From assembly GCA_035084275.1 (NCBI GenBank), contig CM068779.1, forward strand, positions 1,550,001 to 1,614,000: a stretch of DNA of 64,000 nt. Direction: 5' to 3'. The notes beneath the pieces were generated by a model. That model was not told where the DNA came from. It did not search any database and saw nothing but the letters and a program-made list of their open reading frames with translations. This document shows, one piece after another, positions 1 through 64,000 of this stretch (positions within the stretch are counted from its first letter, which is position 1; every line of letters begins with the position of its first letter). Position numbers and translations under genes: made by a program. The stretch is from Hydrolagus colliei. Lineage: Eukaryota.

Positions 1-260
1 CTGTCGGCCTGTTCAGGTAGATACTAAACAACTCCTGATAAAGAGAAGTGAATTTCTCCTAGTGTCCTGGCCAACAAGCCCCCAAATCAAATCGGTTATT
101 AATTTCATGGCTGTTTGGGGCACATTGCTGTATGTGATTGTGCTGCTGTGTTTGCCTCCAGATACACAATCTCTCCACTTCGTAGGAATGTGATGTACTT
201 TGAGCTGGCCTTCCAGTGTGATAAGGCGCTACACCAAAGGCAAGGATTATTATTATTATT
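1..260 (+). mobile_element. 3' part of DeuSINE (SacSINE1/AmnSINE1-like) SINE
   Basis: Degenerate Deu-type core gctgtttgggg..ttgctgt..tgctgctgtgtttgcc and tail gataaggcgctacaccaaaggcaaggattatt; full copy with tRNA-like head at ~45790-46210. Confidence 0.6.
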
Positions 261-1600
261 TAATTACAGTTTAAATTGTTATCTAGAGGTAAGTTCTGAA
301 TGATGGTCAGCCAGACCAATAATACAGCCATTAATCTTACTTTTCTCAGTATGTTTAAGCATTCTTTTGTAGGAGGCTAATATTTTGTTCCCTGGGTACT
401 TCGTCAAGCTATTTGTGAATATTCCAATTAATATTCCCAGTTGCACTGAAGATTATAGGAACTATGTTTGTTTTACATTGTCACAAATGTCTGCAATCAA
501 ATTGTAGATTGATATATTTCCTGATTTTCTTTTTTTTTCACGCAATGAGTTGTTCGAATCTGGAATGCATTGCCTGAAAGAGTGGTGGAGGTTGATTGGA
601 TAACTTTAAGAGAGTGGTTATCTGGGGAGGATAAGTTTGCGGGCTTATGCGGAGAGAGCCGGGGAGTGGGATTGACTTTGAATAGCCACATTATTCTACA
701 TACATAATACATAATAACAACAACTTGGATGTATATAGCGCCCTGCACCCCGAAAGGAATCTCAGAGCGCTTCCCAATAACGGAGCCCGGGGCCGAGCCA
801 GTGAGAGGGGGAAGTCAGTGACCAAAAGCTTGATCGATAAGAAAGGTGTTTATCCAAGACCTGAGGTAGGAAGAGAGGGGGCAAGATGAAGGAAGTGAAG
901 AAGGGAGTTCCAGAGCCTCGGGGCGTAGTGGCTGAAGGCATGGCAACCGATGGTAGTGCGGAGGATTCGGGGGACAAGGAGGCGGCCAGATCAGGTGGAG
1001 CGAATGTAATGGGTGCTGTTGTGAGGAGAGAGGAGGTCAGAGATGTAAGTGTAGCAGAGTGGAGGGATTTAAATACAAGTGTGATGCCTCGGTTCCATAC
1101 GGGTTCGGGTAGGTGGAGGAGTTGGGAACCATTTGACTGAAGATGTTGATGAGAACCAAAGAGTATGGCTTCTGTCATATCAACATTTAGCGAAAGGAAA
1201 TTTGCGCTCATCCAGCCCATGATGGCTGACACAACATCAGGGGACTAGGGGGTCGCAAAGTGAGGTGGAAAAATTTAGTTGGGTGTCATCCGCATACACG
1301 TAGAAGTATTCCTGTGTCTGTGGATGACATCCCCAAGAGGGAGCATATAAATTAGGAAGAGGAGAGGGCCAAGGATCCTTGGGGTACCTGACAGGTAACT
1401 GGGTGAGAGCGGAAGGAAAGGCCGTTTGTGTTGGCGGTTTGTGAGGTAGGACTCAAGCCAGACTCAAACCAGGCGAGTGCGGTCCCACTGATAATACTAC
1501 ATTATTATATATAGTTATACGTATTGGCACTAGTGTTTGTGCCTATGCTGCTTAATCCCATACACTCTATTCTGAAAGTAATTTGAAAGCTTTTGAAAGT

Positions 1601-4288
1601 GGCAATTTTAGTTAAGGACTCAGTGACTGCCTTAGAAAGGAACGAGGTGGAAGAAGGACTAAAAACCGAATCTATCTGGTTAGAAATGAGGAATAAAAAA
1701 GGTGCAGTTACACTGTTAGGGGTATACTATAGACCACCAAATAGTGGGGAGGAGATAGACAAGCAGATCTGCAAGCGTATCACGGAGAAATGCAGAACTA
1801 ATAGAGTAGTGATAATGGGTGACTTCAACTATCCCAACATAGACTGGCAGAATAGTAGAGTAAAGGGCAAGGAGGGAGAAGAATTCCTGAAGTGTGTGCA
1901 GGACAACTTTCTTGATCAGTATGTTTCCAGTCCAACGAGGAAAGAAGCATTGCTGGATCTAGTTTTGGGAAATGAGGTAGGGCAAGTTCAACAGGTTTCT
2001 GTAGGTGAGCATCTAGGGAATAGTGACCACAATATCGTTAGATTCAGAATAATTATGGAAAGGGATAAGGAACGATCACAGGTGAGGACACTCAACTGGA
2101 AAAGGGCTAATTTCAATGAGTTGAGGTGGGACCTAGCCAAGGTGGATTGGAAAGAAAAATTGGCAGGTAAGACAACTATCGAGCAGTGGGCAGCGTTCAA
2201 AGAGGAGATAGTTCAGGCACAGGTCAAAAGCATCCCCACAAAGGTGAAATGTAAGGCATCCAAACCTCCCTGGATGACTAAGGAAATTGGGGCCAAAATA
2301 AAACAAAAAAAAGAGGCTTATGATAAGTGTCAGGCTCAAAATTCAGAAGGGAACAAAGCAGAATATAGGAAGTGTAGGATAGAACTAAAAAAGGAAGTTA
2401 GAGGGGCAAAGAGACTGCATGAAAAACAATTAGCGAGTAAGATTAAGGGGAACCCTAAGGTTTTTTACCAACATATTAAGAGTAAAAGGTTGGTCAAGGA
2501 TAGGGTGGGGCCAATTAGGGACCTCGGAGGAAATCTCATTGTGGAGGCAGAGGGCATGGCTGATGTACTGAATGAGTACTTCGCCTCTGTCTTCACAAAA
2601 GAAAATGATACAGCCAATGCCATGGTATTAGAGGAGAGGGTAGGAGAAATGGATAGAATAATTATAACCAGAGAGGAAGTGCTAAAAAGGTTGACGTCGC
2701 TCAAGGTGGATAAGTCACCTGGTCCGGATGGGATGCACCCTAGGTTACTAAGTGAGGCACGGGAGCAAATAGCAGGGACTCTGGCCACGATCTTTCAATC
2801 TTCCTTGGACACAGGGGTCGTGCCAGAGGACTGGAGGATAGCTAATGTTACTCCCTTGTATAAAAAGGGGCAGAAGGACAAGCCTGGTAACTACAGACCA
2901 GTCAGTCTAACGTCGGTAGTTGGCAAACTTCTAGAGTCCATAAATCAGGGACAAGGTAGATCTTCACTTAGAAAGATATAGGCTAATAAAGGACAGTCAA
3001 CATGGATTTGTTAAAGGCAAATCTTGCCTTACAAATCTGATAGAATTTTTTGATGAGGTAACGGAATGGGTGGATAATGGTAGCGCAGTTGATGTAGTTT
3101 ACATGGACTTTCAAAAGGCATTTGACAAAGTGCCACATGAGAGACTTATTATAAAATTAAAGGCCCATGGCATAAAAGGGACAGTGGCAGCGTGGATCCA
3201 CAACTGGCTGCGAGACAGAAAGCAGAGAGTTGTAGTGAGCGGCTGTTTTTCAGATTGGAGGGAAGTGAGCAGTGGTGTGCCACAGGGATCAGTTTTGGGA
3301 CCATTGCTGTTTGTAATCTACATCAATGATCTGGACTTGGGTGTACGGAGTACAGTTTCCAAGTTTGCAGATGACACTAAGTTAGGGAGAATAGTAAACA
3401 GTGAGGAGGATAGTAGCCATCTGCAAGAGGATATAGACAAATTGGTAAAGTGGGCAGACACATGGCAGATGAAGTTTAACGCAGAGAAGTGTGAGGTGAT
3501 GCATTTTGGGAGAAGAAATGAAGGGAGGCAATATAGGCTAGATAGTACAATTTTAAATGGTGTAAAGGAACAGAGAGACCTGGGGATTTGTGTTAGTGAC
3601 TCGTTGAAGGTGGCAGGACAGGTAGACAAGGCTGTTAAGAAGGCATATGGGATACTAGGCTTTATAAATAGGGGTATAGAGTACAAAAGTCAGGAAGTGC
3701 TGACTAACCTCTATAGGACTTTGGTGAGGCCTCAGCTGGAATACTGTGTTCAATTCTGGTCACCACACTACAGAAAGGATGTGAAGGCATTGGAAAGGGT
3801 ACAACGAAGATTTACTAGGATGGTGCCAGGATTGAGGGACTTCAGCTATGAGGAGAGGCTAGATAGGCTAGGGTTATTCTCTCTGGAGCAGAGAAGATTG
3901 AGGGGAGACCTAATAGAGGTTTATAAGATCATGAGGGGTTTCGACAGGGCAAATAGAGAAAAACTATTTCCACTCGTGGGTGAATCTGTGACTCGTGGTC
4001 ACAGATTTAAAATAGTTTCAAGGCGAAGTAGAGGGGAGCTGAGGAGAAATTTTTTCACTCAGCGAGTTGTTGGAATCTGGAATGCATTGCCTGAAAAGGT
4101 GGTGGAGGCTGATTCGATAACAACTTTTAAAAGGGAATTAGATCTTTATTTAGGGAGAACGGGTCTATTAGGCTATGGGGAGCGGGCAGGGCAGTGGGAT
4201 TGAATCGCTCTTTTCAAAGAGCCGGCACAGACTAGATGGGCCGAATGGCCTCCTTTTGTGCCGTAAAATTCTATGATTCTATGATTCT
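1601..4288 (+). mobile_element. 5'-truncated CR1-clade LINE (APE endonuclease + RT), one 1-bp frameshift near 2942
   Basis: ORFs 1593-2981 (GDFNYP, SDH, PGNYRPVSL) and 3070-4203 ([14 protein letters not shown]); (attctatg)n tail; aagt duplication at 1597-1600 and 4289-4292; empty site at 51263-51266. Confidence 0.97.
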
Positions 4289-4754
4289 AAGTCTGGCATT
4301 GCTTTCCTTATTTGTCAAACCCCCCAAAAAATTTTTGAGGTCAGCCTGGCATCCAAACTCCAGCAGTTACCCTTTGGGTTCTGATGCCTTGGCGCATGCC
4401 TAATGCTCTCCGGAATTAGAAAAAGAGGATGCATCCAACCAGGAAGTGAGTGTGCATTCCATTCCAATACAGTAATTGGGAATTTTCATGTGTAATTGGT
4501 GTCATGGAACTGTCAGTCTGATTTAGATCATGGTGTACAGGGTGATGGGTTTCCGCATGTTTCAATACACCCAGCTGACCAAAAGACTTTTCATGTCAAA
4601 AGGTCTAAAAGTGTTTCACACGAGAGCAGAGCCCAGACTGCACTACTGCAAACCGTAATTAATTCCTTCTGCAAAACCTAGATTTACCATCAGCGAACAC
4701 AGAAGTGGTTCCAATGTCCTATTTAATCCTTTCAGAATACCAGCCTCAAAATAC

Positions 4755-7195
4755 CAACCAACCTCTCATCATTTCTTAAACTGTTTGCCTTCACCAAATC
4801 TTAAAGATGCTTTCCTATAACGAGCAGTAAGTATAGGATCCAAATTATTAGTTCATTGTTGGATTACTTTTTCAGGGGTAAAAATTCATTCCAAAAATAA
4901 TACTAATAATTTGATCACTCCACAGGATGAAACCATTGACAAGCTTCTCTGTCCACACACACACACATACACACACACAAACACCTCTGTCTACCCAGTA
5001 CGTAGTAAGTAGGAACCAGATTGTTGGATTGCTTTTCTGGGGGTAACAATCCATTCAAAAATAACTAATAATAATAATAATTTGGTCATTCAATCCACAG
5101 ATGTTTGTCGGACGTCTCTGTGCACAATCACCCACAAAACACATACACTTTACAGCATGTTCTATAAAGCGCTTTGAGACGTTGTGAAGACATGATAAGG
5201 CCTTTTATTATAATCTATTCTATGATCATTCCCAATTCACATCTGTTGAGATTGATTGTCATACATTAACACCAATAATGATACAGTTCACCCGAGTGTA
5301 AATTAATTTTCTTGACTTTCGTATTCTTGGTGATGATTCATGATTTGAACAAAATGATTGTAACTCAATGAGCCCAACATTAGCCCATGGTCTGGGCTGA
5401 CACACCATTGCAGTGTTGGGGAGTTTCACAATTATCAGAGTTCCTAAATATCTGGATTAAACTACAGACTGCTCTGTCTGTCCAGATGGAATTTAAAGAT
5501 CCCACAGCACTGTTTAGAAAGAGAAGGGAATTTCTCTGGTGTCCCAACCAAGAATCCCCCAAATAAAATTGGTCTCTTGATTCATGCTGTTTGCAGATGT
5601 CACTGTTTTCAAAGTGGCTGGCATATGGCGTATAAATTTCACCCACAAATATACAGTCAATTCACTTTACAATGAAGTGCTTTGAGACATCGATTAGATG
5701 TGAAAAACTCTATATCAAAATACTAGGAGTATTATTTTTAGAAATATACAGCAACCACATTTTACAATAAATCCTATGAAGCATTGTGAAATGTCTCAAT
5801 GACTTGATAAGACATTATATAAAATGCAAGGAGTATTTAGTGCATTATAAGGACAACACAGGCCAAATGGTCTCCTTCTGTGCTGTAATATTCTATGATC
5901 CAGTAATGTTCTTTGAACAGTAGAATAGAATGGACAAATAGGAAACTGCTTTTTAATAATAATGCTTGCATTTGATACAGCAGCTAATGACATTGTTGTG
6001 CCTTCTCAAAGCACACCATGGAGTAAATAGATTGGGTATTTTATAATAATCCGTCAAAAAAAACCCACAATACTATAATAAAAATTGGACATTTCAATCC
6101 ATGACTGTTTGTGGGACACGGCTGTGCGCAATTGGCTAAGGAGTTTCACCACAAATGTACAGTCAATTCACATTACAGTATATTTTGTGAAGCGCTTTAG
6201 ACGTCGATACGTTGTGAAAATGCTATATCAAATACAAGGATTCTTCTTATTTTGTGGGTGAAACACAGCAGCCAATTGCGCACAGCAGTGTCCAACACAC
6301 TTTCAAGGATTGATTTGGAGGCAATCACCAACAAGTGGGTTCCTATTTACTGCTAGGTAAACAGTGGTGTTTATGTGTAATAAGAACATTTACCTAAGGT
6401 ATCCCCTCACCCAGAAATCAAAACCATGTTCTCGAACTTGTCAAATTGCAAATAATGGTACTTATTAAAGATATGTGGCCACATGTGTCAAAAGCACTAA
6501 ATTTCACTACTATAATTAAATGCCTTTGAGAGAGAAACTAGGAAAATAACTCATACTGTACTGTATATCGATATGGCAGAAACATTATTTCTCTACTTTA
6601 AGCAGCTGAATGACATGAAATTGAACCATCAGATCATGAGCAGCTCATCCAGTTGTCTGGATATAAAACATTTTGTTTGAACATGTGAATATGAGTCTTC
6701 TCCCTAAACATGGTGACCAGGTTAGCGACAAATACCCTGGAACATGAATGGCACATAGATAGGTTATTGTTAAACAGAACTGTTACTGTACTTACCCAGC
6801 ACTGTCAGGGTGATTTTCGCTGATGCCTTTTGGTTAGTGGCTAAGGTCATGCTTACTGTGTACTCTCCAGCGTCAGTATAATTCACAGATTTTAGCTGGA
6901 GAGACCTAGTGGGGAGTAACACAGCCCGGTCTTGGTAAATCGGGTTTACACTTCCACCTCCATTTGGAAACCAGTTAAGAACAAGCGCAGTCCCGAAACT
7001 CCAGTCACCATTCGTCACCTCACCAGACGGTTTCACTGTAAGCTCAGCTGTACTCCCGACAAGGGCTGTAATGGGATTGTGTGGGACAGTGATGGTGAAC
7101 TGGGCTGTAACTGGAGGGAGAGAAGATCACATTAAGGACAGCGAGGCATCGGCTGCATACACATCTACACAGTCCGTCCTGACTCTCTCTCTCTA
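4755..7195. repeat. Direct segmental duplication of ~38755-41190
   Basis: Near-identical sequence and matching spurious ORFs (5380-5646 vs 39381-39647). Confidence 0.93.
6796..7110 (-). CDS. CEACAM-like IgV N-domain exon, type N1 (gene presumably continues left of window)
   Basis: ctccag acceptor, gtaag donor, 315 nt phase 1-1; VTAQFTITVPHNPITALVGSTAELTV...WSF...DRAVLLPTRSLQLKSVNYTDAGEYTV...ITLTVL; no canonical V disulfide. Confidence 0.88.
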
Positions 7196-7290
7196 TTGTA
7201 GGGACGTGGTCAGCAACTTCTCCCTGTCTCTATCGTTAAATCATCTTCAATAAACTCCCAACTGAGAACAGGTGAGAAAGTGAGACTCAC

Positions 7291-7342
7291 CCGCACATAC
7301 ACAGCAGCAAAGGGCAACTACCCCGAGCAGTGCTGTCTGCAT
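7291..7342 (-). CDS. Signal-peptide exon MQTALLGVVALCCCVCA
   Basis: ATG, hydrophobic 17 codons, G|gtgagt phase-1 donor, 180-nt intron to N exon. Confidence 0.88.
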
Positions 7343-7350
7343 CCTGGCCT

Positions 7351-7410
7351 CAGCCTGTGTCCTGGTCTCTGGTCACTGAGCAGCCTGTGTCCTGGTCTCT
7401 GGTCACTGAG
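7351..7410 (-). repeat. 30-bp tandem repeat in 5' UTR (2 copies)
   Basis: cagcctgtgtcctggtctctggtcactgag x2; copy number differs in paralogs. Confidence 0.95.
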
Positions 7411-7468
7411 CAGCCTGTGCTGGTTACACTCAGTCAGTCAGTAGAGTTTTCTCTTCTCCCAGCTCTGC

Positions 7469-7510
7469 ACTTATTGAGCAAATAGGAAGTAGGGAGTGGG
7501 TGGGGACTGA
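7469..7510 (-). promoter_or_regulatory. Putative shared proximal promoter (C/EBP-like TTGCTCAAT, AATAA TATA-like element, CACCC box)
   Basis: ctatttgctcaataagtg conserved upstream of 4 leader exons (7469, 25885, 53139, 55561). Confidence 0.4.
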
Positions 7511-7849
7511 CTGCAGTGTGGTTCCTGGCCAATTATATCAAATGTCTCGGGTATTTCAAGTCAGAACAGGGTTTGCACAAAGCCCAGGAGCCTGGACACT
7601 GTGACCTGTTAGACAGTAACAAGGCAGCAGTTTGGATCTTTGTGCATCTAGTTTTAAATTAGTTTCTAAAATAAATATTGACACTAATGATAATGAGAAT
7701 AATAATCTTTGTACAGTATTTTACACAGATCCTTATCATGTGGTCAACATGGCTCAAAGCTCTGGAACTCTACCCCATCTGAAGGGCGCTATACAGCATG
7801 ATAGAAAGAGGCAGTTTATACAAAGTCGGTCATGTCAGGAGAACATCTC

Positions 7850-10800
7850 AAAGTGCGTTACACGATGTTTTACTATCAAGTGTAGTGACTGTGTATTTAG
7901 CAGGTGAATGTGGCAGCTGGTTTAGACGCAGTGACATCCCACACACAGCTGTGAAGCGAACGACCAAAACCATGAGGTGAATGGCAGCTCCCTGACTGCC
8001 CAACAAAGGTCTGAATGTCATTGATCAAGACAGAAACCACAGGGTTAGAAACCCAATGTGAGTTGGTGTTTAGCTGTGAGTTCACAATGACAGGATCTCA
8101 ATGATCACATCAAGCTGTGGGTGAGTTACAGTGTAACAGCCCCACCGTCTGGCAGAGCAGCGCTATTACACAATGACAATTAGCTGCTTCAAGAGGGAAG
8201 GTTGAGCTGGGCACAAGATCACAAGGTTAGTTTGGAGACAGAAAGGCCTTTTGGTGTCTGATCTCATCCCTTCAGATATGAAGCAGGCGGAGCAGAGGGA
8301 GTGGATAGTAATGGGTTAGGAGGTTACAGAGGGTAGGGGGGAGCAAGGCCATGGAGGGCTTTCAAGGTAAACTGCAGCTCTTCCCACACTGTGATTCTTC
8401 ACTGCTGATTGCTAGTCAATACTGCAACATCTATTGGACGTTTAAATGATGTGAAAGAAGGTTTTTTTTATTATCTCAAAGCATAAGACTCACAGCAACA
8501 AGAATGACATTCGCTAACAATGTTGTATTTTATGGATCACATTTGCATCAATAACCAATGATCTGGAATATACAAAGCATAACATACTATAGATAAAGCT
8601 ACAAGATGATAGAAGGTTCAATGAGATTATACTGTATTTAGCATTATAATGTAATTTATTGCCAACGATTAGGAGGTATCAAATGAATTATGTAAGGGGC
8701 AACAGCGTCAACCTGTCTCAGTTGGTTGCACTCTCAGCTCTGAGTCACAAGGTTGTTCGTTCATCACTGCACATCAGGAAATGCTTCAAAAATTCCTTCA
8801 ATCAAACCAATAATACTGTAATTTGGTCACTTTAATCCACGACTGTTTGTGGGACACTGCTACACACAATTGGCTGCCGCGCTTCACCCACAAAATATAT
8901 TGTCAATTCACTTTATTCTGTGGACTCCTTTGAGAAGTCTTGAAGATATGATAAGGCACTACTGTATATCAAATGCAAGGACTGTTATTACTGTAACACA
9001 CATAGTCTAGGTTGACATTCTAGTGCAGTGCTGGGGTGTGCTGCTTTGTTGGAGGTGCTGTCCTTCAGATGAGCATTTGTGTTCTGTGTGTGTGATCGAA
9101 AGGTACTGTAAAGTTAATGTATATTGGTCTCTTTCCCTGAGATGTGCTGTAGGCGTTTGCTTGCAGAAGCAGTAATTAATTAAGCTGCTGGTTAATGCTG
9201 TTCAAGGAGCTATACACTGCCTTCGAATGACTGTTGAACCTTTTGATATCATTCGCCCTTTACTCAACAGACAATATGCAAATAAACTATGATAAGGTTT
9301 GGATTTTCCATTAAGTTCATGAAAGTGCAATGTGAAATGCTTCCTCAGTGACAGAGATCGAGCAATCTAAATCTCTGCTCAAAGGTTAGTATCAAACTAG
9401 AGTTTTTCTTCTTTTAAATCATGATTAACAACAACAAAATGACATTTGTAAAGCGCCTTTTACGCCAGGAGGATGTCCCCAGGCGCTGAATGGATCATCT
9501 GGATGTAATCGTAGATGCAGGGTTGGAATGAGGGAGGGCAGAAGGGCTGAAGGCTCGGTCAAACAGGAGGGTCTTGGGTCATGCCTTGAAGGAGGCCATA
9601 GAGGGAGCAAAGCCAAGGAATTGTGGGATGGAGTTACAAAGAGTAGGGGCATGGAAGCTGAAAGCCTATCTGCTGGTGATAGGGCAGGTCGGGTGGGACA
9701 CATGGAGCAGGCTGAACGGAGGCTGTTGAGAGGAGGGATTTGGGAGGTTGGCAGATTATTGCAGGTTAGCAGGTCAGAGAGTTGGGATGGGGTAAGGCCG
9801 TGGAGGGTCTTGAAAGTGAGGATGAGGATTTTGGAATTCTATCCTCTGAGAGATAGGGAGCCAGTTAAAATGTATAGATTCATACAAAAATATAAAATGT
9901 ACATATTCAAATGTATCTTGGGACAGTCTTCAGCATCAAGGCGGGATGGGCAAAGTGCTTAACACACGTCCTTTGTTTTTCCTCATGTAGTTTAAGTCCA
10001 TTCAGAGAAACTATTTCCTCTGGTGGGGAATTCAGATCAAAGGGGAGCATCATCTTATAATGAGAGCCAGGCCAATTTAAGAGTTGAAATCAAGAGCAAT
10101 TTTTCATCCAAATCACAGTGGGAATCTGGAACTTTCCATTGCCCCCAATTGGCTGTGGATTATGGCCGTGGATCCCTTCACATTGTCCAGACTGAGGTGG
10201 ATAGGTGTTTGTGAGGTCAGGGTGGCAAGGAATATGGGGCAAAGGTGAGATCATTGGAGTTGAGGTACTGATCAGCCTTAAAGAATGGCGGAACAAACTC
10301 GAGGGGCTGAATGGCCTCTTTCAGTTCTAGATCCTCACTCTTGTGTTCAAATCCATCCACTCCTCTGCACCCTGTAACCTACAGTCTACCCGCTGCCTCC
10401 ATTCTGCTGGGTCCAGCTTCCTCCTTGTCCAATCCATCATCCATCATCAGCAGCCGTGCTTTCAGCCATGACACCCTGAAACTCAGAAACTCCTTCCCTC
10501 AATCTCTTCGCCTTACCCCCTCCTTTTCCACCTTCAGGTCGCGCTTGAAGACCATTTTCTTCGACCGCAGTTACGGTCACCTTCCTCCCTCCCCTTGTTC
10601 AGCCTCGTGCTCTGCCATTGTGAAGTGCTCTGAGTCGCAGTCTAGTGTGGAGGGTGCTATATAAATGCAAGTTGTTGTTGTTGTTCGTACGTTCTTGTGT
10701 TCCTCCGATGAATATTTATTTACGTATAACAGCTAGACGATTTACAAAAACAGTTAATTCTTCAGCAAAAATCAGCATTTACAATGATTTCCATCTACAT

Positions 10801-11530
10801 AGCAGGAGAGCGATAGTTACGTAACTGTTAGTTATTGGACAGTTATTACACTAAAGAGAAACATACACAGCACTGGAGAAGGAACATTGAACAATATTAA
10901 ATAACTCAATGCCATTAGCCAGGTGACTATGTGTTTGTTCAGGGGGACATTAAAGATCCAAAGGAATGACTTGACAACAAGAGAATGTTAGGGTTAGGGT
11001 ATTCTAGAGTTATTCTCCCAGTTCTCTAGCCATTAATTCCCCCAATTAAAATAAAAAGGGGCTTTGTTTCCTGGCTGTGTGTGGGACATTGCCGCTGCAA
11101 TTGGGCTGCTGTGTTTACCGACAAATACACAGTCACAGTGAACTCCTGGGGTTCAGTTCTGGGGGGCGTCCTCCCCATGTGGCTACCAAACCAAGGATTA
11201 TATTATTATTATTATTTACCTGGATCAGGTACTTGTGGTAATTCCTGTTGGAAAGTGAAGAAAGATGATATTGTTATGTGTCGTTGCTTTATTGTACATC
11301 ACTGCAGACAATTGAAAGCCGTTAAATCTGCACTGACAACCCCTCCTAAAGCTAAAGTTCTAATCCTAATGTGTGATCTTCCCCCATACCCTTCACATGT
11401 ATCAGCTTCCAACACTTGTCCAGTTCACTTCCATGCACAGTTGTGGTCCTAAACATTGCTTGCTGCTCCCTACCTCTGCCACCCTCTGACCCCATATCAA
11501 CCTCTTCCACCTCTCAGCTGCTGTGGCCAG
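7850..11530. repeat. Inverted duplication of ~56620-59000 (with internal indels)
   Basis: 7850-8260 is the reverse complement of 58590-59000; 8700-8790 of 57340-57430; 11225-11530 of 56620-56925. Confidence 0.9.
11220..11244 (-). CDS. Cytoplasmic micro-exon C5 (ELPQVPDP) of the ITAM-bearing gene
   Basis: cttcactttccaacag acceptor paralogous to that of 14545-14587; ag|gtaaat donor; phase 0-1. Confidence 0.55.
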
Positions 11531-12294
11531 CTTCACGTCTCCCGCCCGGCCCACCTCAGCATCACTGGTCAGGCCTTCAGCCTCTATACCCACAGCCTTT
11601 GGAACCCCAATCCCACATTCCCTTCACCGCACTCCCTTCCATGACTCCTTCAAGGCAGGTCTCAACATCCCTCCTCTTTAACCTTTAAGCCTTTGGCCAC
11701 CTTCTCGGAGACGTCCCAAAGCGCTTATGGGGAGATATAATAAAGGTGGTCAAAATGATGAAAGGGTTTGATAGGGTGAACAGGGAGAAACTGTTTCCAC
11801 TGGTAGGTGGGTTGGTGACCAGAGGATACAGATTTATAATAGCTGCCAAAGTAACCAGAGGGGAGGTGAGGAGAAATGCTTTCACACCACGAGTTGTTCA
11901 GATCTAGAATCCACTGCCTGAAAGGCTGGTGCAAGGAGATTCTATAGCAAATTTTAAGAGAGAAATCGATAAATATTTGGGAAGGACAAGTTTGCAGGGC
12001 AATGGGGAGAGAGGGTTTAAGTTGGACAGCTCTTTCGAAGAGCCAGCAAGGACACAGTGGGCTGAACTTTCCTTTTCCACCGTGCCTTCTGTTCCCCCCC
12101 TAATTCTTCGACCTCCCCTACGTTTCTTACCCCCTACCGAACACTCTCCTCCCAGCTCGGGTCACAAGCTTCCTGTGCAGCGCCTTGGGACGTCCTCCTG
12201 ACGTGAAAGGCGCTCTATAAGTGCAATTTGTTGTTGTTGTTGAATGGCCTCCTACTGCGCTGTAGAATTGTATGATTGTAATTATTTGACTTAC

Positions 12295-12350
12295 GTTGTC
12301 CGTTCGTCTTTGCATCTCAATGCCGGGCTGATGTGGTCTGTGAACAACAT
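12295..12350 (-). CDS. Cytoplasmic exon C4 (DVVHRPHQPGIEMQRRTDN)
   Basis: ctattcttacag acceptor, gtaagt donor, 56 nt phase 1-0, matches phase of C3. Confidence 0.65.
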
Positions 12351-14544
12351 CTGTAAGAATAGGTGTGAAAAGGCTTGTGTGTAACTGATACTGCACCAGA
12401 GTACATTTGCTGATGTGTGTTATTCTGCTCTATTGCACAGAGTTTAGCAAACGTGCAACTGATATAGAAATCAACATTATTTCAAATTTGAAATGATCAA
12501 TTTATTTACTTGTTTTGAAGGAAATATTATCCTCTGGAAAAGCAATCCTCTGATCGACTTAACAGCCAGATTCCCACTTACTGCCAGGTAAACGGAGGCA
12601 TGGAGTAAATATAAAATGTAATATAAATGTAAATTATTGACAGACAAGAAGCCAATCTAGTAAAGAGTGATCTGTACTGGAGAGATAATTCCTCACTCTA
12701 CTTCACTTAGCTAGTCAGGAATCTTGGCGTCATGTTTGACTCTCAATTATCCTTTCTAACTCACATCCATGCCATGACCTGCTCTGCCTTCCCCCACCTC
12801 ACAACACTCTCTGCCACTGCCTCACTCCTCATGCTGCTGAAACCCTCCTTCCCTCATTACCTCATTCCCTCTCTCCTTCCCTCCCTCCCTCTCATTCTCT
12901 GTCTCTCCCTCCTTCACGTACAAAACACACAGTCGCCACACTTTACAGTCCATCCCTGAAGCGCTTTGAGAGTCTTGTCGAGGGTGTGCTAAGGCACCAT
13001 GTCAAATGTAAGGATTATTATGACTATTATTATCTACCCTTTGAGTTCAGAAGGTTGAGGATCGATCTATAATGGGAATGGGTGGGGTAGCTACAGAGAA
13101 ACTATTTCCTTATTCATTATCATCTTGAAATAAGGAGTCCTGTAGTCCAGGGAATGGAATTTGATTCCTGGGCTGCACAGGACAGGGTGAAACCTTAGGT
13201 AAATTTCCTTAGTCTGCACAGACACACACATACAGACACACACACACACAAGCCTCTGTTTACCCAGCAGTAAGTAGGAATCTGGTTGTTAGTCGATTGG
13301 CGGATTGCTTTCTGGGGGGTAACTCAATGCACAATTGTTTTGTGGGACGTGACCGTCCGCAGTTGTCTGCCGTGATTTGCCCTCAAAACACACACGGTCA
13401 CTTCACCACTACACTTTACGCCAGATAATAATCGCTCAAAATAAAACAATAATAAATTGGGTATTTTAACCCACAACTGTTTGTGGGACGCTGCTGTGTG
13501 CAATTGGCTGCCGCAATTCGCCCACAAGTATACGGTCAATTCACTTTACAGTATATTCTGTGAAGCGCTTTGAGAAGTCTCTCCTTTCCTACTCTCCTGC
13601 TCCCTGCCCCTACCCCTACCCATCCCCCCTGCTCGGGTCCCAACCTGACTGTTCAGCGCCTTGGGACGTCCTCCCGACGTGAAAGGCGCTCTATAAATTT
13701 AATTTTGTTGTTGTTGTATTCACATGTTAATCACATGTTCTACCTTCCCATACACCCCGCCCCCCACCCAACATCACCATCTACTCGTGTCCAATCTCTG
13801 ACCATCCAGTGCCTTGAGATTTCCTCCTGATGTGAAATGCATTGTGTAAATATAATTTTGTATAAGGTAGAACAGAAGGCAGATCTCTCTAGTCGACAAC
13901 AACAAAGTTACACTTGTATAGCACATTACAGTCAGGAGGACGTCCCAAGGCGCTGGACAGTCATTGTTTCAGATCCGAGCTGGGGTCGGGAACGGGGAGG
14001 GTGGAGGGAAGGGTGGGTAATTGGGATGACGGATGGGACCATTGGAGAGGAGGGTCTGAAGCCGGGATTTGAAGGATGCCAGGGTGGGGCCGAGGTGGAG
14101 GGATTGCGGGATAGAGTTCCAGAGTGGCTGGACGGGCGGGTCGGGCGGGAGATATGGAGCAGCCTGGAGCCAGCTGAGCGGAGGAGTTGGGCAGATTGGT
14201 AGGGGGTTAAGAGGTCACAGGGATAGGGTGAGGGCTTTGAATGTGAAGAAGCGGGTTAGGACTTGGTCACAGAGATTGGAGTGACAGGATGGTGACCTGA
14301 TCACAGGTGGTTTATCTCAAACAGAGCAAAGGTGAACCTTAACACACAGAGAGAACAGTGGTGTGTGTTGGGGTTGAGCAGAGATGCTGTTTGTTTGGGG
14401 AAATGGATGTTGACTTCAATCAATAGACACTTTTGTGACAAAATACAGAATTTCCAGATGTGAGTCTTGGCTTTGACAGACTCGAGTAATTAAACATCAC
14501 TTTCTCTCTTCAGTGAGTTGTGGTTCAACATTTCTCCAACATAC

Positions 14545-14587
14545 CTATCAAGCTGCTGTAGTCTGGTGAAGATGGTTGTCGTAATTC
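14545..14587 (-). CDS. Cytoplasmic exon C3 (ELRQPSSPDYSSLI), second part of ITAM
   Basis: tctcttcactttaacag acceptor, ag|gtatgt donor, phase 0-1. Confidence 0.8.
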
Positions 14588-15502
14588 CTGTTAAAGTGAA
14601 GAGAGAACTTGTTTAGTTGCCTTTTCTTTCTAAAAACATAGACAATTAGGCACATCAGGCTTTTGCTAGTAATCACACCCCTACTAACCCCAACACTGAA
14701 ACCACTTCACCTAATTCTATTACTTCCCAATACATCCCAATACCAATTTCATGCTGCTTGCTTCATTTGTGTCTGTGGAAAAATGTGTGGTACAGACATG
14801 GAATCCTGTAGCTCAGTGATTAGAGCGCTCGCCTTACAAGCGAGAGGACCTGGTTTTGGTCAAAGCAGGACCAAACATTGGGCAAGTTTCCTTACTCCAC
14901 ACGCCTCTGTTTACCCAGCAGTAACCTGGTACAGTAAAAGCTTGTTTCTCCGGCATCCTCGGGACCTGCCCAGTGCTGGTTAATTAAATATGCCGGACAT
15001 TCGAGCGGCAAGTTGCTGAGAATCCTACACAAAAAATTAACTCATTTTAAAACATACCATATTAATAATAGACTGAACTAATAACAGGATATTGTATGGG
15101 TACTTACCAATAAAGCATTCTAGCACACTCGGTAAAATGATCGGTAAAATAAAAACTCCAGCTTTCGTTAAGTTTAATAATTGCGCATGCGTACGCATTG
15201 CACGCATGCGCAAAGTGAGCATACCGCGAGTGTCCCGGATGGCTCCGGTATGAGATACGTTTGCTGGAATGGTGAATTGCATTGGGAGGTACCGGTTGGG
15301 GTTGAGTTGGTTGGGTGACTCTATATTTTGTGGGTGAAACGTAACAGCCATTTGTGCACAGCTGTGTCCCACAGATAGTCATGGCCTGTGTGACCCAATG
15401 TGTATTCATAATAATTTTCAAATTAGCCCTTCACTTTCTGGCTGTAGGTGGGACATTGCTTATTTATTATTATGTCCCAATGAATGAATTAAACCGTCTC
15501 AC

Positions 15503-15535
15503 CTCATATTGATTTTCGTCGCCATTATTCTGTAA
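15503..15535 (-). CDS. Cytoplasmic exon C2 (LQNNGDENQYE), first part of ITAM
   Basis: catgtag acceptor (in-frame alternative 6 nt downstream), gag|gtgaga donor, phase 0-0. Confidence 0.78.
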
Positions 15536-16363
15536 CTACATGAGATATAAAGAAATGTTAAGTTTTTAGAACATAATTATTTTAAGGCAGTTGATTATCC
15601 AGTGAATAGTTTGAGTCAGTTAGTGAGCTTCGGTAGAGCTGTTCACATCATGCCAGAAAGAGTGAGATGGAATCATACAACAACTTGCTCTTATATAGCG
15701 CCCTCCACGCTGAGTAGTGTCCCAGAACACTTAACTGGAGTACAGCCTGACCCCGAGCAGGGGGAAGGCGCGGAGGATATGGGGAGCACCACCACGGTTG
15801 AAGAGGAAGGTTTTCAGCCAGGACTTCAAATGTGGGAGAGAGGGAGCAAGGCGGATTGAGGGGGAGAGTGTTCAAGAGTCTTGGGGCGTAATGGTGGGAA
15901 GCATGACCTCCGCTGGTGAGGTGGAGGGTGAAGGATTAGCGGACGAGCAGGAGCTGGTGCCAGTCGAGTAGCACCAGGTATGGGATTGGGGAGTGAGAAG
16001 CTCGGAGAGATCGATAGGTGCTGTTCGGTGATGAGGAGCCAGTGGAGTCAGAATTGGTGAGATGTGGGAACACAATTTAGTCTGGGTTAGTAGTTGGGCG
16101 GCAAAGTTCTGAATGAGCTGGATCTTGTGGAGCTGGGGAGACTGGTGAGGAGTGTGTTTAGAGAGATATGCATAAGGCTTTTGGCTGCATTTGGGCTAAG
16201 GTACAATGGGGCGGAGGTGGAAGAAGATGGTCCTGGTCAGAGACCGAATGTGTGGGAGGAAGGACAACTTCTGGGGACAGCTTCTGGGGTCAAACCAGAT
16301 GCCTAGATTGCCCATATCTTCTTAATCATGGTACCAACACATTGTTTTGGCAACTATCCTGAC

Positions 16364-16419
16364 CTTTGCTGAGGCATTCTGGTAGATATTGAGTCCATCA
16401 TTGGGTGTTGAAGAGATTC
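16364..16419 (-). CDS. Cytoplasmic exon C1 (GISSTPNDGLNIYQNASAK)
   Basis: cattctctcagcag NAGNAG acceptor, aag|gtcagg donor, 56 nt phase 1-0. Confidence 0.72.
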
Positions 16420-17169
16420 CTGCTGAGAGAATGACACCATTATCTAATATAGTCTCTCATTACTGGTTCATATATTTTTTATAACTGATAATATCAATTG
16501 AAATTGCCTGTCCATGTCGAGGACTTTCTTCCTTCAATGTGAAGCGGAAATCCAATACCTTGATCACATAGATCCGTATGGACAGAGATCTTGTTTGTGC
16601 GACTGACACTGTGAGCACTTAGAATAATTCTTGCATTTAATAAAGCAATGATCCTTGCATTTGATATAATATGATATAATATGTTGTGAAGTAAGGAAAC
16701 TTACCCAACATTTTTCCCTGCTGGGAATTGAACCCAGGTTCTCTTGCTTGCGAGTTGAGTGCCCTAACCATTGAACTATAGGAATTCTACCTGTTATGCA
16801 GGAACCCATTAAACCAACTGTACTCAAAAAATGATGGGTATTGGTCAGATATATATATATATACACATTCACTCAGGGTAGTGTCCCAGAGCGCTTGACA
16901 GTGACGGAGTCCGACGATGAGCCAGGGAGTGGGAGTTAAGGGGATGTGGGACAAACAGGAGGCCGGAGCCAGCTGAGTGGAGGGAGAAGGTGGTGGAGTC
17001 AGAGATCGGTAGGGAGGTGCGAGTGCATGAAGGGATTTGAGACGAGTGAGAGATTATTTAAGTTGATCTCTACAGCACTTGTTGTATCAAATATTATATT
17101 TTCTATACCAAATAAGTATAGATTTTTTTAAATGAAACAGTTTCACAATACTGGCTGGGGCCAGTGATG

Positions 17170-17890
17170 TGCAAAGGGAATTGAGGGAAAGTCTGGCTGG
17201 AGACATGGTGAAAGAGGTATATTTTATCACTTCTAGGCTCGACTTCAGGAACTCTCTCCTCGTCGGTCTCCCCAGCTCCTCCCTTCACAGGCTGCAGATC
17301 ATTCAGAACTCTGCAGCTTATGTACTTTCCTATACCACATCACTCCCACCCTCGCCCATCTCCACTGGCTCCCCGTCACCCAGAGGATCGAATTCAAGAT
17401 CCTTGTCCATACTTTCAAGGCCATTCACGGCCTTGTCCCCACCTATATCTCTGACCTCCTGTCTCCCTATCAGCCCTGCCCGCCCCCTCCATTCAGCAGG
17501 CTCAGGCCTGCTCTACGTCCACCGCCCTAACCGCCCAACCATCAGCGGCCAGGCTTTCAGCCTCTCTGCTCCCACACTGGAACTCCATCCCGCAGCCCCT
17601 CTGCCTCGCTTCCTCCCTTTCCTTTAAAGCGCTCTGAGACGCCGTCCGGCGTGGAGGGCGCTATATAAATCGTTGTTGTTGTTGTTTCCTCCTTCGAGGC
17701 CAGTCTCAAGACCTTCCTCTTCGACCGCGCCTTCGGCTCCCCCACTAACTCTTCCCCCTCTCCCACTCTCCTTCCCCTTCCCTCTACCCCAACCCACTCC
17801 TCCCCGCTCGGGTCCCGACCTGACTGTTCAGCGCTTTGAGACGTCCTCCCGACGTGAAAGGCGCTATATAAGTGCAATTTTGTTGTTGTT
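17170..17890 (+). mobile_element. L2 LINE 3' fragments (representative of >25 L2 remnants in the window)
   Basis: [16 protein letters not shown] RT C-terminus and tail cagcgc..gacgtcctcccgacgtgaaaggcgctatataa(ttg)n; others at ~9425-9850, 10380-10685, 24590-25210, 27515-28010, 36235-37030, 37370-37890, 44810-45590, 53290-53870. Confidence 0.9.
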
Positions 17891-18548
17891 ATTTTGAGCT
17901 GGTGATCTGGATTGAGAGGAGGAGAGGGCGTAAGTGAGTGGGACCTGGGAGTGCAGTACCAGAGAACAGTTACCAAGTGGCTGAAAGCCGACTCGGTGAT
18001 TTGAGATATTTAAAAAGATGAAATAATCTACAGAATAATAAGATCATTGTGGAGTCCTGTAGCTCAGTGGTTAGAGACCTGGGTTCGATTCCCAGCAGGT
18101 CAGGGTGAAATCTTGGGCAAATTTCCTTACTCCTCACACCTGATAATAATCCCTCAAGAAACAAAACAATAATAAATTGGTAATTTCAATTCACGAGTGT
18201 TTGTGGGACACTATTGCAATTATCTGCCGGGTTTCATCCACAAATGTACCGTTAATTCACTTTACAGTGTGAAGCACTTTGAGACGTCTCAAAGACAGGA
18301 TAAGTAATGCAGGGATTATTATTAATTACTTGATATTTAATACTGGTTTCATATATTAGCTTTGGATATTGTCAATGAGGCATTTTATGAGGTAAAGCTG
18401 GATCTATGCTCCGCAAACTCTGTCCTGATCTCCATCCTTCGTGAGGCGCTGTACCAAATGTAAGAATTTATTATATGATTATTATGGATAACACAGTCAA
18501 TATATTATTATTGTTTCACCCCAAATAAAAATGATATACAATAGTTAC

Positions 18549-18680
18549 CGGGATCTCTTGCAGAATACCAACACTTTGCGTAGACGCCAACAGCAATGAG
18601 GAGAATGAGGGTCACAAACAATATAACACCTAGACTGATTGCTGCAATGGTCCCTGTCTGATCCTGAGGTGAAGTAAATT
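18549..18680 (-). CDS. Transmembrane exon (EFTSPQDQTGTIAAISLGVILFVTLILLIAVGVYAKCWYSARDP)
   Basis: tttttcctctccag acceptor, g|gtaact donor, 132 nt phase 1-1, ~23-aa hydrophobic span. Confidence 0.9.
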
Positions 18681-19015
18681 CTGGAGAGGAAAAATTAAAA
18701 TAGATAATAATGCACATTAACATTCATATACTGTAATATCCTTGCAAGGATTATCATAGTAATCCTTGCATTTGCTGTAGCATCTCAATTTATCTTCAAG
18801 TCATCTCAAAGGGCTTCACAGGATAAACTGTAAATTTGAAGGCGAGTCAGAGGATCTTTAAAGTCAATCCGTTCAGTGATAGGGAGCCAGTGGAGCCTGG
18901 CGAGGGTTGGGGTGATGGGTGTACAAAGTTTAGTGTGTGATGGGGAGCCTGGCGAGGGCTGGTATGGAGTATGGGTGAGTATGTATGTATAAATCACAGC
19001 TGTTATTGTCTTCAC

Positions 19016-19273
19016 CTGTCACACTGAAGTCCACACTGGTGTTGATGAATTTGCCAGTCACTTTGTTGTGAGCCAAACATATGTATTTCCCACTCTGGTT
19101 CCAATTAATGTTAGCGATAGTATGCGCAGGTCCTGTGTCTAACACAGTGTTCCCTCTGCACCATTTATACTCCGCAGCAGGGCTGGATGCCACAGAACAA
19201 TACAGGATAATAGTTTGCCCCAAGAAAGCTGTCACTGGGCTAGGGGGCATAATGATGGAATTTTCTGGTCCAT
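19016..19273 (-). CDS. CEACAM-type IgC2 B domain exon (B2)
   Basis: YGPENSIIMPPS...LYCSVASSPAAEYKW...GKYICLAHN; 258 nt phase 1-1. Confidence 0.92.
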
Positions 19274-19646
19274 CTGTGTAGGACATAAGAAGAGAGAAGC
19301 GGATTATTGACAACTTTAAACATCAACGTTTAAAATAAATGATCCAAATGTTTTATTAAATAGTAATCCTTATATTTGATATAGTGCCTGATCATGTCTT
19401 CAAGATGTCTCAAAGTGCTTCACACAATAAACTGAAGGTGCATCGACTGTTTTGTTGGAAAAATGCGGCAGCCAATTGCACACTGCAGTGTCCCACACAC
19501 AATTGTGGATTGAAGTGCCTCATGTACTATTATTTCTATTGTTGCCCTGGGCAAAGCGATCCGCCCATCGACCAACCACTGGGAACCTACTTACTGGTAG
19601 GTAAACAGAGGCATGTGGGATATTGAAACTTGCCAAATTGATGTGG

Positions 19647-19920
19647 AGTCCTGTAGTTCAGCGGTTAGTGACTCACTTCGCAAGCAATAGGACCTGGGTT
19701 CAATTCCCAACTAGAGCAAAACCTTAGACAGGTTTCCTTACTGCACGTACACACCATGGACATGCAGTCAGCGTAGGCAGGGTAGGCAGTGCCTACTTGT
19801 GAAAATATTTACTCGCCCACAAATATATACAGTCAATTCACTTTACAGTATATTGTGTGAAGCGCTTTGGGATGTCAATAAGATGTGAAAAGCGCTATAT
19901 CAAATGCAAGGATTATTATT
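19647..19920 (+). mobile_element. tRNA-derived SINE with Deu-like core and L2-type tail (abundant young family)
   Basis: A-box tagttcagcggttag, B-box gggttcaattcc, tail agcgcttt..aaagcgctatatcaaatgcaagg(att)n; other copies 18052-18320, 28862-29155(-), 32718-33040, 54030-54310. Confidence 0.85.
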
Positions 19921-19942
19921 ACACACAGCCGTTTGTACTTAC

Positions 19943-20218
19943 AGACAACCTCGATGTTGAATGTGGATGTCTCATTGCTGACAGGGTTTTGAACCAAACA
20001 GCGGTAATCCCCAGAGTCCTTTCTGTTCACCAGCGTTATGGTCAAGGTATCATTGTTGGGAGATACGAGAATCCGCCCGTTGCTCTCGAGAGCTTGGTTA
20101 TCTTTGTACCACACTCGGGAGTAAATGAGGCCAGAGGCGTCACAAGTCAGGGACACACTCTCAGTACCTTCCATTGGGTTTGAAGAGTTGCCCAGAACTC
20201 TGATATTGGAGATTTGTT
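19943..20218 (-). CDS. CEACAM-type IgC2 A domain exon (A2)
   Basis: EQISNIRVLGNSSNPMEGTESVSLTC...W.KDN...NDTLTI..VNRKDSGDYRCLVQNPVS; 276 nt phase 1-1. Confidence 0.92.
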
Positions 20219-20757
20219 CTGCAAATAAGTAAAAAGAAAAGGCAAGTCTTTTGCGGAACTCCTCAGGAGTAGTGGTTAGATCACTCGCCTCTCAAGCCAG
20301 AGGACCTGGGTTTGATTCCCAGGCATATTCACCCACAAATATACAGTCAATTCACTTTCCAGTTTATTCCATGCACAAAAATTGCGTAGCTTGCCGTTGA
20401 CCCTTCTTGCTGCTTGTCAAGCTAGGACCCCCCTATCCCGATAGTTAGGGCAAGAATAACAACAACCAACAAAATTAGATTTGTATAGCGCCTTTCATGT
20501 CACGAGGACGTCGCAAGACCTGAGCTGGGGATTGTGTGAGGGTAAGGGTGGAGGACAGCGGGGATGAACTGAATGGAATTAATCCTTGCCCACAGTGACT
20601 GGTCTACCCTTCCAGGACGAGCTGATGAGCCAGACTGGGCTGTACTGTCAAATAAAGAAGTGAAAATGACATTAAAAGAATTACTATTTGATACATTATT
20701 ATCATGACTTACCGAAAGATAAGGTCTAGATTGTACCTAGTTAGTATCATCACTTAC

Positions 20758-21021
20758 CTATAACTTGGATTTCACTGGTCGCCTCATTATACATTAGTGT
20801 TATATTGTTATATGCCTGACAAGTGTAATTTCCAGCGTTGATCATAGAAATATTACTGATGGTAATTTGTGAATAGGGTTGTTGAAGAGAGGAACTATTG
20901 AAAAACCACTGAAATTCAGAGACTGGATTGGAGACAGTGGAACACTTCAAATCAAAGCTTGCTCCCAAACCGTGAACTGTTCGATCTGGGACGATGGATA
21001 GAATGGGTATTTCTGGTCCAT
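20758..21021 (-). CDS. CEACAM-type IgC2 B domain exon (B1)
   Basis: YGPEIPILS...LKCSTVSNPVSEFQWFFN...NAGNYTCQAYN; 264 nt phase 1-1. Confidence 0.92.
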
Positions 21022-22059
21022 CTGGAACAAACAAAATAATAGTCTGTCTCACAAGTCTAGACCTAAAGGCTTAAGTAGAACATCAACACTTGTGTTGTGT
21101 CTGTCACACAAACTCTTAACAATGAGGAGCTCCCCTCAGTATCCTTAACCCCCATCACACCAGCTCTAGCCAGGCTCTATCACACACACTAAACTCTCTC
21201 CCACATCATCCCAGCCCCCGCCAGGCTCCACTGGCTCCCTATCACACAATAAACTCTGTACCCCATGACACCAGGCTCCCAATCACACACTAATCTCCAT
21301 ACCCCCATCAACCCAGCCCACACCAATCTCCACTGGCTCCCAATTTCTGAACGGATCGACTTCAGGATCGATCCTCTCTCGTTTTCAAATCACTGTGTGC
21401 CTGGTACCTCCCTACCTATCGAACTTGCTCAGCTCCCACTCCACCAACCGCTGCCTCCACTCAGCTGTCTCAGGCCCGTGTTCGTTCCCAGACTCTCCTC
21501 TCCACCATCGCTGGCCGTACCTTCAGACACTACACCCCCAAACTCTGGACTCTCGTCCCTCAATCCCTTTGCCTTGCCCCCTCCTTCTCCTCTGTTGTTA
21601 ACTGTCAGCTCAAATTCCTTGGGCAGGTAAGAGAGTGGAAGGTGAGCAGGTTGGGGGTGGTAGGGAGGTGTCTGGTCGTGAAGTGATTTGCCGGGGAGTG
21701 TGAGGAGCTTGGAAGCAGGAAGCAATTTTTCACACAAAAGGGGTTTAGTGGAACTTTCTCTCTCTTCCAAAAGACTGCGAGTTAGGGCTAGATCCAATTC
21801 ACAGACTCAAGAAGGAGGTGGATAGATGTTTGTTAGGTCAGGGTATCAAAGAATGTGGGGCAAAGGTGGCTAATTGGAGTTGAGATATATAGATCAGCCA
21901 TGATCTAATAGAATAGTGGGACAGGCTTGAGGGGCTGAATGGCCTCCTTCTCTATGTTTCTGTGAAACAATTTGTTCAGCACCAACGAAGCTTGGCAGGA
22001 CTTGGAGGTGATCGATGTGTGCTGTGTGATCCAGCTTTGGTGACACAGGAGGTAGAGTT

Positions 22060-22310
22060 TAGAATCAGGTGGACTTTGTGTAGGGGTAGTGAATGTATGG
22101 AATTCTTTACCCCAAAGGGATGTTATTGCTCAGTCCTTGAACATATTCAAGACTGAGTTAGATAGATTTCTCATTTATAAAGGGATTAAGGGGTATGGGG
22201 ATAAGGCAGGTAGCTGGAGTTAGAGTAGAACATCAGCCATGATTGAATGGCGGGGCAGGCTCGATGGGCTGAATGGCCTACTCCTGCTCCTACTTCTTAT
22301 GTTCTTATGT
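22060..22310 (+). mobile_element. CR1 3' fragment
   Basis: gatgggctgaatggcctactcctgctcctacttcttatgttcttatg tail; similar fragments ~530-680, 10010-10330, 11720-12080, 21790-21960. Confidence 0.8.
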
Positions 22311-22495
22311 TATGTGAAGCCAAGCGACTGGTGACGCGGGCATTGCAGAAATCAAGGCGGGAGGTGGTGCAGTGTGGAGAAGGGTTACACCAGCGAGGTG
22401 AGGTGTGTGGTGTGATTGCAAACATGGCTTTAACCATAGCCAAGCTTACCGCGATCACATTATATATAATTGAAGCTGCTCACAGTGATACTTAC

Positions 22496-22774
22496 AGTTC
22501 ACATTCAGAACAAATGGACTGCTTGTGCTGTCACTAACAGCGTTGAAGACATGGCAAGTGTACATCCCACTGTCAGACCTCAAAACTCCAACTAGGGTTA
22601 GTGTTTTGTTATCCAGACTTAAACTAATCCTGTCGTCGTAGATTATCGTTTTATTATCCTTAAACCACTCGTATACAGCATCCATTTGCAGTGCAGTGCA
22701 GGTCAGCAACACAGTGTCATTGTATTCAACCGGGGCAGGTTTACTGGAGACAATGGTAATGTTGGAAACAGTTT
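22496..22774 (-). CDS. CEACAM-type IgC2 A domain exon (A1)
   Basis: ETVSNITIVSSKPAPVEYNDTVLLTC...YEWFKDN...DNKTLTLVGVLRSDSGMYTCHVFNAVS...LNVN; 279 nt phase 1-1. Confidence 0.93.
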
Positions 22775-23781
22775 CTGTTAAAACACAGGAAAGTATTTGG
22801 ATTATGTATATTAAACAGCAGTTTGAAACTCAAGTCATCTGACGATACTTCTTATTTCACCCCATAATCCTGTCGATTCACTTTACAGTGTATTCCGTGA
22901 AGTGCTTTGAGACATTTGAGACGCGATAAAGGTACGATATCAAATGCGTAAATGTTATGTTACGTTTCTGGAAAGAAAACATATCTATTGCTTATGTGGC
23001 CCCCCACCCCCTTCCTCAATTGTGTAGCTCAGCGGATGGAGTCCTGTAGCTCTGTGGTTAGAGCACTCACCTCGCAAACAAGAGGACTCAGCGAAATGCT
23101 CTGACGCACTCCAGAATCGCTTGCGAATGCTCTAACTGCTGAGCTGTAGGACTCGATAGTAGAGCTGAACTGGGGCGAGAAGGTTAACGTGAAGGCAGCC
23201 ACAGGTGAAGTGGAAAGTCTTAAGGTGATGTGAAGGCGTAATGAGGCAAGGTGAAGCAGGCAGTGCCAGAGGTTCAGGGAGAGTGTGGGTGGAGGCATGA
23301 CCACCAATTGTAGAGAGGTGAGGTTGAGAGACGTTAAATAACTGAAGACTGGACGGAGGCAGCCAAGCGAAATGGGAAGGTAGAGGATTTGGGTGTAACC
23401 AGGTAATAAGGAAGTCAAATGAGATTATAATTAGCTAAGTCCTCGTCAGCCAGGATCCTTTCACGATTTTAAACTTAAATTTAAAACGTCCCGTTTGTTG
23501 GCCTTCTCAACACCTCCCTCCATAGGCTGCAGATCATCCAGATCTCTGCAGAACCATGTTCTCTCCCACACTAAGCACCGTGATCCCATCTCCCCCATTT
23601 TCACCTGACTCCATTGGCTCCCCATCACCCAGAGGATTCAATTCAAGATCCAGGTCCTCACCTTCAAAGCCCTCCATGGACTTGTCCTGCAAACTCCCAA
23701 CTACCGACCAACCTGACCGGGCTTTTAGCCTCTCTGCCCCACACTCTGGAACTCCATTCCACAGTTCCTATGCCTCGCTTC

Positions 23782-24018
23782 CAGCCAATTGCACCGACCT
23801 CAGTTGGAGGGTGGCGTCAGGTAATAATAATTTAATCCGCGGCGCATACTCAGCACTTGGTGTGACGACTGTCCGAACCCAAGTGACAATTTTTTTCCCA
23901 CTAAAACTCCACCTGCCTTCAGCTGCCACACCAGAGAGTCTGACTATGAAGTCGGCCGTGCCTCCAACAGGAACATTAATGGTATCCTGTGGTAGAGTGA
24001 CGGTGATTCCCGATGTAA
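23782..24018 (-). pseudogene. Truncated divergent IgV N exon (F/G strands and donor replaced by an L2 fragment)
   Basis: VTSGITVTLPQDTINVPVGGTADF...LQLRSVQLA then L2 sequence and TAG at 23768-23770; 23-nt branch/pyrimidine segment deleted before acceptor. Confidence 0.8.
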
Positions 24019-24159
24019 CTGGAGAGCGAGGCATCGGCCGAATACACATCTACACAGTCCGTCCCTCTCTCTGGTAGGTCGGCAAGTTTTCCCTGTATCT
24101 ATGCTTAAATCATCTTCAATAAACTCCCAACTGAGAACAGGTGAGAAAGTGAGACTCAC

Positions 24160-24211
24160 CCGCACATACACAGCAACAAAGGGCAACTACCCCGAGCAGT
24201 GCTGTCTGCAT
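24160..24211 (-). CDS. Signal-peptide exon of the ITAM-bearing gene
   Basis: MQTALLGVVALCCCVCA, intact gtgagt donor. Confidence 0.8.
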
Positions 24212-25998
24212 CCTGGCCTCAGCCTGTGTCCTGGTCTCTGGTCACTGAGCAGCCTGTGTACCTCTCATACTCATTGCCCTCTCTGCTGTACTGAGTGCTA
24301 TATCTGTATCAGGAAATGCAATGGGGGATATTGCTCCTGTCGTTTACAGCCAGAACGATCGATCGTCAAGTGATTAGTTATCAACCAAATATGTAAATGA
24401 ATAGTTTGTGAGCTGAGTCACTGCTGGAAGGCCACACAGCGCAGCTCTCTGGGTTAGCTGTGCACCACATGAGGAGAAAGTACCTACTGTATTGTTAGTG
24501 TTATTACAATGTGTCTGATATTCTGTCAGTCTGGCTCAATGGGTAATATTTATATTAACCAGAAAAAAATGTCTTCCTTGTGATACATTACCTAAAGCCA
24601 CTGAAGTCCTCATCCAAGCCTTCATTACATCACAGCTTGATTATGCAAATGCCTTGCTGGCCAGCCTTCCCAATTCCTCCCTCCACAGGCTGCAGATAAT
24701 CCAGAATTCTATGGCTTGTGTCCTCTACCTTTCCAAACTCTGTGACCCCATCTCCCCCCATCCTTGCCCTACTTCATTGGCTCCCCATCATCCAGAGGAT
24801 ACAATTCAAGATCCTGGTCCTCACATTTAAAGCCCTCTCCACAACCTCGCCCCACTCTACATCCACGGCCGCCTATTCCCTTACCAACCTGCCCGTCCCC
24901 TTCGTTCAGCTGGCTCTGGCCTGCTGCACGTCCCCCGACACACTCCCCCAACCATTGCCGGGGAAGCCTTCAGTCACTCTGCCCCCAACCTCTGGAACTC
25001 CAACCTGAAGTCCGTCCGCCTCGCCCGCTCGCTGGCCTCCTTCAAGTCTCACCTCAAGACTTTCCTCTTCGATGGACCCATCGGCAACTCCTTCCTCCTC
25101 CTCCCTGCACCGTCCTCAGTTTGGGTCTGAAGCAGTAACTGTCTAGCGCTTTGGGACGCCCCCTGATGTGAAAGGCGCTATACAAATGTAATTTTGTTTT
25201 TGTTGTTGTTATCACATCTTTGAGACGTCTCAAAGTGCTTCACAAAATGTACTGTAAAGTATAGTGACTGTCTATTTGGAGGGCGAAATGCAGGAGCCAA
25301 TTGCACACGGCAGCAAATAGTTCCTGCCTCACATCTGTTAAAATAACAATAATCCTTCCAATTGATAAAGCACTTTTCACATCTACTAGATATCTAAATG
25401 TCAGAACTATTTTTAATGATGACAAACACAATTGTAAGAGGAATAAATTCTCAGCTAACACTGCTTACATTTTCCCCAACAATTCCTCAAACCCTAATTG
25501 GTCATTCAATCCACGTCTGTTTGTGGGGACGCTGCTTTGCGCAATTGGCTCCCGTACACCCCCACCCCTCCAAAATGTACAATCAATTCACTTTACAGAA
25601 TATTCTGTGATGCGCTTTGAGGCGTCTAGACAATGTGAAAAGCGTTATGTCAGTAAACGTCCCAGGATATACTGTAATATTAATAGACAACATATTTTGT
25701 GGAGGAAACACAGCAGTCCCACAAACAGCCGTGTGTTAAGTGACCAAATTATCATTACTGGTATTCCTTTTCCAGGCTCCTGTGCTTTGTTCAAACCATG
25801 TTTTGACTTGAAATGTCTGAGACATTATATATCAGTGGCCAGGAAACACACTGCAGTCAGTCCCCACCCACTTCCCACTCACTCCCTATTTGCTCAATAA
25901 GTGCAGAGCTGGGAGACGATAAAACGTTACTGACTGACTGAGTGTAACCAGCACAGGCTGCTCAGTGACCAGAGACCAGGACACAGGCTGAGGCCAGG

Positions 25999-26050
25999 AT
26001 GCAGACAGCACTACTCGGGGTAGTTGCCCTTTGCTGCTGTGTATGTGCGG
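25999..26050 (+). CDS. Signal-peptide exon, plus-strand gene
   Basis: MQTALLGVVALCCCVCA G|gtgagt. Confidence 0.88.
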
Positions 26051-26243
26051 GTGAGTCTCAGTTTCTCACTAGCTCTCAGTTGGGAGTTTATTGAAGATGA
26101 TTTAACGATAGAGACAGTGAGAAGTTGCTGACCAGTCCCTACAATAGAGAGAGAGAGAGAGAGGGCGTCAGTCAGGACGGACTGTGTAGATGTGTATTCA
26201 GTCGATGCCTCGCTGTCGTTAATATGATCTTCTCTCTCTCCAG

Positions 26244-26555
26244 TTACAGCCCAGTTCACCATCACTGTCCCACATGGTACCATTACAGTCCCTGTCGGGG
26301 GTACAGCTGAGCTTACAGTCAAAGCGTCTGGTGAGGTGGGGAGTGGTGAATGGTATTTCGGCAATGTGCTTGTTTGTCGTTGGCTTCTGTCATCAATAAG
26401 TATCTCCCCTTCTTACCAAGACCGGGCTGTGTTACTCCCCACCTGGTCTATCCAGCTAAAAGCTGTGAATTATACTGACTCTGGGGTTTACACTGTGACC
26501 ATGCTCTCACACACTGGCACCAAGGCCACAGCGACAGTCACCCTGAAAATGAAGG
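26244..26555 (+). CDS. CEACAM-like IgV N exon, type N2
   Basis: 312 nt phase 1-1; VTAQFTITVPHGT...EWYFGNVLVCRW...DSGVYTVTM...VTLKMK. Confidence 0.88.
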
Positions 26556-29500
26556 GTAAGTAACAGTTCCGTTTAACACTAACTTATGTATGTACCATTC
26601 ATTTGTGACTAACCTGGTCACCAAGTTTAGGGAGAAGATTTAAATTAACATCGTCACACAAAATAATAATAATCCTTTCATTTGATATTGCGCTGTGTCT
26701 GTGTGGGTGAGTCTGTCAGTCTCACGATCTCTCAGTTAATGATAATAATGATGATAAAGCTTGCATTTGACAAAGTGTTTTTCACGCCTTCTAGACGTCT
26801 CAAAGCGCTTCACAGAAGATGCTGTAAAGTGAATTGACTGTATGTTTGTGGGCGGAACGTGGCAGCCAATTGCGCACGGCAGCGTCCCCCACAAACAGTC
26901 GTGGGTTGAAAATGACCAATTTTATTATGGTGGGTTTTTTTGGGCGGATGAGAACTTGCCCAAGGTTTGGCTCTGAGCTGTCTGGATTCGAGAAGGATCC
27001 AACAGGAAAACAAGAGTATCAGGTTTCAGTCTGGCTGGGTTGGTGCCAAGTGAGTCAGAATGCTGTGGTCCCATTTGGGGACTTCAGCTGTTCATAGGCT
27101 GAGATGCCAATGCAGTGCTCAGCTAGATCAGCCCTTGGCCAGACATTTAACACTGTGAGCCCCTCTGCTTGTTTTAACATTTTGTGGAGGATAAATGTTA
27201 AGTATCCAGACAAATGGACAAGCGGCTCGTGATCTAATGGTTGATTTGCCTGTAATGCTTAAAGCAGAGAAATAATGTTTCTGTCGTACAGATATACAGT
27301 AATTGTGTTATTTTCCTAGTTTCTCTCTCATGTCCTGAAGGTTTTTAACAATTCTACTGGAATATAGTTCCATAATCGCATGTGGCCACTTGTATCTCCA
27401 ACAAGTAACCATTATTAGTGTTCCACAGAGCCCTCACCTCGCAAGCGAGAGGATCTGGTTTGATTCCTGGCTTGGTTTATAATTTACCAATGTCACCAGA
27501 ACGGCTAACAGTCATGAACAACAACAAAATGACACTTGTATAGCGCCTTTCACGTCAGGAGGACGTCCCAAGGCGTTGGACAGTCACTGCTTCAGACCCG
27601 AGCTGGGGTCAGGGGTGGGTGGGAAATGGGGGATAAGGAGTTGCCGATGGGACCATCGAAGAGGAGGGTCTTAAGGTGAGACTTGAAGGAGGCCAGGGAG
27701 GGGATGAAGCGGAGGGACTTCAGGATGGAGTTCCAGAGGTTGGGGGCAGAGTGGCTGAAGGCTCGCCCACCAATGGTTGGGTGGGTGGGTCGAGGAACGT
27801 GGAGCAGGCCAGAGCCTGCTGAACGGAGGGGCCGGCGAGGTTGGTAAGGGATAGAAGGTCACGGATGTAGGGGTGGGGGGGGGGGGGGGGGGGGGCGAAG
27901 TTGTGGAGGGCTTCAAATGTGAGGAACCGGATCTTGAATTGGATCTCTAGATGATGGGGAGCCAATGGAGTCGGGCGAGGATGGGGGAGATGGGGTAGTT
28001 TGGAATAACAACTTCCATTTACACAGTGCAGTACACAGAGTGCTCGGCAGTGATGAAGTCTGACCACAAGTCATGGGGGAGAGGGAGTGGGGAGCTGGCC
28101 ATTAGCAAGCTCAAACAGGGAAGGTCTTTATGGGAAGTTGAATATAGAGACACACAGGGCAGAGAGTTCCAGCGTTTTAGGGCATAGTGGCTGAAGGCAC
28201 GGCCCACTGATGGTGGAATGGAGGGGCACAAGCCACAAAAAAGGAGGCTGGAGCCAGCCGAGTGGAAGCAAGCGGGCGGTGAAGTGGGGGCTAAGCAGGT
28301 TGGGGAGGTAAGGAGGGAATCCAATGATTTGAAAACGGGTGAAGGGATGTGTAAATCAAAGTTGAAAGCACAGTCGCTAGTGTATTTGCCTTGGGTTTGA
28401 TTCCCAGGCAGGGCAAACCTTTAGACAAGTTTCCTTACTCGACACAGACTGTGTGTGGGTTCTCTGTGTCTCTGTGTTCCAGTCAGTTGCTGAGTCTCAG
28501 AGGAACCCAAAGAGGAAACAGTTTGTTTGAGGTAAAGGTGCTGTTTCTCTGTTAATAAAGATATAACTCGCAGGTCTGGGTCTTCTGGGTTCCTTAATTC
28601 CCATGTTGTTTTTGCTTTTGCTCTCGTGCTGTGACTGTCAGCAGCAGAGAGGAACAAGAGGCTGTGAGTTCAGCTCTACGCGTCCCCTGTAGTTCGACTG
28701 TTTTCCTGTATTTCTGGACAAATAATGAGATGGAGTAGGAGGCCTGGGCTTTAGTTGTTGTCTGAAAGCGCTCTGACTTCTGACCGTGGCCAACGATGGA
28801 GCAGGTAGGGCTTTGCCCCCCACATTGTGCTCTGCCTGTCCAGGGCTGTGTGTGTCTATGTGTGGAGATAATAATAATAATCCTTGCATTTGATATAGAG
28901 CTTTTCCACGTCTTCTAGACGTTTCAAATCGCTTCACAGAATATACTGTAAAGTGAGTTAACTGTATATTTGTGGGTACAATGCGGCAGCCAATTGCGCA
29001 CAGCAGCGTCCCCACAATCAGCCGTGGATTGAAATGCAATTTTAAAAAAGTGATTATTGTCAGGCGTGTGGAGTAAGGAAACTTGCCCTTGCCTGGAGTG
29101 GAACCCAGGTCCCTCACTTGTAAGGCGAGTGCTCATAACCACTGAGCTACAGGAGCTTCACAAATAGAGACTCTGCCACTCGCAATGCTGCCTTGCTGTT
29201 GGCTTCGGGAACATGGGGAGAGAGTATCCACATTGAGGCTTCACTTGATTATCTCCAAAGACTTTCCTCCAGGATAATGTTGAGTCCAACCCAGGCAGGC
29301 TTTACGTCATCGGTTAAAGGAGCGGCAGTTGATGGAACGAATGGCCTTTTCTCAATCCGTGCTTTCTTTAAAGTTATTTAGGTGAATTTATAATCTTAAA
29401 GCAATCCAGGAGAATTGACTGTATATTTGTGGGCGAAACGCGGCAGCCAAATTGCGCACAGCAGTGTCCCACAAAGAGTCACCGAAATGGGGCCAGGAGA

Positions 29501-29780
29501 GAAAGGGGGAAAAGAGGGCAAGGGGGGAGAGGGAGGGAAAGGTGGGGTAAAGTCAGGGAGGAAGAGGGGGAAGTGCTGGCACACACCAGGCGTTACCAGG
29601 CCTCTGTGGCTTACAGCAACAATTTCCTGTATCTGGGCCTATGACGGCCATTTTAATTAAGGGTTAGACACAGATAATAACACACCGCATCACTTTCAGA
29701 AACCTCTGTCTCTCTGCCTGTATGTTTGTGTGTGTGTGTGTTTGGGTGTGCGTCTCTCTCTCTCTATTTTTGTGTATACT

Positions 29781-29856
29781 CACTCACTCACTCACCCACC
29801 CACTCACCCACTCACTCACTCACTCACTCACTCACTCACTCACTCACTCACTCACC
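29781..29856 (+). repeat. (CACT)n microsatellite
   Basis: Direct reading. Confidence 0.95.
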
Positions 29857-30415
29857 GTGCACAATTGGCTGCCGTGTTTCGCCCACAAATATACAGTCAA
29901 TTCACTTTATAGTATATTCTGTGTAGCGCTTTGAGACATCGATAAGATGTGAAAAGCGCTGTGTCAAAATGCAAGGATTATTATTATTATTATTACCAGT
30001 GTAGAGCTCTCATAAGAGTCTCTCTTTGTCTCGATGAATTTTAACAAGATTAGTTGACGCCACTGGTGCCCGCCTACTTCTTCTCTTGGTGTTTGTTGTG
30101 AATCTCTCTCTGTCCGTTGCAACTGACAGTTTCAACTGTTTTGAGAGATCATTAACCGTTTCTATTTATTTATTTTCCTCCAGTTTTCGACTTTAAATTC
30201 TAAATATTCTAACACCGATGTGAAGGCTGGAGCAGGAGCTGTATCAATGTAAAGTTGTACTGTATTAATGTATATTATATCTTTCCTGATTTCCATGTCA
30301 CCAATTTCTTGTTGAAAGTAACATTCTGTTGACTTGAGTTTTATTTAAACTAAAGCAGAGCAGGCTGGTAACTGTTCTCCCAACATTTACATCAAATCCT
30401 TTCCTTGCTAAACAG

Positions 30416-30501
30416 GTGAAAACAATAGCAGTGTGTCCGTCCATGTTGGGCTCAATGTTGGCGTGATTCTGATCGCTTTAGTGTCACAGTTCATCTATTA
30501 A
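30416..30501 (+). CDS. GPI-signal-like terminal coding exon (GENNSSVSVHVGLNVGVILIALVSQFIY*); exon continues to donor at 30529
   Basis: tttccttgctaaacag acceptor, phase 1; leader+N+this exon = 450 nt = 149 aa + stop. Confidence 0.78.
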
Positions 30502-31690
30502 AGACATCTGTCCCTGAGAAGACAAGCTGGTAAGTTCCTGTCTATATCATTCCACATGAACCATCACAACAGACGGACAGATGTTTAGGGTTATCAAGGG
30601 TTAGTTGGTCTCGCAAATGAGTTCAATTCTCAGGCTGGGCGTGAACGATTAGGAAAGTTTCCTGCCTCCACACCCCACCCCCACACACGCCTCTATTTAC
30701 CGGCAGTCAGTAGGAACCCGCTTGTTAGTCAATAGTCAATCCCTCTTCCTCCCTGACTTTACCCCACCCCATGTTTTCCTCCCTCTTCCCCCTTTCCCTC
30801 CCTCTCCCCCGTTATTACCCTATTTTCCCCCTTTCTCCCCTGGCCCCACTTCCATGAGAGCCTTGAGTGTTGAGACGGGCCGGCCTTGAATGAGGCAGGC
30901 GAGGGAGCGAGAGGCGAAGGGATCGTGGGATGGAGTTCCAGAGTGTGGCAGCAGAGAGGGGGAGAGGGGAGAGGAGTGCAAGGCAGTGTTGGCAGAGGAG
31001 GATACGTTATGTTGTCTACACCAGGTCCCAGTCTCCAGCCTTCTCTTTGTGCAGTTACTAGACAAGAGTCTGGCAGCTTGTATCACCCACAGCGTTTCTC
31101 GGTTCAAGAACTCTGGCCGCGTAATTCTAATAATGTGTTGCTTACATGTGATATCATCCGCAGGCCTGGGGTCAACTCTATCTCTCTGCCCCCACCCTCG
31201 ACTCCAGAACCACTGCTGTCCTGACGGATTGTCTACCAGACATCAAGTCCTGGCTGAGACCTGACTTTCTCCAATTGAATGTCCACCTCAACCAATATCT
31301 CTGCCCTCAGGCACTGAAACCCTTATTCGCGCTTTCATTAAATCCAGGCTTGACTATGAGAACTCCCTTTAAAGCCCTCCATGGCCTTGCTCCTCACTAC
31401 CTCTGCCCCCTATTAAAGCTTCACCAACATGTCCTCTGCTCTGCAGACACTGACCTGCTCCACGTCCCCCTGACCTGCTCCACTATGGACAGTCGGGCCT
31501 TCAGCCTCTCTACCCCCACACCCTCTGGAGCTCCAACCCAGAGCCCTCTCCCCCTCGCCACCTTGCATGCCTCCTGCGAGGACATTTTTAAGACCCTCTC
31601 TTGCACCGTGCCTTCAGTCACCTTCCGCACACAATTACATACACACAAACACACCCCACACATACACACATACACATGCATAAGGATATA

Positions 31691-32308
31691 CAGTTAACCC
31701 TCATCGAACGCGACTTTATCGATTGTGAATTCATGTATACGCAATGAAAAAAAAGCATCACTTTTTTGTGCAGTGCGCATAAAACTAATGTATACGCGCT
31801 AGCTGGTCCCGAATGCATGCGCACTTGTGAGGACAGCAGCAGAGTTCCTGGCTAATTCCGCTGATTCCTCGGCTGGCTGGCCCTGCACGGAATGCACCCT
31901 TACGAAAGTCCGATGACCCTTCAGCCTCGGAGCATCCTGATGGCATTACATGGTAAACAGAAGAGAGAGAGAGAGATTCTCCTAACACTTCCAGGACCAA
32001 AGGTAAAATAATTCAGGCTAGCTGTAGTTTTATTGCTTTATTTTTTATTGCTTTGTGATACTATTGCTTTATTACTTGGGGGGGGGGGCGGGGGTGGCGA
32101 GGGGCAGGCCAGCCGGCTGTAGCCCGCCTCAGTACGTACCTTGCATTGGTCGGGTGTGGATGTGCCTGGAGGCCTGAGGTGGGTAGGCTGTGGCTGGATT
32201 GCCCTAACCCCCCCCTTTTCCCATCACTAGTTGAGCTTACCCAACGAGATTTTACTGAGTGCGCAGTTTTCCGGGAACGTAACTCCCGTGGTCAACGAGG
32301 GTTGACTG
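31691..32308. mobile_element. Non-autonomous Tc1/mariner-pogo (Tigger-like) DNA transposon
   Basis: TA flanks (31689-90, 32309-10); TIRs cagttaaccctc / gagggttgactg (11/12 match). Confidence 0.75.
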
Positions 32309-35300
32309 TACAGAGCAACGACATGCCATTCAGTCCAACTGGTCGATGCGGCATTAATGCTCTAAACGAGCCTTCTCCTCACGTCCTCATTAACCCTACA
32401 AGCATAACCGTCTATTGCTTCGTGTACCTATCTTGCTTCCCCTTAAATTCCCCTCAACAGTTCCCTATGGTTCCAAGTTCTATCTTCCCACTATTCTCTG
32501 CGTAAAGAAATGTCTCCTAACGTCCCTATTTGATTGACTGTATTTGTGACTGTTTTATTTGCACACACAGACATACACACACACATAGACACAAAGGAGG
32601 GGGTGGGATGCAAAACATGATCAAGATATGGGCACGACACAAACCACAGGAAAGGAGAGGGGCGCGATGAGGATGGCGGGATAGGAGGGTGTGTGACTGA
32701 GAAGACGGGATAGGAGTGGGCTGTAGCTTAGTGACTAGAGCGCTCGCCTTACAAGCGTGAGACCTGTGTTTCGAATTCAGGCAGGCCAGGGCAAAACCTT
32801 GGGCACGTTTTCTTATTCCACGTGCACACACACACACACACACACAGACAGATACACACACATGCGCCTAATAATAAAACGTCCAAAAAATACAATCATA
32901 AAATTGGTCATTTCAATCCACGACTGTTTGCGGGGGACGCTGCCGTGCGCAATTGGCTGCCGCGTTTCTCCCACAAAATATACGGTCGATTCACGTTACA
33001 GTATATTCTCTGAAGCGCTTTGAGAGGTCGATAAGACGCGAAATGCCCTAGAAACCAAGGAGCGAGACAAAGAAGATGGTAAAGGAGGGGGTGAGAAGAT
33101 GGTGCTGATGGAGGCATTTCCAAAATTTCTGTGTCTCAACACACCTCCAGGTGCAACCCACCCCCCCACACCCAACTCTCTCCCTCCCCTCCCCCCTACT
33201 GTGCGCCTCCCCCCTGCTCGGGTCCCGACCTGTCTGTCGAGGACATGCCGATGGGGAAAGGATACGATGAGTCAAAGAATATGGGGAAGTGGGGGGTGCG
33301 AAGTAGAAAATGGACAGCGGGGGGCGCGATGGAAAAGATAGAAGAGTAGAGGGAAGATGGTCCCAAGTGCATGAGGCCAATCATGGAAGACTGGAATATA
33401 GGAGGCGCGAAGCAGCAATCAGGATAGCCTTGGGCGCGATGCAGAAGATGAGATAAGAGGAGACACGGCAACAACAACAATATTACATTGATAGAGCACC
33501 TTTCACGTCGGGAGGACGTCCCAAGGAAGGAGAGTAGGAAAGAGGGAAGAGTTAGGGGAGCAGAAGGCGCGGTCACAGAGGAAGGTCTTGAAGGAGGAAA
33601 GGGAGGAAGCGAGGCGAAGGGACTGCAGGATGGAGTTCCAGAGTGTGGGAGGCAGAGAGACCCACACACGGACACAGTCACATACAGACAAATACACAGA
33701 CACTGCAGATACAGACCAACACACACACGGACACAGTCACACACAGACACACTCTGTCTCTCTCGCAGATGCAGACAGACACACAAGGCAACGATAACAA
33801 AATTACACTTGTACAGCGCCTTTCATATAAGGAGAAAATCCCAAGTCACTGTTTGAGATCTGAGCTGGAGTCAGATATGGGGAGGGGGGAGGGAAAGTAG
33901 GGTTTTTGGGGTGACTGAAGGGATCGTCGAAGAGGAGGGACCTGAGGTGCGACTTGAAGGAGGCCAGGGAGTGGGCGAGCGAGGCAGAGGGACTGAGGGA
34001 TGGAGTTCCAGTGGTTGGGGGCAGAGTGACTGAAGGCTCACCCTTTAGCCAATGGTGGGGCGGGTGGGCTGGGGGACGTGGAGCAGGCCAGAGCCTGCAG
34101 AGCGGAGGGTTAGTGGTGGTGTTAGGAAGTCACAGATGTAGGCTGGGGGCTAGGAAGTGGACGGCTTTGAATGCTGTCTGCAACCTGCCCTCAGCCTGTG
34201 TAGGGACTGGGGAGGGGTGGAGGGCAGGGCAGGGATGGGGGAGGGAGGTGTGGGGGAGGTTTAACACACCGAGCCGCGCCGACACACACCACCAATTCCA
34301 CAAAACACACAGTTACTACACTTTACGTTATTCTCTGTGAAGCACTTTGGGACACCTCAAAGACTTAGATAAGACATCACACGCGAGGATTTACTATTTA
34401 TTAGATAGTGAAAACAGAAAGTGTGGATTCTTTCAAGAACAAATTAGAGAGATTTCTGTGAGGAAATAACATCTGGGGATACAGTATACAGACACACACC
34501 CACAGTGCAGTATACAGTAAGTGTGAGCTCCTCTATATAGTTTGATATTAACAATGATACCTCTATCTAAAAATAATATCTTTGTGTAGAGCCGTATAAG
34601 TCAGGATGTTGTCCTAAGGAGCTGGACAGTTAGAGATTTGGAACTGATCTAGGGTTGGGATCGGTTGTGGGGGCGGGGTGGGTGACCAAAGGCACGGTTT
34701 GTCAAAGAGGAGGGTCTTGAGATGAATGAGGCTTGAATGAGGTGAGGGTGGGTTCGAGGCAGAGGGACTGAGGGATGGAATTCCAGAGAGTGATGGGGCA
34801 GAGAGAGAGGCTGAAAGCCCGACCTCCGATGGTGGGGCGGGTGAGGTCAGGGGTGTGAAACAGGCCAGAGCCCGCAGAGCGGAGGGACTGGTCGGGATGG
34901 TAGGGGGTTAGGAGGTCACAGAGGTAGCTTGGAGAGAGGCTGTGGCCAGACACGCAGAGAGACAGAGACACCCTGTGTACAGTTTGGGACACGACATGTC
35001 AAGCGACCAGGACAGTGGAAGGTAAACTGGAGGGATCTTCTAAATCAAATCAAATATCGCTCCTTTCACGTCGAGAGGACGTCCCAAGGCGGTGCACAGT
35101 CAGGTGGGGACAAGAGCAGGTTGGGGGGGAGAGAGCTGGAGGGACAGGATGAAGGAGAGTAGGAGAATTGGCTATATTTGTGGGCGAAACGCGGCAGCCA
35201 AATTGCGCACAGCAGCGTCCCACAAACAGTCACGGAAGTGGGGCCGGGGGGAGAACGGGTCTTTTGTTGAGCAATTTATTATACGGATATTATAATAATC

Positions 35301-38196
35301 CCAACAACAACAACTTGCACTTATACGGCGCCCTCTCACAGCGTTTGACAAAAGATTATAAGAATATAAAAACAATCCATGCAATCAACGTAACTCTTAA
35401 AAAAAACACAACTGCAAATTTTACATGTTGCTCGTGTGTGTGTATGTGCGTAATAAAATAATAAGAATGATACTTACCTTTATATAGCGATTTCCACGTC
35501 TTATCGACGTCTCAAAGCGTTTCACAGAAAACAACAACATCCCAAAGGTAGCGACAACAACAGCTTTGATTTATATAGTGCCCTCCACGCCGGACGGCGT
35601 CTGAGAGCGCTTCACAATAGCGGATCCTGGGACCGAGACAGGGGCAGGAAGGTGACCAAAGGCGCGGTCAAAGAGAAAGGTCTTTAGCCGGGACCTGAAG
35701 CTGAGAAGAGAGGGGGCGAGGCGAAGGGAGCGAGGGAGGGAGTTCCAGAGCGTTGTGGCTGAAGGCACGGCCGCCGAGGGTGAAGTGGAGGATCTCTTCC
35801 TGACGTACACACTCACACTAACAATCTCTCACACGCAGACTGACACTCACACACACACACACACACTCTGACAGCAGTGGTCCTGGAGTCGAGGGCGGGG
35901 GAATGGAAGGGTTTGCTGATCCCAGCCGTGGTGGGGAGATGAATAAGCCGCATATCAGCCCAACTCGTTTGCTGTAAGAAAGTGAGACAGTCAACATAGA
36001 CAAGCAGTAGATAGGAAGAGTTGTGCTGAAGGCACAGAGAGCAACGTTAACCTGACTTTGTATTTCACATCTGATTAACAACATCATCATAGATTGTGGT
36101 GACAGCACAGAACTGTGTCTGCGTCTGTGCTGGTGCTCGCTCCCCCACTGGAGCTCTCTACTCTCACCCCATTCCCTGTTGTGTTCTATCATGTCTGTTC
36201 TGGTGCTCTCTAAGACTCTTATCTTACTGAACAACAACAAAATTACATTTGTATAGCGTCTTTCATGTCAGGAGGATGTCCCAAGGTGTTTGACAGATAC
36301 TGCTTCAGACCCGAGCTGAGGATGGGAGGGGCGGAGGGAGGGGGGAGGGATGTGGGGGGATTAGGAGTTGCCGATAGGTCCATCAAAGAGGAGGGTCTTG
36401 AGGCGAGACTTGAAGGGGGCGAGGCAGAGGGACTTCGGGATGGAGTTTCACAGGTGTTGGAGGCAAGAGTGGCTGAAGGCTCGCCCACTAATGATTGGTT
36501 GGACGAGTGGATCGGGGGATGTGGAGCAGGCCAGAGCCTGCTGAACGGAGGGGTCGGGCAGGTTGGTAAGGGGGATAGGAGGTCACGGATGTTGTGGGTG
36601 GGGTGGGGGGCAAGGTTGTGGAGAGCTTTAAATGTGAGGACCAGGATGTTGAATTGGATCCTCTGGATGATGGGGAGCCAATGGAGTTGGGCGAGGATGG
36701 GGGGAGCTGTGGTCACGGAGTTTGGAATGGTAGAGGACACAGGCCACAGAGTTCTGGATTATCTGCAGCTCGTGGAGGGAGGAATTGGGAAGGCCAACCA
36801 GCAGGGCATTTGCATAATCAAGCCGGGATGTAATGAAGGCTTGGATGAGGGTTTCAGCGGCTTTGGAGGAGGAGTGAGGTAATGACGGAGCCGGGAAATG
36901 TTGCGGAGTTGGGGAAAGGCTGAGCGAGTTATTGCTGGGATGCAGTGGAGGAAACACAGTTGAGGGTCGAACAAGACACCTAGGTTCCTGACTGGCTTGC
37001 TGAGGTTGAATGTGCAACCATGGAGGTTGATGCCGTACTGTCAGGGATCTGCTCCTGAGCTGGGGGTTGGGATCAGGAGGGAGTGGGGGGCATGGAGGGT
37101 AGGGATAGGAGAGTGATCAAGGGTGCAGTTGGTCGAAGAGAATCATCTCCCGACACGGGAAGGAGTCGAGGGAGGAGGTCAAGGCGTAGACTGAGGCAGT
37201 GGGAGAGGGTGGGGACGGTGAGGCTGAAGGCCTGGCCATCGATGATGGGAGTGGGAGAGGCGAACGATATGAAGCAGGCTGGAGCTTGCTGAGTGGGGGG
37301 AGTTGGTTGGGGGTTAAACATCACAGGGGAAGGGAGGTCGCACATCTGAGGTTGCACTCTCAACCTCTCTAAGCCAGTCAGGAACCTGGGTGTCTAGATC
37401 GACCCTGCATTGTCCTTCCTCTCCCCACATCCGCGCCATGACCAGTACTGCCTTCCACCACCTTCTCAAATTCGCCAGACTCCGCCACTGCCTCACCCCT
37501 CAGGCCGCTGAAACCCTAGTCTACACATTTGGACCAAGCTCGACTATGGAAACTCTCCTCGTCGGCCTTCCTGGTTCTTCCCTTCACAAGCTGCAGATCA
37601 TCCAGAACTCAGCCTCTGTGCCTCCCACAATCTGGAACTCCATCCCACGGTCCCTTCTCCTCGCTCCCTCCCTCGTCTCATTCAAGGCTGGTCTGAAGAC
37701 CCACCTCTTCGACCATGCCGTCTGCAGCCCTCCCAACTCTCTCCCTCCCCTCCTAACTCTCGCCCGCCTCTGCCCCCTACCCTGCCCCTCTCCCTTGCTC
37801 GGGTCTTGACCTGACTGTTTAGCGCCATGAGACGTCCTCCCGACGTGAAAGGCTGTCTCTACAAATGTCATTTTGCTGTTGTCGTTATTTTGAGGCCATG
37901 GCGAGCCTTTTCGTTCAGGATCAGGATCCATTGACTAACAATCGGGTTCCCACTGACTGCTGGTAAACAGAGGCGTGTGTGTGGGGTGGGGGGATGTGGA
38001 GTTAGGAAGCTTTCCTGATCTTTCACGCCCAGCCTGGGAATTGAACCCACTTGCGAGGCGAATGCTCTAACCACAAGATCAACAAACAGCCAGCCAGCGA
38101 GCGAGTGAGTGAGTCGAGGTCTGGATCTAGTGTTTGTCATTAATAATAATAGTCCTTTAGGAACTTACCAGCTTGTCTTCTCAGGGACAGATGTCT

Positions 38197-38282
38197 TTAA
38201 TAGATGAACTGTGACACTAAAGCGATCAGAATCACGCCAACATTGAGCCCAACATGGACGGACGCACTGCTATTCTTTTCAT
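38197..38282 (-). CDS. Second GPI-signal-like exon (DEKNSSASVHVGLNVGVILIALVSQFIY*); exon continues to donor at 38169
   Basis: Inverted near-identical copy of 30416-30529 with intact splice sites. Confidence 0.75.
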
Positions 38283-40779
38283 CTGTTTAGCAAGGAAAGG
38301 ATTTGATGTAAACGTGGATGTAGGGAGAACAGTTACCAGCCTGTTCTGCTTTAGTTTAACTGAAACTCAAGTCAACAGAATTTTACTTTCAACAAGAAAT
38401 TGGTGTGGAGTAAGGAAACTTGCCCAAGGTTTCGCCCAGATCTGCCCGGATTCGAACATTGCTCTCACGCTTGTAAGGCGAGTTCTCTAACCACTGAGCT
38501 ACAGGAAGGAGCAGCTCAATGGAATTCAACAACAACAACAACAAAATTACATTGAAAGAGCGTCGGGAGGACGTCCCAAGGCGCTGAACAGTTATGTTGG
38601 GACCTGAGTGGGGAGGAAGGGTCGGGGTAGGGGCAGGGGGGACGGTGAGTGGGAAAGGGGGGAGAGTTAGGAGGGCAGTAGAAGGTGCGGTCGAAGAGGA
38701 AGGTCTTGAGACCAGCTCACAGTGTGGGAGCAGAGAGGCTGCAACAGGTATTTGGTAACCAACCTCTCATCATTTCTTAAACTGTTTGCCTTCACCAAAT
38801 CTTAAAGATGCTTTCCTGTAACTAGCAGTAAGTATAGGATCCAAATTATTAGTTCATTGTTGGATTACTTTTCCAGGTGTAAAAATTCATTCCAAAAATA
38901 ATAATAATAATTTGATCACTCCACAGGACAAGCTTCTCTGTCCACACACACACACATACACACACACAAACACCTCTGTCTACCCAGTACGTAGTAAGTA
39001 GGAACCAGATTGTTGGATTGCTTTTCTGGGGGTAACAATCCATTCAAAAATAACTAATAATAATAATAATTTGGTCATTCAATCCACAGATGTTTGTCGG
39101 ACGTCTCTGTGCACAATCACCCACAAAACACATACACTTTACAGCATGTTCTATAAAGCGCTTTGAGACGTTGTGAAGACATGATAAGGCCTTTTATTAT
39201 AATCTATTCTATGATCATTCCCAATTCACATCTGTTGAGATTGATTGTCATACATTATAGCCATAGATTATAGAAAAATTAAACACACCAATAATGATAC
39301 AGTTCACCCGAGTGTAAATTAATATTCTTGGTGATGATTCATGATTTGAACAAAATGATTGTAACTCAATGAGCCCAACATTAGCCCATGGTCTGGGCTG
39401 ACACACCATTGCAGTGTTGGGGAGTTGCACAATTATCAGAGTTCCTAAATATCTGGATTAAACTACAGACTGCTCTGTCTGTCCAGATGGAATTTAAAAA
39501 TCCCACAGCACTGTTTAGAAAGAGAAGGGAATTTCTCTGGTGTCCCAACCAAGAATCCCCCAAATAAAATTGGTCTCTTGATTCATGCTGTTTGCAGATG
39601 TCACTGTTTTCAAAGTGGCTGGCATATGGCATATAAATTTCACCCACAAATATACAGTCAATTCACTTTACAATGAAGCGCTTTGAGACATCGATTAGAT
39701 GTGAAAAACTCTATATCAAAATACTAGGAGTATTTTTTTTAGAAATATACAGCAACCACACTTTACAATAAATCCTATGAAGCATTGTGAAATGTCTCAA
39801 TGACTTGATAAGACATATAAAATGCAAGGATTATTTAGTGTATCATAAGGACAACACAGGCCAAATGGTCTCCTTCTGTGCTGTAATATTCTATGATCCA
39901 GTAATGTTCTTTGAACAGTAAATAGAATGGACAAATAGGAAACTGTGCTTTTTAATAATAATGCTTGCATTTGATACAGCACCTAATGACATTGTTGTGA
40001 CTTCTCAAAGCACACCATGGAGTAAATAGCTTGGGTATTTTATAATAATCCGTCCAAAAAAACACACAATACTGTAATAAAAATTGGACATTTCAATCCA
40101 TGACTGTTTGTGGGACACTGCTGTGTGCAATTGGCTAACGGGTTTCACCACAAATGTACAGTCAATTCACGTTACAGTATATTTTGTGAAGCGCTTTAGA
40201 TGTCGATACGTTGTGAAAATGCTATATCAAATACAAGGATTATTCTTCTTATTTTGTGGGTGAAACACAGCAGCCAATTGCGCACAGCAGTGTCCAACAA
40301 ACTTTCAAGGATTGATTTGGAGGCAATCACCAACAAGTGGGTTCCTATTTACTGCTAGGTAAACAGTGGTGTTTATGTGTAATAAGAACATTTACCTAAG
40401 GTATCCCCTCACCCAGAAATCAAAACCATGTTCTCGAACTTGTCAAATCGCAAATAATGGTACTTATTAAAGATATGTGGCCACATGTGCCAAAAGCACT
40501 AGATTTCACTACTATAATTAAATGCCTTTGAGAGAGAAACTAGGAAAATAACTCATACTGTACTGTATATCGATATGGCAGAAACATTATTTCTCTACTT
40601 TAAGCAGCTGAATGACATGAAATTGAACCATCAGATCATGAGCAGCTCATCCAGTTGTCTGGATATAAAACATTTTGTTTGAACATGAGTCTGCTCCCTA
40701 AACATGGTGACCAGGTCAGTGACAAACATGAATGGCACATAGATAGGTTATTGTTAAATAGAACTGTTACTGTACTTAC

Positions 40780-41094
40780 CCAGCACTGTCGGGGTGATTT
40801 TCGCTGATGCCTTTTGGTTAGTGGCTGAGGTCATGCTTACTGTGTACTCTCCAGCGTCATTATAATTCACAGATGTTAGCTGGAGAGACCAAGTGGGGAG
40901 TAACACAGCCCGGTCTTGGTAAATCGGGTTTACACTTCCACCTCCAGCTGGAAACGAGTCAACAACAATCACAGTCCCGAAACTCCGGTCACCACTCCTC
41001 ACCTCACCAGACGGTTTCACTGTAAGCTCACCTTTACCTCCGACAGGGGCTTTAATGGGATTGTGTGGGACAGTGATGGTGAACTGGGCTGTAA
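40780..41094 (-). pseudogene. Decayed N1 exon lacking its leader
   Basis: Acceptor AG>AA (41095-96), W>R, W>S and L>P changes, leader region deleted at ~41190. Confidence 0.8.
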
Positions 41095-41523
41095 TTGGAG
41101 AGAGAGAAGATCACATTAACGACAGCGAGGCATCGGCTGCATACACATCTACACAGTCCGTCCTGACTGATGCCCTCCTCTCTCTCTCTATCAGCAACCC
41201 ACTGTTTGTGGGGGACGCTGCCGCAGTCGGCTGCCGCGTTCCGCCCACAAACGTACAGTCTTTTCACTCTACAGTATATTCTGTGAAGCGCTTTTGAGAC
41301 GTCTGGAAGGCGTGAAAAGCTCTTCATCAAATGCGAGGATTATCATTGCTATAATTAACTGAGAGCTCGTGAGATAGACAGACTCACCCACACAGACACA
41401 GCGCAATATCAAATGAAAGGAGCATTATTATTATTTTGTGTGACGATGTTAATTTAAATCTTCTACCTAAACTTGGTGACCAGCTTAGTGTTAAATGGAA
41501 CAGTTACTTACCATTCACTTTCA

Positions 41524-42756
41524 ACAACAACAACAACAAATTACACTTATAGAGCGCCTTTCACGTCTGGAGGACGTCCCAAGGCGCTGCACAGGAGGCG
41601 TGTGACCCGAGCTGGGAGGGGAGTGTTTGGGAAGGGGTGAAACACGAAGGGGAGGTCGAAAAATTCGGGGTGGAACAAAAGGCACGGTCAAAGAGGAAAG
41701 TCTTCAAACCGGCCTTGAAAGAGGAAAGGGAAGAAACGAGACGGAGGGATTGAGGGATGGAATTCCATAGGGTCGGAGCAGAGAAACTGAAGGCCCAGCC
41801 TCCGATGGTGGGGCGGTTCGTGCGGGGGGCTTGGAGCAGGCCAAGTCCTGTTGAACGGAGGGTCCGGGTGGGCTTGTAGGGGAAGAGTAAATTGGTTAAA
41901 TAGGGCGGGGCAAGGCCATGTAAAGCCTTGAAGGTGAGGACGAGGATCTTGAACTCGATCCTCTGGAGGATGGGGAGCCAGTGGAGACGGGCGAGGGTGG
42001 GGGTTATATGGTCGCGGAGGCGGGTGCGGGATAATACATGGGCTGCAGAGTTTTGGATGTTCTCCAGCCTGTGAATGGAGGAACTGGGGAGGCCGACGAG
42101 GAGAGAGTTTCCGTAGTCCAGCCGTGAGGTGATGTACGCGTGCACGAGTGTTTCAGCAGCGCGGGGGGTAAGATAATTGCGGAGCCTGGCAATGTTGCGC
42201 AGGTGGAAGTAAACGGTGCCGGTCAAGGCGCGGATGTGGGGGAGGAAGGAGAGTTTATGGTCGAACGTGATGCCGAGGTTCCTGACTGGCTTTGTGAGGT
42301 GGAGAGTGCAGCCTTGGATGTTGAGGCTGGCAGCGCCCGATGTGCGGAGGCGCTGGCTTGAGCCAATCAGGAGGGCCTCGGTCTTGCTCACGTTCAATTG
42401 GAGGAAGTTGTCCCTCGTCCAGGACTCGATGTCGGACAGACATGCTGTCAGAACATCGTTGGTCTGGGGGTTGAGGGATGAGGCAGAAAGGTACAACTGG
42501 ATGTCGTCCGCATACATGTGGAAATATACCCCATGTTTGCGTATGACATCGCCCAGAGGGAGCGTGTAAATGGTGAAAAGGAGGGGGCCGAGGACAGAGC
42601 CCAGAGGGACGCCGTGAGAGACTATGCGGGGGTTAGAGGAGAAACTGTTGGAAGAAACAAAATGTAGGCAGTGGGTCAGGTAGGAATGGAACCAGTCAAG
42701 GACTGTGCCTTGAAGGTGGGAGGAAAGTCGTTGGAGGAGGATGGTGTGATCGACTG
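41524..42756 (-). mobile_element. 5'-truncated L2 LINE inserted 12 nt inside an N2 exon end (remnant 41512-41523)
   Basis: ORF 41561-42517 with YADD; (ttg)n tail abuts ttacttac|cattcactttca, homologous to 54851-54870. Confidence 0.93.
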
Positions 42757-43526
42757 GTGTGATCTAGATACAGCCCATCACCAGCAATACAAATCCCTAT
42801 AAGCCTGAACACCATAACTGTGCAAACAAAAGGAGACAGATATTACAATAAAACTTGTCTGTTGTAATGTGAAATAATAGTTTGTCTAATGTATAAAATC
42901 AATTCTGTCCCTTGAAATTCCACTTGGGTCTCAAATGACGCTATTATTTAGCATTTCAGAGCAAGCAGAAATTTGCCCAATTTCTGTAGTTCAGTAGACA
43001 CTATTTAAGAATTTAATTCTATATGCTGTGAAATGATAATACAATAGATACGTCTAGAACCAAGGGGGAATATCTCCCCCTACATTTTAACTGATTCCCA
43101 ATTTAGTGGAGCTTTAATCACTGTTCATCATTTCAATGTTTTCAATTATTAATGTATTTATTTCAGGAATGGACAAGTGCTTTCATTCTTTGGGTATAAT
43201 TGAAAGTTTGCAGTGATGCAAACAGAATTAAAATCTAATAGTTTAATGCTGGTTTAGATTGAAATTCATAATGAAATGAGTTAATGAAAATGTCAATTTC
43301 TGAGTTTAAGCTGGATGTTCTTTTACCTTCTCATTGTTTTTATAATTACAAACCTTTTGTTGCATATCATCAAATTCAGTGTTTGTTGAAGGGTTCGATT
43401 ATTTGGTGTCCACAATGGATAACTAGGGTATAATACTTGCAGAAGCAAATATTGCTTAACATTAACCACGATTATAAAAATAACTCACAGAAATATAACG
43501 TTGAAGCTGCTTGCTGTGACACTTAC

Positions 43527-43837
43527 AGTTGATATCGAGAACATATGGAAGGCTGGTGCTGTTACTAACAGCGTTGTAGGCATAGCATGTGTAATTCCCA
43601 CTGTCAGACCTCAAAACTCCAGCTAGAGTCAGGCTGTTGTTATCCACAATTAAAACAATCCTGTTGTAAAGGCGCTCTATAAATGTAAATTGTTGTTGTC
43701 ATAGCTGATTGGTTTATTGTCTTTCAACCATTGATATGAAACGTCTGTCCCTGATGCATTGCACGTCAGCCCCACAGTGTCATTATATTCTACTGGCTGG
43801 GTGACATTGGGGGTGACAACAATATTGGAAACAGAAT
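43527..43837 (-). pseudogene. IgC2 A-domain exon disrupted by a 26-bp L2-tail insertion
   Basis: DSVSNIVVTPNVTQPVEYNDTVGLTC...SYDN[insert]RIVLIVDNNSLTLAGVLRSDSGNYTC; paralog of 22496-22774. Confidence 0.88.
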
Positions 43838-45789
43838 CTGTCAAAACACAGGAGAATATTTATATTGTGTATTACATTCTGAGTAATATACAACAGCTTG
43901 TGGGGAACTCAAGTCACTTAAAACATCAGCAACAACAATTTGCATTTATACAGTGACCTTCCTGTAATGTACCGTCTCAAACTCTTGGCAGAATTGGAGG
44001 CTAAGATGGGGAGACAGTGGAGGAAACCATAGGCACGGTCAAAGAGGAACATCTTCGGGTGAGATTTGAATTTAAAAACTTGCATTTATTTAGCGCTGCT
44101 CACATGGGGTAACGTCCCAAATCTTTACACTTGGTGTAAAGATTAAAGACAACAACAACAACAAAATGACATTTATACAGCGTCTGTTGCCACCCAAAAT
44201 CTGCGATGTCCTAATCCCCTACCAACCTGCTTCGGCCGGCTCCAAGACGTGCGACTCACCCATCCCATCATTGGAAAGCAAGTCATCAGTCACTCTGCCC
44301 CCAACTTCTGGAACTCCATCCCGCAGTCCCTCAGCCTCGTCCCCTTGCAAGTCGCCCTCAAGACCTCTCTGACCTGCTGAGAAGACAAGAGAAGTTGAGG
44401 CAGTGAGTTCCAGGGATTCAGGGAAAAGTGGCTGAATATGGAAAAGCGGGATCAGGCGATGTGCAGAATGCCTCAGCAAGCCAAGTAAAAGGGCTGGGAA
44501 GAGGTGGGAGGAGTGAGGTGTGTGCAAGTAGGATAGGGCTTAGACCATCAAATGATTTACCTTTGAAACTTCAGTGATTGGTTTGTTCATCAACATGGTT
44601 CACTTGACATCCAAGAGAAAATACATTTTGCTTTTCATCCTAACCAAATGTGTATGTTCTGCAGTACAGCATTTATAATATAATTCTGGTGTCAATCGAG
44701 AATATTCCAGGACAGTATTTTTAACTGGATACTCACTGTCCATATTATCTTCATTAATCGGCAAGCATGCTATCAATAACTTTTCTGCTGTGTTCACCAA
44801 CAAATAACAACAACAACAAAATCACAACTGTTTAGCGCCTTTCGTGTTGGGAGGACGTTCCAAGCCGCTGGACAGTCATTTTTTCCGACCCGAGCTGGGG
44901 TCAAGGACAGGGAGGGTGGAGGGAAAAGGTGGCAGTTGGGGTGACCGATGGAACCATCGAAGAGGAGGTCTTGAGGGGGACTTGCGAGGAGACGAGGCTG
45001 AGGGACTGCGGGATGGAGTTCCAGAGGTTGAGGGCAGAGTGACTGATGGCTTGCTTTCCAATGGTGGGGTGGGTGTGTCCGGGTTCTTGGAGCCAGCCGA
45101 AGCGGGTTGGTAGGGGATTAGGACATCGCAGATTTAGGGTGGAGCAGGTGGCAGGGGACTAGGAGGTCGCAGATGTAGGGTTGGGCTTTGAATGTGAGGA
45201 CCAAGTTCTTGAATTGGATCCTCTGGGTGATGGGGAGCAATGGAGTTGGGCAAGGATGGGAGAGATGGTGTCACGGGGTTTGGTGTGGTAGAGGACACAA
45301 TCTGCAGAGTTCTGGATTATCAGCAATCTATGGAGGGCAGAATTGGGAAGGCCAATAAACACAATATTGGTGTAGTGGAGGTCGGGATGTGATTTACGCG
45401 TGAATGAGGGTTTCAGCAGCCTTGGGGGTGAGGTAATGGTGGAGTCGGGCAATATTGTGGAGGTGAGGGAAGGCAGAACGGATCATGGCTTGGATGTGGG
45501 GAAGGAAAGACAGTTGAGGATCTAACAAGACTCCTAATTCCTGACTGACTTGGTGAGGTTAAGTGTGCAATCATGGAGGTAGCTGCTGCCTGATGCTTAT
45601 GCTCATGCCTGATGATTAAAACAATTTGCAATTAAATAGTGCCCTTCACACAGGGTAGTGTTTCAAAGAGTTCAACTCCCTGACAAAACACTATAAAGGA
45701 AATCTACTTTGAGATGTCCTTCCAAAATGAAAAGTTCTATATATCAAATTGTAAGATCATTCTTCTTCTTATTAATAATCATTTGCCAT

Positions 45790-46210
45790 CGTGGCTCAGT
45801 GGTAGCACTCTAACTCTGAGTCAGAAGGTTGTGTCCCACTTCAGAGATTGAAGTCATATTGTCTCAGATGACACTGCAAAGCTGTGCTGAGGTTTGGTTG
45901 CACTCTATTTATTGGAAGTGCCGTCCTATGGATGAGATGTTAAACTGAGATCCTGTCGGCCTGTTCAGGCAGATACTAAACAACTCCTGATAAAGAGAAG
46001 TGAATTTCTCCTAGTGTCCTGGCCAACAAGCCCCCAAATCAAATTGGTTATTAATTTCATGGCTGTTTGGGGGACATTGCTGTACGTGATTGTGCTGCTG
46101 TGTTTGCCTCCAGATACACAATCTCTCCACTTCGTAGGAATGTGATGTACTTTGAGCTAGCCTTCCAGTGTGATAAGGCGCTACACCAAAGGCAAGGATT
46201 ATTATTATTA
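45790..46210 (+). mobile_element. Older full-length DeuSINE (SacSINE1-like)
   Basis: gtggctcagtggtagcactct..ctctgagtcagaaggttgtg head, ggatgagatgttaaac and gtgtcctggccaa central motifs, L2-type tail. Confidence 0.65.
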
Positions 46211-47427
46211 TTTAATTACAGTTTAAATTGTTATCTAGAGGTAAGTTCTGAATGATGGTCAGCCAGACCAATAATACAGCCATTAATCTTACTTTTCTCA
46301 GTATGTTTAAGCATTCTTTTGCAGGAGGCTTATATTTTGTTCCCTGGGTACTTCGTCAAGCTATTTGTGAATATTCCAATGAATATTCCCAGTTGCACTG
46401 AAGATTATAGGAATTATGTTTGTTTTACATTGTCACAAATGTCTGCAATCAAATTGTAGATTGATATATTTCCTGATTTTCTTTTTTTTTCACGCAATGA
46501 GTTGTTCGAATCTGGAATGCACTGCCTGAAAGAGTGGTGGAGGTTGATTGGATAACTTTAAGAGAGTGGTTATCTGGGGAGGATAAGTTTGCGGGCTTAT
46601 GCGGAGAGAGCCGGGGAGTGGGATTGACTTTGAATAGCCACATTATTCTACATACATAATACATAATAACAACAACTTGGATGTATATAGCGCCCTGCAC
46701 CCCGAAAGGCATCTCAGAGCGCTTCCCAATAACGGAGCCCGGGGCCGAGCCAGTGAGAGGGGGAAGTCAGTGACCAAAAGCTTCATCGATAAGAAAGGTG
46801 TTTAGCCAAGACCTGAGGTAGGAAGAGAGGGGGCAAGATGAAGGAAGTGAAGAAGGGAGTTCCAGAGCCTCGGGGCGTAGTGGCTGAAGGCATGGCAACC
46901 GATGGTAGTGCGGAGGATTCGGGGGACAAGGAGGCAGCCAGATCCGGTGAAGTGAAGGCAATGGGTGCTGTTGTGAGGAGAACGGAGGTCAGAGATGTAA
47001 GTGTAGAAGAGTGGAGGGATTTAAATACAAGTGTGATGCCTCGGTTCCATACGGGTTCGGGTAGGTGGAGGAGTTGGGAACCATTTGACTGAAGATGTTG
47101 ATGAGAGCCAAAGAGTATGGCTTCTGTCATATCAACATTTAGCTAAAGGAAATTTGTGCTCATCCAGCCCATGATGGCTGACACAACATCAGGGGACTAG
47201 GGGGTCGCAAAGTGAGGTGGAAAAATTGAGTTGGGTGTCATCCGCATACACGTAGAAGTGTTCCCGTGTCTTTGGATGACATCCCCAAGAGGGAGCATAT
47301 AAATTAGGAAGAGGAGAAGGCCAAGAATGGATCTTTGGGGTACCTGACAGGTAACTGGGTGAGAGCGGGAGGAAAGGCCGTTTGTGGAGATGTACTGTTG
47401 GCGGTTTGTGAGGTAGGACTCAAACCA

Positions 47428-50400
47428 ACAACAACAACAATTTACATTTATATAGCGCCTTTCAATTCGGGAGGACGTCCCAAGGCGCTGAACAAGAGGA
47501 GAATGACCCGAGCTGGGAGGGGAGTGTTTGGGAAGGGGTGAAACACGAAGGGGAGGTAAAAGAGTTCGGGGTGGAACTAAAAGCACGATCGAAGAGGAAA
47601 GTCTTCAATTCGGCCTTGAAAGAGGAAAGGGAAGAGGCGAAACGGAGGGATTGAGGGATGGTATTCCATAAGGTGGGAGCAGAGAAACTGAAAGCCTGGC
47701 CTCCGATGGTGGGGCGGTTCGGGCGGGGGGCTTGGAGCAGGCCAAGTCCTGTTGAACGGAGGGTCCGGGTGGGCGTGTAGGGGGAGAGTAGATGGGTTAG
47801 GTAGGATGGGGCAAGGCCGTGTAAGGCCTTGTAGGTGAGGACGAGGATCTTGAACTCGATCCTCTGGAGGATGGGGAGCCAGTGGAGACGGGCGAGGGTG
47901 GGGGTTATGTGGTCACGGAGGCGGGTGCGGGATAGTACACGGGCTGCAGAGTTTTTGATGGCCTGCAGCCTGTGAATGGAGGAACTGGGGAGGCCGACTA
48001 GGAGAGAGTTTCCGTAATCCAACCGTGAGGTGATGTACGCGTGCACGAGTGTTTCGGCAGCGCGGGGGGTAAGATAGTTGCGGAGCCTGGCAATGTTGCG
48101 CAGATGGAAATAGGCGGTGCCGGTCAAGGCGCGGATGTGGGGGAGGAAGGAAAGTTTTTGATCGAACATGATGCCGAGGTTCCTGATTGGCTTTGTGAGG
48201 TGGAGAGTGCAGCCTAGGATGTTGAGGCTGGCAGCGCCCGATGTGCGGAGGCGCTGGCTTGAGCCAATCAGGAGGGCCTCGGTCTTATTCACATTCAATT
48301 GCAAAAAGTTGTCCCTCGTCCAGGATTCGATGTCGGACAGACATGCTGTCAGAACATCGATCGTCTGGGGGTTGAGGGATGAGGCAGAAAGGTACAACTG
48401 GATGTCGTCCGCATACATGTGGAAATATACCCCATGTTTGCGTATGACATCGCCCAGAGGGAGCGTGTAAATGGTGAAAAGGAGGGAGCCGAGGACAGAG
48501 CCCTGAGGGACGCCGTGGGAAACTGTGCGGGGGTTTGAAGAAAAGCCATTGGAAGAAACAAAATGTAAACGGTGGGTCAAATAAGAACGGAACCATTCAA
48601 GGACTGTGCCTTAAGGTTGAGGTGGGAGGAAAGACGTTGAAGGAGGATGGTGTGATCGACTGTGTCGAACGCAGCAGACAGGTCAAGGAGGACGAGGAGG
48701 CAGAGGGAGCCCTGGTCACAGGCGGTTAGGATGTCATTTGTGACCTTGACCAGGGCAGTTTCTGTGCTGTGGATAGGGCGGAAACCTGATTGGAGGGATT
48801 CAAGAAGTGAGTGATTTGAAAGGAAAGAGCGGAGCTGGGAGGCAACCACTCTTTCAAGGACCTTGGATAGAAACGGGAGGTTGGAGATGGGTCGATAACT
48901 TGATGGTTGCGACGTATCAAGGGAGGGTTTCTTCAGGATAGGGGTGATGGTGGCTGTTTTAAGGGAGGTAGGGACGGTTCCTGAGGAGAGGGAAAGGTTA
49001 ATGGTGTCAGAAATGAGTGGGGCTAACAAATGGAGCTGGGTGCGGAGGAGGGGGGTGGGGATGGGGTCCAATGAGCACGTGGTGGGTTTCATGGAGGTGA
49101 TTGTTTTTGTGACTGAAAGCGGGGTGGTGGGGTTGAAAGTGTGAAATGGGGGGTGAGTAGGGGTTGAGGTAACTGATGAGGGCGCGGAGGTGGAGGAGTG
49201 GTGGGTGGAGGAAACCGCAGAGCGGATTTTCTCAATTTTGGACTCGAGGAAATCCAGCATCTCCTCACAACGAACGTTTGAGGAGAGGATCTGCGAGGTG
49301 AGGCGGGGGGGTGGGGGGGGGCAGGAGCTGGTTGGTGGTGGCGAAGAGGAGGCGGTGGTTGTCCTTCGCTTCCAGGATTATCCTGGAGTAGAAGGCTGAT
49401 TTGGCGGTGGCTAGGGCGGTGCGGTAAAATTTGATGCGGTCCAGCCAGATTTGCCGGTGGACCATGAGGCCAGATTTGAGCCAGGTGCGTTCAACTGCTC
49501 TCACTTGTCTTTTGAGGGAACGGAGGTGAGATGTGTACCACGGTGATGATCGGGAATGGGAGACGGTTTTGGAGGTGAGGGGGGCCAGGGTGTCAAGGGT
49601 AGTGGAGAGGGTGTTGTGGAGGGCGGTGGAGGCGGAGGATGGGTCTCTACAAAAAGAATGCCATTGTGGGAGGAGGTCGGAGGTTTCTAGGGCAGAGGTG
49701 AAAGTTTGAGGGGGAATCTTCTTCCAGGGCCGGTAGAAGATGGTGGTGGGTTTGGAAGTGGAGGGGGGAGGGATAGAGGTGTTGCAGGAAATGAAAAAAT
49801 GGTCAGAAATGGCCTTGTCTGTGATGGTGACGCCAGAGACGTTGAGGCCTCGGGTGATCACCAGATCGAGAGGATGGCCGTGAGTGTGGGTGGCAATGTT
49901 GATATGAAGGGAGAAGTTGAAAGACGAAAGTAAAGAAGAAAATTCAGAGGAAATGGGGCAGGAGGGTGTGAAATGGAGGTTGAAATCGCCAAGAATAATA
50001 AGGCGATCAGAGGAGGCACAAAGGGAAGTTAAAAGTGAAGAAAAGTCTGAGATGAAAGTGGGGGAGGGTTTGGGGGGGCGATAAACTTGTAGGATTTTGA
50101 AAGAACTGTGGGAGGAGTGAGAAAGGGTGAGATGTTCAAAAGAGGGGAAGGAGCCGGAGGAATAGGGGGATAGGGCGAGGGATGACTTTGAGATGAGGGC
50201 CACGCCACCGCCACGACGGTTGGGTCGAGGAGCATGGTGGAATGTGTAGTTGGGTGGTGTGGCTTCAACAAGGGGGAAAGTGTCGCCTGGGGTGATCCAA
50301 GTCTCCGTCAGGGCCATGATGTCAACGTTCTCACCAAGGATGAGATCCTTGATACTGGAACAGAGGGAAGCGGTGGGAGGGTCGAGCAGGGACAGTAAAC

Positions 50401-51121
50401 GAGGAGGGCGAAGAGAAAGAAGGGTAGAGAAGGAATAACGGAGAGGGAGGGTTGGGGGGAAAAGCTTGAATAGGGGGAGGGAAGCTCGGGTCATGGCAGC
50501 AGCCATATTGCGCATGCGAGAGACCAGGAGCGAGGGTCAATGGGGCGGCATCATCCCAAGGGATATTAGGCCGCGGCTGGGAGATGCAGAGGCGCTGCGG
50601 TCTGAAGCCTGACCGGGGCTGCGGCCGAGGCTGGGGTTGTGGGTTTTAGGGCCAGTTTAGGGCTGCGTGTGTCCGGGCTATGGGTCGCCGCATCGAGGCT
50701 GGAGCCGGGACCAGGGCCGTTAGTCTCGTGGCTGTGGGTCTTGGAGCCAGGGCTGTGTGACACGAAGCCGTTGGTCGCGGGGCTGGTCTTGGAGCCGGGA
50801 CTGTGTGACACGGAGCTGGAGCCAGGGGTGCGTGTCACGAAGCCGGGGGTGCGGGTTCTGGGGATGTGGCTGTGGCTGGGTCTGGGTCTGGGGCCGGGGG
50901 TCCTGGGACTGTGGCCGGAGCCGGGGCTGTGAGTCTCGGGGCTGGAGCCAAGTCTGTGGCTGTGGGTCTTGGGGCTGGGGATGGTGCCGGGGCTGGAGCG
51001 GGTTGAAGGGCTGTGGGTCGGGTCAGGTCAGGTCGAGCAATCTCTGCCATATGCTATATGATCTTAATGCACAGAGACAGAGACAGCTATAGACCCGTGT
51101 GTCCCTCTCGCCGCCATTTTG
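47428..51121 (-). mobile_element. Probable full-length single-ORF L2 LINE (EN+RT), two frameshifts
   Basis: Segments 49265-50515 (ALTETW, GDFN, SDH), 48577-49260, 47462-48580 (GVPQGS, YADD); aacca TSD at 47423-47427 and 51122-51126; empty site at ~1455-1470. Confidence 0.95.
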
Positions 51122-52392
51122 AACCAGACTCAAACCAGGCGAGTGCGGTCCCACTGATAATTCTACATTATTATATATAGTTATACGTATTTGCACTAGT
51201 GTTTGTGCCTATGCTGCTTAATCCCATACACTCTATTCTGAAAGTAATTTGAAAGCTTTTGAAAGTCTGGCATTGCTTTCCTTATTTGTCAAACCCAAAT
51301 ATGATTTTTTGAGGTCAGCCTGGCAGCCAAACTCCAGCAGTTACCCTTTGGGTTCTGATGCCTTGGCACGTGCCTAATGCTCTCCGGAATTGGAAAAAGA
51401 GGATGCATCCAACCAGGGAGTGAGTGTGCATTCCATTCCAATACAGTAATTGGGAATTTTCATGTGTAATTGGTGGCATGGAACTGTCAGTCTGATTTAG
51501 ATCATGGTATACAGGGTGATGGGTTTCCGCATGTTTCAATACACCCAGCTGACCAAAAGACTTTTCATGTCAAAAGGTCTAAAAGTGTTTCACACGAGAG
51601 CAGAGGCCAGACTGCACTACTGCAAACCGTAATTAATTCCTTCTGCAAAACCTAGATTTACCATCAGCGAACACAGAAGTGGTTCCAATGTCCTATTTAA
51701 TCCTTTCAGAATACCAGCCTCAAAATACCAACCAACCTCTCATCATTTCTTAAACTGTTTGCCTTCACCAAATCTTAAAGATGCTTTCCTGTAACTAGCA
51801 GTAAGTATAGGATCCAAATTATTAGTTCATTGTTGGATTACTTTTTCAGGGGTAAACATTCATTCCAATAATAATAATTTGATCACTCCACAGGATGGAA
51901 CCATGGACAAGCTTCTCTGTCCACACACACACATACACACACACAAACACCTCTGTCTACCCAGTACGTAGTAAGTAGGAACCAGATTGTTGGATTGCTT
52001 TTCTGGGGGTAACAATCCATTCAAAAATAACTAATAATAATAATAATTTGGTCATTCAATCCACAAATGTTTGTCGGACGTCTCTGTGCACAATCGCCCA
52101 CAAAACACATACACTTTACAGCATGTTCTATAAAGCGCTTTGAGACGTTGTGAAGACATGATAAGGCCTTTTATTATAATCTATTCTATGATCATTCCCA
52201 ATTCACATCTGTTGAGGTTGAACCATCAGATCATGAGCAGCTCATCCAGTTGTCTGGATATAAAACATTTTGTTTGAACATGTGAATATGAGTCTTCTCC
52301 CTAAACATGGTGACCAGGTTAGTGACAAATACCCTGGAACATGAATGGCACATAGATAGGTTATTGTTAAATAGAACTGTTACTGTACTTAC

Positions 52393-52704
52393 CCAGCACT
52401 GTCAGGGTGATTGTCGCTGATGCCTTTTGGTTAGTGGCTGAGGTCATGATTACAGTGTACTCTCCAGCGTCAGTATAATTCACAGATTTTAGCTGGAGAG
52501 ACCCAGTGGAGAGTAACACTCGGTCTTGGTAAATACGGTTTACACTTCCACCTTCATTTGGAAACCAGTCACAAACAAACACAGTCCCGAAACTCCAGTC
52601 AGCACTCCTCACCTCACCAGACGGTTTCACTGTAAGCTCAGCTGTACCCCCGACAGGGGCTGTAATGGGATTGTGTGGGACAGTGATGGTGAACTGGGCT
52701 GTAA
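52393..52704 (-). CDS. CEACAM-like N1 exon
   Basis: 312 nt phase 1-1, intact splice sites; ...WSFGTVFVCDWFPNEGG...DAGEYTV. Confidence 0.85.
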
Positions 52705-52900
52705 CTGGAGAGAGAGAAGATCATATTAACGACAGCGAGGCATCGGCTGAATACACATCTACACAGTCCGTCCTCACTGATGCCCTCTCTCTCTCTCTCT
52801 CTCTATTGTAGGGACGTGGTCAGCAACTTCTCCCTGTCTCTATCATTAAATCATCTTCAATAAACTCCCAACTGAGAGCTAGTGACAAAGTGAGACTCAC

Positions 52901-52952
52901 CCACACATACACAGCAGCAAAGGGCAAATACCCCGAGCAGTGCTGTCTGCAT
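52901..52952 (-). CDS. Signal-peptide exon (MQTALLGVFALCCCVCV)
   Basis: Intact ATG and donor; four 30-bp repeats upstream at 52961-53080. Confidence 0.85.
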
Positions 52953-54372
52953 CCTGGCCTCAGCCTGTGTCCTGGTCTCTGGTCACTGAGCAGCCTGTGT
53001 CCTGGTCTCTGGTCACTGAGCAGCCTGTGTCCTGGTCTCTGGTCACTGAGCAGCCTGTGTCCTGGTCTCTGGTCACTGAGCAGCCTGTGCTGGTTACACT
53101 CAGTCAGTCAGTAGCGTTATCTCTTCTCCCAGCTCTGCACTTATTGAGCAAATAGGGAGTAGGGAGTGGGTGGGGACTGACTGAAGTGGTCCCTGGCCAC
53201 TGATATGTAATGTCTCAGATATTTCAAGTCAAAACATGGTTTGAACAAAAACAGAAGTTGCTGCGGAAGCTCAGCAGGTCAGGCAGCGTCCATGGAGAGA
53301 GGAAAAGGAATCCAGGGGAAGGGGAAGGAGAGTGGGAAAGGTGGGAGAGTTAGTGGGGCAGCCGAAGGCGCGGTCGAAGAAGAAGGTCTTGAGACCGGCC
53401 TTGAAGGAGGAAAGGGAGGAAGCGAGGTGGAGGGGCTGTGGGATGGAGTTCCACAGTGTGGGGGTAGAGAGGCTGAAAGTCCGGCCGCCGATGGTTGGGG
53501 GGTTAGGGCGGTGGACACGGAGCAGGCCTGAGTCTGCTGAACAGAGGGGACGAGCACAGGCTGATAGGGAGACAGCGGGTCAGAGATATAGGCGGGGGCA
53601 AGGCCGTCAATGGCCTTAAACGTGAGGACGAGGATTTTGAATGGGGGAATGGGGAGCCAGTGGAGATGGGCGAGGGTGGGAGTGATATGGTCGCGGAGCC
53701 TGGTGTGGGAGAGAGAGTGCGCAAGCGACAGATTCCCGAACAATCTGCATCTTGTGAAGGGAAGAGCTGGGAAGGCCGACGAGGAGGGAGTTCCCGTAGT
53801 CGAGCTTAGATGTGATCAACGCGTGGGCAACCATCAGTTCCCGAGCAGCTCAACATACATTTGTCTGGACTTTTAACATCCTCCATCGAAATGTTAACAC
53901 AGGCAGAGAGGATTTCAGTTTCAATGTCTGGCTCAAGGCAGCATCGTAGTGGCTTCTCAGCCAAAGAACTCAGTTGACACCAACCCCAGTCCGAAACCTG
54001 ACAATGTTTTCCTATTATGATTGCGTAATTGTTCTCGAATCCAGGCAGGATTCAGGGCGAAACCTTGGGAAGGTTTCCTTACTCCACACACACACACACA
54101 CATCTAATAATAATCCATCCCAAAAAAACCACCATAATAAAATTGGTCATTTTCAACCCACTGTTTGTGGGGGACGCTGCCGGGCGCAGTCGGCTGCCGC
54201 GTTCCGCCCACAAACATACAGTCATTTCACTACAGTATATTCTGTGAAGCGCTTTTGAGACGTCTGGAAGGCGTGAAAAGCTCTTTATCAAATGCGAGGA
54301 TTATCATTGCTATCATTAACTGAGAGCTCGTGAGACAGACAGACACAGCGCAATATCAAATGAAAGGAGCAT

Positions 54373-54769
54373 AGATTCATAGATTCATAGAATTTTACGG
54401 CACAAAAGGAGGCCATTCGGCCCATCTAGTCTGTGCCGGCTCTTTGAACAGAGCGATTCAATCCCACTGCCCTGCCCGCTCCCCATAGCCTAATAGACCT
54501 GTTCTCCCTAAATAAAGATCTAATTCCCTTTTAAAAGTTGTTATCAAATCAGCCTCCACCACCTTTTCAGGCAATGCATTCCAGATTCCAACAACTCGCT
54601 GAGTGAAAACATTTCTCCTCAGCTCCCCTCTACTTCGCCTTGAAACTATTTTAAATCTGTGACCACGAGTCACAGATTCACCCACGAGTGGAAATCGTTT
54701 TTCTCTATTTGCCCTGTCGCTCGAAACCCCTCATGATCTTATAAACCTCTATTAGGTCTCCCCTCAATC
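54373..54769 (-). mobile_element. Young CR1 3' fragment, near-identical to 3895-4288
   Basis: Absent from the paralogous intron at ~41420 (ggagcat|tattat). Confidence 0.92.
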
Positions 54770-54857
54770 ATGATTATTATCATTTTGTGTGACGATGTTA
54801 ATTTAAATCTCCCTAAACTTGGTGACCAGGTTAGTGTTAAATGGAACTGTTACTTAC

Positions 54858-55169
54858 CCTTCACTTTCAGGGTGACTGTCGCTTTTGCTTCGGTGCCAGT
54901 GTGTGAGAGCATGGTCACGGTGTAAAACCCAGCGTCACTAGATTTCACAGCCTTTATCTGGAGAGACCCAGAGGGGAGTAACACAGCCCGGGCTTGGTAA
55001 GAAGGGGACATATTTGTTGATGATACAAACCAACGGCAAACAAGCACGTGGCCGAAATACCATTCACCACTCCGCACCCCATAATTTGCTTTGACTGTAA
55101 GCTCAGCTGTACCCCCGACAGGGACTGTAATAGTATCGCGTGGGACAGTGATGGTGAACTGGGCTGTAA
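54858..55169 (-). CDS. CEACAM-like N2 exon
   Basis: 312 nt phase 1-1; ...KANYGVRSGEWYFGHVLVCRWFVSS...DAGFYTV. Confidence 0.85.
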
Positions 55170-55353
55170 CTGGAGAGAGAGATCATATTAACGACAGCGA
55201 GGCATCGACTGAATACACATCTACACAGTCCGTCTTGACTGATGCCCTCTCTCTCTCTATTGTAGGGACTGGTCAGCAACTTCTCCCTGTCTCTATCGTT
55301 AAATCATCTTCAATAAACTCCCAACTGAGAGCTAGTGAGAAACTGAGACTCAC

Positions 55354-55405
55354 CCGCACATACACAGCAGCAAAGGGCAACTACCCCGAGCAGTGCTGTC
55401 TGCAT
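55354..55405 (-). CDS. Signal-peptide exon
   Basis: MQTALLGVVALCCCVCA; three 30-bp repeats upstream at 55414-55503. Confidence 0.85.
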
Positions 55406-55669
55406 CCTGGCCTCAGCCTGTGTCCTGGTCTCTGGTCACTGAGCAGCCTGTGTCCTGGTCTCTGGTCACTGAGCAGCCTGTGTCCTGGTCTCTGGTCACT
55501 GAGCAGCCTGTGCTGGTTACACTCAGTCAGTCAGTAGAGTTTTCTCTTCTCCCAGCTCTGCACTTATTGAGCAAATAGGGAGTAGGGAGTGGGTGGGGAC
55601 TGACTGAAGTGGTCCCTGGCCACTGATATGTAATGTCTCAGACATTTCAAGTCAAAACATGGTTTGAAC

Positions 55670-55881
55670 AAAAACAGAAGTTGCTGCGGAAGCTCAGAAG
55701 GTCAGGCAGCATCCATGGAGAGAGGAAAAGGAATCCACGCTTCATCAGGACGAAGGGTTGTAGACCCGAAACGTCGACTCCTTTTCCTCTCTCCATGGAT
55801 GCTGCCTGACCTGCTGAGTTTCCCCAGCAACTTTTGTTTTTGTTTCAGATTCCCAGCGTCTGTAGCGTTTTGTGTTTTGTT
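55670..55881. mobile_element. Penelope-like-element-derived hairpin insertion
   Basis: ~60-bp inverted arms around gacgaagggttgtagacccgaaacgtcgac; 11-bp TSD atggtttgaac; related remnants at ~53247-53313 and ~59262-59385. Confidence 0.6.
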
Positions 55882-56899
55882 ATGGTTTGAACGAAGGCTG
55901 GAACAGGAGCCCGGAAAAGGAATAATGATAATTTGGTCACTTAACACACGGCTGTGTTTCCTCCACAAAATACGTTGTCTATTAACATTACAGTATATCC
56001 TGGGACGTTTAATGACATAAAGCTTTTCACGTCGTCCAGACGCCTCAAAGCGCGTCACAGAATATTCTGTAAAGTGAATTGACTGTACAGTTTGTGGGCA
56101 AAACGCGGCAGCCAATTGCGCACAGCAGTGTCCCCCCACAAACAGTCGTGCGTTGAAATGACCGATTTTATTATTGTGGTTTTTTTTGGAGGGATTATTA
56201 TCAGGCGTGTGTGTGTGTGTGTGTGTGGAGTAAGGAAACTTGTCAAAGATTTCGCCCTGACCTGCCTGGATTCGCGGAGCAGGCCTGAGTCTGCTGAACG
56301 GAGCCTCTCACGTTCGGGAGGACGTCCCAAAGCGTTGGTTGCGCCCCCGAGCTGAACGGACGAGATCAGACACCTAAAGGCCTCTCATTTATTGTTCGTT
56401 TAACATTGTGAGGTTCGCTATTCCATTGTTCGCCCGCGGGTGGAAAGGGGGCACAACGGCATTAGGACCTGGGAGTGAGCGAGAGAGAGAGAGAGAGAGA
56501 GAGCCAGCCAGCAGCGAATGAGTGAGCCAGTCAGAGAGCGAGTATCAATATATTCTAAAGTGAATTGGCTGTGTATATGTGGTTGAACTGTGACAGCCTC
56601 AGTTGAGTTGCGATGGCTCAGCTGAGAGGTGGAAGAGGACAGGTTGATATGGGGTCAGAGGGTGGCAGAGGTAGGGAGCAGCAAGCAATGTTTAGGACCA
56701 CAACTGTGCATGGAAGTGAACTGGACAAGTGTTGGAAGCTGATACATGTGAAGGGTATGGGGGAAGATCACACATTAGGATTAGAACTTTAGCTTTAGGA
56801 GGGGTTGTCAGTGCAGATTTAACGGCTTTCAATCGTCTGCAGTGATGTACAATAAAGCAACGACACATAACAATATCATCTTCCTTCACTTTCCAACAG

Positions 56900-57008
56900 G
56901 AATTACCACAAGTACCTGGTCCAGATGCCAATGTTCAGACCCTGGAGTCTTGGACGTCTGACTCAGAGCTCACAACTCTGAGTGAATAAGATCAGGCAAG
57001 TCAACAAG
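56900..57008 (+). pseudogene. Orphan terminal cytoplasmic exon (ELPQVPGPDANVQTLESWTSDSELTTLSE*)
   Basis: Inverted paralog of 11220-11244 with extra sequence; no upstream plus-strand TM exon found. Confidence 0.5.
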
Positions 57009-59819
57009 GTACATCATAATAATAATAATAAGAAGATAATCCTAATTTGGGGAATTGATGGCCAGGGAACTGGCAGAATCTCCATTGTCTTGTTGTCGAG
57101 TTGTCATCTCTTTGGAGCATTAATAACCCGGCTTTGATTAATTTAACACTGCCCCTTCTCCAGTGCTGTATTTATACTGTCTAACTGTATTTACTGTCTA
57201 ACAGTTACAACATGTAAGGCGAAGGGGTTGAGGGAGAGAGTCCCAAAGCTTCGGGGGCATAATGGCTCAAAGCATATTTTGTTTGAGGTGCCTGGATTAA
57301 AGTGACCAAATTACAGTATTATTGGTTCGTTTGAAGGGATTTCGGAAGCATTTCCTAATGTGGAGTGATGAACCAACAATCTTCTGACTCAGAGCTGAGA
57401 GTGCAACCAACTGAGGCAGGTTGACACTGATCACGTATCTACTGATTGTTTCAATGGGACCTCATAGTAACTGGCAATAAATTAGATTATAATGTTAAAT
57501 ACAGTATAATCTCACTGAACCTCATACAGTATTAACTTACAGCTTTATTTATAGTAAGTTTTGCTCTGTTTATTCCAATTCACATTGGAAATCTGATCTG
57601 TACAATCTAACGTTGATTGTGAGTGTCATGTGTTTGTTGACTTTGAGCCTCTGGATAATCATCAAAACAACTTATTTCGTGGCATTTAAATGTACAATAG
57701 ATGTTTCATGTCAGGAAGACATCCCAAGGCTCTGGACAGTCAGTCAGACTCGAGCTGGGGTCGGGATCGGGGAGGGGGGAGGAGAGGGGATTGGTCTCCG
57801 ACGAGACCATTGAAGACGAAGATCTTGAGGTGGGACTTGAAGGAGGCCAGGGAGGGGGGAGAGGCTGCGGATTGGAACTCCAAAGGTTGGGGGCCGAATG
57901 GCTTCTCTACTGAAAGACTGCTACTGGAACTTTGTTGGATTCTTTATTTGGCAGGAGATGTATCTGCACATCTACACAGCAAGGTCCAGTCTCCATCTCT
58001 GCCCTCACACTCTGAAACTCCATCCCACAGTCTCTTCACCTCACTTTCTTCCTCGCCTCTCGAGGGTCTCAAGACCCTCCTCTTCGATCGTGCCTTCTGC
58101 TGCCCTCCCAACTCTGTCCCTCCCCTCCTAATTCTCTCCCCACTTCCCTGCCCCTCACCCTTGCTTGGATCCCGACCTGACTGTTCAGCTCCTTGGGACA
58201 TGAAGGACGCTCCATAAATCTTGTTGTTCGTCTTGTTCTTACAGTCTTGTGGCTACTATCTTCACTGTCGACTGTTTTTCCTACCTTATCGCACACATTA
58301 ATCTCTATACCCCCATCACCCCAGCCCTCGCCAGGCTCCCCTGGCTCCCCATCGCACACTAAACTCTCTCCCCCCATCACCCCAGCCCTCGCTAGTCTCC
58401 GTGTCAGGCTGAGAATTCCGTGCTTTCCATGGAAATTCCCAGAGATGGATTTCCTGAGTGGCTTCCGTCTGTGCTGTAAATGTCTTTATGTGTCTCTGGT
58501 TTTATGTCTCTGGTGTCTGTACAGAGCCTCTCACGTCAGGAGGACGTCCCGAAGTGTTGGTTGGGCCCCTGAGCTGAAGGGATGAGATCAGACACCAAAA
58601 GGCCTTTCTGTCTCCAAACTAACCTTGTGATCTTGTGCCCAGCTCAACCTTCCCTCTTGAAGCAGCTAATTGTCATTGTGTAATAGCGCTGCTCTGCCAG
58701 ACGGTGGGGCTGTTACACTGTAACTCACCCACAGCTTGATGTGATCATTGAGATCCTGTCATTGTGAACTCACAGCTAAACACCAACTCACATTGGGTTT
58801 CTAACCCTGTGGTTTCTGTCTTGATCAATGACATTCAGACCTTTGTTGGGCAGTCAGGGAGCTGCCATTCACCTCATGGTTTTGGTCGTTCGCTTCACAG
58901 CTGTGTGTGGGATATCACTGCGTCTAAACCAGCTGCCACATTCACCTGCTAAATACACAGTCACTACACTTGACAGTAAAACATCCTGTAACGCACTTTG
59001 AGATGTTCTCCAGGCTGCATCAGCCTTGCCCTTGATACAGTGTATCAGAGGCAAGGGTTAAGATCACATTGTCCAACCACTATTTGGTAAGACAAAGGTA
59101 AAGGAAAAAAAAAGAGTGCGTTAACTCATGGGTTGAATATGTGTTGACCACTTCAGGGGGAGAAACAGAAGGGGGTGGGTTTCAACGAAACTGTCTCCTT
59201 TGCCTTCCATGTCCTGCCTCTCCCCCTTTAACGTCCCGAAGAAACCTCTCCCTCCAAACATGCCCCAGTCCTGACGAAGGTCTGTAGGCCCGAATCGTTG
59301 ACCCCTTTCCCTCTCTCCATGGATGCTGCCTGACCTGCTGAGTTCTGTTTGTGTTTCAGATTCCCAGCGTCTGCGGTACCTTATGTGTTGCCTCTATTTA
59401 CCAACTGAATGAAGTAGGGATCCAGTAGTTAATCGATTAGCCTGTAAACAGAATCGCTCGTGTGTGTGTGTGTGCGCGTGCGTGTGGAAGGAAACTTTGC
59501 CAAACGTTTCCCAGTGGTTTCTTCCCGGTTTCCGTCACTTCCGATGGCCAGCTGGCGAGCCAGATGAGGGGGTAACTTTGGACAGGGATGGCGCTGACAA
59601 CGAGGGAACTGTGGTTCATGTAAAGACGGTATCAGGGAATTTACGTCCGGGATTCGAGGTCGGCAAGTGATCACTCCATGGCCCTCACTCCCTCCCCACC
59701 CCCCTCCCCTCCCCCACTCCTCCTCCTCTCCTTCCCTCTGCCATCTCCTAAACCACCCCCTCTATCAACCCGTCCACTCTCTCGGCTCAGTGGGCTCTGG
59801 TTGGCTTCACATCCCCCAC

Positions 59820-64000: not shown

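Follow-up and report, generated by a model that had tools for sequence, protein, structure and literature searches.

Replacement divergence in the N exons of a CEACAM-like gene cluster of the holocephalan Hydrolagus colliei suggests diversifying selection on one of two exon types

Organization of the cluster

The window analysed here, a 64,000-nt stretch of Hydrolagus colliei DNA, is, as judged from its exons, part of a holocephalan CEACAM-like receptor gene cluster. Six cysteine-less IgV exons (N exons, A to F) were found, five of them with a leader exon of their own. The leader exons were each 52 nt in length and ended in phase 1 at a GT donor, and the intact N exons were 312-315 nt long and bordered by AG and GT. 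The repeated unit would be a cassette in which a promoter-like 30-bp repeat precedes a leader exon, followed after a short intron by an N exon whose predicted product is a membrane-distal cysteine-less IgV domain. Promoter, leader and intron 1 were 95-100% identical among the paralogs and approximately 89% identical to those of Callorhinchus milii.

The N1 type was represented by three exons on the minus strand. N exon A (6796..7110) encodes a 104-aa cysteine-less IgV-like domain in an intact, phase 1-1 reading frame between an AG acceptor and a GT donor. Its leader exon (MQTALLGVVALCCCVCA plus 1 nt; 7291..7342, minus strand) has its GT donor at 7290-7289, and a perfect 30-bp tandem repeat of 2.3 copies (7351..7419) lies immediately upstream of the ATG. 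N exon B (52393..52704) was intact and one codon shorter than A, with a leader exon (52901..52952, minus strand) carrying one V to F change and 4.3 copies of the 30-bp repeat upstream (52961-53089). The third N1 copy, N exon C (40780..41094), was overlooked in an earlier sequence-only reading of this DNA, as was the truncated sixth N exon, F. Exon C had no leader exon, its acceptor read AA in place of AG, and the substitutions W36R, W46S and L101P (alignment column 102) were present in its core; it is probably no longer functional.

The N2 type comprised two intact exons, D (26244..26555, plus strand; leader exon 25999..26050, plus strand) and E (54858..55169, minus strand; leader exon 55354..55405, minus strand), the latter with 3.3 copies of the 30-bp repeat upstream (55414-55512). 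The leader of D was arranged head-to-head with the leader of F (24160-24211). N exon F itself (approximately 23790..24018, minus strand) was a remnant consisting of the A-to-E strand part and then an in-frame stop, its 3' part having been replaced by an interspersed repeat; a search behind the inserted repeat found the lost part absent. Downstream of F were constant exons (16370..22775, minus strand) with homologues named CEACAM across vertebrates, including four IgC2 exons (22497-22775, 20756-21022, 19935-20219 and 19014-19274), a transmembrane exon (18547-18681) and the first cytoplasmic exon (16370-16417), all on the minus strand. The IgC2 exons were joined in phase 1 with one Ig domain per exon. 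A lone IgC2 pseudo-exon between B and C (43522..43838, minus strand) contained a frameshift and was matched by tblastn in two pieces in different frames.

The order along the minus strand was E, B, (C), (F), constant exons, A. Reading frame, ATG, signal peptide and splice sites were all intact in A, B, D and E, and no downstream IgC2, transmembrane or cytoplasmic exons for these four were present within the window. A window-wide search for transmembrane and cytoplasmic exons like those of the C. milii CEACAM4-like and CEACAM1-like genes recovered only those of the F gene; just 6.8 kb separate A from the edge of the window, and gene models of C. milii span up to 33 kb. No non-CEACAM genes were found in the window. 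LINE copies were abundant across the region. Its evolution probably combines duplication and decay with partial homogenisation.

The cluster had the CEACAM exon plan of a phase-1 leader split, a single N exon and phase-1 Ig exons. The IgC2 and transmembrane exons beside F had 98 protein matches from sharks to mammals, nearly all named CEACAM, these being automatic NCBI names. The leader peptide was nearly identical to that of C. milii proteins named CEACAM4-like and CEACAM1-like; the best protein identities were 57-59% for the N domain, to these same proteins, and 78-81% for the constant exons, also to C. milii. Both canonical cysteines were missing from the N domains, their positions being held by V25 and V85, and A had no cysteine at all while B, D and E each had a non-canonical one at column 44. 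Matches of the N domains to V-set profiles were weak (E-values of 5e-7 to 4e-4), and a PDB profile search with the N domain alone was not CEACAM-specific, ranking B7-H3 above CEACAM1/6.

Replacement divergence of the N1 exons

The sequence-only reading had claimed diversifying selection on the N exons from codon counts in two pairs and from low divergence of an adjacent intron. Its counts were reproduced exactly for A and B (16 replacement codons, 2 silent-only codons and one codon indel, from 20 substitutions in 312 nt and one 3-nt indel) as well as for D and E (25 replacement and 6 silent-only codons), and the 2 differences in 175 adjacent nucleotides of A-B intron 2 were confirmed. Since approximately three quarters of coding sites are non-synonymous, counts of 25:6 and 16:2 are by themselves no evidence of a dN/dS above 1, and the pairwise A-B dN/dS of 1.95 was not significant alone (Fisher p=0.21). 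The low intron divergence held for A-B intron 2 but not for intron 1 (10/181), which was as divergent as the exon, so that the contrast drawn from 2 in 175 was one-sided. The A-B upstream region had 19/255 differences.

A comparison of all three N1 exons with their non-coding flanks (732-2065 nt) gave a replacement divergence (pN) of 7.3-8.7%, and a silent divergence (pS) of 1.3-5.1% that equalled the 1.6-3.2% of the flanks. N1 pN was 2.3-5.3 times the flank divergence in the three pairs (Fisher p=0.004, 2e-7 and 3e-6), measured against a flank yardstick that is partly non-neutral and, for the A-C and A-B tests, consists mostly of the distal flank. Leader plus intron 1 were the most similar to C. 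milii (9-13% divergence), followed by intron 2 (18%) and the synonymous sites of the exon (33-39%). Across the trio, 31 of 312 exon sites were variable versus 19 of 711 in the three-way flanks (p=2e-6). The variable sites favoured the second codon position (8/19/4 by position, p=0.003), and the changes amounted to about 27-30 replacement and 4 silent. At codons 42, 44 and 69 a different residue was present in each of the three copies.

The derived states of the N1 exons were lineage-specific and matched none of D, E and C. milii, and were therefore not copied from the donors compared; conversion from paralogs outside the window may have contributed. Three candidate sources of the N1 changes were rejected: conversion with D, E or a C. 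milii-like exon as donor on the ground just given, CpG decay with only 3 of the 31 variable sites being CpG-context transitions, and a transition/transversion shift with an exon ts:tv no different from that of the flank. Copy C carried as many replacements as A and B despite its lost leader, acceptor and two core tryptophans. Either copy C would have been under selection before its death or part of the excess would not be due to selection.

Codon models and recombination

Models M0, M1a, M2a, M7, M8, M8a and branch models were fitted with our own code, whose M0 likelihood equalled that of IQ-TREE (-1530.892), and site posteriors were naive empirical Bayes values from this implementation rather than BEB values from PAML. 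The window exons gave an M0 omega of 1.81 (p=0.011 against 1), with significant site models (M1a-M2a p=0.009; M8a-M8 p=0.001) and a branch omega of 3.2 for the N1 lineages (ML, p=0.012), the window-only p-values of 0.001-0.012 coming from a small sample of 104 codons and 3-5 sequences. Masking of the 10 codons with multi-nucleotide changes gave an omega of 2.26 (p=0.003) and 3.4 on the N1 branches (p=0.02). For all ten exons of the window and C. milii combined, the M1a-M2a comparison reached a 2dlnL of 50.9 (p=9e-12). Four phylogenetically independent pairs pooled gave a pN/pS of 1.64 (p=0.052), a value lowered by the D-E pair. A parsimony one-breakpoint scan found no topological conflict among the window exons (gain 0) and a gain of 4 among those of C. 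milii (p=0.11).

The claim of the sequence-only reading was borne out for N1, where the evidence for diversifying selection on A, B and C is of moderate strength, but not for D and E, where omega was 0.84-1.03.

Paralogs of Callorhinchus milii

CEACAM-like genes of C. milii (XP_042201647, XP_042202055 and relatives; loci L001-L004) resembled the window in leader, promoter-like repeat, phases and introns, and in having a hypervariable C-C'-C'' segment. Nucleotide identity was 82-91% to copy A where promoter, leader/intron 1 and intron 2 aligned, and 79% to the whole B unit, but the N domains were only 49-62% identical to those of the window, so these are not the same genes. One RefSeq model of C. 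milii jumps a second cassette and an IgC2 exon, its transmembrane and cytoplasmic exons being 33 kb away.

The N1 pattern was repeated independently and more strongly in five C. milii paralogs, which had flank divergences of 0-1.2% and a pN of 3.5-10%. The pair Cm3-Cm4 differed by 13 non-synonymous and 0 synonymous changes with 0/410 differences in the flanks. The M0 omega of the C. milii paralogs was 2.4 and M2a placed 24% of sites at an omega of 13 (p=1e-8). The M7 fit for C. milii was at a local optimum (-722.5 versus -719.5 for M1a) and the M7-M8 statistic is consequently overstated; conclusions for this species rest on M1a-M2a and M8a-M8.

Location of replacements and fold of the N domain

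An AlphaFold (AF2) model of the N domain had an IgV fold (pLDDT 94.8) in which residues 31-54 formed the C, C' and C'' strands, and the placement of changes was judged by strand assignment on this predicted model. Ten of the 12 sites with a posterior above 0.95 were located in residues 31-54 (p=4e-6), as were 11/25 replacements of the N1 trio (p=0.006) and 13/25 of the C. milii paralogs (p=0.0002), and the variable codons of the window and C. milii sets overlapped (p=0.04). Many changes had previously been placed in the C-C'-C'' region by eye; this was upheld for A and B, with 8 of 16 replacements in the segment (Fisher p=0.0098), and not for the N2 pair, whose replacements were not enriched there (p=0.34).

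We consider it fairly probable that the window is a CEACAM-like cluster in which positive diversifying selection acts on the presumed ligand-binding side of N1, with the N2 pair a mosaic at an omega of about 1. In the young N1 copies, replacements have accumulated 2-5 times faster than neutral DNA diverges, with a preference for the C, C' and C'' strands and their loops. This rate excess, the omega above 1 and the clustering are observed, and we infer that the C-C'-C'' side of the N1 domain binds ligand.

What would drive such selection is a separate matter. The sequence-only reading suggested an arms race with pathogens, and a pathogen would be the most likely driver, though only by analogy with mammalian and other tetrapod CEACAMs; an endogenous ligand or homophilic specificity would fit the substitution pattern equally well. 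The C-C'-C'' face mediates CEACAM homophilic adhesion in mammals. The closest Foldseek matches to the N domain were the IgV domains of TIGIT, PD-L1, nectin and CD48 (TM 0.79-0.88; TIGIT and PD-L1 0.85), receptors that engage endogenous partners, and the N domains of CEA, CEACAM1 and CEACAM6 scored lower (TM 0.67-0.72; identity 15-19%). Among C. milii relatives there are both ITAM-like (YSNL-x7-YENI) and ITIM/ITSM-like tails, which fits paired receptors. These features would be in keeping with homophilic or heterophilic specificity among paralogs, or activating-inhibitory pairing, in place of pathogens. However, such partners usually bring co-evolutionary constraint rather than an omega of 3-13, and in tetrapods an N-exon omega above 1 has been linked to microbial adhesin binding (PMC8860441, PMC13278318), and we regard an endogenous driver as possible but the less probable answer.

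The N2 pair and a possible mosaic history of the exons

The D-E pair had an omega of 0.84 by NG86 and 1.03 on the ML tips (p=0.94), and its variable sites were evenly spread over codon positions (14/11/13). Selection on this pair, as claimed previously, was not supported, dN/dS being near 1 and replacements randomly placed, outcomes that the sequence-only reading itself had named as counting against its claim. Exon pS (13.8%) and pN (11.8%) were both above the flanks, which makes a comparison with the flank rate uninformative for D and E. Synonymous divergence in the exon (11/80) exceeded that in 335 nt of flank, drawn from the leader, from intron 1 and from the proximal part of intron 2 (6/335), about eightfold (p=3e-5). 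This indicates a mosaic history or gene conversion bounded by the exon, and not selection. The D-E divergence is not evidence of adaptive change. Intron 2 had 2 differences in 77-84 aligned nucleotides and a 30-nt indel. Exon E was on a long branch with 18 non-synonymous and 7 synonymous derived changes, and one run of 14 adjacent bases contained 7 differences from D, resembling a micro-conversion. Because silent and replacement divergence extend over the whole exon within near-identical flanks, the exon lineage of D and E would be older than its flanks, either through homogenisation of the flanks or through import of the exon.

A similar history could be extended to the whole cluster, with gene conversion or exon import and conserved flanks inflating exon divergence in the absence of adaptive substitution. 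The D-E divergence, bounded by the exon edges, speaks for it, and Cm1 likewise differed from the other C. milii copies by a pS of 8-10% with flanks at 0.5-1.2%. Exon pS also exceeded intron divergence both between N1 and N2 and between species, and gene conversion is well documented for CEACAM N exons (PMC8860441, PMC5112662). For N1 this explanation is nevertheless unlikely, as the silent divergence there equalled the flanks and the excess was confined to replacement sites and codon position 2, the derived states occurred in no other exon of the window nor in C. milii, no breakpoint was detected, and the 13 changes of Cm3-Cm4 were all replacements.

Use and maintenance of the cassettes

The leader plus N cassettes, each with its own promoter-like repeat, leader and donor, might be a bank of variable first exons, a proposal to which we assign a low probability. 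Two uses of such a bank can be envisaged: as alternative 5' modules, each joined by splicing across tens of kb to one shared set of IgC2, transmembrane and cytoplasmic exons, paralleling the protocadherin and UGT1A clusters, or as a reservoir of gene-conversion donors for an expressed copy. If the proposal were true, the near-invariant promoter, leader and intron 1 beside hypervariable N exons would be a design feature.

A still more doubtful explanation is that the cassettes are orphan fragments under relaxed constraint, decaying neutrally at an omega of about 1. That the window has no downstream IgC2, transmembrane or cytoplasmic exons belonging to A, B, D or E is in keeping with this, as are the broken C and F, the frameshifted IgC2 exon, the many LINE copies, and the D and E tips with their omega of 1.03, even codon positions and random placement of changes. 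Neutral decay, however, predicts that pN, pS and flank divergence are equal, whereas N1 pN was several times the flank value and the N1 branch omega exceeded 3; moreover reading frames, start codons, signal peptides and splice sites were kept in the same four cassettes, and the C-C'-C'' segment was also hot in annotated C. milii genes. Exon-targeted mutation of a locally hypermutable sequence, which would agree with the singleton rate per lineage of 2-3.5% in the exon against 0.7-1% in the flanks, dead-looking C included, is very improbable given that a hot spot would raise silent changes too, and given the predominance of replacements and of second codon positions in the trio, the equal ts:tv of exon and flank and the scarcity of CpG-context transitions.

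Comparison with known systems

The evolution of receptors under pressure from microbes has a textbook example in CEACAM N domains, and fast amino-acid change of the N domain is already known in mammals, frogs and some reptiles. To our knowledge, there is no known microbial ligand of any chondrichthyan CEACAM. The literature consulted records CEACAM genes in cartilaginous fishes without describing which forces act on these genes (PMC5112662, PMC4079198, PMC13278318). An omega above 1 in the N exon and its C-C'-C'' segment in two holocephalans would date this mode of evolution to the base of jawed vertebrates. The two pairs of the window also illustrate the danger of relying on raw replacement to silent counts and on comparison with one intron, since of two look-alike pairs one appears selected and the other a mosaic with an omega of about 1.

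In primate CEACAM1/3/5/6 (Baker et al. 2022, PMC8860441) a leader exon likewise precedes a cysteine-less IgV N exon, with sites of omega above 1 concentrated in the N domain along the protein-binding interface and with gene conversion among paralogs intertwined with selection. For the primate receptors the adhesins have been identified (Opa, HopQ and others) and their binding has been assayed. The window and mammalian CEACAMs are approximately 450 My apart and no orthology to any single member is claimed.

The CEACAM paired receptors of Xenopus and reptiles (PMC5112662; PMC13278318) form clusters that have expanded separately in each species, with ITIM and ITAM partners and an N-exon dN/dS above 1, and their head-to-head orientation, found here for D and F, permits conversion. 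Exon-restricted conversion has left the N exon of frogs and crocodilians a conserved island between divergent introns (PMC5112662; PMC13278318). The window shows the inverse, a divergent N exon island with near-identical leader and introns, and so reverses the arrangement of the paired receptors, whose N exons are homogenised by conversion. Another parallel is the ruminant CEACAM1 paralog that escaped concerted evolution (PMC7042247), a young duplicate in which selection drives the N exon apart and the remainder is kept homogenised; the ruminant case concerns a single mammalian paralog with expression data, whereas several cassettes of a cartilaginous fish are involved here.

N exon copies and their cassettes

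The exon at 6796-7110 on the minus strand (copy A) has AG at its acceptor and GT at its donor; it is phase 1-1, coding for 104 residues (TAQFTITVPHNPIT...KITLTVL). The domain had V-set, I-set and Ig_3 matches in Pfam, all weak, and both canonical Ig cysteines are missing, with V25 and V85 in place, as they are likewise missing from CEACAM N domains. Its leader exon (MQTALLGVVALCCCVCA plus 1 nt; 7342-7291, minus strand) lies 180 nt upstream. With this domain as query, tblastn identified six N copies in the window: A, B (52393-52704, minus), C (40780-41094, minus), which was unmentioned in the sequence-only reading, D (26244-26555, plus), E (54858-55169, minus) and the truncated F (~23790-24018, minus). 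A, B and C are of the N1 type while D and E form the N2 pair. Each of A, B, D, E and F is preceded by a leader exon of its own, and all five leaders encode a common signal peptide. No leader exon was found for copy C, where the acceptor AG has become AA and W36R, W46S and L101P (alignment column 102) are present. Exon F ends after the E strand, cut by an interspersed repeat with many window copies; four IgC2 exons follow 3' of it, then one TM and one cytoplasmic exon. An IgC2 exon at 43522-43838 carries a frameshift.

The cassette of repeat, leader exon, intron 1 and N exon has been duplicated, and A, B and C are located within copies of one duplicated segment. The blocks 1-1430 and 45953-47386, as well as 4289-5255 and 51263-52221, were 97% identical, which places A and B within a ~7.5-kb segmental duplication. 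The remaining DNA was mostly LINE and SINE sequence. Large LINE copies between cassettes at 1587-4200 (+), 41564-42763 (-) and 47465-50536 (-) had long ORFs (464+419 aa, 400 aa and 382+266+423 aa, respectively) with reverse-transcriptase-like sequence. At the 3' end of the window (60234-63458), four N runs totalling 1386 bases were interspersed with long low-complexity arrays of AG/AC.

Perfect tandem copies of a 30-bp unit, CAGCCTGTGTCCTGGTCTCTGGTCACTGAG (100% matches), were found immediately 5' of leader ATGs at 7351-7419 (2.3 copies), 52961-53089 (4.3 copies) and 55414-55512 (3.3 copies), with about one copy before the ATG of D (near 25960-25990) and of F (near 24220-24250). Leaders of Callorhinchus milii were likewise preceded by a related repeat. 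The 30-bp repeat of the window may belong to a promoter or a 5'UTR. The intron downstream of D (26673-26720) and of E (54368-54330), and the stretch upstream of C (~41420-41370), contain a degenerate relic resembling a leader, ATGCTCCTTTCATTTGATATTGCGCTGTGTCTGTGTGG|GTGAGT, with a reading phase that is incompatible with the N exon. These relics suggest an ancestral array of tandem leader+N units. Between 55.4 and 7 kb on the minus strand, the six N exons accompany a single IgC2/TM/cytoplasmic exon set. The C. milii RefSeq model XP_042201647 (locus L001, 10001-43109) passes over a further leader+N cassette, together with an IgC2 exon, and joins TM/cytoplasmic exons at a distance of 33 kb. The cassettes may act as a set of alternative, variable first exons or as a reservoir for conversion.

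Replacement excess in the N1 exons

The exon and intron counts of the sequence-only reading were all reproduced; the feature is real and the observation was accurate. The contrast drawn between exon and intron in A-B (20/312 in the N exon, 2/175 in intron 2) held for intron 2 but was one-sided, with 10/181 in intron 1 and 19/255 upstream; the leader had 2/54. Codon counts are not rates, and the meaning of the replacement:silent tallies changed accordingly. Pairwise Nei-Gojobori dN/dS was 1.95 for A-B (17 non-synonymous : 3 synonymous, Fisher p=0.21), 7.2 for A-C (20:1, p=0.015) and 1.7 for B-C (20:4, p=0.23).

All alignable non-coding flank was used as the neutral yardstick, which offered more power, with much of it kilobases from the exon. 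Non-synonymous divergence (pN) exceeded that of the flank in A-B (7.3% vs 3.2%, 1549 nt, Fisher p=0.004), A-C (8.6% vs 1.8%, 2065 nt, p=2e-7) and B-C (8.7% vs 1.6%, 732 nt, p=3e-6), while no N1 pair had a synonymous divergence (pS) significantly different from that of its flanks, B-C being borderline (p=0.06). In three-way alignments, 31/312 exon sites were variable against 19/711 in the flanks (p=2e-6), and every lineage had the excess (A 2.2% vs 1.0%, B 3.2% vs 1.0%, C 3.5% vs 0.7%). Polarised with D, E and C. milii, the replacements were mostly lineage-specific (A 6-7, B 5-6 plus one silent, C 9), codons 42, 44 and 69 had three states among the three copies, and no derived state matched D, E or C. 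milii. Variable sites were distributed 8/19/4 over codon positions 1/2/3 (p=0.003), CpG-context transitions accounted for 3 of the 31, and the ts:tv ratio did not differ between exon and flanks.

An ML branch model gave an omega of 3.2 on the N1 branches (p=0.012 vs 1), which became 3.4 (p=0.02) after masking ten codons with multi-nucleotide differences, and of 2.2 on the N1-N2 stem (p=0.05). The replacement excess is exon-specific with omega above 1, and the diversifying selection claimed for N1 is supported. A one-breakpoint parsimony scan over all 15 five-taxon topologies found no conflict in the window exons (gain 0), and the gain of 4 steps in C. milii was not significant (p=0.11); conversion donors could be hidden among paralogs outside the window. 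The weak points are a small sample, a flank that is partly conserved across species and so not strictly neutral, and the replacements of copy C (9-11, of which 9 are clearly derived, 8 of these at codon position 2), a copy that now looks dead.

Site models and placement on the domain

Site models were fitted with our own codon-model code, which reproduces the IQ-TREE GY+F3X4 likelihood of -1530.892. A positively selected class was supported in window exons A-E (M0 omega 1.81, p=0.011 vs 1; M1a-M2a 2dlnL=9.46, p=0.009; M8a-M8 p=0.001), in five C. milii paralogs (M0 omega 2.4; M2a with 24% of sites at omega 13, p=1e-8) and in all ten exons (M0 omega 1.63; M1a-M2a 2dlnL=50.9, p=9e-12; 31% of sites at omega 4.8). 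Across the five cassettes of C. milii, leader and intron 1 showed 0-2 differences in 260 nt and intron 2 showed 0-3 in 150 nt, with pN of 3.5-10%. The paralogs Cm3 and Cm4 differed by 13 replacements, 0 silent changes and 0/410 flank differences, and this contrast is the strongest single evidence that the phenomenon is real in the holocephalan lineage.

AlphaFold2 on the ten-sequence alignment gave a confident IgV model (pLDDT 94.8) with predicted strands A' 13-15, B 21-23, C 31-38, C' 41-46, C'' 52-54, D 62-64, E 70-72, F 81-89 and G 94-103. Twelve columns had an M2a posterior above 0.95 (37, 40, 41, 42, 44, 45, 48, 49, 51, 53, 69 and 105), including 10/12 in residues 31-54 (p=4e-6) and 11/12 on the G-F-C-C'-C'' side (p=8e-4). 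Replaced codons clustered in the same segment in A-B (8/16, p=0.0098), the N1 trio (11/25, p=0.006) and, repeating the pattern in a second species, C. milii (13/25, p=0.0002). Given this enrichment, the C-C'-C'' placement in the sequence-only reading is right at the level of modelled strands.

The N2 pair

The same claim of diversifying selection was rejected for D and E. Omega was 0.84 by Nei-Gojobori (27 non-synonymous : 11 synonymous; dS 0.153, dN 0.128; Fisher p=0.75) and 1.03 by ML on the D and E tips (p=0.94), and polarised changes (E 18:7, D 8:4) were close to the ~3:1 expected at omega = 1. Variable sites were spread 14/11/13 over codon positions, and 7/25 replacements fell in C-C'-C'' (p=0.34). 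A patch with 7 differences in 14 nt (D 26326-26339, GTCTGGTGAGGTGG, vs E 55087-55074, AAATTATGGGGTGC; SGE to NYG) resembles a micro-conversion or a complex mutational event, not a series of point changes that arose independently.

The D-E divergence was confined almost exactly by the exon edges, with 11/80 at exon silent sites (p=3e-5) against 4/251 in leader and intron 1 and ~2/84 in proximal intron 2. Exon silent divergence also exceeded intron divergence between the C. milii paralog Cm1 and its paralogs, between N1 and N2 (pS 18-22% vs 3-5% for leader and intron 1) and between species (pS 33-39% vs 9-13% for leader and intron 1 and 18% for intron 2). Similarity of the flanks has therefore been maintained family-wide by concerted evolution, constraint or both, and the exon lineages are older.

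Relatives and comparison with known systems

The leader peptide was almost the same as that of C. milii, and the constant exons matched 98 proteins, which range from sharks to mammals and with few exceptions bear the name CEACAM; C. milii proteins matched best (78-81% identity). The N-domain fold is generic IgV (TM 0.85 to TIGIT and PD-L1, 0.67-0.72 to the N domains of CEA, CEACAM1 and CEACAM6), and a PDB profile search with the N domain ranked B7-H3 above CEACAM1/6. The cluster was therefore named CEACAM-like. It is a holocephalan cluster distinct from the annotated C. milii copies: nucleotide identity to C. milii was 82-91% over the aligned parts of promoter, leader/intron 1 and intron 2 of copy A, and 79% over the full B unit. 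In an exhaustive protein search the nearest single-domain relatives were two C. milii proteins, CEACAM4-like and CEACAM1-like (N domain 58-59% identical), while the best-scoring proteins were from sharks and rays with 3-5 tandem N-type domains. Four of these (P0001, P0002, P0003 and P0006) are predicted to carry the cysteine-less IgV domains before a TM segment. Tetrapod CEACAMs have a single N domain in contrast to these elasmobranch relatives, whose tandem architecture may be real or may reflect gene-model chaining of cassettes.

Cytoplasmic tails of C. milii P0012, P0122 and P0123 contain an ITAM-like YSNL-x7-YENI motif, and longer forms add TxYxxL and SxYxxL motifs (ITSM/ITIM-like). Activating/inhibitory pairing is typical of CEACAM3/CEACAM1, and from these motifs it may already exist in holocephalans.

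The N1 domains would be expressed now or formerly, because selection on protein sequence requires expression, and the variable side, by comparison with other IgV receptors, would be the face that binds ligand. The pathogen arms race of the sequence-only reading is an analogy with primates, where N-domain variants alter adhesin binding (PMC8860441). N-exon selection is already well known for tetrapod CEACAMs, and its holocephalan occurrence takes this mode of evolution to the base of jawed vertebrates. In Xenopus and crocodilian paired receptors, the introns are divergent and conversion keeps the N exon between them identical (PMC5112662, PMC13278318). The holocephalan pattern is the inverse, with flanks alike and the N exon divergent, and resembles the 'escape from concerted evolution' of a ruminant paralog (PMC7042247).

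Follow-up and report, generated by a model that had tools for sequence, protein, structure and literature searches.

A 64,000-nucleotide stretch of Hydrolagus colliei DNA (GCA_035084275.1, contig CM068779.1, positions 1,550,001 to 1,614,000), here termed the window, raises the question of whether three small peptide-coding segments at positions 14545 to 16419 form a canonical ITAM in the cytoplasmic tail of a CEACAM-like receptor, and whether such a receptor functions. An earlier note, made from the letters alone, proposed that they do and predicted an activating receptor. From exon phases, splice signals and homology, the interval probably represents cytoplasmic exons 1–3 of a 13-exon CEACAM gene with an inherited tail that carries a YQN site and an ITAM and would be self-signalling.

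Tail exons and the ITAM

The three peptides are encoded on the minus strand where they had been placed, with consensus splice sites and matching phases. The earlier note was correct in the extent of C1–C3, but the tail continues: the donor of C3 is good and in phase 1, and three more conserved exons (C4–C6), found by homology, lie downstream and outside the range that had been considered. The cytoplasmic exons are as follows.

16364..16419, minus strand: cytoplasmic exon C1, GISSTPNDGLNIYQNASAK with the YQN (YxN) motif; phase 1 to 0
15503..15529, minus strand: cytoplasmic micro-exon C2, NNGDENQYE; 27 nt; phase 0 to 0
14545..14587, minus strand: cytoplasmic exon C3, ELRQPSSPDYSSLI; 43 nt; phase 0 to 1
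12295..12350, minus strand: cytoplasmic exon C4, DVVHRPHQPGIEMQRRTDN; 56 nt; phase 1 to 0
11220..11244, minus strand: cytoplasmic exon C5, ELPQVPDP; 25 nt; in-frame 39-nt deletion relative to Callorhinchus milii
10716..10732, minus strand: last coding exon C6, AVIRK and the stop codon TAA

With a slash for each exon border, the sequences read ttctctcag(cag)/GAATCT...GCAAAG/gtcagg for C1 (16419, or 16422, to 16364), tgtagttacag/AATAAT...TATGAG/gtgaga for C2 (15529-15503) and cactttaacag/GAATTA...TGATAG/gtatgt for C3 (14587-14545). The acceptor of C1 is a tandem CAGCAG, and a start at 16422 is possible, which adds one Ala and gives an exon of 59 instead of 56 nt. Two residues, LQ, that the earlier note had included in its peptide are in fact the intronic TTACAG acceptor, which likewise reads ttacag/ in C. 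milii; the motif is unaffected.

The transmembrane (TM) exon (18680-18549) ends in phase 1, and therefore the frame is continuous into C1 (1 to 0), C2 (0 to 0) and C3 (0 to 1). The spliced product is ...YSARDP(A)GISSTPNDGLNIYQNASAK/NNGDENQYE/ELRQPSSPDYSSLI, in which the C1 peptide ends ...NIYQNASAK, and the full tail ends ...YSSLI/DVVHRPHQPGIEMQRRTDN/ELPQVPDP/AVIRK, followed by the stop. The canonical ITAM consensus is (D/E)-x-x-Y-x-x-(L/I)-x6-8-Y-x-x-(L/I), situated in a cytoplasmic tail. The tail motif E-N-Q-Y-E-E-L-RQPSSPD-Y-S-S-L(-I) agrees with this consensus in full, including the E at -3 and the x7 spacing, and starts 33 residues past the TM helix. The last two residues of C2 open the first YxxL, and C3 completes YEEL and carries YSSL seven residues further on. 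Thus splicing of TM-C1-C2-C3 does give E-x-x-YEEL-x7-YSSL, and the intron that separates YE from EL is in phase 0 (TAT GAG/gtgaga ... aacag/GAA TTA), as had been claimed. The extra YQN site is also present, in C1, 14 residues upstream of the ITAM. C1–C3 are very likely real CEACAM exons that encode an ITAM. Scans for inverted repeats in the interval and for tRNAs at 10-25 kb found nothing.

The whole gene and its family

The gene spans 24211 to 10716 on the minus strand and consists of leader, N, A1, B1, A2, B2, TM and six cytoplasmic exons (13 exons). The N exon is described separately below; the remaining exons upstream of the tail are:

24160..24211, minus strand: leader exon, MQTALLGVVALCCCVCA; donor gtgagt; ends in phase 1; 90% nucleotide identity to the C. 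milii leader
22496..22774, minus strand: IgC2-like exon A1; phase 1 to 1
20758..21021, minus strand: IgC2-like exon B1; starts YGPE
19943..20218, minus strand: IgC2-like exon A2; 81.5% amino acid identity to the C. milii model P0004
19016..19273, minus strand: IgC2-like exon B2; Ka/Ks 0.24 relative to C. milii
18549..18680, minus strand: transmembrane exon, ...TIAAISLGVILFVTLILLIAVGVY-AKCWYSARDP; ends in phase 1

All 12 exons other than N have an open frame and AG/GT borders. The leader, A1, B1, A2, B2 and TM exons are all joined in phase 1, which is the CEACAM layout, and the B exons begin YGPE or YGPD, like those of other CEACAMs. Pfam finds four Ig domains in the gene product, and the TM helix has zero charged residues. 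A protein database search returned 223 matches. Nearly all of the named ones are CEACAM1/2/5/6 or CEACAM-like proteins of chondrichthyans and other fish, and a few are named just hypothetical, unnamed or Ig-like domain proteins. The top matches are chondrichthyan, and the closest are two Callorhinchus milii entries with 72-81% identity.

The absence of the canonical intradomain disulfide from the N domain is a CEACAM trait. This trait is displayed by the intact N paralogues of the window and by their C. milii counterpart, in which neither the B nor the F strand carries a Cys (…AELTVKPSG…, …GEYTVSMT…); the N exon of the gene itself ends before the F strand. Together, the best matches, the four Ig domains and the phase 1 A and B exons support the proposed assignment to the CEACAM family, and point to its CEACAM1-related group. 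The supposition of a chondrichthyan source is likewise borne out and can be narrowed to a chimaera-like one by the closest homologue, that of C. milii, and its collinear locus. No non-CEACAM gene was found in the window, in which repeats and CEACAM exons were all that was detected. The Xenopus CEACAM locus adjoins marker genes such as LIPE/BCL3 (PMC5112662). ITIM/ITSM-type tail exons and further TM exons were sought in the whole window and none was found.

Comparison with Callorhinchus milii

The comparison locus (GCA_018977255.1, WEZY01001515.1; L001) holds the C. milii ‘CEACAM6’ model P0004 and an adjoining 259-aa model, NCBI having split the locus into two. Window positions 24463 down to 6501 correspond to L001 positions 4804 up to 25702, at 72-85% nucleotide identity over about 18-20 kb. 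Collinearity covers the leader, all exons, the introns and the intergenic DNA, and continues into the next gene. L001 may be either the orthologous holocephalan locus or an old segmental duplicate.

When P0004 is mapped on L001, the borders of TM and C1–C6 are identical to those of the window. The C2 acceptor ttacag/ and the donors gtcagg, gtgaga and gtatgt are shared. The 80-nt intron flanks of C1–C3 are 82-91% identical between the two loci, compared with 70-86% for the exons themselves; conservation of flanks at least as high as that of exons is as expected of real, regulated micro-exons. The two genes agree in exon number, borders and phases, and in having the YQN exon, and their Ig exons show 72-82% amino acid identity.

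The C. milii gene differs in several respects. Its N exon is intact, and its C1, C2 and C5 are longer. Its tail reads PYE/RIGPQSSEDSNLT, with Asp (GAC) at the position of the second Tyr (TAC) of the window, DSNL in place of YSSL, and a one-codon indel. Because the second Tyr is replaced by Asp, the C. milii copy has no ITAM. Ka/Ks between the two copies is 0.24 for B2, 0.60 for A2, 0.70 for TM, 1.05 for B1 and 1.2 for the N remnant. For the tail, where 10 synonymous and 67 nonsynonymous differences were counted, it is about 2.1, and thus there is no measurable purifying selection on the tail between these two copies. The divergence may reflect decay in C. milii after loss of the Tyr, diversifying selection, or decay in the window copy.

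The truncated N exon

Two features are relevant to whether the gene is functional:

23786..24018, minus strand: truncated IgV-like N exon; 78 codons, ends ...LQLRSVQL
23484..23782, no strand assigned: interspersed repeat, about 300 bp long, directly adjacent to the N-exon break

In comparison with C. milii and five paralogous N exons in the window, the N exon is without its last 27 codons (F-G strands) and its donor. Past the repeat, the match to the C. milii locus begins again in intron 2, at a point about 1.6 kb further along. Identity of the remnant to the five other N exons and to that of C. milii is 35-49%. It has no Pfam match; an intact paralogous N exon matches V-set. In the present assembly the gene has lost its ligand-binding domain, the part by which CEACAM function is defined. 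Splicing of the leader to A1 stays in frame, such that an N-less product is possible. The locus may be either a recently disabled copy or the source of an N-less protein only, and since the other 12 exons are intact, any inactivation would be recent.

These findings bear on the prediction of an activating, possibly phagocytic receptor. With the N exon truncated, the second Tyr missing from C. milii and no purifying selection evident on the tail, a working receptor is not to be assumed, and that this copy yields one is rather doubtful. A young pseudogene that lost the 3′ third of its N exon and the donor, and in which the ITAM persists as an unused, intact-looking relic, has a substantial chance of being the correct reading, if somewhat below an even one. 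It would account for the missing codons and the repeat at the break, and the N remnant shows no cryptic donor in the right phase. Ka/Ks values for N, B1 and the tail are near or above 1; such elevated values are usual for CEACAM N domains, however (PMC2110893), and those of B2 and A2 are 0.24 and 0.60. The window also holds many orphan leader+N units and one frameshifted IgC exon, which is typical of decaying CEACAM clusters. Protein searches with TM plus tail gave no match at E<=10, and those with B2 plus TM plus tail gave P0004 as the sole match, with no annotated orthologue and no transcript-derived protein. On the other side, the 12 remaining exons keep open frames and consensus splice sites, the leader-to-A1 junction is in frame, and the N truncation could be allelic or a fault of the assembly.

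Possible skipping of C1

If the gene is expressed, its main product could be a short-tail isoform without the ITAM, formed by skipping of C1 in the manner of CEACAM1-S, which lacks the 53-bp Cyt1 exon. When the skip is computed, the frame shifts to ...ARDPE followed by a stop. The long and short isoforms of CEACAM1 provide a precedent (PMC13278318), and the unusually conserved intron flanks of the micro-exons would fit regulated use. C1 is nevertheless included in the C. milii model, and a predominantly short-tailed product appears unlikely.

The cassette in other fishes

CEACAM models of Carcharodon (white shark, P0022), Scyliorhinus torazame (cloudy catshark, P0024), Rhinoraja (P0075) and Acipenser (P0050/P0079) have tails of the form YENx … (D/E)xxYxxL-x7-YxxL. 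In two of the fish models, those of Rhinoraja (skate) and the sterlet, the Y-x/x-L split was mapped to the genome. The Rhinoraja exons are …AAYENIQDIQQ/ (phase 0), GRRTNAPIGDPTYM/ (phase 0) and ELKIEDRSVYDELKR with the stop, which gives the split …DPTYM/ELKIEDRSVYDELKR. Those of the sterlet are …MYENPTAIRRA/, GEAKNPDSTYT/ and GLQFPDQSTYSTLNR, with the split …DSTYT/GLQFPDQSTYSTLNR. The layout common to the window, skate and sterlet consists of a YxN exon with a phase-0 3′ border, a micro-exon that ends in Y-x, and an exon that begins x-L and has a second YxxL at +7.

In the shark, skate and sturgeon homologues both tyrosines lie in S-x-Y-x-x-L and also fit the ITIM consensus. Perhaps the ancestral module was dual-purpose, and it need not have been purely activating. 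This raises the question of whether the tyrosines of the window gene might themselves be an endocytic YxxΦ signal or an inhibitory or dual module (ITAMi, ITIM-like) and not an activating ITAM. The elasmobranch homologues carry CEACAM1-like names, and many such motifs are classed by CEACAM workers as ‘endocytic or ITAM-like’ (PMC5112662). In the window, however, neither tyrosine fits the ITIM consensus, there being no I/V/L/S at -2 (N-Q-Y, P-D-Y), and the full ITAM consensus is present with E at -3 and x7; a non-activating role is accordingly quite improbable for these two tyrosines. A chance motif, produced by the choice of convenient AG/GT pairs in an intron-rich region where 27-59-nt micro-exons are easily invented within 4 kb, is largely refuted and can be rejected as highly improbable, as the borders are fixed independently by the C. 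milii gene model in a collinear locus and coincide with those of the skate and sturgeon genes, and 200,000 shuffles of the 84-residue tail gave Yxx[LI]-x6-8-Yxx[LI] in 0.39% of cases, or 0.06% with D/E at -3.

The activating ITAM is thus retained as the preferred reading, and the cassette is most likely inherited, because the same layout occurs in skate, in sterlet and in published ITAM-bearing tetrapod CEACAMs. The elasmobranch and sturgeon models differ from the window gene in that their ITAM exon is terminal, and overall similarity of the tails is low. In a MAFFT alignment the elasmobranch tails pair with C4–C6 and not with C1–C3, and the ITAM motifs are unaligned. Alignment alone therefore does not establish homology of the tails, and the argument is one of exon phases and of where the motifs lie. 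Peptide VAAPKVYKNINNVQRAKNK of C. milii C4 is slightly closer than C1 to the elasmobranch YENI exon, whose strict orthologue may be either C1 or C4. Tandem duplication of C1–C3 and C4–C6 was tested in C. milii; there is no intron-level similarity and peptide scores are low.

It may be, and this is put forward tentatively as the less probable side of the question, that the YxN and phase-0-split ITAM cassette is ancestral to all jawed-vertebrate CEACAMs, i.e. those of chimaera, skate and shark, sturgeon and tetrapods. If this were true, the first gnathostomes would already have possessed a self-signalling CEACAM of an activating or endocytic kind, and in the chimaera lineage the tail would have gained a second YxN module that has since degenerated (C4–C6). 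Such a history departs from a start of the family as an inhibitory CEACAM1-like gene alone, the view of family origins expressed in one abstract (PMC13278318).

Predicted mode of action and known receptors

The predicted product is a type I membrane protein whose ectodomain has four IgC2 domains and, in an intact allele, also an IgV domain. Because the TM helix is uncharged, it would signal by itself, without DAP12 or FcR-gamma. We infer that, once the exons are spliced in vivo in the appropriate cell type, clustering of the ectodomain would lead Src-family kinases to phosphorylate the tyrosines of YEEL and YSSL. For Src-family kinases YEEL is an optimal context, both as a substrate and for their SH2 domains. 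The bis-phosphorylated ITAM would then dock the tandem SH2 domains of Syk/ZAP-70, and the phosphorylated YQN, which is of the Grb2 type, could recruit Grb2. The outcome would be activation of the cell or uptake of a bound particle. This outcome is established for human CEACAM3 and is assumed for other ITAM-bearing CEACAMs. By analogy, the gene is a putative member of the ITAM-bearing CEACAM1-related receptors in its way of working.

The description of the gene as CEACAM3-like had a basis in the signalling cassette but not in the ectodomain, which is CEACAM1-like (N and four IgC2 domains, not a lone N). Phagocytic decoy receptors of the CEACAM3 type also have an N domain much like that of an ITIM-bearing partner, are expressed in granulocytes and take up bound microbes without opsonins; any such partner of the window gene could lie outside the window. 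Human CEACAM3 is, like the window gene, a single-chain receptor with an ITAM-type motif in its own tail, a motif that reads YEEL-x7-YCRM, with the same first tetrapeptide and spacing. It differs in having a lone N domain on the TM segment and an ITAM-like YxxM as second motif, whereas in the window gene there are four IgC2 domains and the second YxxL is canonical. CEACAM3 is a primate paralogue of CEACAM1, and the window gene cannot be its orthologue. CEACAM1 resembles the window gene in ectodomain architecture and in a small first cytoplasmic exon whose skipping truncates the tail, but it has ITIM/ITSM motifs and long and short isoforms; the window tail has neither ITIM nor ITSM.

The closest parallels are the ITAM-bearing CEACAMs of tetrapods. 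Like the window gene, these have an IgV N domain and A/B IgC2 domains, an uncharged TM segment and a tail of multiple micro-exons with a phase-0-split YxxL and YxNx. The phase-0 split together with a companion YxNx is characteristic of such receptors in dog, other mammals and Xenopus (PMC2110893, PMC2832619, PMC5112662). Members include dog CEACAM23-25/28/30, Xenopus Ceacam351/368 and others, and reptile CEACAM1L genes, and tetrapod ITAM CEACAMs were located by scanning about 2 kb past TM exons (PMC2110893, PMC2832619, PMC5112662, PMC13278318). The window gene differs in having six cytoplasmic exons, compared with three in reptiles and four in mammals, with three of its six following the ITAM, in its truncated N exon and in belonging to the holocephalan lineage.

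The arrangement is not new. The receptor class, the intron split and the YxN companion are already known (PMC2110893, PMC2832619, PMC5112662), and shark, skate and sturgeon models show such tails. Reports of CEACAMs in cartilaginous fish, in the form of skate ESTs, also exist (PMC3628338, PMC4079198), and the abstract of the former makes the claim that an ITAM-containing architecture runs ‘from cartilaginous fish to humans’ (PMC3628338). In the literature searched, no description was found of a holocephalan ITAM-bearing CEACAM, nor of an exon-phase layout conserved across fishes.

Holocephalans are the earliest-branching living jawed vertebrates. If expressed, the gene would place a single-chain ITAM-bearing CEACAM in this group. 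Its practical importance is modest, since the receptor class, split and companion site are documented elsewhere. There is a lesson for annotation in that CEACAM tails made of 25-59-nt exons escape ORF-based views and have to be spliced with the guidance of homology. The fast turnover of the family is illustrated by the N exon truncated here and the tyrosine lost in the C. milii copy. The gene offers a concrete sequence for tests of Syk/Grb2 coupling in a basal vertebrate, and the exon-phase architecture common to chimaera, skate, sturgeon and tetrapods supports a very old activating arm of the CEACAM paired-receptor system.

Further N-domain exons and decay in the cluster

Besides the ITAM gene, the minus-strand CEACAM-family gene of the window, five further IgV N-domain exons are present in the window:

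6797-7342 (-), IgV N-domain exon unit
25999-26545 (+), IgV N-domain exon unit
40781-41095 (-), IgV N-domain exon unit
52394-52952 (-), IgV N-domain exon unit
54862-55405 (-), IgV N-domain exon unit

Four of the five come with a leader exon that matches the ITAM gene's leader exactly or almost exactly, and amino-acid identity among the five N exons is 58-84%, with the copy at 52 kb as reference. No IgC, transmembrane or tail exons belonging to these units were found in the window. The unit at 25999(+) and the ITAM gene are arranged head-to-head. In Callorhinchus milii, the beginning of the next gene corresponds to the 7342(-) unit, whose remaining exons therefore probably lie past the window start. 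The other units look like orphan leader and N-domain units, either pseudogenes or N-only genes. Flanked by orphan N units is an A-type IgC2 exon, 43528-43850 (-), whose coding sequence is divided between two frames and contains an internal stop; it is a decayed CEACAM exon.

Perfect 30-bp tandem repeats of CAGCCTGTGTCCTGGTCTCTGGTCACTGAG are found directly upstream of two of the leader-exon start codons:

52961-53089, 4.3 copies, 100% match
55414-55512, 3.3 copies, 100% match

The ITAM gene has apparently about one copy at the equivalent place, as read by eye from the alignment. The repeat may be a variable 5′UTR or promoter minisatellite.

The Callorhinchus milii locus and a possible former 3′ end of the ITAM gene

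In the NCBI annotation the collinear C. milii locus (L001, on WEZY01001515.1; positions 5337-17722 of L001) is divided into two genes, of 259 aa and 319 aa. When its exons are joined at the conserved borders, a single uninterrupted 616-aa protein results (L-N-A1-B1-A2-B2-TM-tail), and the two-gene split may thus be an annotation artefact.

Window 14248-14635 (-), just downstream of C3, the cytoplasmic exon that carries YSSL, has ∼80% identity to the C. milii sequence. If the C3 donor is read through, the predicted protein ends seven residues past the ITAM (…YSSLIGMLEKC*), much as in skate and sturgeon, where the ITAM exon is terminal. This resemblance suggests that the region may be a former 3′ end of the gene.

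LINE-like ORFs, repeats and probable duplications

Many short interspersed repeat copies are found within the introns of the ITAM gene, and these intronic repeats make up most of the size difference between the window gene and the C. milii locus. Four long ORFs carry sequence motifs that, read by eye, look like those of the reverse transcriptase and endonuclease of LINE-type retrotransposons:

1587-4200 (+), LINE-like
41564-42763 (-), LINE-like
47465-48610 (-), LINE-like
49268-50536 (-), LINE-like

Microsatellites and low-complexity sequence (GA/CT and TG/CA runs) abound at the end of the window, 59800-64000, where four N gaps break the sequence. An apparent Ig-like exon fragment (…SRLTL…), seen by eye at 63689-64000 (-), runs off the window end.

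ORFs at the following positions have near-identical translations:

500-1244 and 46452-47142
5383-5661 and 39384-39662
6773-7126, 40757-41110 and 52370-52720

This recurrence indicates that segments of several kilobases have been duplicated within the CEACAM cluster.

What the first reader, a model, noticed from the sequence alone, without database searches (positions are those of the whole stretch)
30416..30529. Transmembrane exon converted to a GPI signal by one stop codon, convergent with primate CEACAMs
The exon reads GENNSSVSVHVGLNVGVILIALVSQFIY-TAA-RHLSLRRQA-G|gt. Beyond the stop the frame stays open, is basic like a stop-transfer, and ends at a phase-1 donor (114 nt, phase 1-1), as a TM exon would. 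The NSS omega candidate lies 23-24 aa from the end. Primate CEACAM5/6/7/8 are known to have gained GPI anchors by truncating a TM exon, so this would be an independent origin. A second copy at 38169-38282 keeps the same stop. Product: a 149-aa single-V GPI protein.
Basis: partly seen in the sequence, partly recalled or inferred. Interest (0 to 1): 0.85.

Follow-up and report, generated by a model that had tools for sequence, protein, structure and literature searches.

The report
Truncated membrane exon, CEACAM-like gene
A chimaera-type fish genome carries a small immune-receptor-like gene whose membrane-anchor exon is cut short by a stop codon, so the protein may be lipid (GPI) anchored, as has evolved repeatedly in the same gene family in monkeys and pigs; this is plausible but unproven, and the gene may instead be a decaying copy.

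Summary
Positions 30416-30529 (+) form a 114-nt, phase 1-1 exon (AG acceptor, perfect GTAAGT donor). It splices in frame behind a leader exon (25999-26050) and an Ig V exon (26244-26555) to give a 149-aa protein ending at TAA 30499-30501.

The second copy (38282-38169) lies on the opposite strand. It sits in a 243-nt block that is about 96% identical to copy A (8 substitutions and one 6-nt indel), so its shared stop is not independent evidence.

The family is CEACAM-like, and the window is holocephalan-like. The closest protein is Callorhinchus milii "CEACAM4-like", built as V + TM + ITIM tail.

Supporting a GPI signal:
- NSS/NNS/SVS candidate omega triads lie 22-25 residues from the end.
- The hydrophobic tail is much weaker than the family's TM segments.
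- The exon class matches the neighbouring paralog's TM exon.

Not supporting it:
- No TM-type homolog with a sense codon at the TAA position was found.
- No relics of cytoplasmic exons and no conserved downstream exon were found.
- There is no expression evidence.
- The surrounding cluster shows decay.

[quoted passage not shown] At best this is a new member of a known kind. Interest is modest.

The parts
25999..26050 (+). Gene A leader exon (ATG; MQTALLGVVALCCCVCA + 1 nt; phase-1 donor g|gtgagt)
   Evidence: the same leader is found at four other V cassettes in the window and is near-identical to the C. milii P0001 leader
26244..26555 (+). Gene A Ig V-set exon (312 nt, phase 1-1). It lacks the canonical Cys pair (V at both positions).
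   Evidence: Pfam V-set E = 9e-5; pLDDT about 90 over residues 30-120; IgV fold
30416..30529 (+). The exon of the finding: linker GENNSSVSVH, hydrophobic VGLNVGVILIALVSQFIY, TAA, RHLSLRRQA, split G. 114 nt, phase 1-1, donor GTAAGT.
30499..30501 (+). In-frame TAA stop, 28 nt upstream of the donor
30299..30541 (+). Block about 96% identical to copy B (8 substitutions, one 6-nt indel): 117 nt of upstream intron, the exon, and 12 nt after the donor. The last 99 nt are identical. Similarity collapses right after.
38169..38282 (-). Copy B of the exon (DEKNSSASVHVGLNVGVILIALVSQFIY, TAA at 38199-38197, same post-stop sequence and donor)
40780..41088 (-). V exon upstream of copy B (V_B). ORF intact, first acceptor AG lost (ccaattacag). 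Closest to the V exons at 7111-6806 and 52705-52403.
41388..41425 (-). Degenerate leader-like remnant upstream of V_B (MLLSFDIALCLC, a D in the hydrophobic core, donor out of phase)
   Evidence: read directly from the sequence

Best explanation
Positions 30416-30529 are the membrane-anchor exon of a small CEACAM-like gene (leader, one Ig V domain, this exon) in a holocephalan-type genome. The exon belongs to the same class as the family's transmembrane exons, but an in-frame TAA ends the protein exactly at the end of a short, weakly hydrophobic segment, leaving no cytoplasmic residue. Such a C-terminus is the usual substrate of the GPI transamidase. It has small residues N-S-S / N-N-S / S-V-S 22-25 residues from the end, a short spacer, and an uncharged hydrophobic tail. 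The most likely product is therefore a GPI-anchored single V domain of about 106-108 residues, Thy-1-like in architecture, plausibly a sheddable or decoy-type partner of the ITIM-bearing CEACAM-like receptors encoded next to it.

Shown: exon anatomy, the spliced ORF, family assignment, the weak hydrophobicity, the duplication pattern.
Inferred: that the exon descends from a TM exon, that the gene is expressed, and that the product is GPI-anchored.
For: - Exon anatomy and the 149-aa ORF.
- The exon-like signal is rare in the window.
- Family: best hit is C. milii 'CEACAM4-like' P0001, 52% identity, built V + TM + tail with SEYSNL and NVYENI motifs. 175 phmmer hits are dominated by chondrichthyan CEACAM-like proteins with TM + YENIP/SVYSEL tails.
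- Same exon class as the paralog gene C's TM exon at 18680-18549: 132 nt, phase 1-1, with Y followed by 10 codons and then a split G, as here.
- Best 19-mer Hessa sum is +3.5 kcal/mol, against a family TM mean of -2.3 (sd 2.4).
- Candidate omega triads and an uncharged 25-26-aa C-terminus are present in both copies. The tail falls in the range of recalled GPI control sequences.
- AlphaFold models a confident V domain, while residues 125-149 are unstructured and low-confidence rather than a TM helix.
- All five related V exons keep open frames with dN/dS of 0.84 or higher, as in pathogen-facing CEACAM N domains (PMC11646289).
- The stop lies 28 nt before the donor, so by the 50-55-nt rule (established knowledge) a single downstream splice would not trigger nonsense-mediated decay.
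- Precedent: a stop in the TM exon gives a GPI anchor in primates and in pig CEACAM60, the latter verified with PI-PLC (PMC2832619, PMC13212111).
Against: - There is no transcript evidence.
- No dedicated GPI predictor or experiment was available.
- No homolog of the exon was found in any protein of the 5.8-billion-sequence database or in the four C. milii loci, about 130 kb.
- Peptide similarity to the family's TM segments is no better than for a shuffled query.
- No cytoplasmic-exon relic and no conserved second block lies downstream.
- The first canonical poly(A) hexamer is about 840 nt downstream for copy A and about 2.9 kb for copy B.
- The partner copy B lacks a usable leader, and a nearby C2 exon is broken, so the cluster contains dead parts.
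- dN/dS near or above 1 is also what neutral decay gives.
Confidence: 0.4

Rival explanations
1. Decaying gene fragment. An inverted duplication with a breakpoint just past the TM exon left two V + TM units without cytoplasmic exons. The TAA is then a neutral nonsense mutation, copied between the two arms by gene conversion, in units that are not expressed or not functional.
For: - No cytoplasmic exons or relics lie between the copies.
- Similarity between the copies ends 12 nt past the donor.
- Copy B has only a degenerate, out-of-phase leader.
- The C2 exon at 43850-43477 is broken by an insertion.
- The V exons are mosaic relative to the exon copies: V_A versus V_B dS is 0.23, while the exon copies differ by 2.6%.
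- dN/dS is about 1.
- The protein is absent from all databases.
Against: - Gene A has an intact ATG leader, intact splice sites at all three exons and an open V exon.
- All five related V exons are open despite dS up to 0.27.
- The hydrophobic segment is specifically short and weak and carries small-residue triads at the right distance. A random nonsense mutation in a normal TM would not produce this.
- The last 99 nt of the conserved block carry no change, while the remaining 144 nt carry 8 substitutions and an indel. This is a weak signal, p about 0.02-0.04 by my Poisson estimate.
Confidence: 0.35
2. The product is expressed but not GPI-anchored. It would be either a tail-less type I membrane protein held by the 18-22-residue hydrophobic end, or a secreted, shed or ER-degraded single V domain.
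For: - Pig CEACAM62 is described as spanning the membrane with a stop near the end of its TM, and terrapin single-domain tail-less CEACAM1-like genes are proposed as decoys (PMC13212111, PMC13278318).
- VSVHVGLNVGVILIALVSQFIY is 22 uncharged residues.
Against: - The Hessa sum is +3.5 to +4.1 for 19-21-mers, which predicts poor stable insertion.
- There is no flanking basic anchor.
- Good omega-type triads are present.
Confidence: 0.13
3. It is a GPI-signal exon that was never a TM exon. It would then be an old lineage of single-V GPI-linked CEACAM-like genes, and the post-stop 'stop-transfer' sequence is coincidence.
For: - There is no detectable TM homolog.
- The post-stop open frame is not significant.
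- C. milii XP_042197916.1 (P0044, 155 aa) is another single-V protein ending in a weak hydrophobic tail...SVSVSVLTAAALVSTLSVQLLSGSN, with a Hessa sum of +3.1.
- Xenopus has a conserved single-IgV Ceacam predicted to be GPI-linked (PMC5112662).
Against: - A perfect GTAAGT donor in phase 1 sits 28 nt after the stop.
- The distance from the Y to the exon end, 10 codons, equals that of gene C's TM exon.
- The post-stop peptide is enriched in basic residues, p = 0.043.
- The C-terminal exon of P0044 could not be retrieved for comparison.
Confidence: 0.12

Closest known systems
Primate GPI-linked CEACAM5/6/7/8
   Same: Same type of family (a V-type N domain without the disulfide, with ITIM-bearing paralogs). 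The membrane exon is cut by a stop so that a hydrophobic C-terminus without a tail remains. Genes lie in palindromic arrangement with gene conversion (PMC2832619, PMC11646289).
   Different: In primates the GPI exon is clearly alignable to the CEACAM1 TM exon, the changes are defined (a deletion plus a stop), and anchorage is experimentally shown. Here no alignable TM parent was found and nothing has been tested. Those proteins also carry C2-type domains; this one has a single V domain.
Porcine CEACAM60
   Same: A single substitution created a TAA in the TM exon, and PI-PLC showed GPI anchorage. This is an independent, non-primate origin (PMC13212111).
   Different: CEACAM60 keeps a recognisable first cytoplasmic exon with a degenerate donor. 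Here no cytoplasmic relic is found and the donor after the stop is perfect.
Xenopus single-IgV Ceacam predicted to be GPI-linked (and the zebrafish CEACAM predicted to be GPI-anchored)
   Same: A non-mammalian CEACAM-family member with a single V domain and a predicted GPI anchor (PMC5112662; zebrafish as cited in PMC13212111).
   Different: The Xenopus gene has a conserved ortholog pair with dN/dS of 0.18-0.2. Here dN/dS is about 1 or higher and no ortholog is known.
Terrapin CEACAM1-derived single-domain, tail-less genes (proposed decoys)
   Same: A single N domain plus a membrane exon, cytoplasmic exons excluded, and orientation opposite to the CEACAM1-like gene (PMC13278318). Gene A here lies head-to-head with the CEACAM1-like gene C.
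   Different: In terrapins the cause is a donor mutation with read-through, and the proteins are predicted to be TM-anchored. Here it is an in-exon stop with an intact donor. V_A is only about 38% identical to gene C's V domain, so it is not a close mimic.
Callorhinchus milii XP_042197916.1 (P0044)
   Same: A 155-aa protein with one related V domain (38% identity) and a weakly hydrophobic C-terminus with an SVSVSV motif.
   Different: The similarity of the tails is not significant, and its last exon could not be fetched. It is a computed gene model with no known function.
Thy-1 (CD90)
   Same: Architecture only: one V-type Ig domain attached almost directly to a GPI anchor (from my own knowledge, not tested here).
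   Different: No specific sequence relationship, and Thy-1 keeps its disulfides.

Membership tests
CEACAM (CEACAM1-related) family | N-terminal IgV-like domain lacking the canonical intradomain disulfide | tested here: met
   Pfam V-set hit. In the alignment to JAM-A the two Cys positions are V in this protein: 'ltvkas' versus 'lsCays', and 'ytvtm' versus 'ytC-m'. The model is a confident IgV fold.
CEACAM (CEACAM1-related) family | Closest annotated relatives are CEACAMs | tested here: met
   P0001 'CEACAM4-like' and P0012 'CEACAM1-like' of C. milii (52-54% identity); ray and shark 'CEACAM1-like' and 'PSG22-like' proteins. These names are automated annotation.
CEACAM (CEACAM1-related) family | Clustered with paralogs that have a V domain, IgC2 domains, a TM and an ITIM/ITSM tail | tested here: met
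   Gene C on the minus strand, 24211 to about 14500: V, four C2 exons, a TM exon and Tyr-motif exons. The P0001 tail carries SEYSNL and NVYENI.
CEACAM (CEACAM1-related) family | Solved CEACAM N domains are the best sequence or structure match | tested here: inconclusive
   PDB phmmer: JAM-A 8e-5, ahead of CEACAM6/8/5 at 0.06-0.7. Foldseek: TIGIT and PD-L1 first, CEACAM1/5/6/8 N domains at ranks 36-50 with similar E-values.
CEACAM (CEACAM1-related) family | Synteny with the vertebrate CEACAM locus (flanking genes) | not testable with these tools
   No non-CEACAM gene was recognised in the window, and the rest of the genome is not available.
GPI-anchored proteins (C-terminal attachment signal) | N-terminal signal peptide | tested here: met
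   MQTALLGVVALCCCVCA on its own leader exon, read directly. No SignalP was available.
GPI-anchored proteins (C-terminal attachment signal) | Small omega and omega+2 residues 17-32 residues from the end, followed by a short spacer | tested here: met
   Copy A has NNS, NSS and SVS; copy B has NSS, SSA and SAS. 22-25 residues would be removed. This is a rule-based check only.
GPI-anchored proteins (C-terminal attachment signal) | Moderately hydrophobic C-terminal tail with no cytoplasmic residues | tested here: met
   The protein ends at Y149 directly after VGLNVGVILIALVSQFIY. The Hessa sum is far above the family's TM segments and in the range of recalled GPI controls.
GPI-anchored proteins (C-terminal attachment signal) | Positive score from a trained predictor, and PI-PLC or transamidase dependence | not testable with these tools
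   NetGPI, big-PI and PredGPI are not installed, and no experiment is possible.
TM-exon-derived GPI signals (CEACAM5/6/7/8, CEACAM60 type) | The GPI exon is alignable to a TM exon of a paralog that has a sense codon at the stop position | tested here: not met
   - Peptide against 155 family proteins: top score 40, shuffled-query null maximum 38.4 +/- 3.5.
- DNA against gene C's TM exon is not significant (44/300 shuffles); against P0001's TM exon there is only an 18-nt match, reached by 4/300 shuffles.
- No hit in the C. milii loci or in the word search.
- Low power: gene C's and P0001's TM exons are also not alignable to each other.
TM-exon-derived GPI signals (CEACAM5/6/7/8, CEACAM60 type) | Same exon position, phase and layout as a TM exon of the family, with the donor kept after the stop | tested here: met
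   The exon follows the V exon and is phase 1-1 like gene C's TM exon (132 nt). Ten codons lie between the terminal Y and the split G in both. The donor is GTAAGT. P0001's TM exon is phase 1-2, so the match is to one of two exon classes.
TM-exon-derived GPI signals (CEACAM5/6/7/8, CEACAM60 type) | Relics of cytoplasmic exons downstream | tested here: not met
   tblastn with P0001's tail, blastn with the C. milii cytoplasmic exons and tblastn with all family hits shorter than 1000 aa find nothing in 30530-38168 except interspersed repeats.

The most novel reading that the evidence does not exclude
A cartilaginous-fish (holocephalan) CEACAM-like gene independently switched from transmembrane to GPI anchorage by truncating its TM exon, and it is kept as a convergent pair homogenised by gene conversion. 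This would push the recurrent 'GPI-linked decoy next to an ITIM receptor' solution back to the deepest jawed-vertebrate lineage that has CEACAMs.
Probability: 0.3. Interest if true: 0.45.

Novelty: new member of a known kind. Interest (0 to 1): 0.3.

Why it matters
If real, this would be the first candidate GPI-linked CEACAM-like protein I know of in a cartilaginous fish. It would be one more independent case of a switch already documented in Old World monkeys, New World monkeys and pigs, and predicted in frogs and zebrafish. That would strengthen the view that TM-to-GPI conversion is an easy, repeatedly selected route to sheddable decoy receptors in this fast-evolving family. It would not open a new question, and without transcript or biochemical data it remains a prediction.

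Tried and rejected
1. Looked for a TM-type homolog of the exon:
- tblastn and blastn within the window find only the two copies.
- Smith-Waterman of the pre-stop peptide against 155 family proteins scores no better than a shuffled query. An attractive by-eye match to P0049 (SVGLVVGV...FLYKRR against HVGLNVGV...FIY*RH) is therefore not evidence.
- DNA alignment to gene C's TM exon is not significant. Against C. milii P0001's TM exon only an 18-nt match appears, reached by 4 of 300 shuffles, which I do not count as homology. The two bona fide TM exons do not align to each other either.
- A word search restricted to the exon peptide, with a long concatenated query to admit 300-960-aa proteins, gave 9 candidates and none with E <= 10. 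I set the region to 506-545 of 550, so the last 5 residues were not used.
- Four C. milii loci, about 130 kb, hold no match to 30299-30541.

2. Looked for cytoplasmic or 3' exons between the copies and found none.

3. Tried to fetch the gene of P0044, the possible GPI-type analog. The locus returned holds only its leader exon.

4. Family assignment by solved structures is generic IgV and not CEACAM-specific.

5. ARAGORN on 30000-39000 finds no tRNA. Calling the flanking repeats tRNA-derived SINEs rests only on my reading of the sequence.

6. The pre-stop and post-stop pieces were treated apart, and the N runs were left alone.

Full report
**What is there.** The window is vertebrate, repeat-rich DNA. 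Kilobase stretches of non-coding sequence align at 75-80% to a Callorhinchus milii (elephant shark) contig, and the best protein matches are C. milii proteins. The source is therefore a holocephalan, but not an annotated C. milii locus.

The acceptor is ...ccttgctaaacag|GT. The exon encodes (G)ENNSSVSVHVGLNVGVILIALVSQFIY, then TAA (30499-30501), then RHLSLRRQA, then G|gtaagt. It is 114 nt and phase 1-1.

About 3.9 kb upstream on the same strand lie a leader exon (25999-26050, MQTALLGVVALCCCVCA, phase-1 donor) and an Ig V exon (26244-26555, phase 1-1). Joined, the three exons give a 149-aa ORF.

When a pyrimidine-rich acceptor and a consensus donor are required, only four hydrophobic phase 1-1 exon-like segments exist on both strands of the 64 kb, and two of them are this exon and its copy. 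The exon-like character is therefore not chance.

**The second copy.** The copy at 38169-38282 is the reverse complement. The two exons face each other 7.6 kb apart.
- They differ at three positions, all non-synonymous and all in the first 27 nt (G/D, N/K, V/A).
- From there through the stop, the post-stop codons, the donor and 12 more bases they are identical. Similarity then collapses.
- The conserved block (30299-30541: 117 nt of intron, the exon, and 12 nt) carries 8 substitutions and one 6-nt indel, about 96% identity (94-97% for the two ungapped segments). The V-exon regions of the two units are only about 81% identical.
- Synonymous divergence between V_A and V_B is 0.23. V_B is instead nearly identical to two other V exons, at 7111-6806 and 52705-52403 (dS 0.01-0.05).

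The units are mosaics, and the exon block was duplicated or converted recently. The shared TAA shows that the stop predates that event. It is not independent retention. Palindromic gene arrangement with gene conversion is a described feature of primate CEACAM loci (PMC11646289).

**Family.**
- Pfam gives a sub-threshold V-set hit.
- The word-indexed search finds one relative, C. milii 'CEACAM4-like' (P0001, 239 aa, 52% identity, near-identical leader). It is built as V + TM + a tail with SEYSNL and NVYENI motifs.
- Exhaustive phmmer finds 175 hits. The named ones are shark, ray and chimaera proteins called 'CEACAM1-like', 'PSG22-like' or uncharacterized. Nearly all have the TM consensus ..GAIAGIVIG....WLIKRK and YENIP/SVYSEL tails.
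- The V domain has valines at both canonical cysteine positions (alignment), as CEACAM N domains do.
- Against solved structures the domain is a generic IgV. JAM-A is the best hit by sequence, TIGIT and PD-L1 by fold, and CEACAM N domains rank slightly lower.
- CEACAM homologs in cartilaginous fish are in the literature (PMC3628338, PMC5112662, PMC13278318).

I file it as CEACAM-like. Orthology to mammalian CEACAMs was not tested.

**Context in the window.** There are six related V exons.

Gene C lies head-to-head with gene A on the minus strand. It is a complete CEACAM1-like gene:
- leader at 24211 and V exon at 24022-23777;
- four C2 exons;
- a TM exon at 18680-18549;
- tyrosine-motif exons at about 16418-16362 and 14590-14546.

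It corresponds to C. milii P0089.

On the minus strand beyond copy B lie V_B, which has only a degenerate, out-of-phase leader remnant, a C2 exon broken by an insertion with a frameshift and a stop, and two further leader + V cassettes. The cluster is therefore a birth-and-death array with dead parts. All five closely related V exons are nevertheless open, with dN/dS from 0.84 to above 1. This fits either diversifying selection, as for pathogen-facing CEACAM N domains (PMC11646289), or neutrality.

**Is it a former TM exon?** The evidence is architectural, not sequence similarity.
- Gene C's TM exon is also phase 1-1 (132 nt). It has the same layout: about 10 linker residues, the hydrophobic segment ending in Y, ten more codons, then a split G codon. 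In the exon of the finding the first of those ten codons is the TAA.
- The C. milii ortholog reads ...VVYRKRRHSAGDP|G at that place.
- The post-stop peptide has 4 basic residues in 9, p = 0.043 given an open frame. The open frame itself is uninformative, p = 0.68.
- A perfect GTAAGT donor is kept.

Against this, neither peptide nor DNA comparison detects convincing similarity to any TM exon, and no homolog turned up in the C. milii loci or the databases. The test has little power, though, because gene C's and P0001's genuine TM exons do not align to each other either, and C. milii is the only holocephalan named among the hits I looked up.

No relic of cytoplasmic exons and no second conserved block lies between the copies.

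**Would the product be GPI-anchored?**
- The protein ends directly after VGLNVGVILIALVSQFIY.
- The best 19-mer has a position-independent Hessa sum of +3.5 kcal/mol, against -2.3 +/- 2.4 for 23 family TM segments. The only comparable family member is C. milii P0044 (+3.1), itself a 155-aa single-V protein ending in a weak hydrophobic tail.
- Small-residue triads (NNS, NSS and SVS in copy A; NSS, SSA and SAS in copy B) lie 22-25 residues from the end, followed by a short spacer.
- AlphaFold gives no helix and low confidence for residues 125-149.

By the established four-part model of GPI signals this is a fair candidate. A hydrophobic C-terminus with no cytoplasmic residue is the classic transamidase substrate. 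Because the segment is both shorter and weaker than a TM, more than one mutation would separate it from a TM ancestor, as with the 'mutation package' in primates (PMC2832619). No trained predictor and no experiment was available.

[quoted passage not shown] Pig CEACAM60 owes its TAA to a single T-to-A change and was shown to be PI-PLC sensitive (PMC13212111). Xenopus has a conserved single-IgV Ceacam predicted to be GPI-linked (PMC5112662), and a zebrafish member is predicted to be GPI-anchored (cited in PMC13212111). Terrapins have tail-less single-domain CEACAM1-like genes in opposite orientation to CEACAM1, proposed as decoys (PMC13278318). The present case, if functional, is another member of this recurrent kind in a new lineage.

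**Verdict.** My estimates:
- 0.40: a real exon giving a GPI-type C-terminus, most likely TM-derived.
- 0.35: a decaying duplicate fragment.
- 0.13: expressed but not GPI-anchored.
- 0.12: a GPI exon that was never a TM exon.

Interest is modest (0.3).

Noticed in passing
window 14500-24211, minus strand: A complete multi-domain CEACAM1-like gene (gene C), head-to-head with gene A and corresponding to C. milii P0089. Parts: leader at 24211, V exon 24022-23777, four C2 exons (22784-22500, 21037-20759, 20270-19935, 19292-19002), TM exon 18680-18549 (132 nt, phase 1-1), and tyrosine-motif exons at about 16418-16362 and 14590-14546 (PDYSSL).
   Followed up: partly
window 43477-43850, minus strand: A C2-type Ig exon is broken by a short SINE-like insertion that causes a frameshift and an in-frame stop. 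It is a pseudo-exon inside the V6/V5/V_B array.
   Followed up: partly
window V exons 55170-54859, 52705-52403, 41088-40780, 26244-26555, 7111-6806: Five closely related V exons are all open. Pairwise dN/dS runs from 0.84 to 1.95, and reaches 7.2 for V1 versus V_B (about 1 synonymous change by my estimate from dS = 0.013). This fits diversifying selection or recent neutral divergence. The V exon and membrane-exon genealogies disagree, so the units are mosaics.
   Followed up: partly
window 26600-26755 and 41339-41497: A leader-like remnant (..SFDIALC.., followed by gtgagt) lies downstream of gene A's V exon and upstream of V_B. This indicates that the array grew by tandem duplication of leader + V cassettes.
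   Followed up: no
window 30605-30688, 37979-38062, 38405-38504: SINE-like repeats with a tRNA T-arm-like motif flank both exon copies. ARAGORN finds no intact tRNA there. One of them marks the upstream edge of the conserved block in copy B.
   Followed up: partly
C. milii XP_042197916.1 (P0044); locus L002 10001-10052: A 155-aa predicted protein with one related V domain and a weakly hydrophobic C-terminus (...SVSVSVLTAAALVSTLSVQLLSGSN). It may be a second GPI-type member in holocephalans. Only its 52-nt leader exon could be retrieved.
   Followed up: partly
window 31630-32730: About 1.1 kb of unique, non-repeated sequence lies between the two exon copies, with no match in the window or in the C. 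milii loci. No coding signal was recognised.
   Followed up: no
window 60234-63458: Four N runs (1386 N in total) are interspersed with (TG/CA)-rich low-complexity sequence.
   Followed up: no

Follow-up and report, generated by a model that had tools for sequence, protein, structure and literature searches.

Two cassettes on the minus strand of a holocephalan CEACAM (carcinoembryonic-antigen-related, Ig-superfamily) cluster carry a leader exon and an N exon but no intact anchor exon of their own. The window analysed here (64,000 nt of Hydrolagus colliei CM068779.1) is a slice of that cluster, whose immune-receptor genes are fast-evolving. An earlier note had proposed that each cassette could join either a GPI exon or an A1-B1-A2-B2-TM-ITAM module farther downstream, giving matched activating receptors and GPI decoys in the manner of the protocadherin and UGT1 clusters. 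The exon inventory behind this proposal was confirmed, every named exon being found at near base-exact coordinates, but the protocadherin/UGT1-type interpretation was not supported. Judged from the sequence, gene-family debris is more likely than a new membrane-anchor-sharing system, and the locus is probably the birth-and-death debris of nested duplications in the CEACAM cluster.

Family assignment of the locus

In a database search, the top protein matches were CEACAMs of Callorhinchus milii and other fishes (similarity to CEACAM5/1/6-like proteins up to E = 4e-174), and the window is syntenic with C. milii contig WEZY01001515.1 at ~75-85% nucleotide identity; collinearity was found for the ITAM gene with the next cassette, and also for the N1 and A* region (see below). 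The leaders are 52 nt long and end in G|gt (phase 1), and they are followed by IgV-like N exons of 312-315 nt, which gave Pfam V-set scores of 23-29 bits and from which the B/F-strand cysteine pair (the canonical intradomain disulfide) is missing. The window also has phase 1-1 A/B exons of the IgC2 type, along with a TM exon and an ITAM tail assembled from short exons. By the leader-N structure, by the A/B-TM-ITAM structure, and by similarity to, and synteny with, annotated CEACAM genes, which were the three points tested, the genes of the window belong to the CEACAM family.

In work on CEA families, it is standard to find birth-and-death evolution together with gene conversion, and to call pseudogenes from the state of the N exon (PMC2832619, PMC11646289). 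The CEACAM/CEA clusters of mammals, Xenopus and fishes resemble the locus in the split leader exon, the IgV-like N exon without disulfide cysteines, the phase 1-1 A/B IgC exons, the TM exon followed by several short cytoplasmic exons with an ITAM or ITIM, the head-to-head or inverted paralogues, the N exons diverging faster than their flanks, and the pseudogenes recognised from damage to their N exons or splice sites (PMC2832619, PMC11646289, PMC5112662). However, the locus differs from them in having a tandem leader-N pair with nearly identical promoters and a variable 30-bp repeat upstream of the start codon. In the papers searched, this holocephalan cluster is not described; no same-species protein was found in a 5.8-billion-cluster database, and no same-species transcript in the databases searched.

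The intact cassettes and the exons downstream of them

The features from the two cassettes down to the GPI-type exon are as follows.

55354-55405, minus strand: leader exon of the N2 cassette (ATG at 55405, G|gtgagt donor, 52 nt, phase-1 end)
54858-55169, minus strand: N2 exon (IgV-like, 312 nt, phase 1-1, open frame, ccag|TT...AAGG|gtaagt)
54372-54769, minus strand: LINE 3' fragment inserted in the sequence 3' of the N2 exon (97% identity with 3896-4289)
52901-52952, minus strand: leader exon of the intact N1 cassette
52393-52704, minus strand: N1 exon (IgV-like, 312 nt, phase 1-1, open frame)
47428-51262, minus strand: LINE insertion in duplicated unit U2, downstream of the N1 exon
43527-43837, minus strand: dead A-type IgC exon, A* (311 nt; acceptor and GTAAGT donor intact)
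41525-42756, minus strand: LINE 3' part marking the junction of the U2 truncation
41195-41522, minus strand: N2 remnant (last 11 nt of the exon, 41522-41512, donor and 3' flank), abutting the LINE tail
40780-41094, minus strand: leaderless N1 copy, N1u3 (frame and donor intact; acceptor AG changed to AA)

The two cassettes (pair I; 55405-54858 and 52952-52393) are intact as had been claimed, with open frames, splice sites and V-set matches. Both have an open frame for a signal peptide followed by an IgV domain (Pfam V-set, 28.6 and 25.6 bits), and their N domains matched C. milii CEACAM N domains with tblastn E-values of 1e-22 to 1e-30. The N2 exon lacks the canonical cysteine pair; the N1 exon is of the type found in the N domain of a CEACAM1/5-like receptor of C. 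milii, P0003. The N exon acceptors are strong (polypyrimidine-CAG), and the cassettes, their splice sites and ~170-300 bp upstream are intact and conserved with C. milii. The 30-bp repeat is present in three copies just upstream of the N2 leader (~55512-55421) and in four copies upstream of the N1 leader (~53089-52968). The promoter, leader and intron scaffolds of N2 and N1 are apparently intact and nearly identical (promoter, 98.9%; intron 1, 96.7%), whereas the N2 and N1 exons are only 74.8% identical in nucleotides and ~55-63% in amino acids (N2 or its plus-strand paralogue N2' versus N1). This pattern could reflect selection keeping distinct, expressed N domains, and to that extent it counts against debris. 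Note that, given the observed number of substitutions, neutral evolution would by itself leave an N frame open in 30-70% of cases, and that the N-exon dN/dS (~0.8-2) did not depart significantly from 1; the intact frames would be weak evidence of function.

The exons lying between pair I and the GPI-type exon had been described as all dead, which was confirmed with some qualifications. A 32-nt insertion in A* (43699-43668) causes a frameshift and a TAG at 43679-43677, the N2 remnant keeps only 11 nt of its exon, and N1u3 has no leader. However, N1u3 retains its frame and donor, with an in-frame cryptic AG 6 nt downstream of the mutated acceptor, and both splice sites of A* are intact; thus, A* can act as a poison exon, which would be spliced in and end the frame. 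The N2 remnant and N1u3 (pair II), located 2.5-3.2 kb upstream of the GPI-type exon, are a degraded copy of pair I.

The window is a mosaic of duplicated blocks: 1-1460 with 45953-47427 and 4289-5255 with 51263-52221 (both 96.7%), 4756-7184 with 38757-41168 (94.4%) and, in inverted orientation, 25786-26674 with 55672-54772, 30299-30733 with 38405-37930, and 7838-8275 with 59011-58574 (99.3%). The flanks of a second unit, U1, are 96.7% identical to U2, and this unit is headed by a further cassette, which was absent from the earlier note or outside its range.

6796-7342, minus strand: third intact cassette (leader 7342-7291, N1c 7110-6796), heading duplicated unit U1

It is improbable that, in a highly repetitive immune locus, mis-joined or haplotype-duplicated contigs produced some of this arrangement (the inverted arms and stranded cassettes) from real cassettes each with its own anchor exons. 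The near-identical inverted segments at 7838-8275 and 59011-58574 lie close to gaps (N runs at 60.2-63.5 kb), many blocks are 94-97% identical, and a different LINE sits at one and the same breakpoint in each of U1 and U2, as such an error might leave them; however, the 38-55 kb region contains no gap, comparable stranded cassettes exist in C. milii, and the duplicated blocks differ by 3-18% and carry private repeat insertions, so that they are not collapsed or duplicated identical sequence.

On the debris reading, the cluster would have been shaped by segmental duplications nested in one another, by inversions and gene conversion, and by the insertion of LINEs and SINEs. The two cassettes of pair I (at 55.4 kb for N2 and 52.9 kb for N1) would then be young 5' gene fragments, and the segment from N1 down to 42.8 kb a partial duplicate of a CEACAM1-like gene truncated just past A*; the counterparts of this segment would be the 5' part of the P0003 gene in C. 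milii and, within the window, the 7.3-kb cassette. If the pair I promoters fire, the default transcripts would presumably be leader-N2-N1-A* or leader-N1-A*, ending at the A* stop, so that the message would undergo nonsense-mediated decay or yield a secreted, truncated fragment; A* would have to be skipped for the GPI exon to be joined productively, and a join onto A1 of the ITAM gene would be improbable. Rodent CEACAM/PSG genes contain several tandem N exons, of which the internal ones have no leader or promoter of their own. Their phase 1-1 N exons can be spliced in series, as would be expected by default from the N2 promoter (N2 then N1); unlike theirs, each N exon in the window has both leader and promoter.

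The GPI-type exon and its plus-strand paralogue

38169-38282, minus strand: 'GPI' exon (114 nt; phase-1 acceptor at 38282; encodes DEKNSSASVHVGLNVGVILIALVSQFIY)
25999-30529, plus strand: compact paralogous gene (leader 25999-26050, N2' 26244-26555, GPI' 30416-30501, donor after 30529)

The acceptor at 38282 is present as reported, and a consensus donor (CTG|gtaagt) stands right after 38169, which the earlier note had given as the start of its feature. The stop codon (TAA at 38199-38197) is overlapped by ATTAAA. The encoded peptide has a small-residue stretch (NSSAS) and then an ~18-residue hydrophobic tail up to the stop; its C-terminal part, KNSSASVHVGLNVGVILIALVSQFIY, is compatible with a GPI signal by eye inspection, and its best 15-residue Kyte-Doolittle mean is 2.38, versus 3.27 for the true TM. 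The exon looks like a truncated TM-type exon, sharing with the TM exon its position, phase 1-1, similar size (114 versus 132 nt) and a retained donor. However, its nucleotide identity to the local TM exons is only ~42%, and thus we infer, rather than demonstrate, its descent from a TM exon.

GPI-anchored CEACAMs arising from a stop codon in the TM exon are known in primates (CEACAM5-8) and swine (PMC2832619). The exon resembles those of GPI-anchored CEACAMs (PMC2832619, PMC5112662) in being a short exon at the TM position with a phase-1 acceptor, the NSSAS stretch and hydrophobic tail, and a downstream donor; it differs in its low similarity to the local TM exons, and the locus differs in that N2 and N2' are so distant from N1.

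The plus-strand leader-N2'-GPI' gene, which was likewise absent from the earlier note or outside its range, is predicted to encode a 149-aa protein with a leader, an IgV domain and a hydrophobic tail. N2' and GPI' are 3.9 kb apart, inverted relative to the minus-strand copy, and use the same stop codon. This paralogue shows that an N2-type exon with a GPI exon is a natural three-exon gene design at the locus, and it lends indirect support to one part of the earlier proposal, the direct joining of an N exon to a GPI-type exon. The two copies share, at 96-100% identity, a ~240-bp block that contains the GPI exon, with unalignable surroundings. No purifying selection was detected between N2 and N2' (dN/dS, 0.84), all three differences in the GPI coding part are non-synonymous (3/3), and no protein matching the predicted leader-N-GPI product was found in the databases.

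These data bear on a two-promoter GPI gene, in which N2 and/or N1 would be live alternative 5' modules and the last coding exon would be that at 38282, reached over a 14-16.6 kb intron with skipped pseudo-exons; single-IgV or N2-N1 double-IgV GPI-anchored CEACAMs would result. We regard such a gene as possible but rather unlikely. The design of the plus-strand paralogue, the conserved GPI-exon block between unalignable flanks, and the intact, C. milii-conserved cassettes with their splice sites and upstream sequence all agree with it, and single-IgV GPI-linked Ceacams, like the predicted product with its one IgV domain, exist in Xenopus (PMC5112662). However, transcripts would meet A* on the way, an exon with an internal stop whose splice sites are both intact; the proximal cassette pair of the GPI exon is destroyed, which suggests a dead gene copy; and the substitution pattern and the lack of a database protein just described also weigh against it. 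If the locus is debris, the minus-strand GPI-type exon would once have been part of a sister copy of the plus-strand gene, and pair II would be that copy's own proximal cassettes, which a LINE-associated deletion destroyed.

The ITAM gene and the sharing of anchors

23768-24211, minus strand: leader (24211-24160) and truncated N3 (24018-23771, then TAG 23770-23768) of the ITAM gene
10716-22774, minus strand: ITAM receptor body (A1 22774-22496, B1 21021-20758, A2 20218-19943, B2 19273-19016, TM 18680-18549)
16419-16364, 15529-15503, 14587-14545, 12350-12295, 11244-11220 and 10732-10716 (stop), minus strand: ITAM cytoplasmic exons

The A1 acceptor at 22774 was confirmed, and the lengths of A1, B1, A2, B2 and TM are all divisible by 3, giving the phase 1-1 that had been claimed. 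The gene gave four matches each to Pfam I-set, Ig_2 and Ig_3, and its ITAM (YEEL-x7-YSSL) is split over the second and third cytoplasmic exons. The module had been called N-less, which is true in effect: N3 has an in-frame TAG and, cut by a repeat-associated rearrangement, has lost its 3' end and donor. However, the gene still has a leader of its own together with this broken N exon; leader and promoter are conserved, and the C. milii orthologue has a complete N exon. The ITAM gene would thus ancestrally have been self-contained, with the 3' end of its N exon lost recently. Apart from N3, all 11 of its exons are intact, which one would not expect of an old pseudogene; rescue by another N exon, or an N-less product, would be conceivable.

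In the clustered protocadherin and UGT1A loci, the variable exons are all first exons, each behind a promoter of its own and lacking a 3' splice acceptor, so that promoter choice alone decides which one is used; the constant part lacks any promoter, first exon or variable exon belonging to it, and no competing spliceable exons lie between. The window resembles these loci in that similar variable units, each with its own promoter-like sequence, stand in one orientation upstream of shareable exons. It differs in having only two live units, each of two exons (leader and N). The N exons are second exons with normal, strong acceptors, so a transcript from the N2 promoter should include the N1 exon, which is open to it, and not skip it. 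Neither anchor has the make-up of such a constant region: the ITAM module comes with a promoter, a leader and a variable exon, the last of these broken, and the GPI exon once had its own proximal cassette pair, now destroyed. Broken yet spliceable exons also compete between them, namely A* with both splice sites and N1u3 with its cryptic acceptor, and the convergent plus-strand gene sits between the GPI exon and the ITAM gene. To look for the first usable phase-1 acceptor is to argue from the reading frame, not from the spliceosome, and a transcript begun at 52-55 kb would have to read through ~30 kb, across the GPI exon and the convergent gene, before it came to the ITAM module. For a decoy, the N domain should be close to that of its signalling (ITIM or ITAM) partner; N2 and N2' are too far from N1 to make a closely matched decoy, and N3 is <50% identical to either N1 or N2.

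We therefore consider the full proposal, in which each leader-N joins either the GPI exon or A1-B1-A2-B2-TM-ITAM to yield matched decoy and activating receptors, to be very improbable. It is consistent with the uniform phase 1-1 of the exons and with an ITAM gene that is intact except for a usable N exon; the acceptors on the variable exons, the ancestral self-containment of the ITAM module, the poison exon A* and the read-through past a stop-containing, ATTAAA-bearing exon all argue against it. One further point in its favour, and against the debris reading, comes from C. milii P0037, an annotated leader-N-TM-ITAM product whose NCBI gene model connects an upstream leader-N cassette with a TM-ITAM module at a distance of 26 kb, skipping a second leader-N cassette and several Ig exons; according to this model, long-range cassette-to-anchor splicing may occur in the lineage.

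Family, synteny and the minus-strand cassettes

The whole window has a vertebrate composition (GC about 46%, CpG observed/expected 0.48). Searched against protein databases after splicing and translation, the minus-strand Ig exons matched CEACAM proteins best. The nearest were those of the elephant shark, Callorhinchus milii (78-81% over parts), further ones belonged to sharks, rays, sturgeons and mammals, and none was identical; these large searches returned neither a protein of the same species nor one with a GPI-type tail. CEACAMs have been reported in cartilaginous fishes (PMC13278318, PMC5112662), and a literature search for CEACAM with Callorhinchus yielded nothing relevant. The C. milii comparison drew on four fetched loci (L001-L004). 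All are collinear with the window, and nucleotide identity is about 73-85%. Exon-by-exon order was kept between the minus strand at 24259>6500 and L001 5170>25702, and the 5' end of the C. milii gene for the protein model P0003 matched 53249>52218 and 44819>42769. All features described here fit the CEACAM family, and we infer that the window is a holocephalan CEACAM cluster, derived either from a C. milii relative or from a diverged paralogous block.

The exon coordinates that the earlier note had assigned to both intact cassettes, the GPI-type exon and the A1-TM exons were reproduced, and its claim of phase 1-1 was true of all internal exons.

Exons, cassettes and genes of the cluster ("added" marks a feature absent from the earlier list)
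55405-55354, minus strand: leader of the N2 cassette
55169-54858, minus strand: N2 exon
52952-52901, minus strand: leader of the N1 cassette
52704-52393, minus strand: N1 exon
38282-38197, minus strand: GPI-type exon, with a consensus donor after 38169
25999-30529, plus strand: compact three-exon gene (leader 25999-26050, N2' 26244-26555, GPI' 30416-30501), added
24211-24160, minus strand: the ITAM gene's own leader, of a type identical to the other leaders, added
from 24018, minus strand: the ITAM gene's own N exon (N3), truncated, added
22774-22496, minus strand: A1
21021-20758, minus strand: B1
20218-19943, minus strand: A2
19273-19016, minus strand: B2
18680-18549, minus strand: TM
7342-6796, minus strand: third intact cassette (N exon, N1c), added

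The N2 and N1 cassettes were 96-99% identical in promoter, leader, intron 1 and 3' flank, and 74.8% identical in the N exon. Similar flanks around divergent N exons were rejected as proof of selection, since the N1 cassette has the look of a simple recombinant, with an N2-like promoter (98.9%) ahead of an exon and a 3' flank that resemble N1c (93.6% and 97.8%), so that one recombination accounts for the mosaic. Gene conversion of N exons is thought to be favoured by inverted gene pairs (PMC11646289). The dN/dS of N-exon pairs was 0.84-1.96, not significantly greater than 1, with the exception of N1c versus the leaderless N1 copy N1u3 (dN/dS 7.2, p = 0.015), and cannot tell diversifying selection from neutrality. 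When as many substitutions as were observed were simulated under neutrality, an open 104-codon frame survived in 31-73% of trials; the open N frames are not informative on function, and the intactness of the cassettes is weak evidence of function at best.

Immediately 5' of every leader ATG was a 30-bp unit, CACAGGCTGCTCAGTGACCAGAGACCAGGA, perhaps a variable repeat of the 5' UTR or the promoter.

Copies of the 30-bp unit
55512-55421, minus strand: 3 copies before the N2 leader
53089-52968, minus strand: 4 copies before the N1 leader
7419-7358, minus strand: 2 copies before the N1c leader
24258-24229, minus strand: 1 copy before the leader of N3 (the ITAM gene's N exon)
25952-25981, plus strand: 1 copy before the N2' leader

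Intervening exons and the construction of the region

The A exon, N2 remnant and N1 copy lying between the cassettes and the GPI exon had been called dead, and closer description bears this out. In the A exon (A*, 43837-43527, minus strand), a single 32-nt insertion produces a frameshift and a TAG, and both splice sites are whole (acceptor ttttgacag, donor T followed by gtaagt). Only 11 nt and the donor are left of the N2 remnant, which adjoins a LINE tail. The N1 copy (N1u3, 41094-40780, minus strand) has an open frame and a good donor and is without a leader; its acceptor is mutated from AG to AA, with an in-frame AG 6 bases further on. The C. milii counterpart of A* (L004 17760-18014, L002 23232-23513) is open, carries His-Trp where the second Ig cysteine would be, and is skipped by the C. 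milii gene models. This exon may have been non-functional already before the split of the two lineages.

The mosaic was drawn from self-comparison of the window and from the alignments. Unit U1 (7581>1) and unit U2 (53249>45953, on to 42769) have flanks that are 96.7% identical. U2, which holds N1 and A* and ends at a LINE fragment (42756-41525), matches the opening 5.6 kb of the gene for C. milii P0003, a protein with an N1-type N domain. Immediately beyond the LINE fragment stand the N2 remnant with its 3' flank, the latter half of an N1-type intron 1, N1u3, and downstream sequence of the N1 type to 38757. This second N2-N1 pair is a degraded copy of the intact tandem pair, minus about 1.6 kb with the N1 promoter and leader. 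It lies 2.5-3.2 kb upstream of the minus-strand GPI exon; the N2'>GPI' intron of the plus-strand gene is 3.9 kb.

In the simplest history, an inverted duplication would have copied a leader-N2(-N1)-GPI gene; the copy on the minus strand would then have lost its own cassettes, and a further duplicate, with the intact pair and the 5' portion of a CEACAM1-like gene, would now stand upstream of that copy. The most likely reading, which we regard as probable, is that these are the debris of duplication in an immune gene cluster evolving by birth and death. If it holds, the value of the locus is descriptive: it documents a chimaera-like fish CEACAM cluster containing an ITAM receptor together with a putative GPI-type gene of one IgV domain, provides a clear case of duplication stranding intact-looking gene front ends, and cautions that splicing is not predicted by phase compatibility or open frames. 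Assembly error is a quite improbable explanation; the assembly gaps are confined to 60.2-63.5 kb.

U1 and U2 are broken by different LINEs at one shared breakpoint (1460/4289 and 47427/51263), that in U1 on the plus strand with long ORFs at 1593-4203, and that in U2 on the minus strand (47462-50515); either an insertion hotspot or a replacement event could account for this. An inverted repeat (7838-8275 versus 59011-58574, 99.3% identical) lies near four assembly gaps (N runs, 60234-63458), and the right end of the window may be unreliable in its order and orientation.

The GPI-type exons and the ITAM receptor gene

From the compact plus-strand gene a 149-aa protein is predicted, with one IgV domain and a hydrophobic tail at its C terminus. 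The gene is arranged head-to-head with the ITAM gene (ATG-to-ATG, 1.8 kb) and is convergent with the minus-strand GPI exon. GPI' has the same stop codon and retained donor as the minus-strand GPI exon, with which it shares a block of ~240 bp at 96-100% identity, the surrounding sequence being unalignable. The nucleotide identity of the GPI-type exon to the local TM exons is only ~42%; its position, phase, size and retained donor lead us to infer that it was derived from a TM exon. A search of the ~145 kb of fetched C. milii sequence for the GPI exon brought up no counterpart. GPI-linked CEACAMs have arisen repeatedly by stop codons in TM exons (PMC2832619), and Xenopus has single-IgV GPI, TM and secreted members (PMC5112662). 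If the debris reading is right, the GPI-type exon would add one more case in which a stop-truncated membrane exon arose independently in the family.

The ITAM receptor gene (24211-10716, minus strand) is whole except for N3. Guided by the C. milii exons, six cytoplasmic exons were traced to a stop at 10716. The tail carries a canonical ITAM, YEEL-x7-YSSL, divided between two exons; a regular-expression search within single open frames gave no match, and the motif surfaced only after the cytoplasmic exons were mapped by C. milii synteny. Low-stringency tblastn with cytoplasmic tails returned mostly noise. N3 begins at 24018 and is cut at ~23770 by a repeat-associated rearrangement, so that its last ~24 codons and donor are missing; the orthologous C. 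milii N exon is complete. Splicing of the leader to A1 with N3 skipped gives a clean 494-aa open frame, so an N-less receptor is possible. A gene intact but for N3 fits either very recent loss or continued use.

At the middle tyrosine motif, the C. milii ITAM orthologue P0004 has SEDSNL, with Asp for Tyr (L001 13873-13914), and the window has DYSSL (14587-14545); the next motif in the window is degenerate, with HQPGI instead of YKNI. The usable tyrosine pairs are thus not alike in the two species.

Proposed joining of cassettes to shared anchors

Protocadherin and UGT1A loci are marked by acceptor-less variable first exons upstream of promoter-less constant exons, and the present locus differs from them in this hallmark. 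Its N exons combine strong acceptors (polypyrimidine fraction 0.7-0.8, ending in CAG) with good donors, so that a transcript begun at the N2 leader should take in the N1 exon, in the manner of rodent multi-N CEACAM/PSG genes (PMC2832619). A transcript from either cassette is predicted to meet A* next, which, with intact splice sites and an internal stop, would be a poison exon. Productive arrival at the GPI exon would require that A* be skipped; a live two-promoter GPI gene, in which this would happen, is an unlikely reading. Arrival at A1 would require ~30 kb more transcription, through the GPI exon (with its stop and overlapping ATTAAA), antisense over the plus-strand gene, and past the promoter and leader of the ITAM gene.

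The earlier note had interpreted the locus as a protocadherin/UGT1-like system in which variable N cassettes are joined to shared GPI or ITAM anchors. One part of this stands: N-to-GPI is a natural join, and the plus-strand gene, which has it, makes the N>GPI design real at this locus. That gene, the annotated C. milii leader-N-TM-ITAM protein P0037 and an ITAM gene whole except for N3 all speak for the earlier interpretation; a shared-anchor system of the protocadherin/UGT1A type is nevertheless not supported, since several of its defining features fail, and we find the full hypothesis hardly credible. It was built on reading frames, and the spliceosome reads no frames.

In the 33-kb P0037 model, the first member of a tandem pair of leader-N cassettes is joined to a TM-cytoplasmic module 26 kb away (L002, cassettes at 10001 and 19435, module at 36.8-43.1 kb); everything between that cassette and the TM exon is skipped, the second cassette and several Ig exons included. 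The model is an NCBI prediction only, the sole member of its cluster, which lists no transcriptome source. By passing the second cassette over 26 kb to reach TM-ITAM, it hints at a further reading, to which we give little credence: that stranded holocephalan leader-N cassettes with homogenised promoters act as alternative 5' modules, spliced over tens of kb onto anchor exons of downstream genes (GPI-type and, perhaps, TM-ITAM), so that one anchor would be shown with several binding domains. The intact-but-N-less ITAM gene of the window is compatible with such modules. If true, this would be a new route for an innate immune receptor family to pair binding domains with anchors, relevant to workers on paired and decoy receptors.

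In L002 10001-43109, both tandem leader-N cassettes are intact and lie upstream of a single TM-cytoplasmic module, which bears CEACAM1-like and ITAM-type cytoplasmic exons. In the NCBI model P0003, the first ~160 residues are translated from a ~2-kb tandem repeat (L004 9290-11233, WEZY01001515.1), and a normal CEACAM leader exon, MQTARLGVVALCCCVCV, is present at L004 13410, directly 5' of the N exon; the annotated start of P0003 is therefore probably wrong.
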